Part shown: positions 1 through 61,911 of the stretch, one piece after another | How positions within the stretch are numbered: the stretch's first letter is position 1 | Layout of the letters: every line of letters begins with the position of its first letter | DNA from: Macrostomum lignano | Lineage: Eukaryota | NCBI GenBank assembly: GCA_002269645.1 | Contig: NIVC01004067.1 | Span: 1 to 61,911, forward strand | DNA: 61,911 nucleotides | Direction of reading: 5' to 3' | Translations under genes and position numbers: made by a program | The notes under the pieces: model-generated | What the model saw: the letters and a program-made list of their open reading frames with translations, nothing else | What the model was told of the DNA's origin: nothing | Database searches by the model: none

Positions 1-2350
1 GGGTTGTAGGTAGACGTATATATTTGTTGTATGTTAAGCAGTTTTGCAGCCTGTTGAAATAGTTGTGAGGTGAACTGCGTTCCGTTGTCGGTGGTTAGAG
101 TCTTGGGCGTTCCATACATACAGACAATCTCGTTGTAGAACGCCATAGCTACTGTTTCGGCGGTAATGTTCGGCAGTGGAATTGCTACAGCGAATTTCGA
201 GAAGACGTCGAGAGCGGTGAGGATGTATGTGTAGTTGATCGAGTGTTGTCGTGCGGCAGGTAGTGGTCCCGAAATGTCGAGGGAGACGGTATCCCATGTT
301 GTTGTTTTCGGTACTGTTTGTAGTTGTGGCTTTTGGCGTCGTCCCGTTTTTGCGGCTGCGCATGAGTGGCATTCGTAGCAATATTTGCTGATGTCTTTGG
401 TCATTGTCGGCCAAAAGTAGAATTTTGTCACTCGTTCGATTGTCTTCTTAGCGGAAAGGTGTCCGGCTAATGGCATGTCGTGCAATTCTTGCAAGATAGC
501 GGCTCGAAACAAATATGGCAGATAGATTCGCGGAATATTGTCACAGATCCAATAAAGGATTGATTCTTTGAAGATTAGGTTGTCGCTCTGTTTTTTAAGG
601 AATTTTCTTTCTTGTTTTGTTAATTTGGCGTGCTTGGCGTCGTCGTTGTTTTGTGCGGCTTTGTAGAAGTTGTCGTCTTGCTGTGCCGTAATCAGTTCTT
701 GCATTTTCGGAATCGGATGGATAGCGTTGACTTCGTAAGCTCTGGAGAGTGCGTCTTGCTTTGTTGAGTGGTCCCGGTTTGTAGGCTAGTTGGAAGTTGT
801 AATCCTGAATTTTGAGTGTCATTCGGATGAGGCGGTTGTTAGTCTGTCCTTTCGTCATGACAATGTGTGTCAGCGGTGCATGGTCGGTTCTGAAAATTGT
901 CGGTAATGGAGAACCGTAGATGTAGTAGTGAAACTGTCGTAGTGCGAACAGGATTCCAAGTAATTCTCTTTCTGTGGCGGACCATTTGGTTTCGTTTAGT
1001 CGTAGAGCTCGACTGATGTAGACGATGGGTTTTTCGACTTGTCTTTCCGTTTCTTGCAGTAGAACTGCGCCTAGTCCACTTCCTGAGGCGTCGGTTTCAA
1101 TGATAAAGGGTTTTTGGAAGTTTGGATGTTGCAGTAAGGCGTCGGTCGTCAGTTGCTGTTTGATCTTTTCGAAGCTTTCTTGTTGTTCGTCCTTCCAGTT
1201 TTCTTCTTTCCACTTTGGTTGTTTGAGCAGTTCGTATAGCGGTTTGGCAGTTTTGGCAAAGTTTGGCAGAAACTTTCAGAAATACTGTGCTAGTCCTAGA
1301 AAGGACTGCAATTTTGTTATAGAGGTTGGTCGTGGGAATTTCTTTACTTTCTCCACATTACTTGGATCTGGTGAGATTCCTTTTGCGGATACGTGGTGTC
1401 CCAAGTATCGTACCGAGCTTCGGCAAAACTTGCACTTGGTGGGTTGTAGTTTGAGACTTTGTCGCCTGAGAAGGAATAATGCGAGTTCCATCATTTGAAG
1501 TAGTTGTTCGAAGTCTTCTCCGAAGGCAAGAATATCGTCTACATAGTGGAGTAGATTGGTACATCCAGCAAGCATGTAGGCTGTTAGTCAGCTCATTGTA
1601 GCAGGTGAGTTTGAAATTCCCATAGGACTTCTTTGGTAAGCGAAGACTTCTCCATTGTACGTCTTAAAGGCTGTGTATTGCTTAGACTCTTCTTCTAGTT
1701 CGATTTGCCAAAATCCATGTCGTAGATCAAAGACTGTGAAGAGTGTCGCTGTGTTGAGTCTCGCCATTAGTTCCGAAATCTTGGGTAGGCTTTGTTGATC
1801 TGTCGGGATATACTTGTTTAGGACTCGAAAATCGCAGACAAGTCTTCTCTCGTTTGTGTCCTTCTTCTCGACAAGCAAGCATGGAGAGGAATAGGCTGAA
1901 ACTGTCCTCTTGATGATACCGGCTTTGAGCATTTTCTCGATGATCTCGTCGAAGTGTTGTTGTAGATGTTTTGCAATCGGATACGGTTTGCACTGAATCG
2001 GTTCCTGGTGCGGCAGCAGTGTGATCTTCTGTTTGATGTCTTTGGCTCGTCCAATGTCGTAGTCGTGGTGGCAGAAAACATCGTTGTACTTCCATACAAG
2101 ATCTTTAACTTGGTTCTTTTGTTCTTCGGTGATCGGACTTTGTGACAGATCGATTTGTTCTAGGAATTGTTGCCTTGGCAATGTTGTCGATGTTGATTGA
2201 ATAAGCATCACTGACGCTTGTGTGCTGAGATGTCCGATGCAGGTTCCTGCGTAGATTCTCACTGGGTGCTTGTTAGGATTGACGATTTGTACCGGAATCG
2301 TTTTGTCGGCTGTGATTAGTACCAGTGCTGTGGGGATGAGGATTTCGTTG
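1..2350 (-). pseudogene. pol: Gypsy pol fragment (RT, RNase H, integrase), frameshifted; no protease motif found
   Basis: Translation across frameshifts gives IPVQIVNP..IYAGTCIG (post-protease linker); RT motifs SAYSSPCLLVEKK, RLVCDFRVLN, FDLRHGFWQI, HYVDD; RNase H motifs FIIETDASGSGLGAVL and RTDH; integrase motifs H..LAGH, C..C, SLDISGP, LTTDNGTQF. Confidence 0.92.
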
Positions 2351-4275
2351 TTCTATTAAACTTCAGTTGAAGATCCGACATTTCGTAGGTTTCATCAACA
2401 ATGGCTTGTGATTTCGAGATGTTCTTGATGTCTCCTGTTGGCGAAATTTGATGTAGTAGATCGTTCACGTTGAAATAGTTGGCCGAATTGGTACATGGTC
2501 GTGGAATGGCAGTTCCGACAATGATGTTGTGGACCGTATCCAAAAATCCTCGAATTCGCTTTCCATTGTAGAAGGCTTCGATCCGCGGTTTGTCGTAGCA
2601 AGTTGTTGACGTGTTTGATGACAAGATGTTAAAGTGATGGATCAGAGTACACTTGTAGATTAGCAAGTATCCATAAACCGGAACGGCGAGGAAATCTTCA
2701 ATTCCTGTGATCTTCCTGAAGGTGGTCGTAGGGTTGACGTAGTAGTTCTGTCGCGTGTAGTTTAGACTGGTCTCGTGCATTCGACATGTCAGTTTGACCA
2801 TGGAGCGATGCAGATAGTTCAGTTGCTTGTGCAGTTTGTGTTCCATCGCGGCTAGTTTTGCTGCCAGAAGTCGTGCTGATACTAACGAAGGCTTATCCAG
2901 GTTTCGCTTTTGTCTTTCCAAGGTTTCTTCTCTTGGATAGGTACCATTTATCACCTTCAAAAATACATTCTTGTCCATGTCCTTCAGTGCAATTGGTATT
3001 TCTTGGTCAGATAGGATTAGTTGTTCATTGTTTTCCTTGCATTTCAGTTGTGTATAGCTTGGTTGCTTTGGAAAGGTAAGAGCTAGATCTCCAGAGTCGG
3101 CAAGGAAGGTGTTAGATAGCAGTTTTCTTTGAACAGTATGGTATTTCTGTAGTTTGCAGTCAATTTCAGTTTTGACTTCCCATGCGATGAAGTATTTGCG
3201 AGTTCGACTCGGTTCTTTGTATCGAGAATCCGATCTGTACTCGATTTGGTATCGATAGTCATGGAAATAATTCGGAGCTAGCGGTAAGTTTTGAGCTTCC
3301 TCTTTGTTGTAGTTAGGAGTAGCACAATATCCTGAGCTGTAGTGGCATTGGTCAAGCGGTAGTTGCAAGGATTCCATGTTTTCGAAAGGATTGTGGTAGA
3401 ACAAGACGTTTAAAATCAGATAGCTGTTGTAGACAGTATACAGAGGCCATCGTGCTGCGTGGTAGTGCACATATCTTCCTTCGGCTACGTTGTTGGTGCG
3501 GAATAGTTGCGCTCCGCTTGCTGAAGTGTCGTGGAGCTTCAATTCACCGTCTTTGGAAAACAGGGTTTGGTTCCACTGCATGGAGGCTTTCTTCATGTGA
3601 TACCTTCATCGATGTTTGCCAATATCTGATTCGGTTCCATTGTACCAACCAAATCTTTTCGAGTTCGTCTTTGTCTCTAAAGCACAAAATTCCCATCTGT
3701 CGATGCTTCTTTGTATTCGCTTTGTAGATGTCGATTGTAAGCGGTAGCGGCTTTGTTTGATTCGTCTTAAAATAACTGCATTTGATTTCCGTAGGAATTT
3801 TGTAGATGACAGGCTGGATGGTAGCGTCTGTAGGACAAATCATTGGTACTGAAGTTGAAGTTACCAGTGGTAGCAGGATGAGAAGGATCATCGCAAATAA
3901 CCATTTCATTAGAGGGTGTCTCTTCTTGCTCTTCTTCGGCATCGGCATACTTTCTTCTTGTTCTCCTTTCTTGTTGGAGTGACTTGTGATCGTGGTTTCG
4001 TCCAGTTCCTCGTAGTCGTTTTCTGGTTCTTCAGATGGAGTGATGTCTTGTGGACGGAAGAACCATTTTCTTGAGTGTGGTACTGGTGTTAGAGGTTCCT
4101 GATACGCTGGTGGGTGACACGCTGTAGGGTGTCTTCGAAAGGTACCCATGAATTCTGGTCGAGTCGGCGTAGAAGAAGTCTGTTGATGCAGTTCTCCGAC
4201 ATTCATCGTAACGTAGGTGTTATCTTCTGTTTGAGTGAATCGATTGCATGTGAAGTGGAACGGTTGGGTGTTCAC
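2316..4275 (-). pseudogene. env: env-like class III fusion glycoprotein (herpesvirus gB/chuvirus G type), frameshifted near 3590 and C-terminally truncated
   Basis: Hydrophobic signal-like segment WLFAMILLILLPLVTSTS; Cys-rich ectodomain; furin-type RQKR; gB-like segments AAKLAAMEHKLHKQLNYLHRSMVKLTC, NPTTTFRKITGIEDFLAVPVYGYLLIYKC and CYDKPRI...GFLD. No C-terminal TM before the stop. Confidence 0.75.
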
Positions 4276-4343
4276 AGCTTTGTTTGTCCGTTTCCGTTTT
4301 CAGCATTAAGAATTGTAGCAAGATTCTCGTATTCCGGTTCGGA

Positions 4344-5430
4344 TTATTGTACCGTTGGAGATGATAACATGTAGTCGGTATCTTCAAAGAGAGTATCACG
4401 TACGTTGATACTGAAATCTGGTGTTAATTCTTCTACCGAAAATTTTGGTTCGATAGCCTGTTGTTCACTGGCCTGTGGTTCAATGGCCTGTGTGTACTGT
4501 CTATGCACCTGCGTTGGCTGCCTTGGTGGAGCGGGTCGGCGTGGGTTGTAAGGTACCATCGTATTGTTAGGGCGGTTATCCCGCCATGGTGGTGGTCGGT
4601 TATTCATCCGATTTCTGTTTGGTGGATATTGTTGGTTTGGATAGCGTGACCAGTTGTCTCGTCTGTTTCCACCGGAATAATTTCGTGGTTGATTCTGGCG
4701 CAAGTTTTGGCGGCAATCTCTGTAGTAATGACCTACTCTTCCACAATTGTGACAAGTAACGTTTCGAGGGTTGCTTTGCTGCGGGCGCATTGCAATTGCT
4801 GCGGCTTGGTGTTGTTGCATAAGTTTGCTTAATTGTTCTGCTAATTGTGCGGTGTCACTAGTGCGGTTAGCTAGAAGAGGTGCGCTTGCCTCCCACTGCA
4901 TTCCACAGCGGAGTAACTGTTCTTCTGTCTCAATTGTTTCTCGCAGGAGTCTATCTCGCAAGGCAGGTTGAGCGTTGTTAATGACATTAAGAATTAGACT
5001 TTGCTTTTGATCTGCAAGCCGTTGTCTTTCTCTAGCAGCTGCTTCTGCTGGTCCAAGGGTTGAGCTGCTGCTGCTGGTTGCGGTTGCTGTTGATGCAAGG
5101 CTTTGATGATTTGTCGAATATCATCGACAAAGGTGAGGAATGATTCCGTGGGTGTCATTTTCCGGTTATGTAATTTATGTAACAACACCGATCGATTGGT
5201 TCCGCATCGTGCGAACTGTGTTCGAAGTTGGGTAATCATGGCATGGTAATCTCGTTGTGTAACTGCATCTAATTTTCCATAAATTTCTCGGGCTGTGCCT
5301 TGTAGCAATGGAGGGAGGAGTAGCGCCTTTTCTGGATTTTGTAATCCATATTCCCTTGATACCAAATCAAAGTGGTCAATGAAGGTCGCAAAATCTTTGT
5401 CCATAGTGTAAGATACGACTGTCTCTTCTT
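4344..5430 (-). pseudogene. gag: Gypsy gag (capsid region + one CCHC zinc knuckle), frameshifted near 4990
   Basis: FIDHFDLVSREYGL..EKALLLPPLLQGTAREIY capsid pattern; CHNCGRVGHYYRDC knuckle. Confidence 0.85.
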
Positions 5431-5569
5431 TGTCTCTCTTCTTGTCTATGACCTCTCTTCTCTCTCTCTCTCTACCTCTCTCTTTATCGATTTTCCTCCC
5501 CAGCGTTATCGCCTTTAAATATTTTGACGGCAATTCGGGCAAATAAACTATACTCGAATATGAGTACTT

Positions 5570-5603
5570 CCCTGACGAAGAGTAACCTTACTCGAAATAT
5601 CGG
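5570..5603 (+). ncRNA. Minimal type I hammerhead ribozyme motif (Penelope-type)
   Basis: CC-CTGACGA(5572-5578)-A-GAGTA/ACCT/TACTC stem II-GAAA-TA-TC^GG. Complete catalytic core, palindromic ATAT helix III, 2-bp helix I. Predicted cleavage after 5601. Confidence 0.7.
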
Positions 5604-5689
5604 TAACATTAACTATTTCGAAGTAAATTGACTTTTATCAGTCCTTTCACCGTGTCAGCGCCTGGGATTGGATGTGCGTTCCTCTCTCT

Positions 5690-6039
<350 letters not shown>

Positions 6040-6610
6040 TTCGCCTCATTCCAATCAACTTGCAGAAGCTGAATGCTTTGAAATCTTAAAATAATACGAG
6101 TAGTTCTTTCGAATGAGTCAATGCTCTTGCACCGCTTCAACTGTAATCAGGTATTGATTTTCTGTTTTTCTTGACTTAAACTACTCGTCTTTGCATTTTT
6201 GCTCTCTGTCTCAGACCAAGGGACTTAGCTGAGGCGGCAGTTTGCATTCGAATTGCACATTTACTGCCAGTAGCTCCGCGGCCCAAAGCTCGTTGCAATT
6301 AATGTACAGTTGGTTTAGACAGAAGCCTCTTACATGTAAGTCGTTTCCCTTTATAAATTTACAAGGAAATTCTTTCCTCACAAAGCATTACTAATAAATA
6401 ATACAATTTATTAACTTCTGGCGATTTGTGATTGCTTCCCTTTAATGCTCAATGGTACAGTGCTTGTTTTAGGGATTTTTAATACGCCATCATAACTGCA
6501 CTCTTCCCCTCAAGCAGCTTCTCAATTCATGACAATTTGGCACATTGTATTATTCTCGAGCCTACTAGATATGCATACTGAATAGAATACACTTGGACTG
6601 GCAATTAGCG

Positions 6611-9600
6611 CTGCGATTCAGTAACAGCAGTGATGCTTTTAAATCTGCGATTCAATAACAGCAGTGATGCTTTTAAATCTGCGATTCAGTAACAGCAGTG
6701 ATGCTTTTAAATCTGCGATTCAGTAACAGCAGTGATGCTTTTAAATCTGCGATTCAGTAACAGCAGTGATGCTTTTAAATCTGCGATTCAGTAACAGCAG
6801 TGATGCTTTTAAATCTGCGATTCAGTAACAGCAGTGATGCTTTTAAATCTGCGATTCAATAACAGCAGTGATGCTTTTAAATCTGCGATTCAATAACAGC
6901 AGTGATGCTTTTAAATCTGCGATTCAGTAACAGCAGTGATGCTTTTAAATCTGCGATTCAATAACAGCAGTGATGCTTTTAAATCTGCGATTCAGTAACA
7001 GCAGTGATGCTTTTAAATCTGCGATTCAATAACAGCAGTGATGCTTTTAAATCTGCGATTCAGTAACAGCAGTGATGCTTTTAAATCTGCGATTCAGTAA
7101 CAGCAGTGATGCTTTTAAATCTGCGATTCAATAACAGCAGTGATGCTTTTAAATCTGCGATTCAGTAACAGCAGTGATGCTTTTAAATCTGCGATTCAAT
7201 AACAGCAGTGATGCTTTTAAATCTGCGATTCAGTAACAGCAGTGATGCTTTTAAATCTGCGATTCAGTAACAGCAGTGATGCTTTTAAATCTGCGATTCA
7301 ATAACAGCAGTGATGCTTTTAAATCTGCGATTCAATAACAGCAGTGATGCTTTTAAATCTGCGATTCAGTAACAGCAGTGATGCTTTTAAATCTGCGATT
7401 CAATAACAGCAGTGATGCTTTTAAATCTGCGATTCAATAACACAGTGATGCTTTTAAATCTGCGATTCAGTAACAGCAGTGATGCTTTTAAATCTGCGAT
7501 TCAATAACAGCAGTGATGCTTTTAAATCTGCGATTCAATAACAGCAGTGATGCTTTTAAATCTGCGATTCAGTAACAGCAGTGATGCTTTTAAATCTGCG
7601 ATTCAGTAACAGCAGTGATGCTTTTAAATCTGCGATTCAATAACAGCAGTGATGCTTTTAAATCTGCGATTCAATAACAGCAGTGATGCTTTTAAATCTG
7701 CGATTCAGTAACAGCAGTGATGCTTTTAAATCTGCGATTCAATAACAGCAGTGATGCTTTTAAATCTGCGATTCAATAACACCAGTGATGCTTTTAAATC
7801 TGCGATTCAGTAACAGCAGTGATGCTTTTAAATCTGCGATTCAATAACAGCAGTGATGCTTTTAAATCTGCGATTCAATAACAGCAGTGATGCTTTTAAA
7901 TCTGCGATTCAATAACAGCAGTGATGCTTTTAAATCTGCGATTCAGTAACAGCAGTGATGCTTTTAAATCTGCGATTCAGTAACAGCAGTGATGCTTTTA
8001 AATCTGCGATTCAATAACAGCAGTGATGCTTTTAAATCTGCGATTCAATAACAGCAGTGATGCTTTTAAATCTGCGATTCAGTAACAGCAGTGATGCTTT
8101 TAAATCTGCGATTCAGTAACAGCAGTGATGCTTTTAAATCTGCGATTCAGTAACAGCAGTGATGCTTTTAAATCTGCGATTCAGTAACAGCAGTGATGCT
8201 TTTAAATCTGCGATTCAGTAACAGCAGTGATGCTTTTAAATCTGCGATTCAATAACAGCAGTGATGCTTTTAAATCTGCGATTCAATAACAGCAGTGATG
8301 CTTTTAAATCTGCGATTCAGTAACAGCAGTGATGCTTTTAAATCTGCGATTCAATAACAGCAGTGATGCTTTTAAATCTGCGATTCAGTAACAGCAGTGA
8401 TGCTTTTAAATCTGCGATTCAGTAACAGCAGTGATGCTTTTAAATCTGCGATTCAATAACAGCAGTGATGCTTTTAAATCTGCGATTCAGTAACAGCAGT
8501 GATGCTTTTAAATCTGCGATTCAGTAACAGCAGTGATGCTTTTAAATCTGCGATTCAATAACAGCAGTGATGCTTTTAAATCTGCGATTCAGTAACAGCA
8601 GTGATGCTTTTAAATCTGCGATTCAGTAACAGCAGTGATGCTTTTAAATCTGCGATTGAGTAACAGCAGTGATGCTTTTAAATCTGCGATTCAGTAACAG
8701 CAGTGATGCTTTTAAATCTGCGATTCAATAACAGCAGTGATGCTTTTAAATCTGCGATTCAGTAACAGCAGTGATGCTTTTAAATCTGCGATTCAGTAAC
8801 AGCAGTGATGCTTTTAAATCTGCGATTCAGTAACACAGTGATGCTTTTAAATCTGCGATTCAGTAACAGCAGTGATGCTTTTAAATCTGCGATTCAATAA
8901 CAGCAGTGATGCTTTTAAATCTGCGATTCAGTAACAGCAGTGATGCTTTTAAATCTGCGATTCAGTAACAGCAGTGATGCTTTTAAATCTGCGATTCAGT
9001 AACAGCAGTGATGCTTTTAAATCAGCGATTCAATAACAGCAGTGATGCTTTTAAATCTGCGATTCAGTAACAGCAGTGATGCTTTTAAATCTGCGATTCA
9101 ATAACAGCAGTGATGCTTTTAAATCTGCGATTCAGTAACAGCAGTGATGCTTTTAAATCTGCGATTCAATAACAGCAGTGATGCTTTTAAATCTGCGATT
9201 CAGTAACAGCAGTGATGCTTTTAAATCTGCGATTCAATAACACCAGTGATGCTTTTAAATCTGCGATTCAATAACAGCAGTGATGCTTTTAAATCTGCGA
9301 TTCAGTAACAGCAGTGATGCTTTTAAATCTGCGATTCAATAACAGCAGTGATGCTTTTAAATCTGCGATTCAGTAACAGCAGTGATGCTTTTAAATCTGC
9401 GATTCAGTAACAGCAGTGATGCTTTTAAATCTGCGATTCAATAACAGCAGTGATGCTTTTAAATCTGCGATTCAGTAACAGCAGTGATGCTTTTAAATCT
9501 GCGATTCAGTAACAGCAGTGATGCTTTTAAATCTGCGATTCAATAACAGCAGTGATGCTTTTAAATCTGCGATTCAGTAACAGCAGTGATGCTTTTAAAT

Positions 9601-10222
9601 CTGCGATTCAATAACAGCAGTGATGCTTTTAAATCTGCGATTCAATAACACCAGTGATGCTTTTAAATCTGCGATTCAGTAACAGCAGTGATGCTTTTAA
9701 ATCTGCGATTCAATAACAGCAGTGATGCTTTTAAATCTGCGATTCAGTAACAGCAGTGATGCTTTTAAATCTGCGATTCAGTAACAGCAGTGATGCTTTT
9801 AAATCTGCGATTCAGTAACAGCAGTGATGCTTTTAAATCTGCGATTCAGTAACAGCAGTGATGCTTTTAAATCAGCGATTCAATAACAGCAGTGATGCTT
9901 TTAAATCTGCGATTCAGTAACAGCAGTGATGCTTTTAAATCTGCGATTCAATAACAGCAGTGATGCTTTTAAATCTGCGATTCAGTAACAGCAGTGATGC
10001 TTTTAAATCTGCGATTCAGTAACAGCAGTGATGCTTTTAAATCTGCGATTGAGTAACAGCAGTGATGCTTTTAAATCTGCGATTGAGTAACAGCAGTGAT
10101 GCTTTTAAATCTGCGATTCAGTAACAGCAGTGATGCTTTTAAATCTGCGATTCAGTAACAGCAGTGATGCTTTTAAATCTGCGATTCAGTAACAGCAGTG
10201 ATGCTTTTAAATCTGCGATTCA
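6611..10222. repeat. 34-bp tandem satellite, about 106 copies (CTGCGATTCA[G/A]TAACAGCAGTGATGCTTTTAAAT)
   Basis: Head-to-tail units with no spacers; one dimorphic G/A position and a few recurring rare variants. Confidence 0.98.
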
Positions 10223-10320
10223 ATTAAAGGCGCCACGAATGCAACGGGATTGATTTGGTTGCTAGGGACGCTAAGAATAATAGCACGAGAGACAATTCTG
10301 GTTGCTAGGGACGCCACGAT

Positions 10321-10762
10321 TGTTGTGAGCCCCGTCCTCCGGAGCAACGCCTACAGCTTTAACCTGTCGGGAAGCTGCGACCCCCAGGTCCCCAGTCAGA
10401 GCTCCCGTCCCGCGCCCTAGGGAGAAGCAGAAAAAGGACAGTAACTCGCGAACACGAACTTACACACCGTAGCCGATGCAGTTCGCCGTGCACTTTTTAT
10501 GGTAGATCGACGAGTCGTTAATAGCCAACGGAGGCGGACCAACGCGCGCAAGGGAGGAGTCTGCCCTCCAGACAGCGAATATATATTTTTCATTGGTCCT
10601 ACGCGTACATGAATATAACTTAAGAACAAATGTACGGTACAGCAGGGGAGGTGGGGCGGGGTGGCGTGATCGGCGTACGCATTGATTATTGATTGGAGGG
10701 GTGGGGCAGACTGGAGGGTTGGGGCGGGGCAGGAGGGCGAGAAAGGGCACGATTGCACAACA
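10321..10762 (-). repeat. 3' LTR of Gypsy element
   Basis: Matches 16918-17359 with 3 substitutions found by eye; TG...CA termini. Confidence 0.97.
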
Positions 10763-10775
10763 TCCTCCCCTCCTT
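10763..10775 (-). promoter_or_regulatory. Polypurine tract (AAGGAGGGGAGGA)
   Basis: Purine run directly abutting the 3' LTR on the minus strand. Confidence 0.9.
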
Positions 10776-11996
10776 AAAAAAGGCGAGTCACAAGAACAAA
10801 GACTGAATGGAGACAAAGACAGGATTCGATGAGTTGGACAGATACGACGGCGCAATGAGGATAAACGCGAATAATTTATAGCACGACAACGACATTTATG
10901 ACGAACAGTCTTAGCGTTAGCAACATTCGAATAATGAAACACGAGTTTGACGCATATGAAAAATGTACGAGTGTTGAGAAAACGCATTTTGGACGATAAA
11001 TGTTAGAGAAATAAACGCGAAAAATAAAAAAAGCAAGAACTTCAGTGTGACAACCGCAACGAAACGAAAAAATTGCACCACTGTCTACCGATGTTACTTT
11101 AACTTCGAAGAATTTCTTGCGACATGAACGTAAAGCAACAGTTTAATAATGTCAAATTGTCAATTGAAAAAAAACATGAACCAAAAAGCATGATGAAAAA
11201 TACACTAAAATGAAGTAAATCAGGCCGAATGGGCTGCGCCGGACTCCTGCTCGACTCCAACACGACGGACACCCGACGATTCGCGAGCCGACTCGACGAT
11301 TGGCACTCTGGCACCCGAAGTCGCTTGCTGACGCCGAAAACCGGTGATGTCGCTGAGGCCCTGGTCATCGCTGTCTGCCACCGTGGCTGCTGAACCTCCT
11401 TCGTTGGGCTGCACATGCCTCGCCAGCAGAAGTCCTTGTACCGCGACTCTCGGTCGTACTGGAGATGTCCTGAGCGTTGTCACTGGCGCCGCTGATGTCT
11501 GCTGGAGCTTGCCTGACATCACCGCGATCCCGTCGACTTGTGCCAACCAGCCTCCGGCCGACTTGCTGACGCCGCATCCGCATCTCCCGCGCCGGTTCAC
11601 TGTTCTCACGCTGGACGGATCCGTGGGTGCAGTCAGCTGCGCAGTGCCGCCTCCTGCCGGTACTTGATGCTCGACTCCTTGCCCTGGGTGTCCTTTGAGC
11701 CTGGCTTTCCCCACAACTCCCGAGGAACGAGCCGAGAAACCCCAACATGGGAACAGGGAGTGCAGCTTCCCGAGCAGGTGCCACCCACCGCTAAGCTCTC
11801 CAGCAAAGGCAAACCGATCTAGCCCGACTACTTCTGAACTAAACTAATACTAACTATAAAAAGCGTACTGTAATTGAACTGCTTGTTTACTGTAAGCATG
11901 TACTTTATTAGCAAATGTTGTTTTTTCGTTGTTTTTGTGCTGTTTTGTATTTTTTTGGATTTTAACAATTTTTATTGATAGTTTGAATGCTTGGAA

Positions 11997-14900
11997 CTAG
12001 TACAGTACTGGGTCGCCGTAGCGAGCAGGCGGATTGTTTCTCCTAGGCCGAAGCCTGCGTGGCGAAGCCGGAGATGCTGCAGCGTGAACCGGTTGGTCCT
12101 GCGGCGCTTGGATGTCTTGATGCACCGCCGCTGGCACATAGACAAACTGTGAGTCATCTCCATCCGAGTCGGGCTCCGACTCTTGCGGCTCTTCGCTCAC
12201 AACAACAACAGCACGTTGCCCCTTCCGTTTTCTGCGGCTTTGCTTCGGCGGTCTTGAAGCCTGCAGCTCAACGGGACGTTGAGGCACTTTGCGAAGGTTG
12301 TTATAGTGCACCACCCTGCTTTTCCTACTGTTCTGATGGAGAATTCTGAAGTTAATGTCTGACAGCTTTTCTACCACCTCGGCTGGGCCCTTCCAATAAT
12401 TGTGAAATTTTGCCGCTTCGTTCGGCTGCAGGGCCGGCGAATATTCGAGTACCGAATCTCCTACTTCTATCGTCGGACCTCTCTAACCCTTGAGTCGTAT
12501 ATGATTTTCTGTTTTCGCTGGTAATGTTGCAGATTCTGCCTTACATGTGAATGTGCCTCCGCGAGCCTGTGCCCCAGAGACAACAGGTACTCCGGTGCAT
12601 CAGCCGGTACTGCTTCCGGCAGGTTCCCAATATCGACTGGAAGGCGCATTTCTTTTGCGTACAACATGTAGTACGGAGTGTACCCAGTGCCACGATGGAC
12701 ACTACTGCGGTAGGCGAGAAGTGATGGAGCGATCAGCTCCTCCCAATCACTCTCAGCCTCACTCTGCCGGCATTTTATCATATTTTTTAGCGTTTTGTTA
12801 AAGCTTTCTGCCTGGCCATCGGCCATGGGATGATAGGCCGTTGTTCGGCATTTTTTAACAGCCATCAGCTGACACAGCTGCTTTACCAGCAATGACTCAA
12901 AGTTGGTGCCTTTGTCCGTCACAAGGAACTCGGGGCAACCAAACTGCGCTATCCAATTGTCGAAGATGGCCTTTGCCACCGTGCTCGCACGCTGATTTGA
13001 AAGTGCCACCGCAACTGGCCACTTAGTGAACGAGTCCTGGATGGTCAAAATGAATCTGGACCCATTCCTAGATCGCGGCAATGGCCCGACGATGTCGCAC
13101 ATTATTCGCTGAAACGGAGCTTCTGACAGAATCGGGTGCAGCGGAGCTCGATTGGCCTGGCCTGGTTTTGACCGGGCACAATGCACACAGCTCTTGCAGT
13201 ACTCCTCGATCTTTCTTGAAATTCCAGGCCACCAAAATCTAGCCTTCACCTTCTCCTGGGTCTTTTTTATCCCTAGGTGACCACCTGTGACTCCGTCATG
13301 CAACTCACTGAAGACCTTCTGAAACAAGCTCGGCGGCAAGATAATTTTCGGAACCTCAGACCCAGGACCTTGAAAAACCAGAACCTGCGCATCAAGCCTG
13401 ATCAGCTGACGCTGAGACCACAGACACCTCTCCTCCCAGCACATCACCTGCGGTGGAGTTGACGCGTCGACATGATCTGTCAAGAAATTATTGATGATCT
13501 TCAGCTTTGGCTCTGCTTCTTGAGCTGACTGTATATCTTCCTTCTGTAGCACACTCCGAAATATCGCATTGACACCATTGCTGCGCTGAGCCGGTGCGCA
13601 ACTAGGACAAGTCTCATGCCCTGTGGGCCTTCGGTATTTCCGAGACAAAGAGTCTGCGTTGCCGTGATGTTTCCCGGCCCGGTGTTCTATAACAAAGTCA
13701 TAGTTCTGCAGTGTTTCCAGCCATCGAGCACATTGACCCTCAACATCACGGATGCTGGCGAGCCACTGCAGGGCTTTGTGATCAGATCTCACAGTGAATT
13801 TTTTCCCGAGTAGATAGTACCGGTACTTTTTGATAAAGTGCACAATTGCCAACAGCTCGAAACGGGTGGTGCAGTAGTTTTTCTCGCTTGCCTGGATCAT
13901 TCGAGATCCATAGGCTATCACCTTCTCAGACCCGTCCGACTGGCGCTGTGACAGCACCGCACCAAGCCCAATTCGAGAGCTGGCATCCGTGTCAAGAATA
14001 AACTCACCAGCGTTTGGCGAGAAGTCTGGAAAAGCCATAACGCTTGGCGAACACAGAGCCGCTTTCAGACTGTTGAACGACTGCTCTTGGGCTGGGCCCC
14101 ATTTGAACTCGGCATCGTTCGCTACAAGTCTGTAGAGCGGAGCGGCAATCTCGGAAAAATTTGGAATGAAAGCTTTGTAGTAGACGCACAGTCCGAGAAA
14201 CGATTGGACTTTGGCCACACTGCAAGGCCTGGGCCAGTCCTGGATTTCGGCACACTTTTCTGGGTTCGTCGCTATTTCATCCTTGGAGATCACGTGACCT
14301 AAGAAGCTAATCTTTTCGGCCAGAAAGACACATTTTGCTGGCTTCAGCTTGATGTTAGCTCTTCTAAGACATTGAAACACATGCTCAAGGCGTTCGAAGT
14401 GCTGCTGCACAGTCGTGGAGAAGACAACTATGTCGTCGAAGTAGACGAGGCATTCCTTCCAGTTGACTTCTGACAGTGCCATGGACATGAGTCTCGTAAA
14501 GGTTGACGGGGCGTTTTTGAGCCCGAAACTCATGCACTTCCACGCAAACTGTCCCCGATTCGGCACCACGAAAGCGGTCTTTAACTGGTCTTTCGACTCC
14601 AGTGGGCACTGATGGTACCCGGATGCCAGGTCCATCGTGGAAAAGATGCAGTTTCCCCCGAGCGCATCAAGAGTCTCATCCATTCTGGGCGGAGGCAGAG
14701 GATCAGGCACGGTCACGCTGTTCAGGCGCCTGTAATCCAGACACATTCTGAGACTGCCATCCGACTTTCTAACCGGAACCACTGGGCTCGACCAGGGTGA
14801 CTGACAGGGATAGATGCGGCCTTCAGCCAGCAGTTGATCAACCTGTTTATCAACCTCACTTCTCCAGTGCGGCGGGATTCTGCGCAAGGGTTCAGTCACG

Positions 14901-15890
14901 GGCTTCGCGTTACCCGTGTCGATTTCGTGTGCCATCAGATTCGTGAGCCCGAGTTCAGAGCTGTCTTTGGCAAAGACGTCACGATTTTTGGCAACCAGGG
15001 AAACAAACTCTCTTGCCTCTGCGTCTGATAGGCCGCAGGCACCCCACTCTTTGACTTCGCTGAGGGGACTCCACAGCTCTCCTTCTGACTGGACGGCATT
15101 CAGCTGCAGCTCCGCTGGCTGCTGCGCAGAGACCGGCGAAAACCAGCCAACTCGAGTGCCCCGCCTCATCGACAAACTGCACTCCGACGTGTTCAGAATC
15201 CTGACAGACAACTGACCCTCTTGATCAGGCAACTGCACCGATCTGGCCAGAAAATGATCACCTGCTGCCCGACGCTCGGACTCCACCATTCCAGGAAACT
15301 GAAATCCCCTCACCCCGCGTCTCTGAAGGCGGACTGGGACCAGCTTCTCCTCACCGGCATCCATCCGGACAGCCTGGCGCAGCACGATGCGGCACACAAG
15401 AGGTCTGTCAGCACACAAACTGAAAGGAAAGACACACGATTCTGTCTGCAGGCAGTGTCTAGCGAAATCAATTATCATGCAATGTCTAATGAAAAAATCG
15501 GTTCCTAAAATGCATGGCTGTGAAATTTCATCGACAACTAAAAATTCGTGCTCGAATTTCGTCTCACCAATCGAAAAAGTCAGATTAATTCGGCCTAAAA
15601 TTTGAATAGGCTCACCACTCGCTGTGTAAATTGAAAAATCAGTACTACAATTCTGAATTTTGTTCTTAATTTTGCGGATTCTAAGAAACGACTACTAAGT
15701 AATGACACTGTGGACCCGCTGTCCAGCAAACAAGCAACCAAGGGCCCAGATTCAAACTTTGCGTCAATATAACCCAGTCCAGTTCCACCCAGCACACTCT
15801 GGATCTGGGTTGTGGGCCCTGGCGCTTCTTCAATCACTGCAGACGGGGCCCGGGACGCTGGCCTGGCCGGGCCCCCATCCCGTTTCCCTG
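11997..15890 (-). CDS. pol: Gypsy Pol (protease, RT, RNase H, integrase with GPY/F tail); two small frameshifts near 15677 and 12482
   Basis: LLDSGSTVS protease continues in another frame as ..CILGTDFF; RT YFDD; RNase H ILDTDAS; integrase HHCC, DIVGP, TDKGTNF, AESFN; WKGPAEVVEKLSDINFRI lies after a further frameshift. Confidence 0.93.
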
Positions 15891-16793
15891 ACTCTGAGTA
15901 GCCTGCTGACTCTGGCACCTGGAACGAGTGTGGCCCTGCTGGCCGCAGGCAAGGCAAACTACTCGATTCCTACAGTCCGCCGTTGAGTGCCCCATCTGAA
16001 GACACCTCCTACAGGTTCTGCCCGCCTGAGGCGCGGCTGCCGGCTGCTGCGGATTCGGCTGCACCGCCGAGGCCGACGCCCCTCCTTGCTTCAGCTGCGC
16101 GATCTCTGCCTTCAAGCTGTCGATCTCCGCAGCCATGCGAGCTGTCTGACTGTCCGCTGCAGCAGCTGCCGCCTGACTGTTCACCACGTAAACTGATCGC
16201 TTTCCCTCCAGCAGCTTCATCGATGCGAGAGTCTGGCGCACTCGCTGGATCGCGGCCTGCAGCGTGTCAGGGTCTTGCAGCAAGACATTCTCAAGCACCC
16301 TGTCCGGAACTCGAATCCCCTTTAAGAATCGGTCTTTTGCTAGCTCATCCCTTTGCTCCCCTGGCAGAGCCGGATATGCCTTACGCATGAGCTCCCTGAG
16401 AGCGTCAGCGTAATCCTCTAGTGCTTCCCCCTCTCTCTGACTCCTGTTTTGAAATTCTGTCTTGTAGTCCTGGGGTGTGCGATTCTGACTGAAGCGAGCC
16501 TCCAGCTGCTCCACAAACTCTACGTAGTCCAAGTCATCATCCAGCTCGAGATTGGCCACTGCTTTAAAAGCCGTGCCAAAGTCCAACAGACTCAGCAAAT
16601 TCTGCTTCCGCTGATCCTCAGGGATCTGAGCAGCCTCGCAGTACGTGGAGAACTGTTGCAACCACAAAGCAAAATCTTGAGTCGGCACATACTTATTAGG
16701 ACGTGGAACGCGCTGGCCCACGTTTAACTGCTCCTGGATTCTCGCTGTCAAAGCACCGATAAGATCGTCTAAATTGGCCATGATCGCTTGCAC
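15834..16793 (-). CDS. gag: Gypsy Gag, intact ORF (319 aa from a non-ATG start; first ATG at 16781), two CCHC knuckles
   Basis: Capsid pattern FALWLQQFSTYCEAA; CRRCLQMGHSTADC and CLACGQQGHTRSRC. Confidence 0.93.
   Translation of the reverse strand: MQAIMANLDDLIGALTARIQEQLNVGQRVPRPNKYVPTQDFALWLQQFSTYCEAAQIPEDQRKQNLLSLLDFGTAFKAVANLELDDDLDYVEFVEQLEARFSQNRTPQDYKTEFQNRSQREGEALEDYADALRELMRKAYPALPGEQRDELAKDRFLKGIRVPDRVLENVLLQDPDTLQAAIQRVRQTLASMKLLEGKRSVYVVNSQAAAAAADSQTARMAAEIDSLKAEIAQLKQGGASASAVQPNPQQPAAAPQAGRTCRRCLQMGHSTADCRNRVVCLACGQQGHTRSRCQSQQATQSQGNGMGARPGQRPGPRLQ
15845..15888 (-). promoter_or_regulatory. Programmed -1 ribosomal frameshift signal (G GGA AAC + 9-bp GC stem)
   Basis: The heptamer at 15888-15882 is in the gag frame and its -1 frame is the protease frame. 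GGGGCCCGG/CCGGGCCCC hairpin starts 6 nt downstream. Confidence 0.8.
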
Positions 16794-16896
16794 AAAACTA
16801 ATTCTAACGCAAAACTAACTCCAACGCACTAAATCACAAATTCAATAATGCACTACCCCAGACAACAGACAGAAATCTAACGGGAACCCTAACTGG

Positions 16897-16915
16897 AATC
16901 CTGGTCACGGCACCA
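16897..16915 (-). promoter_or_regulatory. Primer-binding site, tRNA-His type (TGGTGCCGTGACCAGGATT)
   Basis: Begins with TGG 2 nt inside the 5' LTR; complementary to a tRNA-His-like 3' end (...GTCACGGCACCA). Confidence 0.8.
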
Positions 16916-16917
16916 GT

Positions 16918-17359
16918 TGTTGTGAGCCCCGTCCTCCAGAGCAACGCCTACAGCTTTAACCTGTCGGGAAGCTGCGACCCCCAGGTCCCCAGTCAGAGCT
17001 CCCGTCCCGCGCCCTAGGGAGAAGCAGAAAAAGGACAGTAACTCGCGAACACGAACTTACACACCGTAGCCGATGCAGTTCGCCGTGCACTTTTTATGGT
17101 AGATCGACGATTCGTTAATAGCCAACGGAGGCGGACCAACGCGCGCAAGGGAGGAGTCTGCCCTCCAGACAGCGACTATATATTTTTCATTGGTCCTACG
17201 CGTACATGAATATAACTTAAGAACAAATGTACGGTACAGCAGGGGAGGTGGGGCGGGGTGGCGTGATCGGCGTACGCATTGATTATTGATTGGAGGGGTG
17301 GGGCAGACTGGAGGGTTGGGGCGGGGCAGGAGGGCGAGAAAGGGCACGATTGCACAACA
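16918..17359 (-). repeat. 5' LTR of Gypsy element
   Basis: Second LTR copy, adjacent to the PBS. Confidence 0.97.
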
Positions 17360-17483
17360 CGATAAAGAGCGTAGGTCTCAATATTGGTTGCTAGGGATGC
17401 TAAGATGAGTCAATCCTGATTGCTATGGCTTCTAAGGTAAAAAGCTGGAGTGTCGATATTGGTGACGCCAAAACAAATTGAGT

Positions 17484-18132
17484 GCGATTCTTAGGACTAT
17501 TTGAGGCCGATTCTTAGGACTATTTTAAGGCGATTCTTAGGACTATTTTAAGGCGATTCTTAGGACTATTTTAAGGCGATTCTTAGGACTATTTGAGGGC
17601 GATTCTTAAAACTATTTGAAGGCGATTCTTAGGACTATTTGAGGCCGATTCCTAGGACCATTTGAGGGCGATTCTTAGGACCATTTGAGGGCGATTCTTA
17701 GGACCATTTGAGGGCGATTCTTAGGACCATTTGAGGCCGATTCTTAGGACCATTTGAGGCCGACTCATAGGACCATTTGAGGGCGATTCTTAGGACCATT
17801 TGAGGACGATTCTTAGGACCATTTGAGGGCGATTCTTAGGACCATTTGAGGCCGATTCTTAGGACCATTTGAGGCCGACTCATAGGACCATTTGAGGGCG
17901 ATTCTTAGGACCATTTGAGGGCGATTCTTAGGACCATTTAAGGGCGATTCTTAGGACGATTAGAAGGCGATTCTTAGGACGATTTGAGGGAGCTTCTCAG
18001 GACGATTAGAAGGCGATTCTTAGGACGATTTGAGGGAGCTTCTCAGGACGATTAGAAGGCGATTCTTAGGAAGATTTAGGGGCGATTCTTAGGACGATTT
18101 GGGGCGATTCTTAGGACGATTAGAAGGCGATT
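17484..18132. repeat. ~23-bp tandem minisatellite (GATTCTTAGGACCATTTGAGGGC and variants)
   Basis: Read directly; the unit sequence drifts along the array. Confidence 0.95.
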
Positions 18133-18479
18133 TTTGCGTTTTTTATTCTGCTTTTAGCCTCCATTACTCGTAATCACAATTTCTAGTTTTTCTCGCTTCA
18201 TTAGCCAATTGCTTACATTAGCGAATATAATCGTCTGCAATTGCTGTGTCTCCTGCTTTCTTCCTCCAGCCGTTCTGCTAACTGTACACTGAGTAGTAGG
18301 AATTGACGTCTCAATTCTCTTTCGTCATCCGCTTGTACGCTCATTGTTGCCAAGCAGTTGTAAATAAACAAAACTTAGTCACCCACCTCCAAACTCGAGT
18401 TATCAAAGCGCAGCCTCCGGGGATGCCAACACACGGGGCAAAACTGTAGAATCTCAAACAACTGCTGTCTCACGGCACA

Positions 18480-19413
18480 ATGCATTCTCTGCTAATCATC
18501 TGCGCTGTCATGACAACTGCTGTGGCCGCAGACTCCGGCTGGGAGATCCACAGAGGCGACCTCGCCGAGTACCGGGTGCTGGCGGTGAAGCTGGCCATCA
18601 GCGACATTCACTGTACAATGGTTGCTGAGAACGCGGATGCCGTCCGCTTTGACGCGGCCTCGGGCTCCTGCTCGCTGCTGGCCTGCGATCGGGGAGCGAT
18701 GGACGCCTGCAGGAAGTGCCGCCACGCCAGCGACTCCAGCCTGCCTCAGCTGTGGGTGAGTGAGCTGGGCTTTGCTTTGCGGCTTCTGCACTTTTTACAA
18801 CCGCTTCAATATGCGTGCACGAAATCGCCCATTGCAGATGAGGAAGCCGGTGAAGTGCTGGACGACCTTCCAGCACAGAGTCGACGGCTCCGTCAGCTTC
18901 AACCAGAACTGGGCGGACTACGCGAGCGGATTCGGTCAGGGCGAGAGTCTCAACTACTGGATGGGACTGGAGCAGCTCCACCAGCTCACCGCCACTGGAG
19001 TGTGTAGAGTTCGCTGGGAGTTCAGCGACTGGAACGGCACCTGGTACTGGGCTGAGAATGCTCCGTTCTCTGTTGGCCCAACGAGCGACAAGTACAGGTG
19101 TTCGATGGGACCTCTGGACGCGAGCAGGTCGAGTGTCGGACAGCTTCCTGATACGAACTACTCTCCAAAAAACTGGCAGTTCAGCACTCCAGACTTCGAC
19201 AATGACAACTGGAGTGGAGACAGCTGCGCACAACACCGGTCCGCTGGGTGGTGGTACGGCGTGTGCGCATTCATGGAGCCGAACGGAGTCTACCAGGAGT
19301 ATCCCAATATTAACACACAGGGAATCTATTACTTTCTTCATGCATCTGGATCTGCTAGCGCACTTGTTTTGTCGTACTCGATGAAGAAGTTTGAGTGCCT
19401 GATTTTCAACTGA
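18480..19413 (+). CDS. Secreted PAN/apple-like + fibrinogen C-terminal domain (FReD) protein; exons 18480-18755 and 18838-19413; about 283 aa
   Basis: Signal peptide MHSLLIICAVMTTAVAA; phase-0 intron TGG|GTGAGT...TTGCAG|ATG (82 nt); FReD motifs FQHRVDGSVSFNQNWADYASGFG, YWMGLEQLH, FSTPDFDNDN, GWWY..C. Confidence 0.85.
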
Positions 19414-20147
19414 GCTGTTTTACGCCGAAAATGGTGATGTTCCGGAGTACGACACTCACTCTGGGAGATTTCTGCAGTATAAATTTTACTGATTTAGAGC
19501 TAATATCAGACTGTTTAGCTCTGTCTTGCTTAAATCTTGCTTATTTATCAGTTCTGAGCCTGTAGGGATTACTCAAAATATTACAATCTAACCTCATGAA
19601 GATTTTGAAGTGTTTGGTATTATTTTTTTCCGCAGCTCAGCTGCTGCATTCGCTGATTTATCGCATCCTGATCCCCATAGTTCTCAAGTCTAATTTTATC
19701 CAGCCACAAATTTTTAGTGCACGCTCCACCAGCCTAAGGTTTAGGTTGGTGGTGCAGCATGCCTGCATGAAATGGCCGTTTTCTCCTACTTACTCAATAT
19801 TTATAACGCCTCTCTATGTTTTATATACTACTGTAAACTGTTTGTTGCGATGCTTAATTGCATGTTTTTCTTCTAGAATAAGTAGTTGGTACATTAATTG
19901 GACTATATATTTTCAGTTCTACTAAACTTCTCACTATTTAGAAGCCCGCTCATATTGCCATTTTCTTGCAATGACCCGTTTGGAAATTGTCCAATCATCG
20001 CTTTCTGAATCAGGACTGACCGACCCCACACTAGAAGAATTGGGAGATTTTTTGTTATTTTGTTGCGCTGATTGAACCACTGATAAACGAATTTAATCGC
20101 CATGTCAATTTTTGTAGCTCTTTGTTTTTTGAGTGTTTGCCTTATCT

Positions 20148-21018
20148 GTACTCAGGTAGGCTACACTCAGGTAGGCTACACTCAGGTAGGCTACACTCAG
20201 GTAGGCTACACTCAGGTAGGCTACACTCAGGTAGGCTACACTCAGGTAGGCTACACTCAGGTAGGCTACACTCAGGTAGGCTACACTCAGGTAGGCTACA
20301 CTCAGGTAGGCTACACTCAGGTAGGCTACACTCAGGTAGGCTACACTCAGGTAGGCTACACTCAGGTAGGCTACACTCAGGTAGGCTACACTCAGGTAGG
20401 CTACACTCAGGTAGGCTACACTCAGTAGGCTACACTCAGGTAGGCTACACTCAGGTAGGCTACACTCAGGTAGGCTACACTCAAGTAGGCTACACTCAGG
20501 TAGGCTACACTCAGGTAGGCTACACTCAGGTAGGCTACACTCAGGTAGGCTACACTCAGGTAGGCTACACTCAGGTAGGCTACACTCAGGTAGGCTACAC
20601 TCAGGTAGGCTACACTCAGGTAGGCTACACTCAGGTAGGCTACACTCAGGTAGGCTACACTCAGGTAGGCTATACTCAGGTAGGCTACACTCAGGTAGGC
20701 TACACTCAGGTAGGCTATACTCAGGTAGGCTGCACTCAGGTAGGCTACACTCAGGTAGGCTACACTCAGGTAGGCTACACTCAGGTAGGCTACACTCAGG
20801 TAGGCTATACTCAGGTAGGCTATACTCAGGTAGGCTATACTCAGGTAAGCTACACTCAGGTAGGCTACACTCAGGTAGGCTACACTCAGGTAAGCTACAC
20901 TCAGGTAGGCTACACTCAGGTAGGCTACACTCAGGTAGGCTACACTCAGGTAAGCTACACTCAGGTAGGCTACACTCAGGTAGGCTACACTCAGGTAGGC
21001 TGCACTCAGGTAGGCTGC
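20148..21018. repeat. 15-bp tandem repeat (TACACTCAGGTAGGC), about 58 copies
   Basis: Read directly from the sequence. Confidence 0.98.
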
Positions 21019-21588
21019 AGCCCTAAAGATGGTAACAAGCTTTTAAGACAGAAATTTTGTACCAAGCTTCATAAGTTTTAATCGGCAAAACGTTTATAAC
21101 TTTTAAAACGCCAGAATTTTACATCACGTTAATCTGATTATTGCAAAATTTTCGAATGCCTACAGAAAGTTTTCGCACATAATGTCGTGTCACTCTAACA
21201 ATATATTCACGTAAAAATTACTGTTCCTGTTCTTATTTTGCCTACTTATATATATTATATGTAGCTTTGCTCTCAAGAACAAATAAACAACTACATCCTT
21301 TTGACAATTGAATGCATGTCATTAGTTTCATTTGTCCAAATGCAACAATTTGCTGCAAACGAGTGAAACAAGCCGGTACCGTCTACTTGTCTGCAGAGTT
21401 TGCGTAGAACTGCGGTCGCCAAACTCCAGCCTCTCTATCCGGCCCTCGGGTCCTTTGAAACTTCACCATAGCAATCCGGCCCGCTCAAAGTCTGTGTCTC
21501 TTCTCAGTTCTATTTTCTCCTTTTCTCTTCTCTTCTCCCCTCACATCTCTCTCATCTTCTCTTTTCTTTCTTATTAGCCCTGAGGAAC

Positions 21589-21745
21589 TTTTTTTAGAGG
21601 CAGGGGGGTTGTGTGCACACTGGCGCACTTTAAGCGACATAGGCACACAACCGGCGGGAGGCATTACTGCCCATTCCGACGACTCCCCTGAGCAGGAACA
21701 CAAGCGCGCGGATACGTACGCAGGCACACACTCAGGCACAGGCAC
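21589..21745 (-). mobile_element. 5'-truncated SINE copy (family of 43120-43456) with A-tail
   Basis: Reverse-complement match to the 3' half of 43300-43456, ending CCCCCTGCCTCT-A(n). Confidence 0.75.
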
Positions 21746-22312
21746 AGACTCTGCTTGGGGCATGATCGGGAACTCTGGGCTCAATCTGGAGTATTTCTCA
21801 GCAGGGGATCCTTTGTGGCTGTGAGCGAGGCTGACTTGCGACTTTGATTACTAAGAGTAGTATGAGGCGAACATGTACTGTCTCTAGTTTAGATTGCTCA
21901 GGGCGAAGGGACGCGTCAGCATGGGGTTGCAACCTTCCTACTGCCATTCTGTGCCAAGACTCGCTAATCCCTCTACTGCACAAACACGCGGCCCCGCAGC
22001 ACGCACTCACAGGCGGGCTTTGCACGGGGAGAGGCCATTAGCTTACCCAACTTCCTTATGTTTTGCCACCCCGGGAGAAAGGCTTAGCAAGCCATGAGTG
22101 AAATGATGGTGAAAGAGTGAATAATGATGAGGTTAGTTAATAGTTAATAATTAGGCCCTTAGGCAAGTAATCAGGCAGTTAGGCGGCTTCACTATTGAGT
22201 AAAAATACAGCAAAAGGTACGGTATTACAACTGGCTCAGCTCTCTAATCAGACAATGGAAAAATAGGCAAACTCCGGATAAGCAAAGGCAATTAGAGCAC
22301 AAATCAGTAATA

Positions 22313-23284
22313 CTTCGGGTGTGTCATAAGTAATGTCACTGCAGGCCTCTGTCTAAAATATGTAGGCACATGGACTTGTGGGTAGCGTAGCTGCAAAGTA
22401 TACTTAGTGAAGCAATACCAGTGCATTTGAGACGTGCATAGGTTGTTTATGGCCCAAGCTATCGCAAGAATACGCCAAGCAGATTTAGCAAGTGCAACGC
22501 GATGAAAAATCGTCTATGCAGCGAACAAAAATCACCATGAATCTCGACAAGACGCCTGCATCAAGCAGATCCGCAAGGTGTTCAGCAGGCGGGGCTTGAA
22601 TGACATCCTAAACTGCCTGGTTGCTGAGGATGAAAGCTGGCTCCACCTGGATGGCAAGGGCAGCAAGGCAGACAATCGCTGCTGGCTGGGAGCTGGGGAC
22701 TCCAGGGCGACTGTGACCAGGAAGTCCATCTTGGACAAGAAGACCATGCTGCTGGTAGCCTTCACGCCAAACAAACGAGTCTCCATCTGCACAACTCCAC
22801 CGAACACCAAAGTCGATGGCCAGTATTTTATCGACTTTATACGGCACACTGGAGACCTCTGGCGCAATCTCCGGTCAAATCCATGTCACCTGGACGAGGT
22901 TCTGTGGCAGATGGACACCGCACGGCCGCACACCTGTAAGGCTTTTTCGAATTTTCTGCTTGCACGGCGAGTGAATATGCTCTGACAGTCCCAACAGCTC
23001 AGACTTCAACTTTTGCAAGAGATTCCTGTTCAAATGGCTGAAGGCTGATTTTTCCAAGAAGAGTTTCGCAAACCATGAAGAGGTCAAACAGGCCGCGTTG
23101 CACTGGTTACGGCAGTTGGAGGAAAAACACCTGCAGGCTGAGGTGGACAAGCTGTATGAGCACTGCCAGAGGGTGATTGATATTGGGGGACTCTATGAAT
23201 TGTTGAGTGATACAGTTTTTTTCATCTGCGATTGCAAGTTCGTCTGTTTTCACATCAGTGACATTACTTATGACACACCCGAAG
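22313..23284 (+). mobile_element. Internally deleted mariner/Tc1-family DNA transposon (972 bp)
   Basis: Perfect 29-bp TIRs CTTCGGGTGTGTCATAAGTAATGTCACTG (22313-22341 and 23256-23284), TA on both sides; transposase remnant with DESW and QMDTARPH motifs. Confidence 0.93.
22533..23210 (+). pseudogene. Mariner transposase catalytic-domain remnant; N-terminal DNA-binding region missing; stop and frameshift near 22985-23020
   Basis: LVAEDESWLH, KKTMLLVAF, WQMDTARPHT, degraded SPDxN region, FLFKWLK...HEEVKQAALHWL. Confidence 0.85.
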
Positions 23285-25869
23285 TACGAAGTAGGAACTT
23301 ACCGGCAGCTGCACAGAGAGAGAGAGAGGCGGAGTGACCGAGGGCGGCTGTAGGCTGCAGTCAGGCAGATGGTGAAGCGACGAGGCGCTGGTGTAGATCA
23401 GGCGAAGCTGATGATGCTGGGCGGTATCAGACCGCTGGCCAATAGGCGAGCTCACTCGGGGAGTTGAAGATAACTTGGCGGTAACAGACCGCGGACCGGC
23501 AGGGATTCGTCTTATAGACGAATGGGTCAGAACTCAGTCTGATGGCAAGTCTAAAGAAAGACTAGGAGCCCGAAGGTGGGCAAAAGTTGAGTCTTCTCAT
23601 GCCGAAAACCGCCTCCTTTTATAGCCTTCCCAGCCGCCGCTCCAAGGTCGTTTCCATGGCTCCCTCTCTCTGATTGGCTGCCGGCCGAATGACGTCAGAA
23701 TGAGTCATGATGAGAAACATGAGACCGGCATAGCAACATGAGAAAAAGGGAAATTGCGCAATCCGGAGGTGGGGTGGGGGGAGAATTGGCGCAGCGGGTG
23801 GTCGCGAAAGTGTTGCGCAAGCAAACATTGAGAACAATAGGGCTGGGGTCGAGAACAAAGGAATTGGAAATCGGGGATAATTGGGGAGAATCGAGGACAA
23901 TGGAAAAGTAAACATTGGAGAAAAGGTGATAATTAGGTGCGAAAACGAGAACAAAAGAAAGAGAAAATCGGAGAAAATGTGATAATTGGTGGGGATAAAG
24001 AGAACAAAAGAATCGAAAACGAGAACAATAGAAGCGGAGGTGGGGTGGGTGTCGCATGAGAAATTTGGGGAGGAGAACAATGGCATGAGAAAAGGTTGCG
24101 CAAGAGAGGGGGATGAGTCATCGATGAGTCATCGAGGGGAAGAAGGGGTCACACGACTTGCGTCACCGTTTGGGAGTTTGGGAAGGGATGGGAGATCGGT
24201 GAGCACACAAAATACTGTAAGTAAACGCAGGGAAAGGGGGGGACAGCGCAGGAAAATAGTGCAGAGAGACAAAAAGAGGGGGGAATAGGGAGAGTACAAG
24301 AAGAATAGGGTGGGGCGCAGGGGAGATAAGGTAGAGGGGAGGGTACAGAGAGGGACAGGGAGCTCCGGAAAGGCAGGTGTGGCGGCAGGGGAGACGGAAC
24401 CAAGGCAGCAGGGGGGTGCAGCAGAGCGGGAGTCTCCAGGCCTGGTCAGAGACCTGGCCGAGTCTCGACAGCTCTGTGCAGGGGGGTACGCGGGATAGGA
24501 GGCACCTTCGAAAAAGTTCCCATGCCCTATCCCGCGACCAGAGCGTGGTTACATCACCTCTCTATAATTCTCTCATCTCATATCTCATTTCATCTCAACT
24601 GTCCCTCTATCTCTCATCTCCTCTTGTCACACGTATCTTCTCATCTAATCTCTACTCTATTTCCCTCCTTTCCTTTCACACCTGGCCGGCAGCCAAAAGC
24701 TAGAATATTTCTCTGTCCCTCAAGGTAAAAAAAGTTTTCCGGCCACCCGCATGGCGTAGCCTCATTTCGGCCTGAGCTTTAGCTAGCCGTTGAATAATGG
24801 CCGAATTACGAGCGCGCGTGACAACTCCGCAACATGTTGAGGCTTCCACTCCAAAAAACAGTTTCAGGGTGAATGTCATTTCCCACACTTACACATGTTA
24901 TATATTAGCTTTCACCTTTGATTCTTTTTTGTCATGCTTTTAGCTTCGGAACTTTATTTCATGTTTAGTCGTTTAATAGATATAAAATCGACTAGTTTTG
25001 ATGATGAGCAGTGCTTTACTCTGGCTGCTGTCGGTGGTTCCTCTTGCTATTATTCGCTGCGCGCTTCCGCCGGTCGGGGCGTGCGCGCTTGTGCCACAGT
25101 GTGCAAAAAATGCACAGGTGCGTACAATGGCTATGCGTACTTTCCCCGGCTGTTTTAGTTACCAAGCGCACGCAGTCTCGTCCGTAGTAAATGAAAGTGG
25201 CTGGATATGTGTACATTAACGAACGACGCCGAGGAAGGAAGGCAAAGGCACGGCACGGGCGAGGAAGACGAACTTGCAAACGCGAGACAGGGTAGCTGGG
25301 CCAGAGCAGCCCCGCGCGGCCTAAAAAACCCCCACGGGCCGGGGGGGGGACTCAAGCACCCACCCCTCCCCCCGCCAGACAGAGCACGCACACCGGAGAG
25401 CCCACACAGGCCCGGGGCGGCCCCTCCCCGACGTGTTCGCTAACTCAGAGTAGCAACGCTACTCACCACTTAAGCAATACAAGCGGTAGGGCGCAACAGC
25501 CGCAACACCCAACACCAGTCGAAAGCTGTCGTTCTTTCTGTCAACGCCTGTTTCACTGCGCTTTTCTCTTTTCTTTGCTCTGCAATATTCATAAATCTCG
25601 TACTGCAGCAGAGACGAAGCTAACTGTACAATTATTGCAGAAAAATCTATCCACATGACTGCACACAATGTACTCATACTGTACTCTGGAGGCAAAATTT
25701 GGGCAGTAATAGTTGTAGACAATGTACTTCCGTTTAAGTCTCGTCTACCGCTGTAGTTTTCGTTTTTAAAATAGAATCTACGAGCTTTGGCCTAGCGACT
25801 AGGGAGCAGCTTTCTACAAGCACTGTAAATCTGGTGCAGTATTTTGCAATCAATTCAATCTGCTTTAGC

Positions 25870-28800
25870 ATGCAGAACTTGGGGCCGCAACTCGGAGCGA
25901 TAGGAGGCTCTCTGAGCAGCACCTGCCTTTGCGTCAAAGGCCTGAGTCCCGATAGCAGCGACCTCACTATTCGGCAACTGATGACTCAGGAAGCTGGAGT
26001 TCCCGATCACGCCATCGTGTATTCTCAGGCTATTTTAGACAAAACCACCGGCCATTGTAGAGGTTTGATTCCATTATATTATGTTTATGCTATTTTATTG
26101 TTGAATGCATTTATGTTTACTCCTAAGACCATCCGCTAAACCCTAACCGACACCAGGCCTCGGCTTCGTTGAGTTTCAAAACGAGTCGCAGGCCAACCAG
26201 GCTTTGGAGGCGATTCAGCGGCGGCCAGTGCAGGGCGATAGACGCTTGCAAATCGGATTCGCTCTTGTGAGTGCTAGTGTCATACGTCAGCAAACATTTT
26301 CGTAGGGAAGTCCACAAAATATGAAAGTAAAGCTTATAGTTAAATCATTTTTAATGGCTATTCAATCTAAACAGGAGAACGAGAAGGATCTTACTAGCGT
26401 GTACTTGTGGAATTTGCCGGTGTCGTGCAGCGATTATTGGATTCGACAGGTCCTTGTCAATAGCCTCATCATGAACAGAAAGATTACTCAGCCGATTAAG
26501 TCCGTCAAGGCCCTTCCAGCCAATCCAAAGTACTCAATCGGATTCATTCGCTTCGGAGAAGAGAGCGATGCAGCAGCAGCGATTGAGTTCTTTATCAGAA
26601 ACGGTCTCGAGTTCAGCTATCGGTTCGGATGCTCGGACCGGCTTGCGGCTAGACTGGCAGACAAAGCAAGCCCCAGAGCAAGGCTTGATCAGATCGCTCG
26701 GCTGTCTGCCAATCAGCGAGGGTCTATGAATGATGGCCGGTCAATGAGCTTTGAGGACATCGTAAAGCCGAATCCGGTTCTCTCTGTGAGTCAACTCGAT
26801 CTGCTGAATTTTAACTACAACTATAGAACGAATCGATTTAATCCTATTGTCTGACAGGGGAAGGCTTTGCAGAGCGATTCAAAAGCAGCAAAGTGCGTAC
26901 ATCATTGTGCTATGTGAAACACAGAAACAATCGCTTTAAAGCCCAGACAGGAAGTTAGAAAACAGATGCTGTGTTCCCTTATCCGTCGTACCAAGTAACG
27001 TTGCTTTGTCACTAGGATACTCGAATGTACTCGTATATGATGCATTGTGCTTTTCTTTATCAATTCACCTATATGTACTTTATTCAACTTTATTTTACCG
27101 ATTATCCGAATTTAATTACTTTTTACATCAGGAAATCTCTGCGGAGCCACTCCAGCTAAAGGACGCTGAGAGCCCCTTCAAGTGGAATGCTCACGAAGGC
27201 TCACTAAGAACTCCAGAGGATGTAATTCGCAAACTGTCTGAAAAACTTAAGCTGGAGCCGATGCTATCCGCAGCGTATGGAGGTCTGCTTGCTGCTTACC
27301 ATTCTGCTGCTTCTCCAAGCCGCAAACTGATTGATTTTAGCAAGGCAAGAAAGCACCTGAAGGATGCAATAGAAGCTGCCAATAGTGCCCATCAACATCA
27401 CGTTAGGTGCGACTTTGTCCTGGAGGCCATCTCTCTTCATCTGGATCAACAACAAAAGAAAACGTCTCCTGAGTTCGATGAACGCGTAAAGGCTCTGGGT
27501 CAGGCTTGGAACGTTCCAGATAATGCACAGCGAATCGAAGTCAGAGCCAATGCATTTCACGTCAAGGCACTGGCACTGTTTAACCAAGGGATAGAGAAAT
27601 ACGTCCAGGCAGAGGAAGCTGTTAGGACCAGCTTGAGCTTGCGACCCGACAATTTTATGTGCGTCTACCTGCTGGCGTACATTTTAGCGCGCTTGCGCAG
27701 ATACCGCAAAAACAGGGCTGCTGCGGGTCCAGAAGAGCTGCTCCTGTGGAAGCGGAGCGAGGAGCTCGCTAACTTGCAGAACCTGGACGATGCGCCCAAA
27801 GAAATTCGGCTGTATTACCAGCAGTTTTTAATTAACTATTCAGAGGCACTTTTGAATAACGCTGACCTAAAGGAAAAGTGCCAAAGCTTGGCTTCTGAAA
27901 CGTTCCTGGCATTAAAGAACCTGAACGCAGAAGATTTAGAATGCCACTACCGAATCGCTCTCAAATGTGAAAAAGTGTTTCGAATTCTCAAATTGCAATT
28001 GAATGACACTCAAACCCCACGAAGCATCTTACTCAGCCTAAAAGATGTAACAAAAAACTCTCAGTTATTTTTTTCATTGGCAAAACTGATGGAAAATGAA
28101 TCTGACTATGAAGAGTATGAGAGTTTGCTCGTCCGAGCTCAGCAGGTGGCGCCCGAGCCTGGACACATTTGGGTAGACGTGTGTTTGCAGGAATACCGAG
28201 AGGAAAGACCGAATGATTTCACTCACGAGTTTATTTTGGACGAGTTTGATACGAGGATAGCCAAATACAAGGATAATGTTAGAAACAAGTCTGCAATTCA
28301 GTATGCCAAGGGAGCCTACATGTGTCGGCGGCAGCTCGTTGACAGCGGCTTTGAGTCGATGGTCGAAGCAGTTCAAGTGTGTCCTGATGTCAGAGTTTAC
28401 TTTCCTCCTTGGAAAAAAGAAAAAATATTGCAAATTCTATGCGAACGGACAGAAAGACCCGAACTGGAGGCTTGGTTCAGGCTGCACATCATGAACTGGG
28501 ATCTTCAATCTACACAAATTATTTTCGAACGCTTTCAGAAGGCGCTGCAAAGTGAAAACTCGGATCACCAGCTGGTGTACGAGCATCTTGGTCTGTTATA
28601 CCTTCGCCTTCAAGACTTCAAAGCTGCCAAAGAAAACTTCCAAAAACTTCAGTCTGAAAATCCTCGTAAAAACTCTCTGCTGTCGTCCGCTTTGCTCAAA
28701 CGTGCCGAATCGAGAGATGAAGCTGAAAAGAGAGACTTGATTGTCGAGGCTCTCCGACTTGGAAACCCGGAGGCTTGCAAGCCCGCTCAACACTTGCTGG

Positions 28801-29690
28801 ACAACCGACGGGATCATCAGCGGCGGTTCCCTCTAGAAGCCATCAAGCAGAAGTACTGTCCTGAGCACCCCGACAGACCAGTGCAGATCGTGCCGTGGCT
28901 GTTCAGCAATGACTCGTACGAGCTGCTCGCTCTGATCAGCATCGCGTCACAGGAGGACTATGAAAACTACACAGAAACGTCGCCTCTGGTCCAGACGGAT
29001 CTGCAGAAATAGAGACTGGCTCTGGAGCGAGTAGAGCAGCTCGGGAAACAGACTGAGAACGATTATTATAATGCCATCATGGAAACCCTGAAACTCGCAA
29101 AAAGTGCAATGGATGGATTAACTGCAAAACTGGATGGCTCCGAAATGGACAAGAAACTTGATTACTTCCCATACGGCTTCCGGTATATGAATGTAAAAAA
29201 GGATGAGACAAAAAAGTTGATTTGCGGATTACAGAAACAAAGCCACGAAAATCGAAGAACGGAGATTAACAAGAAACTTTCAAATTTGCTCAAGTTGAAG
29301 GCATCCGCCACTGATGAAGCGAATCAGAGAGTAAATGCGCTCGTTGATTTGCTGAGCACTCGAGAATCAAAAGCGTTTCAGTTCCAGCAGCCATTTGCTT
29401 GGCTTGTGATCTGGCAGGAGTTGAGAAACAAAGCGGAGCACTCGAGCGCACAGAAGCCCATGAAGACTTTGATTCCAGAGTTATTGGAGGCCTGGAACTG
29501 CGACCCAGATTGTGCTGGAAGCGTCGCGCACATGGCTGCGGAGTTCGCTGAGGAGACACGACTGATATTCGAGGCCGAGACTGAGGCGCTTCGAGCAGCC
29601 ACTGGTAAGACCGGAGTACCAGTAGAAGATTTGAACTCAGCCCAGTCGAGACCCACCAAGAAGTTTTTGGCTTTGCATCTTTCTGACTGA
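25870..29690 (+). CDS. RRM-RRM-TPR-like protein, paralogue A; exons 25870-26062, 26157-26266, 26375-26785, 27132-29690; in-frame TAG at 29010-29012
   Basis: All three introns are GT-AG, phase-consistent and shared with paralogue B. RNP2 CLCVKGL and RNP1 RGLGFVEF; second RRM VYLWNLP...IGFIRF; helical repeats such as YEHLGLLYLRLQDFKAAKENFQKL. Confidence 0.8.
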
Positions 29691-30580
29691 AAGCTTTGTT
29701 TATCTATTGACCATTTCTGTGTTTTCGCTTGAGGCTTTTCTGAATTATGTACCGACAATGTTGCATGTAGTGTCCTGAACGGCGCGTTCAGACCGGATAC
29801 TGACTGGAATATGACTAACTACTGACTAAAGTTGCTGCTGCCCGAACGCTTTTTTTATTTACATGTACTCCCGTACTCAGTCTCGGCACCCGCTGTAGAT
29901 TTTTAAGGGTTTTTAGCGTTGACAGTTTCGTATTTGCTTTGCTTTTTAACTTCGACCTGTTTCGTTATTTTTTCTTACCTAACAAATTATGTAATTTTCC
30001 CTTTGACCAAGAAGTGCACTGTTGTGCAGCCTTCATGTACTTTTATTAATTTTGTCTTTTGCGAGTTTAAAATCACTTTCCAATTTTTTATTAATTTGCT
30101 CATTGAAGTTACTCTTAGCAGGTCCTGGTTTCTTCTGAGTTCGAGCAACTTCTCGCTTCATTCATTTGGCCTAATATATAAGGTGTGATAAAATTCCATT
30201 GCCGTTTTTAATTGAAGCACGCAGCCACACACAACGCTGCTGAACCAACATTGACTTTTAGCTATAAGTACGAGCTATTAGATTCCTTGATTGACTTTTG
30301 TAAGCCCTCAAAATTTTTGTATGCTTATGTTTTTCATGTACTAGGCTTTTTGGCTCTCTTTAGGCCTTTCTAAATCCCACTGATATGCCACCAAAGCTGT
30401 CCAATGGGTTACTTCGGCCATCTAAGTCAATTCACAACGTCACCACAAAGTAACAGTGCTTTGCTTTTCTTATTAAATCCAACTGTTGATACCAAGTTGT
30501 GCTACTGCTGTTAACTGTTTCTTAGAATCAGTCTGTGAATTAGTCGCTTAGTACATTTTGAAAGTATTCAACGTATATAG

Positions 30581-31336
30581 TCTGGTAGCGTCTAATGTAT
30601 TATTCTGGTAGCGTTCACTATATAAGTCTGGTAGCGTCTATTGTATTATTCTGGTAGCGTCTATTGTATTATTCTGGTAGCGTCTATTGTATTATTCTGG
30701 TAGCGTCTATTGTATTATTCTTGTAGCGTCTATTGTATTATTCTTGTAGCGTCTATTGTATTATTCTTGTAGCGTCTATTGTATTATTCTAGTAGCGTCT
30801 ATTGTATTATTCTGGTAGCGTCTATTGTATTATTCTGGTAGCGTCTATTGTATTATTCTTGTACCGTCTATTGTATTATTCTTGTAGCGTCTATTGTATT
30901 ATTCTGGTTGCGTCTATTGTATTATTCTTGTAGCGTCTATTGTATTATTCTTGTAGCGTCTATTGTATTATTCTGGTTGCGTCTATTGTATTATTCTTGT
31001 AGCGTCTATTGTATTATTCTAGTAGCGTCTATTGTATTATTCTGGTAGCGTCTATTGTATTATTCTGGTAGCGTCTATTGTATTATTCTTGTAGCGTCTA
31101 TTGTATTATTCTTGTAGCGTCTATTGTATTATTCTAGTAGCGTCTATTGTATTATTCTGGTAGCGTCTATTGTATTATTCTGGTAGCGTCTATTGTATTA
31201 TTCTGGTAGCGTCTATTGTATTATTCTGGTAGCGTCTATTGTATTATTCTTGTAGCGTCTATTGTATTATTCTTGTAGCGTCTATTGTATTATTCTAGTA
31301 GCGTCTATTGTATTATTCTGGTAGCGTCTATTGTAT
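30581..31336. repeat. 23-bp tandem repeat (GTAGCGTCTATTGTATTATTCT[G/T/A]), about 33 copies
   Basis: Read directly from the sequence. Confidence 0.97.
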
Positions 31337-32750
31337 AAGTTGGCCTGAGCGGTCTTTACTGGCACATGTACTTTTCCAATCCGGCCGATACCGGGATCAG
31401 AGGGTTAAGACAAGAGGCTCTTTTGTATATCTCTCTGGATTACTCCACAATTCTCTCTCTTAGAAAATTTCTTTGAACTGTTTGTTTCTCAGCTTGAAAT
31501 TGAATAAGTCGCTCTGAACTTGGAAACTCTAAGGATGTATAGATTGAACTGCTATTAGCCTGCTTGCAAACGAGTGCTCACAGACGGTTGGTTTATTTGA
31601 CAGAAAACTCGTTCCTGTATATACCCAAATTTCTCAGATACAATTATAAAAATAATATTTCCTTAATTTATTTCCTGCATTAGAAAAAATTATTTACCGT
31701 ATTAAAACAATTATTTGGTGCATTAAAACAAACAAATTTTAGCATCTCGCGTAGATTTAATTTCTTAGAAAGGATACAATATTATTTGAGTATTACTGTT
31801 TACATTGATAAAAATATTCGAGTAGCACTATTACATTCAAAAGATTATTTTTTGTTTTAAAAATCAAATAAGTTGTTGCTCAAAGTTTCGAACTTGCACT
31901 GTGACGTATCAGCATTTTTCTTACTCGGAAGTTCTTGCAAAATGTGTGTGGGACTTTGAATAGAAAACTCTTCCTCAATGTACCAGCGGACCCACCCCAT
32001 GGGGTCTGAGAAGCAGAGCGACCATGAATTTCTGAATCGTTGATAATTTGAAACAGAACTATCTAAGCAATGTCAGTATAAATATAGAAATTTTCATAAA
32101 TTTCAAGTTTATTATTTCGAAACTTATTGATTAAAAAATGAAGAATTGTATGCAACAGTTTCTATTTTAAAAACTGCTTCGCTTGACAGCCGGCAAGAAC
32201 GCGGTGTAATAAGAGGACAAAGTTGTAGCGATAAACTGTGGAGAGCGGCGCAATTGTAGCTACTTTTGCTTAAGAGTACGCTACTAACAGTAGTATATGG
32301 CTAAGCAGCTATGAACGATTTACTAGTAAGAAGAATTAGTTAATCTTATTATTCAATGCGTACGTACGCTAAAGACTGATTATTTATTATAACATGCTAC
32401 GTTTTACAAGGTTTCATAGACTGGCTCTGATGCGCCCAACCAAGTCTGCCATACGCTTGCAGAAGAGACTACAAATTATATGTTCAGATATGAGTAAAGT
32501 CTCTCAGAAACGGAATCTAATTAAACCAATAAACAAACATATTACACTGGAATAAATTCGCGCAAATAATTATAACAGCGAAGACCTAATATCAAGTTTG
32601 GTTAAAATTCAAAGTGAGGCGTTTCAAACAGACAATTCAAACAGGAGGGTCGCAGTAAAAAGAAACAGGGGTGAGCGAAGGCGATCGATAATTTTATTGC
32701 CCTCACACACCACCAGATATTCACAATTGGGTGTACGAGCATACATGTAC

Positions 32751-32751
<1 letters not shown>

Positions 32752-32793
<42 letters not shown>

Positions 32794-32803
32794 GAAAGAG
32801 AGA
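32752..32803. repeat. (GA)n microsatellite
   Basis: Read directly from the sequence. Confidence 0.9.
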
Positions 32804-32941
32804 GGGCTGAGGAGAGAGCCCGGCGTAGAAAAAAATGAAGAAATCCAAGAGTCACAAGACCTACGAGTATTCACAACAAACAGCAACATCGAGAGTTTAC
32901 CGATCAAATTGTTTATGCAAACTTCCTCTCCATTTTTCTTT

Positions 32942-34091
32942 ATCCATTCTATTCCTGCACCCATGATAGGCTAGATTAGCAATCCATTCTATTCCTGCAC
33001 CCATGATAGGCTAGATTAGCAATCCATTATATTCCTGCACCCATGATAGGCTAGATTAGCAATCCATTCTACTCCTGCATCCATGATAGGCTAGATTAGC
33101 AATCCATTCTATTCCTGCATCCATGATAGGCTAGATTAGCAATCCATTCTATTCCTGCATCCATGATAGGCTAGATTAGCAATCCATTCTATTCCTGCAC
33201 CCATGATGGGCTAGATTAGCAATCCATTCTATTCCTGTACCCATGATAGGCTAGATTAGCAATCCATTCTATTCCTGCACCCATGATGGGCTAGATTAGC
33301 AATCCATTCTATTCCTGCACCCATGATGGGCTAGATTAGCAATCCATTCTATTCCTGCATCCATGATAGGCTAGATTAGCAATCCATTCTATTCCTGCAC
33401 CCATGATAGGCTAGATTAGCAATCCACTCTATTCCTGCACCCATGATAGGCTAGATTAGCAATCCATTCTATTCCTGCACCCATGATAGGCTAGATTAGC
33501 AATCCATTCTATTCCTGCACCCATGATAGGCTAGATTAGCAATCCATTCTATTCCTGCACCCATGATAGGCTAGATTAGCAATCCACTCTATTCCTGCAC
33601 CCATGATAGGCTACATTAGCAATCCATTCTATTCCTGCACCCATGATAGGCTAGATTAGCAATCCATTCTATTCCTGCACCCATGATAGGCTAGATTAGC
33701 AATCCATTCTATTCCTGCATCCGTGATAGGCTAGATTAGCAATCCATTCTATTCCTGCACCCATGATGGGCTACATTAGCAATCCATTCTATTCCTGCAC
33801 CCATGATAGGCTAGATTAGCAATCCATTCTATTCCTGCACCCATGATAGGCTAGATTAGCAATCCACTCTATTCCTGCATCCATGATAGGCTAGATTAGC
33901 AATCCATTCTATTCCTGCATCCATGATAGGCTAGATTAGCAATCCATTCTATTCCTGCACCCATGATAGGCTAGATTAGCAATCCATTCTATTCCTGCAC
34001 CCATGATAGGCTAGATTAGCAATCCATTCTATTCCTGCACCCATGATAGGCTAGATTAGCAATCCACTCTATTCCTGCATCCATGATTAGC
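32942..34091. repeat. 40-bp tandem repeat (ATCCATTCTATTCCTGCACCCATGATAGGCTAGATTAGCA), about 29 copies
   Basis: Read directly from the sequence. Confidence 0.98.
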
Positions 34092-34417
34092 TGAGATTCG
34101 CATCCTATTCTTATTTCGCTTTCATCTTTAAAATGATTGTTCGGATGTTTTCACTTGACAGGCAAACTCCATGATTTAAGTATGTGAACCGAAAATATAA
34201 TTGCATGCATGCATTCGAAATTTTTATTGCATAAAGTGAATAAATGAAAAAAAGTTCCGGAAACGCCATTACCAGCCTAGTTAAGTTGGCTGCGGGGACA
34301 GACAGCATCGGCAGAGCATTCAGTTCGGCAGTTTTATAATTTTTGATAGCTTGTGCAGGACAGGAGGCACAGGTGTCGTCTTTGCAGTGTTGGACAACTT
34401 CAATTGGTGCTTTGGCC

Positions 34418-37400
34418 TCACTTAGTAATTGCTTTTTGAAGCTCCTCAGTCTCGGCCTCGAATATCAGTCGTGTCTCCTCAGCGAACTCCGCAGCCATGT
34501 GCGCAACGCTTCCAGCACAATCTGGGTCGCAGTTCCAGGCCTCCAATAACTCTGGAATCAAGGTCTTCATGGGCTTCTGTGCGCTCGAGTGCTCCGCTTT
34601 ATTTCTCAACTCCTGCCAAATTACAAGCCAAGCAAATGGCTGCTGGAACTGAAACGCTTTTGATTCTCGAGCGCTCAGCAAATCAACGAGCGCATTTACT
34701 CTCTGATTCGCTTCGTCAGTGGCGGATGCCTTCAACTTGAGCAAATTTGAAAGCCTCTTTTTGATCTCTTCTCGTCGTTTTTTGTGCGTTAATTGTTTCT
34801 TTAATGCGCAGATTTTGTTATCAGTGTCCGGCCCTTTTATAAAGCTGAAGCCGTATGGGAAGTAATCAAGTTTCTTGTCCATTTCGTAGCCATCCAGTTT
34901 TGCAGTTAATCCATCCATTGCACTTTTTGCGAGTTTCAGGGTTTCCATGATGGCATTATAATACTTGCTTTCAGTCTGTTTCCCGCGCTGCTCTAGACGC
35001 TCCAGAGCCAGTCTCGATTTCCGCAGATCCGTCTGGACCAGAGGCGACGTTTTTGAGTAGTTTTCATAGTTCTTCTCTGACGCGATGCTGATCAGAGCGA
35101 GCAGCTCGTACGAGTCCTTGCTGAACAGCCACGGCACGATCTGCATCTCACTCTCGGGGTCTTTAGGACAGTACTTCTGCTTGATGGCTTCTAGAGGGAA
35201 CCGCAGCTGATGATCCAGTCGGTTGTCCAGCAAGAGTCGAGCGGGCTGGCACGCCTCCGGGTTTCCAAGTCGGAGAGCCTCGACAATCAAGTCTCTCTTT
35301 TCAGCTTCATCTCTCGATTCGGCACGTTTGAGCAAAGCGGACGACAGCAGAGAGTTTCTGCGAGGATTTTCAGACTGAAGTTTTCGGAAATTTTCTTCTG
35401 AAGCTTGAAAGTCTCGAAGGCGAAAGTATAACAGACCAAGATGCTCGTACACCAGCTGGTGATTCGAGTTTTCACTATTTAAGGCTTCGGTATAGAGCTG
35501 AACAATTCTCTGTGGTTCATCTGACTGCAAGTCAAGGTCCAGCATATGCTGTTTAAACCAAGCCTCGAATTCGCATCTGTCAGTCTTCTGGCTCAGATTT
35601 TTTAGCGTCTCATCTTTTTTCGATTTATGGATATGAACTCGAACCTCAGGATAGACCTGCACCGCTTTGACCATTTCTTCAAAACCATCAGCAACCCTCT
35701 CTGTTTCAGAAAATGTCATCATAAAGGCTCCCTTCGAGTACAGACAAACGGCTTCGTACCTGGGATAATCCTGATGATATCTTTCAGCGAGAGTGTCATA
35801 CTCATTCAAAATATCGACGGCCGAAAACTTGTCGCTTCTTTTTTGTTTGAAGTTTTAATAATAAATATCAACCCAAATGTGTCCAGGCTCATAAGACAAC
35901 TCTTGGGCCCTTATCAGCAGCTCTTCGCACCTTTCATCTTCTTTTTTCTCTTCAGCCAACATCGCTAATCTGAAAAGCAGATCAGAATTTTTAGTATCCT
36001 TCTCTAGGCGTTGCAATATTTCCTGGAGTTCCTGCGTTTCTGGATGCTTGCGAATCCGAAAGATTTTTTCACACCTGAAGACAATTCGGTAATGTTCATC
36101 CAATACCTGAGTACTTATGTTTCTCAATGCTTGGTACGTGGCATTCGTGAGTTCCAGGCACTTGTCTTCTAAGCTCCGGTTGTTCAAAATAGCCTCCGCA
36201 TAGTTTATTAAAAACTGATAGAAGTACATTTTTGTTCCTTCATTCTTATCCTGCCACCGGTGTTCATTTGCCAGATCATATGCACGATTCCACAGGAACA
36301 ACTCCTCCGCATCAGCAGGCGTCCTGTTGTTGTGATGGCGACGCACTCGCGCACGAATATACGCCAGCAGGTAGATGCACATGAAGTTATCCGGTCGCAA
36401 GCTCAGACTTGATTTCACAGCTTCCTCTGCCTCATCGTACTTTTTTATGCCTTGGTGAAAAAAGTCCAGAGCTTTAACGTGAAAAACGTTGGCTCTGATC
36501 TCGATGCGCTTGGCCTCATCTTGAGTGTTCCAGATCTTGTTGAGGGCCTTGACGTGTTCAGTGAAGTTGAGTTGGTTCCGGCTCTGCTTAGCATCCAGGT
36601 TTAACTCAATGGCTTGCAAGACGAATTCGCATCTGACATGACCTTCATCTGCGTCTTTGCCATAGTCTACTGCGCTCTTCAAGTATTCCCTTGACTTTCT
36701 GAAGTCGATATGCTTACGCCGATTGAATCTGGTTCCGTGATAAGCAGCCAGGAGGCCATGATAAGCCGATGAGAGCATTGGCTCAAGTTTCAGTCGGTCC
36801 AAAATTGTGTCGATCACATCCTCTATATTTTTGTCGGAGCCATCGTATGCGCACCATTTGAATGGGTTTTCGGCGTCTTTCAGTTCGAGTGGTTTCTTTG
36901 TGATTTCCTGAAATGAATTTCAGAATGAATGATCCGAGTCAATTGTTGAACAGTCAGTTAAGGTTTTGATTAATTATCCTTTTGAGAAATTCTCTTTAAG
37001 TAGAGTATGCTGTCTAATATTAGGAGAAAGACGAATCGCTCCGGCCCTTTTAGCGTGACTTTAACAATATACATAGCAATAGTAATATGCTATAGTCTTC
37101 TCAATTGTCATATCAATGCTTTAACGAGCTACTACTCAGCATTATTCCCCTCAGTGCCACTCTGCATCATTCTCCTACTGTATTAACCTCCAGACTTTGC
37201 AAGTATCGAATGAGATAAGCGATAAGGATTCAAAGAACCACAGCAGCATCTCAGCTGACAGCAGCTGCAAGTTGCATTTACATGTACTCGTATTTTGTAA
37301 GCTTGGTCCGTTCGTACTATTAGTATGAGGCGATATTAGAGCATTTATATCTTAATACGAGCCATGTAGAGCATATCACTAGTCTGGTGTAGGGTAAAAC

Positions 37401-38796
37401 CGAGGCTTGCTTGACTTAGCCTGCAGAATAGGTTTGATGCAATCAAAAGGCTAAACGGTGTCCTTTTAGACTCGCTTTACTTAGGCAGCTACCCACCTCC
37501 AACCCTAATTACAATTGGGTAGTACAGCCATGAGGAAACTTACAAGAAGATGCGCGCTCGGCTTCACAATATCTTCAAGGCAGACTGGTCGACCACCGAC
37601 ATCACGGGTCTTTTTTTCAGAAAATTTAGCAGCAAGTCGCCCAGAGCATCCATATTTGTGGGAGAGCCTTAGCCCATTGTGATTGATGAGTTGGATAACA
37701 CGTGAAGCCGTGAACTCCGTTTTAAATTTCACAAGGCCTGTTGAATAATATGGGTTAGCACGAAAAGTCCTGAATGACAAGATCGCATCCTCGCGACAAT
37801 TGCATTCGTATAGTAGAAACTGTCTAATCCCCTCCATCGTGCAGTTGACAGGCAAATTCCATACGAACATCTCTTTGCCGTCCTTTTCTGCCTCCTGTAT
37901 TTTGTACACGGTGGGTGCTCGGCATTGCATTTGAAATGCTGCGCTATCAGAAAGTTTGATGTCTAATAAAAAATATCGAAGACTCACCCGAGCGAATTCG
38001 ACCTTCAATTGTCCCTGGCTGGCATGTTTCGTGGCTTGCAGCTGCTGAATATTTCTTACTGCCATCTTCGCCCGCTCTGCGTTTCGAAATTCAGCGAAGC
38101 CGGTCCCTAAATGTGAGTGAAAGTTCTTGTTCACTTTTCTTGCTCTTCGACCACAGTTTCTTTGTTTTGAAGCCTTATTTTTTTGGTTTGAAATTGAGTA
38201 CTAGTAGTTCACTATCGTACGAGTATCATTTATCATGATCTATTATAGTAATTACGTAGGTACTCACAATTAAATATTTTAAATTTTCATCACTAATTCA
38301 GGGGTTGCAGCCCAGTGGTCAGCGCGTCGGACTCACGACTGAAAGGTCGGGGTTCGATTCTCGACTCATTCGGAACAATTTGTGTCCTTGAGCAAGACAC
38401 TTAAAACTCTGCATTGATTCAGTTCACCCAGCTGTAAAATGGGTGTCAGCATTACCTGGGGTAATTGAGGGTGTCGGGTTTGCCGGTTGCGTATTAAATT
38501 ATATATATATTATTACAATCGCAAACTAATGCACTTGGCATACTTTGCATGATAAAACAGACTACATAAGAAATTGAAATCGCACCTTTACACTGGCCAG
38601 ATTGCGAATCCAAGATGGTTTGAGCAAACACTATGGAGTGATCAGGAACTCCGGCTTCGTGCGCAATGAGCTGCCGAATTTTCAGATCGGTTGTGCCGGG
38701 AGACAAGCCCCGGATGAAGATTCGGGTGCTGGACATGCGACTGTTACTGCTGGAGTCACTGGTGGGCACGCTGGCGGCGGACGATGAAGCTTGCAT
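34418..38796 (-). CDS. RRM-RRM-TPR-like protein, paralogue B; exons 38796-38586, 38106-37988, 37894-37544, 36907-34418; in-frame TAA at 35857-35855
   Basis: Same intron positions and phases (1,0,0) as paralogue A; RIFIRGL / GTGFAEF RRM1; MFVWNLP RRM2; exon 4 is co-linear with A. Confidence 0.8.
38301..38495 (+). mobile_element. tRNA-derived SINE with CORE-like domain, inside intron 1 of paralogue B
   Basis: A-box-like GCAGCCCAGTGG, B box GGTTCGATTC, then TGTGTCCTTGAGCAAGACACTTAA...CAGTTCACCCAGCTGTAAAATGGG, which resembles the MIR/CORE consensus. Confidence 0.8.
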
Positions 38797-41700
38797 GCTG
38801 AAGCTGTGTTGAGGAACACCTTAACTCTTGGAAGGATGAAGAGTAGAGCGAGCTTGTGTGCTTTGGGTTTGGGGTTAGCTCTACTCATAAGGCCCAGTCA
38901 AGGAGTTCTTAATTTAGCAAGTTTCAAATGGACACTCACGGGGGGGAAGAAACCGATAACAAATATGGCCGCTTGAAAAAGGCTCCTTTGCTTCCCATCC
39001 CTCAGTTCCGCCTTCCCTGCCGAGGCCCGCCTCCATCTCTGGGCCTGCCCAACTCTCCAAAATGTACAGGGGAAACCTAGACCCTAAGAGTTAAATGGGC
39101 TAGTTAGTACGAATTGAGGAACGGAGGAACCGAAAGCAAGCTGGTGTACGTCTCTGTTGTACAACCCCCGTGACCACAGCACTGGCCGTATTTATTGGGA
39201 AAGGGTTTCATTGGGGATTCACTATACTATAGGCCCATAGTGCATCAATGTAAACTCACTTGACTTATCACTGAACTTCTTGGCCAGGGAATACTTTAAA
39301 TATGTATGTAACTCTCCCCACTGCGGGCGGGGCAACCCTGCAACCCACGCCGAGTCACTCCCAAGAGCCAGCCAATTCCTTCCTTAGCCCCAGGCCGAGA
39401 ATTTATCCATATCCAAGTTTTGAAGCTTTAAAGGCGTCGTTTTACAAGGTCGAAATTTCATAAGGAGGAAAACTACTTCATCGTTCTTGTCAAATACATT
39501 TTCGTACTGTCCTTGTGAAATTTGACCTTATGAAGTCCCTTTGCTAGAGTTTTCGATGTTGTGAAATTTCGACCTTATGAAGGAAGGTGCTTTCGACGTT
39601 GTGAAACTTCGAGTTTGTGAAACCCCTCCAATTCAAATACTAGTGGACCCAAAATCAGGCAACAAAATTTACAATTAAAATAGCTAATTTGACAGAAATA
39701 TATCGCATCCCACATACCGTAAAGATACTCTGTGATGGAGACGAATAGAAGTAAATTGCATGCAACACAGTAAATAAAAGGCTTCAAGATACTTCGAGGA
39801 GTTATTTAAACAGGATTTAATGAAATTATTTAAAATTTTATTTTCATTTACCTATAAGGTTTTAACGTAAGCTTGAAGGATTCAAATTGGCTGGCTTGCG
39901 AACACTTGCAGTCGTTTTATTTCGATCTGAGATGTGGACTTGCGCTTGCCAACGAGCAATGGCCGATTAGTCGTAATTAGCAAAGTGGCGTTCTTCTAAT
40001 AAATGAGTTCTAAGTTCCAATAGAAGATAAGGGAAGAAAGAAGACATGAGCGTGCATGAATAACGGCCGAGAGAGCAGACACATGTGTACAGATTTTACA
40101 TTATACGACGACTTTTTAGGCCAGCGATATTTACCTTTCTATTCATTTTATGGCAACGCATGCTCTTCGCACTGTCACTGTCCTTTCTGTGCCTAATCTT
40201 TTCTGAAGAGTGAACACTAGACATTTTCATAAGTTAAGTATTCTGGTCAAACCGAGTTTTACTCAGTTGGTCCCATAGATCTTATATTCCTATCATAGAT
40301 CTGTTAAAAGGTAAAGGTGTACGAGACGTCGTATGGTTTTGGTTGGTCCTCAGTTTAAAGTCGAATTGAATTCTCCGTAGCTCTGTCAAAAAATCTTTTG
40401 ACTCCGTATTTTGTTACCACTTGTGTTGGCGGTAAGGCGTTTAAACTGTGGGATGAGCTGGCTTGGGGTTGGTGTATTAGGAGGCGGGCTTCGTTGTTAT
40501 GAATTTTATGAAGTGTCGGTCTTGTGAAGGATCATGCAGTAGTTTTCGACGCTGTGAAATTTCGGTCTTGTGAAGGCAGGTGTCTTTCGGAGTTATAAAC
40601 TTTGGTCTTATGAAATTGACCCTTTATTCCTGTCTCATTTTGTGACCCTAAGATGTCTTGTCTTCTCAGATTTTTTCTTTCGCTTTTCTTTATCTGACTG
40701 ATAATTGTTTCGCAACCATAAATTCGCTTGCAAGTGGCACTGAAAGCTAGCTTGTTTATTGTTCTTACGTGTATATTCTATAAGGACTGATTCAAGTGCC
40801 TGTGGGTTAACGCTCCACCAAGCTCAGTGAGCAAAAAATACGAGCGTAATTTCTTCCCGTGAATACAATGTGCCAGACCTGCTGGGTGAGTACCGCGATG
40901 CAAAAGCTGCTGTGCCAATATCAGACGGCTTAGACGATGCTACAGGTGGGAAACTCTGGTGCTCGACCTCGACGGGGTGCTGCTCTTCCCACCAATGATG
41001 ACGGCTTTCGGTTGTCGGAGAGTCGGCTTAGCATGGTTGGCTGCGTCGAAAAGCTCTGCGCAGAAGACCTCTGTGCTCTGCGTTGCAGACGACATCAAAA
41101 CTGATGTCATCTGCCGAGGCGCGGAGTTCAGCAGTTCTTCTACCTTGGCTGCCTGTTTCAGGGCCGTCGGTGGAAATCTGCGGCGTCGCCGCGGGCTTGC
41201 CTGGGCTCGCTTTCTTAAAGCGACGCCAATCCTGCAGTTCGAGACAGAGAGCGACGTTTGGTCAGGCGGTGGTCGAGGCCATCCTGTTTTAAACGTCGAA
41301 ACCTGGACGCTGACGGGCTCGTTCGAACAGCATCTTGAAGGCACACGCACCGCCTATAGTATGCTCCTGTTATACTAGAACGTGCATACGAATAGCATTA
41401 GCAGTAGAACTACAATCCCCCTAACAATTGTTTTTGCTGCGCCGGAACGGAGCAACGTAGGCACACAAAATTCAAGAACACGGAGTAACTTCTTGTTCCG
41501 CACTTTCTCAAACAAGAATAAATACTCGATACAGATATTCGACGATTCTGCCAAAAGGTCGGATTTTTTCATAAGTGCCAGTGTATTCAGTACACCCCTG
41601 CGTGCGCAAATCAGCACTGCGCCTCAGTGCAGCCTTGCCAAGCCTCCAAAATTCGTTTGCACATCGATCACATGTGTCTGCATCAGCTCTGACTTCGTTG

Positions 41701-43119
41701 ATCATTGGCTTTCACCCAGGCGGAGCTTCTAGATCTTCAACAGGTGGCACCAGGTGACTATGGACACGCTGTTACAAATTTCTCGAGTTTCGCTGATCAA
41801 GCCTTGACAGTGGGCAAACCTCAACTACTGGACATCCTCAGATAGTCTCTCAAGCATTCAGTTATCACCTGGACGCCGTCGAAAACTTCAACAGATGACA
41901 CCAGACGATTATGGACATCCTGTTGCAACAATGTTCGACGGGCGGAAAAAATAGCTTGGTATTCCTACTGTTAGTAGGGGGGCATTGGGAGTTAGAATTA
42001 GTAGGGAACTTTTAATAAATTAATTTCTAGAAGGTCGGGTTGTTACAGGGTAAATATCGATATTACAAAAACACTAAAGGACACAATAGGAAAATTCCAA
42101 CAACAAATGCATCTTAAATGACGCTGTTGCATCCTGGTTGCATCTTGGTAGAACTTATTGACCTCCAATTCACTTTGGAGCAGCATTTTGCCAAAACGAA
42201 GAAGAAGCTCTCGAGTGAAATATGAATGTTCGCTTCCTATGATTGGGTGAGAAGGCACTTTCAGCTTCTCCACCCAGCTTCAAAAATTTTAAAGTGTTTG
42301 TCGGTCTTTTCTGATCAAGCTTTTTAAGAGCTTTCTCAGCGGACACTGCTCCGATGATTTGAATACTGCGAAATTTCACGGATTGAATGGAGTTCCATGA
42401 AGTTAATTTTTTGGCCACGTTGACAAAGCGGATGGTGAGTCAAGTGATCAGGAGGCAACTTCAGAAATTTAATGGCAGTGGGACCTAGGAGTTACTGCAA
42501 GCCTATTGTTTAATGAATGAAGCTGATGCTGACTCCTTTCGAGTGTTTTAAACGTCATTATAGACGCCTCACATGCTGGAGCTGCTTCGCAGCCAGTGGC
42601 AGCCGTTAAAATCACTTGTTAGACTGAACAGAGGAAATATTGAGAGCAAATTTTGCAGCGAGTACAGGAAAGTCAAGGACTCAGACTAAGCAGGTATCGA
42701 ATCAACTTTGCGAATGTACAGATGAAAGTCATCTACAGATGAAGGGCATTGGAGTGTACAAATGACCACAAACTTTATTGAGCACTATCAATAAACTACT
42801 CGATGCCTCCAACTCCAAACATCTAGTGAATGAAGGTGCTAAATAGGCTTTAAAAAGTGACAACCAGGCTGACTGGGTCAATTTTTTCACCGACCTGATC
42901 GTTATACTCAAAAGTCTTGATTGAAACTTCTATCGGAAGCTAATTACGAGCTATTTTTAATAGAAATTTTAAATCGACGTTTAAACATTTTTCTGTATAA
43001 GTCACATTCGAAAGCTTTACATCAGTTTCCTGGCTTTCTTAATCGACTCGATTTTTTGTGCCTTATGATTACAAAACACATTAAACCTATTCTTTTTCGT
43101 AAATCTAACGTAGCATGAA

Positions 43120-43456
43120 TCTTCGTAAACCGAGTGGTCTAGCGCAGCGCTCTTCTGCTCGCATGCGCCAGCGGCCCAGGCTCGATTCCAAGTGCAGTCA
43201 CATTAATTTGGGGCTAAATTGGAATATGGACCAACCCCAAAACACACTGAAGTGTACATGCCTAACGATAAATAAAGTCAGGGCCGCTGTGAACTCCTGT
43301 GTGAGTGCGTGGCTGTCCGTATGACTGCGTACGTATCCTTGCGCTTGTGTGCCTGCTCAGGGAAGTCGGCGGAATGAGCGGTAATGCCTCTCGCCGGTTG
43401 TGACAATGTCGCTTAAATTGCGTCAGGGTGCACGCAGCCCCCTGCCTCTGATTTAA
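43120..43456 (+). mobile_element. tRNA-derived SINE, near full length (second family)
   Basis: A-box-like TAAACCGAGTGG and B-box-like GGCTCGATTCC; body recurs in reverse orientation at 47863-48168 and 21589-21745. Confidence 0.75.
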
Positions 43457-43753
43457 AATCAATTTCCTAAGGGAAAAGTCCCTTAGGATAAAAATGGCAG
43501 ATTTTACCGGAATTTACAAAGTGGTTTCTAGACTGCACTGCCTCTAAGATTAACTAGCCAACTAACTAAATAAACACGCACCCGGATTGGCTGGTTGAGC
43601 TGCCCAATAAAATCATTCAGAACATCAAAGAAGCATCTGCAGGGCAAATTCAATAAAAAGTTCAGAGCTGCATTCAAGCATCAGGCCAGCACAGACAAAG
43701 CTCTGGCATCCCATCAATTCTGAGAAACAGCAAGGCTTTGCAGAAAATAAATT

Positions 43754-44521
43754 ATGCGGTGCAACGAAGCGCTCCTGCTGCTGGTTTGTACGGCTTTGCC
43801 CTCTAGTCAAGCACTGCAGACTGTGTTCAGTTCCGCCAGATTGCACAGCGACTTGGCTCCCGTGGCCACGGAGACGGCACTGGGCAGCAGCAGGCTCAAG
43901 TGCTCTGAAGGCTGCAGTTTGAGGCCGTTCTGCTTCGGCTTCAGCTGGCTGCGGGGTTTGTGCCGCTTTTTCAACGTGTCGGCATTCTATAATGAGGCTG
44001 CCTGGAACAGCACAGAGCCCTGCCATGTTTACACAATGAAGTTCAGTAAGTAGGAGTTTCATATCTGATTGTAGTACCTGTTTGTACCTGTGATTACCCC
44101 CAGTGACTTCTCTTGTCTGACGAAAATTGCAGCCAAACTGAACTTTGTCACCTGCAATCAGAGCACCGTAGCTCAAGGCGGAGTTTGCGAGAGAGCCTTC
44201 GACGGAAATAAGAACCAGAACTGGTGGGGTGGCCTCGGGTGCATCCTGACCCAGGTTGGCGTGCCCGGCTGGTGGGAGGCCGAGCTGGCCACCGCCGCCC
44301 GCATCTCGCACGTCACCATCGTCAACAGGCTGGACTGCTGCAGCAGCCGGCACAACAAGATGTCGTTGCGCGTGGACGATGTGGAGTGCTGCCGAATGAA
44401 TCTTGCCGTGACATTCTCAACTGCCAACTTCAGCTGCAACGCCTTCGGCAGTAGGTTCGGCATGTACAACCTGCAGTCGCACGAGCTCTCCCTGTGCGAG
44501 GTGGAGATTTTCGGGCAGTAA
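43754..44521 (+). CDS. Secreted PAN/apple + F-type lectin (fucolectin-like) protein; exons 43754-44045 and 44133-44521; about 226 aa
   Basis: Signal peptide MRCNEALLLLVCTALPSSQA; PAN cysteines CSEGCSLRPFCFGFSWLRGLCRFF; phase-1 intron A|GTAAGT...CTGAC...TTGCAG|CC (87 nt); F-type motifs RAFDGN, GWWEAEL, NRLDCCSSR, LSLCEVEIF. Confidence 0.82.
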
Positions 44522-44589
44522 CGAGAATAACAAAATCAAAAACAGAAAACTGTCGAACTCGAATATTCTGTCGTCTTTTACTTTGCCTT

Positions 44590-46655
44590 AGAAAGCAGAT
44601 TCTTATGTCCCACCAGATAGGCTAAAACACCGTCTCATAGCTGAATTTGAAAAGTTTATCTGTAAAGCTCAAGGATACGTTAAAAAGAGGAGCAATAGAC
44701 TGTGCACCAGGCTCTGAACGGCCTTAAGAACAATGAAAATATCAAGATTGTTGGCTTTGATAAAGGCTATGGCGTTGCTGCTTTAGATAGTAAGGATTAT
44801 TTTGACAAACTTGAGAAAGTGATCCAGGACAAACTCAAGTTTCAATGCCTTGCTACCGATGATCAAGTCACTATGGCTCACCCGGTTTAAAAAATGAGAA
44901 ATCTCTTCAGAATTTTTTGAGAACTTACGTTAAGCCACACGTGACCCTTGAGATCTTTAAGTTGATTGTCCCAAATGGTAGCCAACCTGGACAATTGTAC
45001 GGTCTGTGCAAAGTTCATAAGGATGGTCACCCTTTAAGACCTATTGTTTCGATGATCAACACTACGGAGTATGAGCTAGCTAAATTCCTTGACAATTTAA
45101 TTAAACCTGTTATCCCTTCTGAGCACTGTGTGAGTTCCAATCAACAGTTTATCGAGAGCCTCAGCAATACCACGATTAATCAAACTGACAGGCTTTATAG
45201 CTTTGATGTTGTTCCTCTGTTCACCAAAATCCCTCTCGAATTCACCATTGAGCTGGCTGCTGATCTTGTGTATGAAAAAGCCAATCCACCTCCTTTCTCT
45301 AAAGCCACTTTTAAGAAGATGCTCAAATTCGCCACCTCCGGCATCTTTCTTTTTCGGGACAAATATTACAGACATATTGATGGGTGTGCCATGGGCAGCC
45401 CTCTCGCCCCAACCCTCGCTAATTTGTGCATGACCCACTGGGAAAAGGACTGGATGGCCCTCCCTTGTGCGCCTCACTTCTACAAACGCTACGTCGATGA
45501 CACGTTTGCGATCTTTGAGGACGAAGCTAAGAAGGACGAGTTTTTTAAGTTAATCAATTCTACTCATGAGAATATCAAATTCACGGTGGAGGGAGGAGGC
45601 AGAAGACTTCCTTTCTTAGACATTGACGTTGACGCCACCGATGAAACTATTTCGACCAGCGTGTATAGGAAACCTAGCTTTACCGGGCTTATGCTTAGGT
45701 TTGACGCCTTGTGCCCTAGACAATGGAAAACCGGATTGATTCGTAGCTTTCTTCACCGGGCTTTTTCCACTTGCAGCTCTTGGAGACTTTTCCACAACGA
45801 AGTTGAAATCCTCACCAATCTGCTCAGCTACAATGGCTATCCTAAGAACTTTGTGATGAAAATTGTCAACTCTTTTCTCAATGACAAACTGACTGAACCT
45901 ACTCGGATCATCGGATGAAAGTTCGTGATTCCACCTCTGAATGTCCCTTGATCACTTTGCCTTACTTTGGTGTTTGTTCTGTAGAGTTTAAAAAGAAGTT
46001 AGAAAAGCTGCTCCGTAAAGACTTAAACACTCAAATCCGTGTTGTGTTTCGCACCGAAAAGATTGCTAAGTTCGTCTGCAAGTTGAAATCCAGTGTTCCA
46101 CGTCCTCTCGCGGCTGGTGTCGTGTATAAATTTGTTTGCTCTGAGGACCAGAGATTCTCCTACATAGGAAAAACTAAACGACACTTATGCACGAGGGTCA
46201 GAGAGCACTGGCTAAAAACTCTGCTATTAACGAACACCTGCTAACCTGCAATTCTTGTTGTGAGGCTGAACGACACGAAATGATAAAGGCTATTGATTTT
46301 TGTAATAGAGATCACATGCTCTGCCTATTAGAAGCCCTGTACATTAAGACCAAACAGCCCACGTTAAATAACCAGCTTGCGATGGGTGGGGCCAGCCGTC
46401 AACTCAGAATTTTTAGCTGATTTGTCAATGACCGGACTGGCTTGAAACTGATATGCACTTTACCCAACCAATACTGTATCAAAAAATTGACTACTATGTA
46501 CAAGTTTTAAATCATCAATTAAAAACTCAATTCAATTACTCTTGTTACTCTCAACTATCTGTATATACTGAATATTCGTTCAAATTGTTTCTTAAATAAA
46601 AAGACCCTGACGATGTCCTAATGCAAATAGACGAAATGCATCGGCAATAAAACTA
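44590..46655 (+). mobile_element. Penelope-like retroelement (RT + GIY-YIG endonuclease), 5'-truncated, several frameshifts
   Basis: FDKG, LYGLCKVHK..PLRPIVS, SFDVVPLFT, CAMGSPLAPTLAN, YKRYVDD, FLDI, GVVYKFVC...YIGKTKRHLCTRVREH, LEALYIK..QPTLN. Breaks near 44700, 44888, 45912 and 46215. Confidence 0.93.
46605..46644 (+). ncRNA. Minimal type I hammerhead ribozyme motif at the 3' end of the Penelope-like element
   Basis: CC-CTGACGA(46607-46613)-T-GTC...GAC-GAAA-TGCA-TC^GG with palindromic ATGCAT helix III; AATAAA follows. Predicted cleavage after 46642. Confidence 0.75.
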
Positions 46656-47862
46656 AATAAATACAATTTATGTTGATTCTTACTTTTATAGATTCTTATG
46701 TTTATTCCGAACTGGAACTTCAAGTTACACATCAGACTGTCAAATCCTTTCTTGTATTTTTTGCTTTTTTGCTTCTTTTCGCTGATATATCGGCAAGAGT
46801 GGAGCTTTAAATTATGCAATTTTCCAATAGTAAGCTTACGGAAAACATAAATAGCTTGCAGCAGAAGTTGCAGAAAAACCATTTGATTATTGATGCAGGG
46901 GAGTTCAGGCTCGATGAAATCGAAGGAAAAAGAGCCAGGCTTCTGACAATGCTTTGAAGGGGCTGCTTTGAACAGCCCCTTGTCATTGTTGAGATCCAGC
47001 AGCCCATGCTGCTTCCACTTTGCTTACTCATTTTCCATTCCCAGCCCAGCAACAGTTGGACAGAATGCGATTTAGGGTGGGTTCAAGCAAGAATGCCCTT
47101 GAGGTCGTGCGGAGACGTCTTGTTGAGCTTCTTTTTTCATTTTTTACCGCCTGAAGATTGAAAGAATAGGCTGAATGCCGCACTCTCCAATCCCTATCGG
47201 CTCCTCTGTTGAAATATATTTTTTTAGTTAAAGTTGACTGACTACTCTCGTACACATAAATAAAAGTTCTAGGGTTTTGGATTCTCAAGTATTTTTCTAC
47301 TGTCTTTTCAAACTCCATAATTTGAAATATATATAGGCAAAAATCTACTTAAAAATTGTGGTAAACTGCATAAAAACCTTGAACTTCTAAAGCCTTTTTG
47401 ATAGTTCAGTATCGTCTAATGCGCAAAATTAGCTTTGTTAAAGCACCTTCAAGTTAGAAAGATGAGATGCTGCGGTCGCAGGTGGTTGCTAAGGAGAGTT
47501 CAGTCTCAGCTCTGAATCAGCCAGTCCCCCACCCCCAAAAAAGCTCAAAGCCAACTCTTATAGAAGTTGGAGAAGACTCTCAGCCGAAGGGAAATCCTAC
47601 CTGCTTATTTACTTATTCAGGTAAGAGTTTCTGCCGCTCTTCCAGCAGCACTTCAAACACAGCAAAATGCAGCCACGTATAACAAAACTGAACGGCAGCT
47701 CTAGGATGCCTTCTATGAATGACTCTTTAGCTTCAGTAGTCTGCTTGCTGTTTGCTTTCACTTTGCAAGTCATTTTCCATTCTGGAGTGCTAGCTGGGCT
47801 TCCTGCCGCTCATCTTTTGCAGAGAAAGTAAAAAAACCTAGTAGACAATGTAAAGTTGATAG

Positions 47863-48168
47863 TTTAGGCGACATTGTCACACAACCGGCGAGAGGCATTA
47901 GCCCATTCCGCCGACTCCCCTGAGCAGGCACACAAACGCAAGGATACGTACGCAGTCATACGCACAGGCACACACTCACACAGGAGTGTACAGCGGCCCT
48001 AACTTCATTTAATCGTTAGGCTTGTACACTTCGATCACTGTGCCTTGGGGGTTGGCTCAAGGGGGTTGGGCGTTAATTGCAGGAGCAGGGTCAAGCCGGT
48101 ATTCTAATTTAGCTCCAAATTAATTTGACCGCACTTGAAATCGAGCCTGAGCCGCTAGTACATGAGAG
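47863..48168 (-). mobile_element. SINE copy (family of 43120-43456) with an internal insertion
   Basis: Reverse-complement match to both head and body of 43120-43456. Confidence 0.75.
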
Positions 48169-49200
48169 CCCCCTTTACCCATGGAGTTCGTAAGGTGATT
48201 AGTTAGACTGATTTCAGATTTATTCAGTCAAATTTAGAATTAAAAAGTGCAAGTATATTGTCTAATTTACACATTTACACTAGGCGTGCTTCGTGGGCCT
48301 TAGTGTAGTGTAAGGTGTGTTAACCACCCCTTGCGCCCTCCTCTCTCGGCCCCTCCGGAAATCAATTGTTTGATTTTTATTTGGCCTTGTGTGTGCAGTT
48401 GCTCTGACTTTTATTTGTCTGAGTCGCCTTCCCTTGCTCGTCGCTGCTTAGTGCTTGCTGCCATCCCGCCGCCTTTGCTTTCTGGTGGTGTGGTCGCGGG
48501 TCAAGTTTACACTCAGCCACAGCTAACTCTCCTGGCGCGGCGCGGCGAGGCTGTCGCTCAGCAGAGTTGCGCAACAGCCACTGCGCCTCAGCAGTAGGCT
48601 GCAGCAGTAAAGTGCATCGTATCACAAAAAGTACACATGTAGACAGTCTCTCACTCGATGTCAGTAGCGCGTGTACGCCCTAGCACAATAGCTAACCAGC
48701 CGCACATCCCATGCATGTACTGTTGTTAAGCGCCTGTAACAATGGACTAAAAACTGCTGTACAATTTGTCCTGTGTCAATGCGTAGATGCTGAATGCATG
48801 TATCAATCTGAAAAATGTCTTTATTTACATGTGTTGTACATGCGTTGATAAATAAGATAAAATGCGTCTCTGTCCATACCTGTGTCACTTTCTGGCCTAA
48901 AGTCAGAGATCGTCTACTAAATAGTAGCAAGGAAATAATATGAAGTTAATCTATTGCAGAGAGTGTTTGATAGTTAAATAGAATTTCAAAAGTGTGTCCG
49001 GAGGTGAGGTCCCAGCTCAACGGTTTAAGACCAGCAGAGAAAAGACTCAGAAATATCAAATGTACCAATAGCATTGCCTTTCTGCACGAAGAAGGTCTAT
49101 GGTACGATATAGCTATTCCCATCCGATTTGCTCATGTCCGTGAGCTAAAGGTCCGTGGATTGCAATGTGAATCGGACACGAGATTCGTTTCTTGGCCCGC

Positions 49201-49518
49201 TGGATAAATGGTATATATTCCCCATTTATACCAGTGCTAGGGCAATAAATGCTTGAGTGACTTGTTTATTGACCGAGGCGAAGCCGAGCTAGGTCAATAA
49301 GCGAGGCACGAAAGCATTTTTGCCCTAGACACTTGATATTAATGGGGAATATGTGATGTATCCACCACTTGTCCTGGGCGAACGTCTATGGTCTCAGTGT
49401 AAATTTCATTTATTGGCATCGAAAGAGCAGTTGCACAGTGAAATAAACCGTTTATTTGCACCGATGTAAATAAATGAAATTTACACTGAGACCATAGACG
49501 TTCGCCAGGGGCAAGTGG
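49201..49518. repeat. Two abutting long hairpins (49201-49364 and 49365-49518); probable non-autonomous fold-back element
   Basis: Arm pairs include ATATTCCCCATT/AATGGGGAATAT, CTAGGGCAA/TTGCCCTAG and a ~35-bp near-perfect pair GGCGAACGTCTATGGTCTCAGTGTAAATTTCATTTATT. Confidence 0.8.
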
Positions 49519-51669
49519 GGTATACGAGCGTACATGTTAGAATCTGTGGTCTAATGAATCATTTTCGAGTCTATGGTCAAGGTTTGAATTCCAAGAAACA
49601 TATTTAGGGCCGTGTTTCAATATTTTTATGCGTTTTTTACGACATTGTCATGCTTCTGCTCTACATAAATCCATACTTGGTGGTGATATGCACGGCTTGC
49701 TTCTCGAAGAACTGGACTTTCTTTCTTGGTTGGCAAAGGCAGAATAATAGACCAATGGACTGGACTGGATTACCGGTTCTTGGCGTTGGATGCAGCTACA
49801 TGTACGTATACGCTTTGGATTCAGAATTGCACAATTTGCTTGAAGATCTTGCCGATTTCGGACCTGAACTATCGACTGAACAGAAGTAACCGTCTTTTCC
49901 ACCCTCCTGGTACCCATCGTGTCAGAAGCCACAGCAGGAGCCGTGACAGGCGAGCCTTAACAGCTGGTCGGGCCCTTTCACAACTGTTCCTTCAACTTCT
50001 ACTTGAAGTGATAGACAAACTCGTCAAGAAGAGTTAGCTGAATTCAAGTGACAGGAGAGACAGAGGCATGTCTTTTTTAGCACCATTATTATTCAGTGTT
50101 ACCGCAGCTTGTTGCAATCTTCCTGTCGTCCAGTCTTCCAGTCTGCCGACCTTCTGATCTGCGTTCTTTCAGTCTTCCGATCTTCCGGTCCTTCAGTATT
50201 ACCGGATTCTCTGGTCTTCCTGTCTACCACTCCTCCCATCTTCCAGTTTCAGAGTCTTCCCATCTTCCAGTCTTCCGAACTTCTAATCATCCGGCCGTCC
50301 GGTCTTCCAGTCCTCCGATCTTTTGGCTTTTCAGTCTTCCAGTCTTCCGATCTTCCGGTCCTTCAGTATTCGGGATCCTCTGGTCTTCCTGTCTACCCTC
50401 TCTTACCTTCCTGTCTTCCAGTATTGCGATTTTAGTCTTCCAGGATTCCAGTTTTTCTCACTGTTTTCGTCTAATTCTAACAGTCGTTATAAAAAATTCT
50501 TGTTGCCTATGGTCCAATATACTGCTAATACCGAAGATTGAAAATTTTTATAACATTTCTGCCTGGTAAATCGGGTGGGATTTGAGTTTTCGCAAGCTTT
50601 TAAAAAAATGGAATCGGATCAAAATTTAACGTGAAAGGGCGAATAATTCAGGACGGGAAACTAAAATCATGGTGAAAAATGTACGACACTCGTTTCAAAG
50701 CATTACGCTCGTATCTATGGCTAAGCCTTATACAAATCAACATGTTTTATTTTCTCATCATCTGCTTACATAACAGAAAGACTTTCAAACTCGCTGGCTT
50801 TTAAAGACCCGATTATAGGCGTGAGGCTCACCTCTCAAACTCGCAGTACTGAATATATTATTCAAGGCAGTCTATCTTTTAATCAACAAGAACGCATAGG
50901 CACAATGCAAAGCAATGAATTGTTTGAGCGGGGTGGAGCTCACGCAGTTTCTCTCTGTGCCTCTGTTATTCAATCATCAACCCTGCAGGCTGCTGGCTTT
51001 TCTCTCAAACCTCAGCTTCGTTATTGTCATTTGGGCATTGAGGTTGGCTAGTCTAAAGCTGGTCTGTTTGGATAGCTGAGGTCGATACAAGTAGAGGTTG
51101 TTGTTTTTCGTTCCAATGTTCCAGTGCTTTTCCAGTGCTTACACAAATATAAAGCCCTTTGGGGTTTAACCTTTAACTGAACAGAACGCTACACACGCAG
51201 ATGTAAATGAAGCGTCGTTGCGCACGAATGCCTAGAGAATGCAGCGCGTTTATGAGTAGTAAAAAGTCCTTGATCTACACTAAGTTTTTAAACCCCAACG
51301 ACTCAGCCATTCGGATGAGACTGTTTTCAATTGGCGTCTCCATGATAGTAACTCTGTGGGCGGCGTGGCTTATACATTTAATAAAAGGATTGTTGGGTGA
51401 AAATGGTATGTCAAAGCACAATAAGTAGTGAATAATGTGCTTAAATTATCTATACTGCTACAGAATTCCTGCCTGGTTAGTGTACTGGGCCCTCTGTATA
51501 CCTTGACAGAAAACAGCACTGCAGATTGTTTTAGCCGAAACCGGATGATATTGTTTTCATAATTTTTATGGGCGGAAACCTCCGTCAGGTCAAAATTTTT
51601 ATATAAAAAAGCTCTCCGCCAAGGTGGGTCCAGGATTTGCCCGTGAGTATCATCTAACAGTGAGGTGTA

Positions 51670-54600
51670 ATGGGTTGCTACCCAAGCCGATCGACGCCGC
51701 ACAGTTCCAACGGCCTCGAAACTCCGAGAGTTCAGATTGTCATCAATGTTGAAGCACAGAAAGAGCCGATAGGACCAGGATCATTAGGTCGCGAGAATTC
51801 ACCTGTCAACATTTCTTGCTACGTTAATGAAGATCCTCAGAATGAGTATCGACGACAACCGAGCTTCAGTCGGACAATCAAAGGAGGTACGAATTATGAA
51901 AATCATGAGCAGTCGACTCAACAAAACTATGGCGATACTTTCAAGTCTAGAGGTTTGAGAAAAAATAAAGTGCAACCTCTTCCACTGTCAGAAAAGGACT
52001 CTACATGTACAAGCTATTCTAGTGAAGAGGCGTGGAAACAAAAAACCCTCCAACATAAAAATAAACGAAAGCCTTGAAATCAAAACAAAACAAGGTGCGA
52101 CCTGTTGCCGATACGGATCAAGTGCATCCGAGTCCACCGACCACTGATGAAAAGGCTTCAGATTCAGCTACGGATCAAGTGCATCCGAGTCCACCGACCA
52201 CTGATGAAAAGCCCGCTCAATCAGCTACGGATCAAGTGCATCCGAGTCCACCGACCACTGATGAAAAGCCCGCTCAATCAGCTACGGATCAAGTGCATCC
52301 GAGTCCACCGACCACTGATGAAAAGGCTTCAGATTCAGCTACGGATCAAGTGCATCCGAGTCCACCGACCACTGAAGAAAAGGCTTCAGATTCAGCTACG
52401 GATCAAGTGCATCCGAGTCCACCGACCACTGAAGAAAAGCCTCTGATTCAGCTACGGATCAAGTGCATCCGAGTCCGCCGACCACTGAAGAAAAGGCTTC
52501 AGATTCAGCTACGGATCAAGTGCATCCGAGTCCACCGACCACTGATGAAAAGCCCGCTCAATCAGCTACGGATCAAGTGCATCCGAGTCCACCGACCACT
52601 GAAGAAAAGCCCTCTGATTCAGCTACGGATCAAGTGCATCCGAGTCCACCGACCACTGAAGAAAAGCCCTCTGATCAGCTATGGATCAAGTGCATCCGAG
52701 TCCGCCGACCACTGAAGAAAAGCCCTCTGATCCAGCTATGGATCAAGCGCATCCGAGTCCGCCGACCACTGAAGAAAAGCCCTCTAATTCAGCTGAAACG
52801 GATCAGTGCTCGGCCCAGTCAACTGACAAGAAAAAAATGTCGATTGATTTTGAAGCTTCAAATATCGAGTCACATGTTTTTGAAAAGGTAACGCTACGGA
52901 TCATATCTACCCAAATATGTTCTTTGCAAAATTCTCCTCGAACAGACCCAGCATGCCACAAGTGCATGAGTCATTGGCTGCTCACCTGTGCAAGTTGCAA
53001 AAACCGACATCGAAAAAGTTCCTGCTTATAAATGGATTACAAGAAACATTTCGAAGCTTTTTTATTTTATTTGTAATTAAAAAGACAACTTATCGATACT
53101 CCACTGCACAATCAGCAATATAGAATACACCCAAAACAATCAGATACGACGTAAAGTCTCTTTCGGACTTTGAACAGCGTCTTCCCAATGATCCTGAGTC
53201 AGTGCTGAAAAAAGTATGCGCTGAGGGCGACGCACGCTTTGAAAAGCTCGAGTGAGTTAAGATTTCATAACTTTTTACGTAAATATTTCTCAGCGCTTCA
53301 GGCAATGCTACTGAAGATTGCTGATCTGGTTCATTTTCAAATATTTTTAGTCAAAATCCAACCCTTGTAAAATGTTTTTCATTCTAGGCTTATGGGAATC
53401 GAGTGCGAGGTAATAATAGGCTACTCGAAGGGAGACAGCAGCGACTCTGCCAACTTCAAATTAAAAGAGCTCCATGCCTGGAACGCTGTGAAGATAGACA
53501 AGCAATGGAAGTTCATAGAGAGCACCTGGGGTGCAGGGTACGTTGAAAACAACTCAAATTTTATAAGAAATGAGACTGACTTCTTTTTCTTGACCGACCC
53601 GGAAATATTTATTGAGGATCACCTGCCATGTATGGAATCAAACCCTGAAGCTAGCAAGAAATGGCAACTGCTCAACGAGCCAATTGAATTTCTCTCCTTC
53701 ATCGAACGACCAAGTCGAAGAAGAGGCTGCTTCGAGCACAATGTCGAGCTTGTTTCCCACACCAAAAAGGCATCGATTGAAGTGAATGGAGAGGTGACCC
53801 TTAAATTCAGAGGAACGGGCAAGCCACTCACAGTTTTTAAAGCCAAATTCGTAGATCCCAACACAGGAACCAGAATTAGTAGTGGAAAGTACATCGCGAC
53901 TGTTTTAAACCGCGCAACGAACGAAGCCACGGTAACAGCGAGGCCACCGGACTGCGAAAACGAGTATGAGCTGCAGGTATTCGGGACCACCATCGAGAAC
54001 GCCTCGAAAAGTGACTGCCTGGTGTCCTATAAGCTGCGCTCTCTTGCCTTCTCGCGCCGCTCCGACTTTCCAGACTTTGACGGCCACTATGGAATCGATC
54101 AGGATCCGCGGAATTTTGGATATCCAAGTGACTTCTGCTCGAATCAGAAATTTTGGATCCGAGTAGAGAGCAGCGAATACGAGCTCAAGATCCCACTGTC
54201 GATTCGAACTAGTGCATCAGCTACAATTAAATTCGCAGGTGACTCGGAGCCTGATAAGAAGTTGTGTGTGCTTGAGATCACCAACGATTTTCTGACGGTG
54301 CACTTGCGACTCACCCGTGTTGGCTTCTACATCCTCACAGTCTTCTTCAGAGAAGCCGATGCAGATGATTCTGAAAAGCATCTTGCGACTCGCTTTCTCA
54401 TCGAGTGCCCAAAGCTTCGGCGCGACGCTGGAACAAGAGAATTTCCAGATTCAAACGACCACTACGGCTTCATCCACAGTCCTGAAGCGTTCGGCTTTGA
54501 AATACCCAGGGAACAGAAATTCTATATGAAGCCGGAGCAAGGCAAGCACGAAATCGTGTTTCCTTTGTCGCGTCCACTGAAAGGGGCCGCATCAACTCAA

Positions 54601-55842
54601 GTCACATTCAGCACTAGGGGTGAGCCCGCCGAAAAATCGTCTTGCATTCTTCAAGTCACAAGTAAGGCGGTCATCATCAGCTTGCTAATGGAACGCTCCG
54701 GGTTTTACACAGTAGTGCTGTATTGCGACGACTTCGGTTACAAAAAACCTGTGGCACGATTTCTCATCGAATGCACCAATCCACTGCTCAAAACCAGGCG
54801 CCTGCCCACTTCCGGAGAGTATGAGTTCTATGGGATCTACAATGATCCAGAGAGGTTCGGATTTGAAAGTGATTTTAAAGAGACTTCCAGTTTTTGGCTC
54901 AAGCCGGAAGGCGGTCAGTATGAAATGAGATTTCCCATCCAACCTGATTTCGCTCCCAAGGCATCGGTCAAGATGAAGTTTTCAGGCGAGGATGAGCCGG
55001 AAAAACAGTCGTGCGCACTGGAAGTCACCGACAAGTTCGTGTCAATCAGCTTGCTGATGAAGCACGCAGGATTTTATGAGCTGAAGCTGTTCTGCAGCGA
55101 CGACGGTTTCATCAAACCTGTGGCCCGATACTTGCTTGAATGCACAAAGCCGCTGCGTGACCCTTGGAAATTTCCAGAGCTCAAAGAACGCGAGTATTTT
55201 GGTCTGTATTCAAATCCGCAGAGATTTGGCTTTAGCAAAGATTTCGGTACCGACCGCAGGTTTCACATCAAGGCTGAAGCAGGTGAGCACGAGCTCAGGT
55301 TGCCAGTGGCTCGAAGCGTTTTTGCACAAACAAATTTTATGTCAGGGGAAAGCGGCGCCAACAATAACGACATGAGTTTTGTCGAGATCGATGGCGACTT
55401 CATGAGGATTAGCCTGCGAATGTTCGAAGCCGGCTTTCACAAGCTTGAACTATACTGCGAGAAAATCGGCACGAGAAAGGAAAATTCTAGTGGGGGGACC
55501 AGCTATCATACCGAAAGAGTGGCCATCTTTTTAATCGAGTGCTTCAACCCGATGGAGAAGCGGCGTCCGTTTCCTGCTTGGCATCTTGGAGCCACTGACG
55601 AAAGAGTGCTGCTGCTGGAACCGCGTGATGGAGAGCTGCCGAGAAACACGGAGGTTGAGATCAGGCTGGCCTCCCCCAGCCTCAGAAAGGCGACGGTAAA
55701 TGGCACAACTTTTGAAAAGAATGGCGAGCAGTTCAGTGCGAGAGTGAAAACCGGATTTAAAACCGAAGCTGTTAACGTATTCGGATCTTCAAACGTGAAT
55801 GCTGCTTCCCTGCCAGCGGTGTATACCTTCAAGGTGTTGTAA
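51670..55842 (+). CDS. Kyphoscoliosis-peptidase-like (transglutaminase-like) gene; exons about 51670-52887, 52946-53062, 53144-53251, 53388-55842; 5' exons contain indels
   Basis: MGC N-terminus; KTDIEKV.AYKWITRNI, PESVLK..VC, HAWNAV, IESTWGAG, FLTDPEIFIEDHLP, KWQLL; repeated ~115-aa beta-rich C-terminal domains ending RFLIEC. Confidence 0.8.
52114..52805 (+). repeat. 57-bp coding minisatellite (TDQVHPSPPTTDEKASDSA), about 12 copies
   Basis: 19-aa unit; two units are 56 bp and shift the frame (near 52440 and 52675). Confidence 0.93.
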
Positions 55843-56950
55843 CTAGTTCAATCAAGCTGATAAAACGTGACAATAATGTTGAAGATGAGTTATTGCATGG
55901 GATTTAATGTTTATTTAAATTTTTTTAATGTTTATTCAGCTGTATGCAGTAAAAAGAAGTCCATGCAGTACGTGCATGCAGTACACTACTTTTCTTTCGA
56001 ATGGCGAAAATCCTAAAGAAGTCTTGGGTAACTTGGGTAACTTTGTATCTTTATCCTCCTTTATTTATCCGGAAAAGCTTTTCTAACAACCCCTGCGTTC
56101 AAATTCAGTTCGGACTAATTTCTATTAATCCCAGTTTTTACGACTATATTCAGAGATCAAAAGTTATATTTATTCTGAAGCACTAGTTTAACGTTACAGT
56201 ACTTAATCTTCATATCTTGGATTTTTTGTGCCTAACAAAACAAAACAAAACAATTTAAAGTTATCTACCAATTTACTGATGCTGGTACACAACAGAAACC
56301 CAAAAATTGTTTTAAATTTTCTGCGAATATATTCTTTAAATATACTTACTGCCTTATTCCAGAATTACTAAAGAAAATTGTCAGGTTCCTGGGGGACACA
56401 GGACGAATTTGTTTCTTTCTTTAATTCAGTTCGCTAAAAGTTCGTCAAGGTTACTCAACGAGTCCGCATGTGCCCAAAGCCCTCCCTCACACTGACACTC
56501 CCTCACATCGGATAAGTTCAAAACTCAACAGTTCCGTCATTGTGAACACTTGTAAGTTTCTGTCTGTAGAGTTTCAGCTCCAACTGATACTGCTATGCCG
56601 TACTATAAAGACTGAAAGTTGGGATAAATTTGCATTGTCAGCCTTTCCAGTACGGTATACTGTTGCAATATCAGTTGGAGCTGAAACTTTACAGATAAAA
56701 ACCATCGAAAATACCGCCAATATTTAGTAAGCTTTTTAAACACTTTATGACGATTGTAGAATTCCCAAGCTTTACAGTCCCCAACTTCACAATCCCTAAA
56801 CTGAACAATCCCAAACTACATAATTCAAAACTTCGAAGTCCCCAAACTTCAATCCCAAGCTTCAAAATCCTCAAACTTGACAATCCCAAACTTAATCATC
56901 TCCAGACTTAAATCAACGAAGTTCCAAATTTCACAATCCGTGCGTGTTTT

Positions 56951-57659
56951 AACCAAGGACGACTTAAGTAGAAGGACGGGAAACCTCGTTTCTTAGAAAA
57001 TTTTTGAAGGCACTTTTTCCCGAAAAAATACACTACGGAGATAGGAAATTTTCATTTTTTCAGCACAAAAATTGCTATTACTTTTGATAGGAGGCAGATC
57101 CAGTGCTCATCTTTTGATATGTTATGCCTTTTTTATTTCTCTATCGATATTTATAAAGCTTTTCGTTCAGGAAATTAGGATTCTATGTAAATTTTTTATT
57201 TTCCGTATATTTTCACGTGTCTTGTGATTGAAATACATTAGAATGCCACGGCACGGCTCTTTGGTTTTAGAAGTCTACCGTATTTTATCATTCTTACCCG
57301 ACTGTTTAGCAAATATTCGTAACAGAGATGATAAAATAGATTCATAAAAGCAAATATTGGAGCTGTGTCATGCATTTTTGTGATTTTTAAATACAGGAAA
57401 TGTACGTAGAATAAAAAATTTACATAGAATCCAAATTTTCTGAACGAAAAGCTTTATAAATATCGATAGAGAAATAAAAAAGGCATAACATATCAAAAGA
57501 TGAGCACTGGATCTGCCTCCTATCAAAAGTAATAGCAATTTTTGTGCTGAAAAAATGAAAATTTCCTATCTCCGTAGTGTATTTTTTCGGGAAAAAGTGC
57601 CTTCAAAAATTTTCTAAGAAACGAGGTTTCCCGTCCTTCTACTTAAGTCGTCCTTGGTT
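56951..57659. mobile_element. Fold-back/MITE element with ~260-bp terminal inverted repeats
   Basis: AACCAAGGACGACTTAAGTAGAAGG... is mirrored at the right end; arms about 56951-57213 and 57397-57659; TTAA-like context at both ends. Confidence 0.9.
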
Positions 57660-57687
57660 TTAACTCGTGTTTGTTACTGTGTTAGAA

Positions 57688-57793
57688 ACGCAGTTGTCTA
57701 TGGTTTGAATGCATTAAACAACGCGCGGGCTGCGTGAACAAAAAGCAGGTCAGTGTATAAGAGACGCAGTGTCTGGACCATAGACAACTGCGT
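57688..57793. repeat. Small inverted repeat (17-bp arms ACGCAGTTGTCTATGGT)
   Basis: Arms at 57688-57704 and 57777-57793. Confidence 0.7.
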
Positions 57794-58599
57794 CGATTAC
57801 GCTGACCAAAATAAATGAAAGTACGACGTATATTTACTTATTCAAGACGCAAGTAACCAATTTTAGAAACAGAGCAAATTCAACACCGTTTATAGAAAGT
57901 AAAACTCACAATGTAAATCTGTGATTCCGTCAGTCATGTCCCTAGCTACGAAACACACAGTTAAACACATCACAGCATAACTTGAACAAATTCAATCAAA
58001 CGATATGGTGCTGCAGATTCAAGGGCATCGGGTAGCGGTGGGCTACTTACAGCAAGGGCTTTAGACACAATACCGCAACACAACACCAGTGACGGAAAGG
58101 AGTGGATTGAAAACTGTTCAATATTGATTAGGAGTTTTCAAAAATGAACCGGACTTTTGGGGTACACAAACCATAGAGTGTCAGTTTTGAAGCAACTCTG
58201 TCAAAATAGAATCGGACTTTGCAGCCCAACCAGTCAGGCTATTTTAGTTTGTGTGTGTAAAATGATGGAGAAAAATATTTTTTATCAATACTTGTACGAG
58301 TAGATCCCAAAAGCAAGGTCAGAATGAGCTGATTTTGCACACATAAATTCAGCCCCGTTCAGGTTTGCATTGGATTACTTTGTTACCGAATTCTCCCAGG
58401 AGACGTTGACTAAACGTGCATTGTCAAAATTGAACCAGAGTTGGTCAAAATTGAAGCTTGATCTGTCAATATTGATTGCAGATTTTGAGTGCCCGACCAT
58501 AGAGTGTCAATATTGAAGAGGAGTTTGTCAGTTTCGAAGTTCTCCTTGTTCAAAATCGAGGGTAAAATGGTGTATTATCTGCTCCTGTTGGCTGCAGGC

Positions 58600-58991
58600 T
58601 CGATCCGGCGAGTTGGAGCTGCGGCTTCTGTTCTTGTGGACTAAAATTTTTGATCGCCTCTGGGCAGACGATGCAGGAGTTTTGTCTTCCAGAACTGGCT
58701 GGCAACCGTCTTGTGCTCAGCGTACTGATGGTCGAGTCTGGTTTCCACAAGCTTTATTTGTTAAAAAAGTTCAAGTGGGACTTCCTGGCCAACTTCCTCA
58801 TTGAGTACCTGCAGCCGATGAAGCAGCCGGTGCAGTACCCGATCTGCTTCACGGCTGCTCAAACTGAGCACGTGAGGCTGGAGCGGCTGCGAGTTGGCGA
58901 GCTGCCAGCCGACTCGGATGTTCAGATCCGGATGAGCTGCAGGTTGAAAAAGGCTTCAGAGGCCTGTAAAAGCTCTTCAATATGTAGCTGA
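58600..58991 (+). pseudogene. Fragment of a KY-like paralogue (last beta-repeat and C-terminal domain)
   Basis: LSVLMVESGFHKLYL...FLIEYLQPMK...YP...GELPADSDVQIRM aligns with ISLRMFEAGFHKLEL...FLIECFNPME...FP...GELPRNTEVEIRL of 51670-55842. Confidence 0.7.
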
Positions 58992-60317
58992 GAGCCGCAG
59001 GTGCGAGCGTATTTTTTTATTAACCCAACCTTTGCACCGGATTTGATTGCGCTGCAGACGAGCAAATTGAATGAAATATAAAAGTGCGATGCACTTTGGG
59101 GCTGGCTGGGGGTTGGCGTGCGTGCAAGGTCTGGCTTTGTGCGTACCCCTCCCCAGCCGTGCGCCCTGGCCCGTGCTCTGAGTTGGTTGGCTGCGACCCT
59201 CTCAAAAGGCGGGGTTTTGATTGGCTGGCCGGGCCGCGTCTTTTTTCTTGGTGAGCTTAGCCGGTGGGACCGTCTGTCCCCCAGGCCTGTGTCGGTATTG
59301 ATTATCGTGCGCTCTTGTTTTTCCTTCTCGCGCCCGCTTTTCTTTTGCGACGCCACACGACTCACAGCGTCTGAGCAATTCTCCGAGTCAGTTTCAGTTA
59401 AAATTAAACAGGCGAAATACTTAAGTTACCCCGATATCGGGCCAGAAAAGTAAATAGTAGACATCGACTCGAAGCCAAAAGATCAGCAAGTCCAGCACCG
59501 CTCTGAGACCTACGAGCAAGTCCGCCCCTGTTCTGATCAGTTAGCGTCACCGTTCGGTAACTCGGCCACTGATAAGCCGCCTGCTTTGAGTTACTCATTC
59601 TTTTCTGGATGCCTGTTAGGCTACAGTAACTTCTTGCCAGAGCGTCATAACGCCAGGGAGAGCATATACCAGACCTTTACAACGCGAGTTTTGAGCGTCA
59701 TCACGCCAAAACGAGTAACTTCGTACACAGAGCGTCGTGACGCCTGTTAGCAGTTATATCACATTGGCAGAGTGTCACAACGCCCGCTGGTACCACCTTA
59801 TAGTACGAGTACTTGGGCTGGGCACTCGAACCGACCCAAGTCACTGCACTAGACATAATTAACATGTTGTCTATTAGTAGACATTATAATATTTTTACGA
59901 TTGCATACTTTGGTCCAAAAAGGTATTGCCCGCATCTGCTTGCTGGCCAGCTCAAACTCCGATCTGACTCCAAGTTAGCGAGATAGCGCTGAAAGTATAA
60001 TTCTATTCATTAATTAAACTCCAAGCCATATTTTTACGAGCATAGCTTACCTATGCTCCAAGCGTGATAATGCAGGCCGGCCTTGCTCCAGTACATTGGG
60101 CTGGTAACCATGCAGCTATCAGTTAGCACAAGTTGAATAAGTGGATAGCTAACCTAAAGTTTTTGGCCAACCTTATCTACCGTCTGAATTATTTCTCAAT
60201 ACTACTCTCTCTCTTCGGTTCCACTTGAAAAGGCTTCAATAGTTGCAGTTCTGGCTCTGCAGTGTTGCTGCATGGTGCCAGTTACCCTCTGGAGCAGAGT
60301 GCTCACTCGTTTGCACC

Positions 60318-61729
60318 ATGGGCTGCGGTGCCAGTGCGGCCCAGCCGCCTCCTTCGGTAAGTAAATCGTACACCTCAGTAGCCTAAGTCGCGAGCTCGAT
60401 CAAGTTCTGTCGAGTCGAAGGTGCGCGGGTGATTAGCATCGGTGTTTGAAAGTGCCCACAGGAGCTGAGAGTCGCAGGAGCTGAGAGTCACAAGAGCTGA
60501 GAGTCACACGAGCTGAGAGTCACGGAGCTGAGAGTCACAAGAGCTGAGAGTCACACGAGCTGAGAGTCACACGAGCTGAGGTGAGAGTCACAGGAGCTGA
60601 GAGTCACAGGAGCTGAGAGTCACAGGAGCTGAGAGTCACAAGAGCTGAGAGTCAAGGGAGCTGAGAGTCACAGGAGCTGAGAGTCAAGGGAGCTGAGAGT
60701 CACAGGAGCTGAGAGTCACGGGAGCTGAGAGTCACGGGAGCTGAGAGTCACAAGAGCTGAGAGTCACAGGAGCTGAGAGTCACAGGAGCTGAGAGTCACG
60801 GGAGCTGAGAGTCACAAGAGCTGAGAGTCACAGGAGCTGAGAGTCACAGGAGCTGAGAGTCACGGGAGCTGAGAGTCACAAGAGCTGAGAGTCACACGAG
60901 CTGAGGTTGAGAGTCACAGGAGCTGAGAGTCACAGGAGCTGAGAGTCACAGGAGCTGAGAGTCACAGGAGCTGAGGTCGCAAGAGCTGAGAGTCACAAGA
61001 GCTGAGAGTCACAGGAGCTGAGAGTCACAGGAGCTAGTGAAACAGTAAAGCTTTCACTTCTCCTTCATTTAATAAGCTCGGGCCTCTTGTGCCGATCGGG
61101 GATCAGCCGGACCTGCGCTCGCTCGACGCATCGACGAGCACATCAAGCTGGTGAGTATTAGCTCACTCTCAACCCACCGTGATTAGATCACTCTCTGTAA
61201 ACCGTGATTAGATCACTCTCTGTCCACCGTGGTTAGATCACTCTCAACCCACCGTGGTTAGATCACTCTCAACCCACTGTGGTTAGATCACTCTCAACCC
61301 ACCGTGGTTAGATCACTCACAACCCACCGTGGTTAGATCACTATCTGTCCACCGTGGTTAGATCACTCTCTGTCCACCGTGGTTAGATCACTCTCAACCC
61401 ACTGTGGTTAGATCACTCTCAACCCACCGTGGTTAGATTACTCTCAACCACCGTGGTTAGATCACTCTCAACCCACTGTGGTTAGATCACTCTCAACCCA
61501 CTGTAGTTAGATCACTCTCAACCCACTGTGGTTAGATCACTCTCAACCCACCGTGGCTAATCATTAGAAACCCACCGCTAAATCTTAAAGAACCAGCCCG
61601 AACAACCCCGCAGGCTCCACCGGAAGCCGCGCAGACGCTGCAATCGCTGGCTGCCTACATAGAGTCCGCTGCCAGCACCGATATGGAGAAGGTTCGCGCA
61701 GTTTACATGTGGATCACCGGAAACATTAC
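60318..61729 (+). CDS. 5' part of another KY-like paralogue; exons 60318-60356, about 61077-61150, 61614-61729; continues beyond the window
   Basis: MGCGASAAQPPPS|GTAAGT; ..IDEHIKL|GTGAGT (needs one extra base); APPEAAQTLQSLAAYIESAASTDMEKVRAVYMWITGNI|GTGAGG. Intron phases match gene 51670-55842. Confidence 0.75.
60457..61036. repeat. 16-bp intronic tandem repeat (CAGGAGCTGAGAGTCA), about 36 copies
   Basis: Read directly from the sequence. Confidence 0.96.
61163..61558. repeat. 25-bp intronic tandem repeat (ACCGTGGTTAGATCACTCTCAACCC), about 16 copies
   Basis: Read directly from the sequence. Confidence 0.95.
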
Positions 61730-61911
61730 GTGAGGCTGCTTCATTTTAGTTATCTTAAGTTGTAAATTTGCACATACTCTATGTACTACTAAAAGGGGTT
61801 GCAAGTTAAGCAGAGTTAATTGTGGCTAGTACGCAGCTGAATAGGTTCCCGAAGGCAGCCAAAGTGATGCTTGATGCTTGTCTACAAGTCGCACTCCTGC
61901 GATAGGACAGC

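Follow-up and report, generated by a model that had tools for sequence, protein, structure and literature searches.

Ty3/gypsy elements with an HSV/gB-type envelope gene have been described from Platyhelminthes, Nematoda, and Bryozoa by Chary & Hayashi (eLife 2026; PMC13524379), who call them "errantiviruses" and give their gene order as GAG-ENV-POL. According to the accessible parts of that paper, the nematode, bryozoan, and flatworm elements carry env of this type only, in GAG-ENV-POL order, and the ectodomain sometimes lies between two membrane segments. Nine flatworm elements are described there, one of them from Macrostomum lignano, in whose genome 51 ENV-POL env frames are reported; Mlig_errantivirus_2 of this species is given with 16 copies and 863-nt LTRs. 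The same paper cites Sacco et al. (J Gen Virol 2022; PMID 35550022) for non-canonical nematode ERVs in which ENV precedes POL. Its available text leaves the working of a partner-free gB and passage from cell to cell as questions, and the words "polyprotein", "fused", and "single ORF" do not occur in the main text as far as it was accessible.

The window analyzed here (61,911 nt of M. lignano, contig NIVC01004067.1 of assembly GCA_002269645.1) very probably contains a degraded Ty3/gypsy LTR retroelement of this GAG-ENV-POL type, a genomic copy whose env encodes a class III fusogen of the gB type. The element is thus of a kind already published, flatworms and M. lignano included, in the portions of PMC13524379 available. 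Judged by sequence identity, it appears to be a distinct member of a family so far unnamed. Its nearest named relatives are M. lignano proteins that databases label only as hypothetical or retrovirus-related: Mlig001469g3 (P0061; 55–63% identity in env, 77% in RT), ALD16272 (P0053; 77% in RT, 67% in integrase), and Mlig009479 (P0005; 27–33% in env, 37% in RT). At these identities, they represent families distinct from that of the window element. Proteins of Meloidogyne and Ditylenchus also occur among the env matches. An env tree of 35 rows (18 others were removed, of which 12 had too little coverage and 6 were near-duplicates; viral sequences absent) joins the window sequence to P0061 at 100/99, apart from the nematode and bryozoan rows, with a short terminal branch of 0.15 for the window and long branches for P0005 and P0006. 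By themselves, these relationships point to Macrostomum as the probable host. Scanning IMG/VR with the env piece gave four pattern matches, none of them confirmed.

All features of the element lie on the minus strand. A possible 5′ LTR remnant with uncertain borders occupies 5541..5630, where contigs have loose ends at 5572 and at 5612; on the strand of the element, these may correspond to a start resembling a primer site and to a run of purines. The capsid part of gag (5093..5437) is 68% identical to residues 16–126 of the relative P0003; homology stops at about 5437, and a CT/AG microsatellite stands in place of the gag start. The second gag frame (4305..5054; 40% identical to P0003 residues 138–384) contains one CCHC zinc knuckle at 4757–4707 (PF00098, E = 9.3e-5). 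Downstream of env lie a Ty3/gypsy RT and RNase H (745..2349; PF00078, PF17919, PF17917), with in-frame stops at 1588–1590 and 1276–1278, and an integrase with zinc finger and core (3..755; PF17921, PF00665) that runs off the window edge, placing the region past the integrase and the 3′ end of the element outside the window. Thus gag, gB-type env, and gypsy pol stand in gag-env-pol order, with env between the knuckle-bearing gag and the Pfam-defined RT-RNase H-integrase. The latter order is that of Ty3/gypsy elements (Metaviridae), and the best PDB match of the RT is Ty3 RT (E = 5.5e-63), followed by a foamy-type enzyme (2.8e-44); the PDB probably includes no Bel/Pao RT structure. A Pfam search of the element yielded no match to the Pao peptidase family and, for gag, a weak match to DUF1759 (E = 0.013).

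A Gag-Env linker with a basic cluster at its end (3904..4299) can be aligned to P0003, a protein in which Gag and Env are continuous, and leads into a hydrophobic segment at 3847..3903 (Kyte-Doolittle 2.17), the putative internal signal and first Env membrane segment. The original prediction, which read the letters of the window alone, had placed an envelope gene at 2316..3930 opening with a signal-like stretch. The hydrophobic character of that stretch holds, but it is an internal segment after Gag rather than a protein start, because relatives encode Gag-Env-protease-Pol as one protein; in P0003, P0004, and P0005 an equivalent segment separates Gag from Env, and 3930 does not mark a gene start, the frame running on from gag in relatives. 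The N-terminal piece of the ectodomain (3580..3846; 55% identical to P0061) holds the start of domain I, including an aromatic hairpin tip at about 3651–3634 that aligns to the P0003 model and is a putative fusion loop 1. The frameshift expected near 3590 could be placed inside domain I at about 3593–3580 by the frame change against P0003 and P0061. A programmed slip at 3590 is rejected, since the relatives have a single uninterrupted frame there. The main piece of the ectodomain (2349..3593) covers the remainder of domain I together with domains II, III, and IV, with 8 Cys and 6 N-glycan sequons. It falls within an open stretch of 429 codons (3605–2319), while the upstream env piece is in another frame (4299–3547). 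At the other end the span first proposed was too long: homology to env does not extend beyond 2349, and ~10 terminal codons derive from pol DNA in the wrong frame.

The minus strand contains every motif on which the envelope call was based, and the motifs follow one another as claimed. A predicted furin-type site, RQKR (2904..2915), precedes the central helix, which corresponds to gB domain III (2736..2876; predicted helix, residues 244–290, block pLDDT 76–96). This helix had been described as ending in C; the helix itself is predicted, but its Cys (2786) lies inside and not at the end. There follow NP at 2735 with Y.C at 2657–2651, CYDKP at 2600, GFLD at 2549, and PC at 2498 then YF. In a 43-row alignment (query included), C274, R297, C319, and C336 are kept in 42/42 rows with a residue at the position, C371 in 38/38, and P292 in 41/42; the two furin arginines are retained in 39/40 and 39/41, and all eight Cys of the main piece in 38–42 of 38–42 rows, as expected of a conserved, putative disulfide framework. 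A pattern describing the motif chain was matched by none of 100,000 shuffles, which lends these motifs weak support since the pattern was written from the window sequence and matched no other stored protein.

Assignment of env to the gB-type class III fold, and of its motifs to domains III–IV, is supported by both profile and predicted-structure searches, in agreement with the original prediction. As a single sequence, env found no match in the PDB, and in Pfam only PF24664 at a sub-threshold E = 1.9e-4; the link to gB therefore depends on relatives and on a model that was given an alignment. A search of 1.84 billion representative proteins supplied 42 relatives, and the profile that these form with the env piece matched EBV gB residues 437–585 with E = 1.9e-12. 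Herpesvirus gB accounts for 16 of the 59 profile matches, including the top 10, and most of the others are Gag proteins brought in by the flanks. An AlphaFold model of env (pLDDT 73.5, pTM 0.41) places a 47-residue helix after the furin site, and its search against the PDB with Foldseek returned herpesvirus gB in 40/40 of the matches listed. Whole-model TM-scores are ~0.3, with rmsd of 25–37 against gB, because the model does not fix the relative arrangement of the domains, as its low pTM shows. Within the model, residues 264–410 (2376..2816) match a solved construct of PRV gB domain IV (5ys2; Z 6.5, rmsd 4.1, 138 aligned), the Z falling within the tool's "common" range. The domain borders used here are those we assume for gB, except for domain IV, which is named in the PDB title of 5ys2. 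A trimer prediction for residues 236–416 scored 0.01, with the alignment not used and the fold uncertain, and speaks neither for nor against a trimer.

Because the frameshift splits domain I in the window copy, this domain, in gB the fusion module with long β-hairpins on a PH-like fold, was assessed on P0003, a 54% identical relative. P0003 domain I matched HSV gB residues 156–362 (Z 8.7, rmsd 4.2, 141 aligned), and the top five structure matches are all gB (Z 8.0–8.7, rmsd 3.6–4.2, 134–141 aligned), above rabies G (Z 6.0), Chandipura G (5.7), and gp64 (4.4); Foldseek gave gB in 35/35 of the matches listed. The P0003 model contains a hairpin of strands 49–69 and 72–82 in the fold that matches gB domain I, with the second putative fusion loop modelled as coil. 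Rhabdovirus G and gp64 are absent among the profile matches listed and rank below gB in structure; they may be distant kin. The domain V arm and the C-terminal membrane anchor are absent from the window copy and present in P0061, P0053, and P0005, which lowers the gB claim for this copy and not for the family.

The fold does not by itself name a donor, and there is about an even chance that this env is better called a nyamivirus/chuvirus-type G, captured from a negative-strand RNA virus, than a herpesvirus gB. Among predicted viral structures, the best matches are G of Beihai rhabdo-like virus 3 (2.0e-12) and G of Midway nyavirus (1.6e-11), with the first herpesvirus gB behind both at 9.6e-10; the Pfam and Atlas family for env is PF24664, Monjiviricetes_fusion (in Atlas at 0.90, with low recognition), and a title in the reference list of PMC13524379, that of Sacco et al. 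(2022), mentions RNA-virus glycoprotein capture. However, these E-values differ little at 10–15% identity, entomopoxvirus and herpesvirus proteins are interleaved in the same list, and the env tree, being built without viral sequences, places neither donor nor direction. Such a label would imply the same class III, gB-like fold from another donor and would leave the main reading unchanged. Because nyamivirus-type G ranks slightly above herpesvirus gB among predicted viral structures, "gB-type" is used here for the fold and not for the donor.

Whatever its source, the window copy is dead and has no working envelope: env is frameshifted and anchorless, and the protease is gone. The damage amounts to four frameshifts (near 5056, 4296, 3590, and 756), the two stops in RT (1588 and 1276), and one deletion. 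The deletion junction (2346..2352) is defined by alignment to P0061 and P0053: P0061 residues 552 and 910 both map to 2349, as do P0053 residues 126 and 484. The ~357 absent codons correspond to Env domain V, membrane anchor, tail, and aspartic protease; the anchor (632–650) and protease (745–842) of P0061 fall inside the gap, and a protease motif was found in no minus frame of 1–5700. Neither the deletion nor the polyprotein layout formed part of the original prediction.

Contigs from four sequencing runs of four studies were compared with the window. The env frameshift is real, as contigs of three runs span 3590 without a gap. Most of the contig depth lacks the breaks near 756, 5056, and 1276, and part of it lacks the one near 4296; these four may therefore be copy-specific or assembly slips. 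Similarly, the deletion at 2349 could be an assembly join, since no contig piece spans it among the 32 of 393 pieces listed. A second class of contigs, ~10% divergent and at ~1/3 of the depth, covers env (31 differences across 2761–3021; 23 across 3846–4085). In three runs a joint from 2346 to 2407 also appears at ~1/3 depth, exactly at the deletion site and with the sequence between the two points not known; it points weakly to a copy of different structure.

These divergent contigs raise the alternative that a near-intact, still mobile sister copy of the same family exists elsewhere in the genome, the window copy being its deleted derivative. A 940-nt contig of run X11 (30 differences), which continues past the microsatellite, also points this way, and the Env-Pol frames of a sister family are open in M. 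lignano (P0061). Against this, RT and env searches, each length-limited, found no protein above 77% identity, no indel near 3590 is listed in any run, and contigs cannot phase copies. We regard such a copy as possible but rather unlikely.

Returning to the window element as a decayed GAG-ENV-POL copy, its gene order is, on comparison with relatives, native to this element type, because the same layout occurs within one protein in P0003, in P0005, and in 10 of the 42 env matches. P0003 holds Gag and Env in one continuous frame; P0005 (2852 residues) runs Gag, Env, protease, integrase; and Env-PR-RT-RH-IN are collinear in P0061 and P0053, with anchor, protease, and open frames kept. Among the 42 env matches, a CCHC knuckle lies upstream in the same protein in 19, a protease motif downstream of env in 13, and both in the 10 just mentioned, though for some relatives the sequence is a gene model in which frameshifts may have been bridged, and P0004 plainly joins unrelated pieces. 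A downstream membrane segment was found in 20 of the 21 env matches with at least 200 residues past the matched region. The abrupt contact of Env with RT at 2349 and the missing protease might instead reflect an accident, namely a free viral glycoprotein gene or foreign env inserted into a gypsy element in place of its protease; this is extremely unlikely, and is largely refuted by the alignment of P0061 and P0053 at 2349, for the same one-frame order recurs in P0003, P0005, P0061, and others, with anchor and protease filling the gap. Equally hard to credit is domestication of the anchorless ectodomain by the host, which would secrete it, for instance as a decoy that blocks a receptor: the 429-codon env stretch is open while pol has stops, and the short terminal branch in the env tree would fit, but the frameshift seen in three runs cuts that stretch off from the signal segment, the gag start is lost, and pol pieces of 226–261 codons are open too.

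From the established polyprotein topology and class III fusion, a mechanism can be proposed for intact members of the family. A single Gag-Env-protease-Pol polyprotein would be made; the hydrophobic segment after Gag would thread the Env ectodomain into the ER, where it would probably be cut by signal peptidase, and the second segment would anchor Env and return protease-RT-integrase to the cytosol, where the protease would free Gag and Pol. Env would be glycosylated, furin-cut, and trimeric on budded particles, and would fuse membranes in the manner of gB, so that the element could spread between cells and reach the germline. The original prediction had proposed a potentially infectious lineage in this host. 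Such a claim cannot rest on the window copy, in which anchor and protease are missing and env is frameshifted; infectivity is plausible for the sister families with open frames (P0061, P0005). That an undeleted member is still active in the worm, forming enveloped particles from one polyprotein, we consider quite improbable. If true, Gag, Env, and Pol would be made one-to-one, with signal peptidase processing like that of the alphavirus or flavivirus structural polyprotein, and gB fusion would need no gH/gL and would let the element move between the germline and somatic stem cells. A gB that fuses membranes on its own, and a retroelement that spreads from cell to cell outside insects, would then be directly observable in a laboratory flatworm.

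Among known fusogens, herpesvirus gB (EBV 3fvc/9oal, HSV-1 2gum, PRV 5ys2) shares with the element env domain I, the central helix, and domain IV in the same order, at 9–16% identity; the element env differs in being made inside a retroelement polyprotein, and no gH/gL or gD partner gene was seen in the element. The Drosophila elements gypsy and ZAM (ICTV genus Errantivirus) are likewise Ty3/gypsy elements with a fusogen gene, but their env is F-type and forms a third ORF after pol, as the genus strictly requires, whereas the window env is class III and precedes pol. The term "errantivirus-like" used in the original prediction therefore does not hold in the Drosophila sense and stands in the loose sense of any env-carrying Ty3/gypsy element (PMC13524379, accessible text). 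Nematode ERV env forms a separate clade in the env tree, at ~24% identity to the window env. The nematode elements themselves reportedly have a continuous gag-env-pro-pol frame with a nyamivirus-like env.

The closest described elements remain those of PMC13524379. The window element shares with them the Ty3/gypsy pol, the position of env between gag and pol, and the gB-type fold; the ectodomain between two hydrophobic segments, described in the accessible text, recurs in the relatives of the window element. Unlike them, the window copy is broken and would fail the intactness filter of the paper as given there. Comparison with Mlig_errantivirus_2 was made by description and by its listed primer-site 12-mer, which the window copy lacks; with two mismatches allowed, the 12-mer matched 5 times where 3.97 matches would be expected, and no match lay upstream of gag. 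A literature search returned no paper on Macrostomum LTR elements with an envelope; it also did not find the source paper of ALD16272, and the accessible text of PMC4604429 does not deal with LTR, gypsy, retrovirus, or polyprotein. As a fossil, the window copy cannot answer how a partner-free gB works or how elements pass between cells. It does provide independent sequence confirmation that gB-type fusogens occur inside the Gag-Env-Pol polyprotein of flatworm gypsy elements, and it shows at least three such families near Macrostomum (those of the window element, P0061, and P0005), compared with the one M. lignano element described in the available text of PMC13524379.

Just upstream of the first element, the decayed Ty3/gypsy copy with a gB-type env, lies a 34-bp tandem satellite (positions 6458 to ~10100 of the window; ~107 near-identical overlapping registers), which is itself preceded by a TGTC microsatellite (~5700-6040). 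A second gypsy element occupies positions 10320-17216 on the minus strand. This element is young; its direct repeats, which start at 10320 and 16917, are 99% identical, its gag of 326 codons is PNMA-like (PF14893, E=7.5e-8), and its pol is open over 1074 codons. A tblastn search with the env of the first element as query returned no env match in this second element, and its integrase is followed by a stretch of ~1.4 kb without an assigned feature.

The remainder of the window contains a fibrinogen C-terminal domain gene (18760-19410, plus strand; PF00147, E=1.3e-34), an 823-codon kyphoscoliosis-peptidase-like ORF (53371-55839, plus strand) whose product has four immunoglobulin domains of KY-like type (PF23265, E=1.2e-41), and a reverse transcriptase fragment (44863-45915, plus strand; RVT_1, E=3.4e-9), which may be Penelope-like. 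Two related TPR-like genes form an inverted pair (26306-29687, plus strand; 34421-38200, minus strand) with an arm likeness of 73-93%. Each is preceded by a short ORF; these ORFs resemble one another, and one has a weak RRM match. Together, the TPR-like genes and short ORFs look like a duplicated two-gene unit.

Where domain I ends, the window env has a Tyr-rich insert of ~35 residues in common with two relatives, the Gag-Env protein P0003 and the M. lignano polyprotein P0061. The insert spans residues ~100-137 of P0001, the main Env piece (window ~3308-3197), and confidence there is low in both predicted models. Nematode and bryozoan env relatives, in contrast, lack this insert. A separate Thr/Pro-rich, mucin-like insert of ~200 residues, flanked by two furin-like sites, is missing from the window family, whereas the M. 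lignano env protein P0005 carries it at residues ~1000-1200.

Follow-up and report, generated by a model that had tools for sequence, protein, structure and literature searches.

A decayed Ty3/gypsy-lineage element of Macrostomum lignano with a gB-type envelope gene between gag and pol

Like the lineage of the element considered here, Drosophila errantiviruses (gypsy, ZAM) and vertebrate retroviruses are LTR retroelements with an env gene and a PR-RT-RH-IN pol order; in these, env lies 3' of pol and is expressed via spliced RNA, with the Drosophila Env being of the baculovirus F type and not of the gB type. On the minus strand of the window, namely, the 61,911-nucleotide stretch of M. lignano contig NIVC01004067.1 that was analysed, a gag gene containing a zinc knuckle (about 5437-4344) is instead followed by a gB-like class III fusion glycoprotein (4299-2349) and only then by reverse transcriptase (RT), RNase H (RH), and integrase (IN) (2349-3). 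This raises the question of whether env between gag and pol is native to the lineage or reflects a one-off event in this copy.

Gene content and class of the element

The order gag, glycoprotein, RT, RH, and IN on one strand, as read in the initial annotation, was recovered with Pfam, the window yielding matches to RVT_1 (E 9e-13 and 1e-9), RT_RNaseH_2 (E 9e-35), Integrase_H2C2 (E 9e-19), and rve (E 4e-15). The Pfam positions follow the RT - RNase H - integrase order of Ty3/gypsy pol, with integrase last, and a capsid region and nucleocapsid knuckle (zf-CCHC; 68% to P0003 gag) lie upstream of pol, as in Ty3/gypsy gag. The named RT relatives are 'K02A2.6-like' and '412-like' Pol proteins; the RT-RH tree, which contained no curated clade references, has weak deep nodes. 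An aspartic protease before RT was absent from the window copy when all eight element frames were scanned with Pfam. In P0001 and P0002, both of which have the protease, it sits in the stretch that the window copy has lost (see below); its absence weakens the standing of the copy as an intact member, not its descent from Ty3/gypsy.

Table 1. Features of the element and its upstream flank, in window positions
Feature	Positions	Strand	Evidence
Integrase (H2C2 zinc finger, catalytic core)	1..755	-	Pfam; P0001 67% identical
pol: linker remainder, RT (about 1869-1390), RNase H (about 1197-799)	745..2349	-	Pfam; P0001 77% identical over 535 aa
Deletion junction, out of frame	2343..2352	-	P0001 aa 127-483 (357 aa) and P0002 aa 2457-2780 (324 aa) unmatched, flanks meet at 2349
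Ectodomain, gB-type (class III) fusion glycoprotein	2349..3846	-	PDB profile, AlphaFold2, Foldseek
Hydrophobic segment opening Env (internal signal or signal-anchor)	3847..3903	-	Kyte-Doolittle 19-residue mean 2.17
Hydrophilic spacer, Gag to Env signal	3904..4299	-	P0003 aa 387-587 at 4299-3580; begins past frame change near 4300
gag C-terminal part with CCHC zinc knuckle	4305..5054	-	P0003 aa 138-384 at 5054-4305
gag N-terminal (capsid) part	5093..5437	-	tblastn: P0003 aa 16-126 at 5425-5093, 68%; P0002 aa 1617-1646 at 5437-5348
Upstream region, expected site of 5' LTR and primer-binding site	5438..6610	.	(TCTG)n microsatellite at 5685-6039 (TRF)

The right limit of the element, previously placed at 4961, moves outward, since tblastn puts the start of gag at about 5437-5425. 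Pfam matches of the N-terminal part of gag, to DUF1759 and Retrotran_gag_2, were weak (E about 0.015), and an ATG scan of 5587-5405, where the start is expected from the relatives, revealed no in-frame ATG. A frame change at 5093-5054 (tblastn) splits gag, with zf-CCHC following at 4757-4707 (E 9e-5; Pfam). The end of gag had been set at 4344; a stop scan indeed found TAA at 4346-4344, yet P0003 homology continues to 4305, such that the stop is present but the native frame did not end there. The spacer that follows is predicted to be cytosolic.

The glycoprotein, earlier described as one ORF at 4275-2316, is split over two frames, 4299-3544 and 3605-2316, with a frame change near 3580-3593. 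The N-terminal hydrophobic segment of Env (3903-3847) is kept, had no equal elsewhere in the five window frames that were scanned, and has counterparts at 2098-2116 of P0002 and 477-495 of P0003. The ectodomain contains a furin-type RQKR at 2915-2904 and a long central helix at about 2876-2736; the C-terminal part and membrane anchor of Env are missing, while P0001 and P0002 keep the anchor. In the Pfam scan, the 3605-2319 frame matched Monjiviricetes_fusion under the curated cut-off (E 2e-4) and the 4299-3547 frame matched nothing, and the single env sequence gave no matches when compared with PDB sequences. With the profile of alignment A1, herpesvirus gB accounted for 48 of the 48 PDB matches listed (best E 9e-13). 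Likewise, when an AlphaFold2 model of Env (mean pLDDT 69.5, pTM 0.37) was submitted to Foldseek, gB accounted for 42 of 42 among the matches listed (ranks 1-50, with gaps), with a best E of 1.3e-7 and a TM of only ~0.3. These best profile and structural matches reveal the gB-type env of the GAG-ENV-POL errantivirus group (PMC13524379). The env profile matched the window only at 3933-2232, without self-match, such that neither a second env nor a second copy was found there.

The pol frame carries in-frame TGA codons at 1590-1588 and 1278-1276, and integrase opens past a frame change at about 755-745 and is cut by the left edge of the window. The 3' end of the element falls beyond the window.

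Gene order in relatives and in published elements

P0001 (UniRef 'Retrovirus-related polyprotein', A0A0M4HFM6, M. lignano; UniRef cluster of 10 member sequences) is a single env - TM - PR - RT - RH - IN chain, with the transmembrane helix (TM) at 206-224 and the protease (PR) at 322-411. It shares the env-then-pol order of the window copy and is 69% identical to it in the C-terminal half of Env, 77% in linker-RT-RH, and 67% in IN; unlike the window copy, it retains the TM, tail, and protease. In an RT-RH tree, the window copy joined P0001 (100/99), with P0004 next (100/99). Given the 18-23% amino acid divergence in RT-RH, P0001 belongs to a related subfamily as opposed to being the same insertion. 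The Macpiwi1 paper (PMC4604429), considered as the source of P0001, was dropped, its text containing no mention of an LTR, a polyprotein, or GenBank.

Other relatives present the same arrangement. P0002, clearly a chimeric gene model with unrelated domains upstream, has env, a transmembrane helix, and then protease ahead of RT. P0003 is a single gag - knuckle - spacer - signal - env chain, collinear with window positions 5425-3156, while P0004 (2852 aa) and P0036 read gag - env - PR - RT - RH - IN and P0008 reads knuckle - env - PR - RT - RH - IN. The identity of the window to given relatives was similar across gag, env, and pol. Among 43 env relatives, gag or the knuckle lay upstream of env in 19, PR downstream in 11, and both in eight, with full RT-RH-IN being found downstream of env in four; the single-ORF status of these relatives derives from database protein predictions. 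Order was informative in 22 of the 43, all 22 agreeing with env between gag and pol, while 21 gave none; the protease match upstream of env in P0015 and P0033 (2/43) is ambiguous. The gene order that the initial annotation had suggested tracing across copies held at the protein level, RT or IN preceding env in 0/43. As a control for the scan, P0062 was called as canonical RT-RH-IN-ENV. A search for long relatives of P0001 RT-RH added no close gag-env-pol relatives, most of the 22 proteins obtained being concatenated gene models from pseudoscorpions, and a profile search among longer proteins returned P0002 alone. Taken at the sequence level, these comparisons support env between gag and pol being native to the lineage and not the product of one-off recombination.

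The gag-env-pol layout is real and already in print, also for M. lignano. In the available text of Chary and Hayashi (PMC13524379), GAG-ENV-POL elements with gB-type env are described from nematodes, bryozoans, and flatworms, are not monophyletic in the POL tree, and are the only type given for Platyhelminthes; in supplementary file 7, the entry for M. lignano has 0 and 0 POL-ENV hits vs. 93 and 51 ENV-POL hits. The premise of the initial annotation, by which env is invariably found 3' of pol in env-bearing LTR elements, is, therefore, outdated, given what that text reports for Nematoda, Bryozoa, and Platyhelminthes. Also catalogued there is the M. lignano family Platyhelminthes_Rhabditophora_Mlig_errantivirus_2 (16 intact copies, 863-nt LTRs; locus NIVC01000995.1:376053-388099). 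When compared by description, the window copy is like this family in its Ty3/gypsy pol order, gB-type class III env, and env between gag and pol; unlike it, the window copy is decayed, would fail the intactness filter, and has no Mlig_errantivirus_2 PBS motif upstream of gag. ENV and POL are likewise flipped in elements of nematode hosts, which the same text credits to Sacco et al. 2022 (doi 10.1099/jgv.0.001739). The window element is very probably one genomic copy, now decayed, from a lineage of Ty3/gypsy (Metaviridae) LTR retrotransposons with the native order gag - env (gB-type class III fusogen) - PR - RT - RH - IN. The lineage is an 'errantivirus' in the operational sense.

Putative expression and assembly of intact members

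The layout genuinely departs from the gag-pol-env order of textbooks and raises the question of how Gag, a lumenal fusogen, and Pol are made and packaged from one reading order. The non-canonical nematode endogenous retroviruses of Sacco and colleagues reportedly consist of one continuous gag-env-pro-pol ORF. Intact members of the present lineage would likely be translated as one long polyprotein, in which Gag would be kept in the cytosol while an internal signal sequence would thread the Env ectodomain into the ER, there to be glycosylated and furin-cleaved. Gag and Pol would both be cytosolic, flanking lumenal Env, and since the Env membrane anchor would bring the chain back to the cytosol, PR-RT-IN would hang on the Env tail. 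The parts would be freed by signal peptidase and the element's protease, and co-translation may bring Gag, Env, and Pol together at a single budding membrane, giving rise to enveloped particles that could pass between cells, e.g., into the germline. This polyprotein topology, as well as particle formation and infectivity of intact members, is putative; no discussion of such a topology was found in the available text of PMC13524379. When 13 env-relative proteins were considered in a simple hydropathy scan, hydrophobic segments were seen on both sides of the ectodomain in four (P0002, P0019, P0020, and P0034), one flanking segment in seven, and none in two.

It is possible, although somewhat short of probable, that the window copy represents a second, uncatalogued Macrostomum gag-env-pol subfamily and that intact members make a single Gag-Env-Pol polyprotein of flavivirus-like topology, with Pol being packaged via an Env-tail tether as opposed to Gag-Pol frameshifting. 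A competing reading, which appears rather unlikely, retains the native order but not a 1:1:1 polyprotein: a stop, frameshift, or splice where Gag meets Env would yield Gag in excess, with Env-Pol being made by read-through or from spliced RNA. Indeed, the output of Gag in retroelements is normally far above that of Pol, and, at the Gag-Env boundary of the window copy, a stop and a frame change share a stretch of about 45 bases. Yet there is no overlap between the gag and env frames of this copy, the env frame opening at 4299, past the gag stop; the P0003 homology of the gag frame runs beyond that stop; and gag or the knuckle and env are found in one predicted chain in the 19 relatives noted above. 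M. lignano is transgenically tractable (PMC12801592), such that native processing of the putative polyprotein could be observed there. In this respect, the dead window copy provides one more example of the layout and a pointer to a tractable flatworm for considering native expression and processing.

Decay of the window copy

Relative to P0001 and P0002, about 1.0-1.1 kb was lost at ~2349, taking with it the C-terminal end of Env, its transmembrane helix and cytoplasmic tail, the aspartic protease, and the start of the PR-RT linker. P0001 matches the window on both sides of this position, with the env match stopping and the pol match starting there. In total, the window copy contains three in-frame stops, four frame changes, and one large deletion, and so does not present the uninterrupted ORF of an intact element (PMC13524379). 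Of the earlier proposal that a native gag-env-pol element was later hit by one deletion, the layout is upheld by P0001-P0004 and the wider relatives, while the single deletion gives way to the additional stops and frame changes. Upstream of gag, neither an LTR nor a PBS was recognised, no CA...TGG junction was found, and positions 1-6620 are not repeated elsewhere in the window; for the Mlig_errantivirus_2 PBS motif, 14 matches (at most two mismatches) were recovered vs. 13.9 expected, with 0 upstream of gag. Given its three in-frame stops, four frame changes, and no recognised LTR, the window copy is dead, and with the Env anchor and protease gone and no continuous frame, it cannot form particles as proposed above.

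A native order with errors of assembly or sequencing behind the 1 kb gap or the frame changes, the real locus being more intact, is highly improbable. Indel errors in long reads could account for the four small frame changes, but three separate in-frame stop codons are also present, and the RT-RH branch of the window copy is longer than that of P0001 (0.14 vs. 0.05). Moreover, a neighbouring gypsy element keeps gag (326 aa) and pol (1074 aa) frames and LTRs that are 98.7% identical, arguing that the local sequence is not generally error-ridden.

Finally, the reading raised in the initial annotation whereby the env block of a canonical gag-pol-env element took the place of the protease in a one-off recombination, while in line with the protease being gone exactly at the env site and with an out-of-frame env-pol junction, is so improbable as to be rejected, given that protease follows env and TM and precedes RT in P0001 and P0002, where the missing piece is one contiguous block, that the window sequences flanking the gap match one and the same relative, that gag and env are collinearly joined in P0003, that RT or IN lies upstream of env in none of the 43 env relatives, and that POL-ENV is absent from the M. 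lignano assembly in the published search, as given in the available text (PMC13524379).

Gene order and state of the element

On the minus strand, positions 5437-1 carry gag first, then a glycoprotein gene and last RT-RNase H-integrase. When eight stop-to-stop frames of the element were compared with Pfam, the domains listed below were recovered, with no protease being found in any of these frames. Strand skews are even across positions 1-5000, consistent with a single element. The initial annotation had placed one glycoprotein ORF between gag and pol; its position and strand were borne out, although the gene occupies two frames rather than one. Likewise, gag does not have the extent previously drawn, in that it begins near 5430, nor does it end at 4344, as the stop at 4346-4344 lies within a stretch homologous to a relative as far as 4305.

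The coding region is broken by in-frame stops at 4346, 1590 and 1278, and the frame itself changes near 5070, 4300, 3590 and 750. Positions 5587 to 5405 hold no ATG in frame with gag, and neither an LTR partner, a PBS nor a second env was found within the window. Given these stops, frame changes and missing parts, the copy is probably old and inactive. Poor local assembly is argued against by the nearly intact neighbouring env-less gypsy element, with its long open frames and closely matching LTRs. The region upstream of the decayed copy contains a (TCTG)n tract together with a 34-base satellite, a very homogeneous array that separates the two retroelements; the neighbouring element is flanked by this satellite and by a 23-base tandem array.

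Features of the window, with supporting matches
Feature	Position	Strand	Evidence
CCHC knuckle	4757-4707	minus	Pfam, E 9e-5
Hydrophobic segment, start of glycoprotein	3903-3847	minus	
Viral-fusion-protein match, weak (PF24664)	frame 3605-2319	minus	Pfam, E 2e-4, below cut-off
Furin-type RQKR in glycoprotein	2915-2904	minus	
RT, two pieces		minus	Pfam
RNase H		minus	Pfam, E 9e-35
Integrase		minus	Pfam, E 9e-19 and 4e-15
34-base tandem array	6611-10222		106 copies, 97% matches
Neighbouring gypsy element	10311-17359	minus	
Neighbouring gypsy LTR pair	10311-10762 and 16907-17359	minus	98.7% identical over 453 nt
Neighbouring gypsy gag	16814-15834	minus	
Neighbouring gypsy pol	15691-12467, IN tail 12482-11997	minus	
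ORF with fibrinogen-C domain	18760-19413	plus	
976-base element	22311-23286		31-base perfect terminal inverted repeats
Inverted gene pair	26306-29690	plus	
Inverted gene pair	38200-34418	minus	
RT fragment	44863-45918	plus	RVT_1, E 3e-9
823-residue open frame	53371-55842	plus	

A gB-type glycoprotein

The env of the window copy is a fusogen of the class of gB, the herpesvirus class III fusion glycoprotein. When 1.84 billion cluster representatives were searched with the 429-residue env piece, 42 proteins matched at E up to 0.001; 25 of them, picked as shorter than ~920 residues, were aligned with the query. Comparison of the resulting profile with PDB sequences yielded 48 listed matches at E up to 10, all of them herpesvirus gB (best E 9e-13); as a single sequence, the env piece matched none. 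The AlphaFold2 model of the env piece was moderate (mean pLDDT 69.5, pTM 0.37), with a central helix of 47 residues. Foldseek returned gB in each of the 42 matches listed (best E 1.3e-7), with TM-scores of only ~0.3, too low to resolve the arrangement of domains. The glycoprotein of the window copy lacks a C-terminal membrane anchor. In P0004, a full gag-env-pol relative, a Thr/Ser/Pro-rich mucin-like insert of ~190 residues (~1000-1190) lies directly N-terminal to the env furin site.

Origin of the gag-env-pol order

The order had been explained either as native and later hit by one deletion, or as the outcome of recombination, an env block having replaced the protease. These readings were considered against relatives that are all protein predictions. 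P0001 ('Retrovirus-related polyprotein, Macrostomum lignano'), the sole match among longer proteins, comprises in one chain the C-terminal half of env, a TM (206-224), a protease (322-411), RT, RH and IN. Its residues 2-126 and 484-1018 align with window 2723-2349 (69% identity) and 2349-745 (77% identity), respectively, whereas residues 127-483 find no counterpart there; a second relative, P0002, presents the same gap (residues 2457-2780). Because the flanks match around this unmatched stretch, the window copy has lost a single block of ~1.0-1.1 kb that encoded the Env end, the Env anchor and the protease. A third, P0003 (gag, knuckle, spacer, signal, env), is collinear with window 5425-3156.

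Among the 43 env relatives (P0001-P0043), gag or a knuckle lies upstream of env in 19, a protease downstream in 11, both in eight, and RT-RH-IN downstream in four; RT or IN upstream of env was seen in none of the 43, with 21 being uninformative on order. As counter-evidence, Pfam, applied to 23 of the 43, placed a protease match upstream of env in P0015 and P0033, and the gene model of P0002 is chimeric, its unrelated upstream domains including a Pfam RNase H match. As a control, the order scan recovered canonical RT-RH-IN-ENV in P0062, a gypsy-like polyprotein (2692 aa, one predicted chain) with an env that is also hit by the gB-type profile.

In a 16-row tree of RT-RH sequences, built without curated clade references, the window copy is sister to P0001 and then P0004 (each 100/99); P0008 and P0036, a second gag-env-pol pair, join this group without support. 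Identity to the same relatives is comparable in gag, env and pol, so a foreign env block is not indicated. As P0001 and P0002 also carry the missing block, replacement of the protease by env can be set aside. The matches to P0001-P0003 and the order scan instead show that the gag-env-pol order is native to the lineage.

This arrangement is real and already described, M. lignano, the probable host judging by P0001, included, with the window copy being a decayed example. In a survey of errantiviruses, i.e., env-bearing Ty3/gypsy elements (Chary and Hayashi, PMC13524379), those of Nematoda, Bryozoa and Platyhelminthes carry gB-type ENV only, in the order GAG-ENV-POL, and fall in several separate clades. 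The window copy shares env type and order with these elements and differs in being decayed. From M. lignano, the tables there include Mlig_errantivirus_2, present in 16 copies with LTRs of 863 nt, besides two Prostheceraeus and six Schmidtea elements from other worms; in the M. lignano assembly, the counts are 0 and 0 POL-ENV hits vs 93 and 51 ENV-POL hits. The window copy may belong to Mlig_errantivirus_2 or to a sister family. The nematode case is credited to Sacco et al. 2022. Of two further sources, PMC12801592 catalogues 137 LTR families in M. lignano, its main text mentioning neither envelope nor glycoprotein, although its supplements may name this family, and passages of PMC4604429 contained nothing relevant.

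Proposed expression and neighbouring features

In intact members, Gag-Env-Pol is most likely translated as one chain, the Gag part remaining in the cytosol while the internal hydrophobic segment directs the Env ectodomain into the ER; a second such segment would act as stop-transfer, so that PR-RT-IN stays in the cytosol. Release of the parts would fall to signal peptidase, furin and the protease of the element itself, and the common membrane could gather Gag, Env and Pol into one enveloped particle. A bolder reading, put at somewhat short of even chances, is that the intact members form an uncatalogued subfamily whose single polyprotein keeps Pol attached to the tail of Env. In a crude hydropathy scan of 13 env relatives, both hydrophobic segments were seen in four, one in seven and none in two. 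The nematode elements were reportedly described by Sacco and colleagues as a 'continuous ORF'. Production of excess Gag via a stop, frameshift or splice, instead of a single chain, is considered rather unlikely. Particle formation and germline infection are assumed by analogy with Drosophila errantiviruses; for gB-type elements, both are still open according to PMC13524379.

Elsewhere in the window, the inverted pair consists of paralogous, apparently intron-poor long genes (arms 73-93% alike) with weak TPR matches, each ending in an RNxxxH motif that we take to resemble a HEPN nuclease site. Upstream of each lies an RRM-like ORF, of which one matches RRM_1 (E 4.5e-4) and the other has no match; the pair possibly belongs to an innate-immunity-type expanded family. 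The RT fragment is presumably Penelope-like, the transposase-like ORF of the 976-base element has no Pfam match, and in the 823-residue frame five KY-like Ig domains accompany the end of a transglutaminase-like core.

Follow-up and report, generated by a model that had tools for sequence, protein, structure and literature searches.

The Macrostomum lignano contig NIVC01004067.1 (the window, i.e., the whole stretch of 61,911 nucleotides analysed) carries two tail-to-tail (convergent) four-exon genes, A on the forward and B on the reverse strand, which we interpret, with a probability of roughly 60%, as old paralogues in which an RBMS-like tandem RRM unit is spliced to an exon encoding an IFIT-like TPR domain, a putative clamp for an RNA end or a partner protein. 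As modelled, this TPR domain (~560 aa) is homologous to vertebrate IFIT in fold, and it is probably homologous in descent as well.

The limits and exons of both genes are listed in Table 1. The outer limits, at the two start codons, and the layout of three small exons and one large exon agree exactly with what an earlier note had read from the sequence, and every splice site in both genes is canonical (GT/AG). Gene A has been annotated in GenBank with the same exons (P0004 = BOX15_Mlig022517g2), with a CDS that stops at 864 aa, while gene B carries no annotation in the GenBank record. The annotation derives from transcripts assembled from RNA-seq data (PMC5730564), and the junction between the RRM exons and exon 4, which the earlier note had proposed to check in transcripts, is present in it for gene A. 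The expected protein length of about 1,050-1,090 aa holds for the codons counted across the exons (1090 and 1056), but not for the uninterrupted ORFs, which one in-frame stop per large exon limits to 864 aa (A) and 577 aa (B).

Table 1. Coordinates of the features of genes A and B in the window (NIVC01004067.1).
Feature	Position	Strand	Evidence or remark
Gene A	25870-29690	+	3 small exons + 1 large; 1090 codons
Gene A exon 1: start codon (ATG) and RRM1 N-terminal part (RNP2)	25870-26062	+	AG/GT donor; RRM_1 in Pfam at E 8e-9; same sequence as P0004 of GenBank
Gene A exon 2 (phase 1 entry): C-terminal remainder of RRM1, with RNP1 (GLGFVEF)	26157-26266	+	PDB best match RBMS1 6m75, E 7.9e-11
Gene A exon 3: degenerate second RRM-like domain and linker	26375-26785	+	hhalign vs RRM1; weak PDB RRM matches; no Pfam match
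Gene A exon 4 (whole)	27132-29690	+	Large exon
Gene A exon 4, first ~560 codons: IFIT-like TPR solenoid	27132-28811	+	AlphaFold, Foldseek, hhalign (family)
Gene A exon 4, last ~290 codons: helical region, conserved C-terminal module (~29277-29591), terminal TGA	28812-29690	+	Low pLDDT; 13 invariant positions in paralogues
In-frame TAG, gene A exon 4	29010-29012	+	TCG (Ser) in gene B; Ser in P0002/P0003; GenBank CDS ends here
Gene B	38796-34418	-	3 small exons + 1 large; 1056 codons
Gene B exon 1: start codon (ATG) and RRM1 N-terminal part	38796-38586	-	Pfam RRM_1 match
Gene B exon 2: RRM1 C-terminal part (TGFAEF)	38106-37988	-	Pfam RRM_1 match
Gene B exon 3: degenerate RRM2-like domain	37894-37544	-	hhalign vs RRM1
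Gene B exon 4: IFIT-like TPR domain and C-terminal region, 829 codons, terminal TGA	36907-34418	-	
In-frame TAA, gene B exon 4	35857-35855	-	Gln in P0001; CAG in gene A
Inverted-repeat arm, gene-conversion tract	28551-29191		Partner 34836-35476; 641 nt, 93% complementary
Inverted-repeat arm, gene-conversion tract over C-terminal module	29244-29609		Partner 34421-34786; 366 nt, 93% complementary
Partner arms of both inverted repeats	34421-35476		Inside gene B exon 4

The first RRM, which is split over exons 1 and 2, was recognised by Pfam in both genes (RRM_1, E 8e-9 in A and 8.3e-7 in B, both above the gathering score), and a PDB sequence search identified RBMS1 (6m75, E 7.9e-11) and RBMS2 (1x4e, E 1.3e-8) as its nearest relatives. 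A Pfam search with exon 3 returned no match; aligned to RRM1 with hhalign, this exon gave an E-value of 1.4e-4 (53% probability) over 67 colinear columns, in which the RNP2 and RNP1 positions were matched, and a PDB profile search yielded weak matches only (E 0.5-1.3), several of them RRM proteins. Of the two RRMs that had been placed on the three small exons, the first is clear in A and B, whereas the second is degenerate and weakly RRM-like.

Exon 4 had been described as about 830-850 aa of helical repeats. In the AlphaFold model, for which the input consisted of 10 sequences only, residues 1-560 form a confidently predicted TPR-type solenoid (pLDDT ~85-95), but the remaining ~290 aa, where pLDDT is low, are helical and include a conserved C-terminal module. 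Pfam detected one TPR repeat in gene B (TPR_8, aa 714-742, 27.1 bits with a cut-off of 25.7) and TPR_2 in the paralogue P0006 (38.6 bits, cut-off 27), while the TPR scores of gene A were below the curated cut-offs. In the N-terminal half of the genes pN was 0.29 vs a pS of 0.78, indicating purifying selection. To see how far the family extends, 1.84 billion representatives were scanned exhaustively in HMMER with an A+B profile (E<=0.001), which returned eight proteins and no vertebrate IFIT: five from M. lignano, one from an ENA assembly (P0008) and two generic TPR arrays (P0009, P0011). Judged by sequence, the helical-domain family is small and has been seen so far in M. lignano and that one ENA assembly only. 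Not all paralogues of M. lignano have RRMs, and RGG repeats form the tail of some that lack them. RGG tails are carried by P0006 and P0010; P0006 matched the family at E 6e-42, has its residues 1-1036 on a single exon, and shows no RRM exons within 10 kb upstream.

The likeness to IFIT, which the earlier note had suggested, is borne out at the level of the family. In hhalign the family profile (A5) matched IFIT5+IFIT1 with 96.8% probability (E 2e-10, score 86) over 172 colinear columns, in an alignment that starts at LECHF(T/N)W, a motif common to the family and IFIT, and covers the first ~190 residues. With this N-terminal motif removed, the E-value was still 9e-6, and four separate segments were colinear on IFIT5, the sequence of which was checked against PDB 3zgq. 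The peptides quoted by the earlier note were located in gene A, and the two segments that it regarded as IFIT-like were aligned by hhalign to IFIT5 54-60 and 145-187. The window proteins on their own did not carry the likeness, as A+B alone vs IFIT gave a non-significant E-value of 0.057, so that the IFIT link is transitive, via the paralogues. Searches of PDB sequences with HMMER brought up no IFIT chain, whether with protein A (E<=1) or with the profiles A1 and A5 (E<=10), and BLASTP of P0019 vs IFIT5 gave E 0.08.

The motif ECHF(T/N)W was found at residues ~12-19 in P0006, P0008, P0016, P0017 and P0019-21, and the window genes read SPFKW (A) and NPFKW (B) at this site, keeping F and W alone. 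Both aligned IFITs (IFIT5 and IFIT1) contain CHFTW, a motif regarded as conserved across the whole IFIT family. LECHF(T/N)W is not a TPR motif, and it lies at an equal distance from the N terminus in the family and in IFIT. The IFIT-like region of A and B occupies one exon, the start of which lies 15 codons upstream of the F..W motif. This is weak evidence beside the gene pattern of vertebrate IFITs, in which a large single exon holds the coding region and an intron precedes it at the very N terminus (PMC3688568).

The predicted structure points in the same direction. The top Foldseek match in the PDB was IFIT5 (4hot_A, E 7.4e-7), and the TM-scores normalised to the target were 0.60-0.65 for IFIT5, 0.47-0.63 for IFIT1 and 0.09-0.47 for other TPR proteins; in the model, the IFIT-type three-dimensional arrangement of TPR subdomains is present. 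The residues of the IFIT5 5'-end pocket (E33, T37, Q41, K150, Y156, R186, Y250, R253, Y254, R260, Q288 and others) were taken from PMC9677429. Where the alignment is confident, R186 corresponds to R187 in 9/9 members, Y156 to Y157 in 8/9 and Q41 to K/R in 9/9, while K150 is replaced by C/N/H, T37 by V, and E33 is variable. In a low-confidence global alignment, R253, R260, Y250, Q288 and most contacts of the pivot and subdomain III were not conserved. With K150, and probably R253 and R260, lost, it is improbable that a ligand sits in the flatworm domain in exactly the manner of 5'-ppp RNA in IFIT5.

These data also bear on a different reading of exon 4, in which the helical domain is a lineage-specific TPR scaffold, the IFIT resemblance is generic, and the proteins are ordinary RRM regulators (e.g., of the germline) that use their TPRs for protein-protein contacts. 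In the hhalign controls, reversed or shuffled sequences scored 11-36 and generic TPR arrays 40-57 against the family or IFIT profiles, so part of the IFIT signal is generic TPR; this, together with the absence of IFIT from the HMMER results, the E-value of A+B alone, the Foldseek E-values of Ctr9, Ski3 and OGT, which are close to that of IFIT, and the poor conservation of most IFIT5 5'-ppp pocket residues in the flatworm family, is what such a scaffold would predict. However, when the family was compared with IFIT and with generic TPRs, as the earlier note had proposed for exon 4, the outcome favoured IFIT: the real score of 86 was well above every control (maximum 57), the match is colinear over 172 columns and stays significant without the motif, four segments follow the order of IFIT5, the motif itself is shared at the same position, and IFIT was, besides supplying the top Foldseek match, the only family with a whole-chain TM of at least 0.6. 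We therefore consider a generic scaffold rather unlikely.

Over their last 1 kb (3'), genes A and B share 93% identity, a sign of gene conversion between them, and the locus provides a clean example of this process in convergent paralogues. In the tract at 28551-29191 dS was 0.074, vs saturated synonymous sites upstream, and dN/dS was ~1.0; in the tract at 29244-29609 dN/dS was 0.32, with 6 synonymous changes and 1 amino-acid change in a core of 103 codons. The latter tract covers the C-terminal module of ~100 aa, which has 13 invariant positions across paralogues and no relative in Pfam or PDB.

Each of the two stops in exon 4 is a single-base change (TCG>TAG in A, CAA>TAA in B); neither of them was mentioned in the earlier note. 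Among the proteins of an ML2-based annotation, P0002 is 99.5% identical to A and P0001 ~96% to B, both with sense codons at the stop sites. The copies in the window would be redundant ones that were disabled recently, in a genome that is duplicated in part, or would carry base errors. One possibility is that both genes are pseudogenes, in which case redundant copies have begun to decay in a DV1 genome with partial duplication and nothing functional is encoded here. In favour of this are the stop in each gene, the missing annotation of gene B, the dN/dS of ~1.0 across 28551-29191, the intact, near-identical proteins in another assembly, and the 180 Mb of duplicated blocks in the assembly (PMC5730564). 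Each gene nevertheless has a single lesion, zero frameshifts and fully intact splice sites, the low dN/dS is found in the C-terminal module 3' of the TAG of gene A, and proteins ending at the stops, of 864 and 577 aa, would retain the RRMs together with a large part of the IFIT-like domain. Decay is possible on this evidence, at clearly less than even odds.

The stops may also be assembly base errors, or mixtures of haplotypes or paralogues, at a locus that encodes two intact proteins of ~1,050-1,090 aa. The Ser and Gln found at the stop positions in the independent, highly similar ML2-based proteins, the single-base nature of both changes and the purifying selection 3' of the TAG fit this explanation, which is nonetheless doubtful: long-read assembly errors are mostly indels, with fewer substitutions, and the ML2-annotation proteins show several other differences, so that they could be separate copies and not products of this locus.

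On the preferred reading of A and B as RRM-IFIT-like paralogues, an intact protein would be a cytoplasmic RNA-binding protein. In it, single-stranded RNA would be held by the RRMs, an RNA end or a partner protein would be gripped by the IFIT-like clamp, and the conserved C-terminal module may serve as an effector or in oligomerisation. A part in defence against viruses or transposons is conceivable. A wider proposal, that IFIT-type clamps predate vertebrates and interferon, and that the flatworm RRM/RGG fusions are an interferon-independent sensor of, or restriction factor for, foreign (viral or retrotransposon) RNA with the C-terminal module as a new effector, must be regarded as speculative and improbable. 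A published survey of IFIT evolution found the family in jawed vertebrates only and tied its origin to interferon (PMC3688568). If there is indeed a flatworm IFIT-like family that was joined more than once to RNA-binding modules, the link between the IFIT fold and RNA would be older than interferon, and M. lignano, in which transgenesis and RNAi are established, would offer a tractable invertebrate model for what IFIT-like clamps recognise. Automated genome annotations already call some invertebrate proteins "IFIT-like", so what is new is mainly the flatworm family and its RRM/RGG architectures, and not invertebrate IFIT relatives as such.

Three groups of known proteins invite comparison. RBMS1/RBMS2/RBMS3 (MSSP/SCR) have the same arrangement of two RRMs with a short acidic linker between them, and RRM1, the RRM1-RRM2 linker and the start of RRM2 align with 6m75/1x4e; in the flatworm proteins, however, RRM2 has strongly diverged, and RBMS proteins have no TPR domain. 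In SART3/Prp24-type and CstF-77/CstF-64-type combinations, too, helical (HAT/TPR-like) repeats occur together with RRMs, within one RNA-handling protein or within a complex; the parallel, drawn in part from PMC12958091 and PMC6294498, concerns architecture alone. Their domain order is reversed (HAT N-terminal, RRMs C-terminal) or the domains are in separate subunits, and this analysis gave no sequence or fold match between them and the flatworm proteins.

Vertebrate IFITs (IFIT5 and IFIT1; PDB 3zgq/4hoq/4hot and 5udi/5w5h) differ from the flatworm proteins in several respects. RRMs and RGG tails are not known in them. Insertions make the flatworm domain ~80 aa longer than theirs, and another ~290 residues come after it. 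Conservation is missing at K150 and probably also at R253, R260 and most RNA contacts further downstream, and neither pairwise comparison nor HMMER detects a similarity. Flatworms have no interferon system, and interferon is stated to be absent from invertebrates (PMC3688568). What the two share is the N-terminal LECHF(T/N)W of the paralogues (of which A and B keep F..W alone), a profile similarity that is colinear across roughly the first 190 residues, counterparts of R186 and Y156, a domain encoded by one large exon whose preceding intron lies close to the N terminus of the domain and, in the predicted structure, IFIT5 as the best global fold match.

Two convergent genes, A and B, were found by reading both strands of 25870-38796, the interval in which the earlier note had claimed tandem-RRM proteins fused to an IFIT-like TPR array, and their start codons lie exactly at its limits. 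All six introns of the two genes have GT...AG ends, the frame is preserved throughout, and the peptides quoted in that note are present in gene A. The GenBank protein BOX15_Mlig022517g2 (P0004) is 100% identical to gene A over 864 aa and shares exons 1-3 and the start of exon 4. Since the Macrostomum lignano GenBank annotation was built from genome-guided RNA-seq transcript assemblies (PMC5730564), there is indirect transcript support for the junction between the RRM exons and exon 4. Gene A is the sole call in 15870-39012; gene B is without GenBank annotation, though its exon layout mirrors that of A. Neither locus tags nor expression data for these genes were found in the literature or supplements.

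Coordinates of the two genes and of neighbouring features in the window
Feature	Position	Strand	Details
Gene A, exons 1-4	25870-26062, 26157-26266, 26375-26785, 27132-29690	+	1090 codons
Gene B, exons 1-4	38796-38586, 38106-37988, 37894-37544, 36907-34418	-	1056 codons
In-frame TAG, large exon of gene A	29010-29012	+	
In-frame TAA, large exon of gene B	35857-35855	-	
C-terminal module, gene A; gene B	29277-29591; 34439-34750	+; -	13 invariant positions across divergent paralogues
A/B inverted repeat, first tract	28551-29191/34836-35476		93% identical
A/B inverted repeat, second tract	29244-29609/34421-34786		93% identical
Satellite arrays in A/B spacer	30573-31336, 32942-34111		23-bp unit x33, 40-bp unit x29, each 95-96% matching
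Stretch resembling a tRNA-derived SINE core, gene B intron 1	~38300-38440	-	resemblance by eye; no RNA gene there by ARAGORN/Rfam
Ty3/Gypsy-type LTR retrotransposon	12467-16793	-	apparently intact
Ty3/Gypsy pol	12467-15478	-	1003 aa: RT, RNase H, integrase
Ty3/Gypsy gag ORF	15834-16793	-	PNMA/Retrotrans_gag
Second retroelement	1588-5542	-	CCHC-knuckle gag-like ORF, RT fragment, envelope-like ORF
Envelope-like ORF	2316-3596	-	
Reverse-transcriptase ORF, further retroelement	44917-45918	+	RVT_1, E 3e-9
Fibrinogen C-terminal globular domain ORF	18760-19413	+	strong match, E 1.3e-34
Uninterrupted ORF, 816 aa	53392-55842	+	four KY-like immunoglobulin-like domains (PF23265, E 1.1e-41)
Long simple/short-period repeats	5628-6140, 20122-21081, 52074-52715		repetitive ORFs in several frames

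The helical domain encoded by exon 4 of A and B gave just one or two marginal TPRs in Pfam, and four M. lignano proteins were all that a word-indexed search across 5.8 billion sequences returned. When the A+B profile was run exhaustively with HMMER against 1.84 billion representative proteins, eight matched at E<=0.001: five from M. lignano, one from ENA assembly ERZ25074608 (P0008) and two generic TPR arrays (P0009, P0011). A further search brought the ENA family members to six, P0008 and five more. Among the paralogues, which pass the Pfam TPR cut-offs (P0006: TPR_2, 38.6 bits), P0006 (family match E 6e-42) is a single-exon gene whose 10 kb of upstream sequence contain no RRM exon, P0017 likewise is without RRMs, and no RRM exon was found near the ENA member P0019. 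Long RGG-type repeats, another kind of RNA-binding sequence, terminate P0006 and P0010. The one ERZ25074608 locus examined (L001) has a GC content of 36%, and no transposon proteins common to this assembly and the window were found.

The claimed likeness to IFITs failed in direct sequence searches, with no IFIT chain among the PDB matches of protein A, the A+B profile or the ten-sequence family profile (for the profiles even at E<=10), but it was supported by profile-profile comparison and by the predicted fold. The non-RRM paralogues start with L..LECHF(T/N)W, which we take to be the N-terminal hallmark of IFITs. For the profile comparison, the IFIT5 sequence used is identical to PDB 3zgq_A over 482 residues, and residues 12-467 of IFIT1 were taken from a printed alignment. 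The ten-sequence family alignment (A5) matched IFIT5+IFIT1 in hhalign with 96.8% probability (E 2e-10, 172 columns; small alignments, Neff 2.7 and 1.4), placing family positions 12-192 onto IFIT5 15-191 and pairing the two segments singled out in the earlier note with 'YNLLAYV' and a 43-residue segment of IFIT5. The score of this comparison was 86, against at most 18 for reversed profiles, 25 for 20 column shuffles and 36 for 20 shuffles of 17-residue blocks; the generic TPR arrays P0009 and P0011 scored 44 against the family and 40-57 against IFIT. Non-window family members alone matched IFIT at E 1e-9, and deletion of the N-terminal motifs from both sides left E 9e-6 in an unchanged register; A+B alone gave a non-significant E 0.057 over 33 columns, in that register too. 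When four separate segments of the family were matched to IFIT5, their best matches followed one another in the order of the segments. For A and B, the IFIT link as traced in these alignments is transitive, running through the paralogues.

AlphaFold2 with the A+B alignment only gave an unusable model (mean pLDDT 42), and with the ten-sequence alignment, which contained no IFIT sequence, a mean pLDDT of 72.9, with residues 1-560 mostly at 85-95 and the last ~290 poor. In the AlphaFold and Foldseek check proposed in the earlier note, run here against the PDB, IFIT5 ranked first (4hot_A, E 7.4e-7). IFIT5 entries reached target-normalised TM-scores of 0.59-0.65 at ~6-7 A rmsd over ~560 columns, and IFIT1 entries 0.47-0.63; Ctr9, Ski3, OGT, APC/C subunits and BBS4 had similar E-values with TM-scores of 0.09-0.47. 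Because the motif, the colinear profile match and the best global fold match combine, homology of the family with IFITs is the most likely reading, to which we assign a probability of about three in four.

The IFIT5 positions at which mutations alter RNA binding, as listed in Table 5 of PMC9677429, were mapped onto nine family members through the alignments. In the confidently aligned part, R186 is Arg in all nine, Y156 is Tyr in eight, and Q41 is replaced by Lys or Arg in all nine, while K150 corresponds to Cys, Asn or His, T37 to Val and E33 to variable residues. In the low-confidence global alignment, R253, R260, Y250, Q288 and the lysines of subdomain III are not conserved, and K257 is Lys in six of nine. 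Judging from these residues, the family may still have an IFIT-type binding site, but the IFIT5 triphosphate site as such appears not to be retained.

Of the two RRMs claimed, RRM1 is clear in Pfam (RRM_1, E 8e-9 in A and 8e-7 in B), with a phase-1 intron splitting it within RNP1. Its nearest solved relatives are RBMS1 (6m75, E 7.9e-11), whose alignment extends across the linker to RNP2 of the second domain, and RBMS2 (1x4e, E 1.3e-8). Exon 3, in contrast, has no Pfam match and as a two-sequence profile gave marginal RRM matches only in the PDB; its RRM-likeness comes from a colinear hhalign alignment to RRM1, RNP2 to RNP2 and RNP1 to RNP1 (E 1.4e-4, 53% probability). The region is read as a putative diverged tandem RRM of the RBMS type. 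That the helical domain is independently paired with RRMs and with RGG tails speaks for a family function connected with RNA.

Products of about 1,050-1,090 aa, as previously described, agree with the codon counts, but the in-frame stops had been missed, and as sequenced the products are 864 (A) and 577 aa (B). At the single TAG in the large exon of A, gene B has TCG and the M. lignano proteins P0002 and P0003 have Ser; at the single TAA of B, gene A has CAG and P0001 has Gln. Stop-codon reassignment or readthrough was rejected as unsupported, as the GenBank CDS of gene A terminates at the TAG and the other copies use ordinary sense codons; the nuclear genetic code of M. lignano is the standard one. 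Small introns excising the stops were also rejected, with no GT...AG candidates near either codon. Both P0002, 99.5% identical to A, and P0001, ~96% identical to B, have a sense codon where the corresponding window gene has its stop. Because the DV1 genome is partly duplicated, with 180 Mb in blocks of at least 95% identity (PMC5730564), it is plausible that A and B are redundant copies with fresh nonsense mutations.

Over the 5'-most ~1.4 kb of exon 4, A and B share 49-78% DNA identity, and the saturated synonymous sites (pS 0.78) with pN 0.29 indicate an old duplication under purifying selection. From 28551 onwards, the two form an inverted repeat of two tracts divided by a short unconverted patch, the pattern that marks gene conversion between convergently arranged genes. 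In P0003, residues typical of A alternate with residues typical of B, so the copies are still being converted. The dN/dS ratio is about 1.0 in the first tract and 0.32 in the second, which contains the C-terminal module and whose 103-codon core has six synonymous differences versus one amino-acid change. As this constraint lies downstream of the TAG, the stop of gene A is recent or an error. Six divergent members share the invariant residues of the module (R, E, W, W, N, H, A, H, A, E, F, E, T), which was poorly modelled by AlphaFold2 and for which no relatives were found in Pfam or the PDB. A HEPN-like reading of its 'RNKAEH' in A and B, which follows the Rx4H pattern of HEPN RNases, was rejected; the Arg is not conserved in the paralogues, and the likeness is therefore probably a coincidence.

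The window, which comprises all 61,911 bp of contig NIVC01004067.1 in the M. lignano assembly GCA_002269645.1 (Mlig_3_7), is eukaryotic and transposon-rich, with a GC content of about 35-53% and no RNA genes found by Rfam or ARAGORN. Satellites take up much of the 4.7 kb that separate the 3' ends of A and B, and the long repeats elsewhere comprise a 4-nt kind ('SVCL' in one frame, 'DRQT' on the opposite strand), one reading 'HSGRL'/'GYTQV' and a ~66-nt proline-rich kind. The envelope-like ORF weakly matches the viral fusion glycoprotein family Monjiviricetes_fusion in Pfam (E 1.9e-4, under the cut-off); the ENA contig with a member of the A/B family carries a gene matching this same Pfam family, but the two sequences showed no similarity to each other. 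Fibrinogen C-terminal globular domains, of which one is encoded in the window, are lectin-type and frequent in invertebrate immunity.

In the mechanism that we propose, the intact protein would bind RNA, with the RRMs anchored on single-stranded RNA, the IFIT-like clamp gripping either the end of an RNA or another protein as partner, and the C-terminal module possibly acting as an effector or assembly element. A possible role in defence would be in keeping with the expansion in this lineage, with gene conversion and with the relationship to IFITs, but a similar picture would be expected of other rapidly evolving classes of flatworm genes. Automated annotations label some mollusc and cnidarian proteins 'IFIT-like'. 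Our literature search found no paper describing an RRM-IFIT architecture and no published invertebrate IFIT homologues beyond the study of Liu et al. (2013), in which IFITs were reported as restricted to jawed vertebrates and the invertebrate TPR candidates were rejected (PMC3688568).
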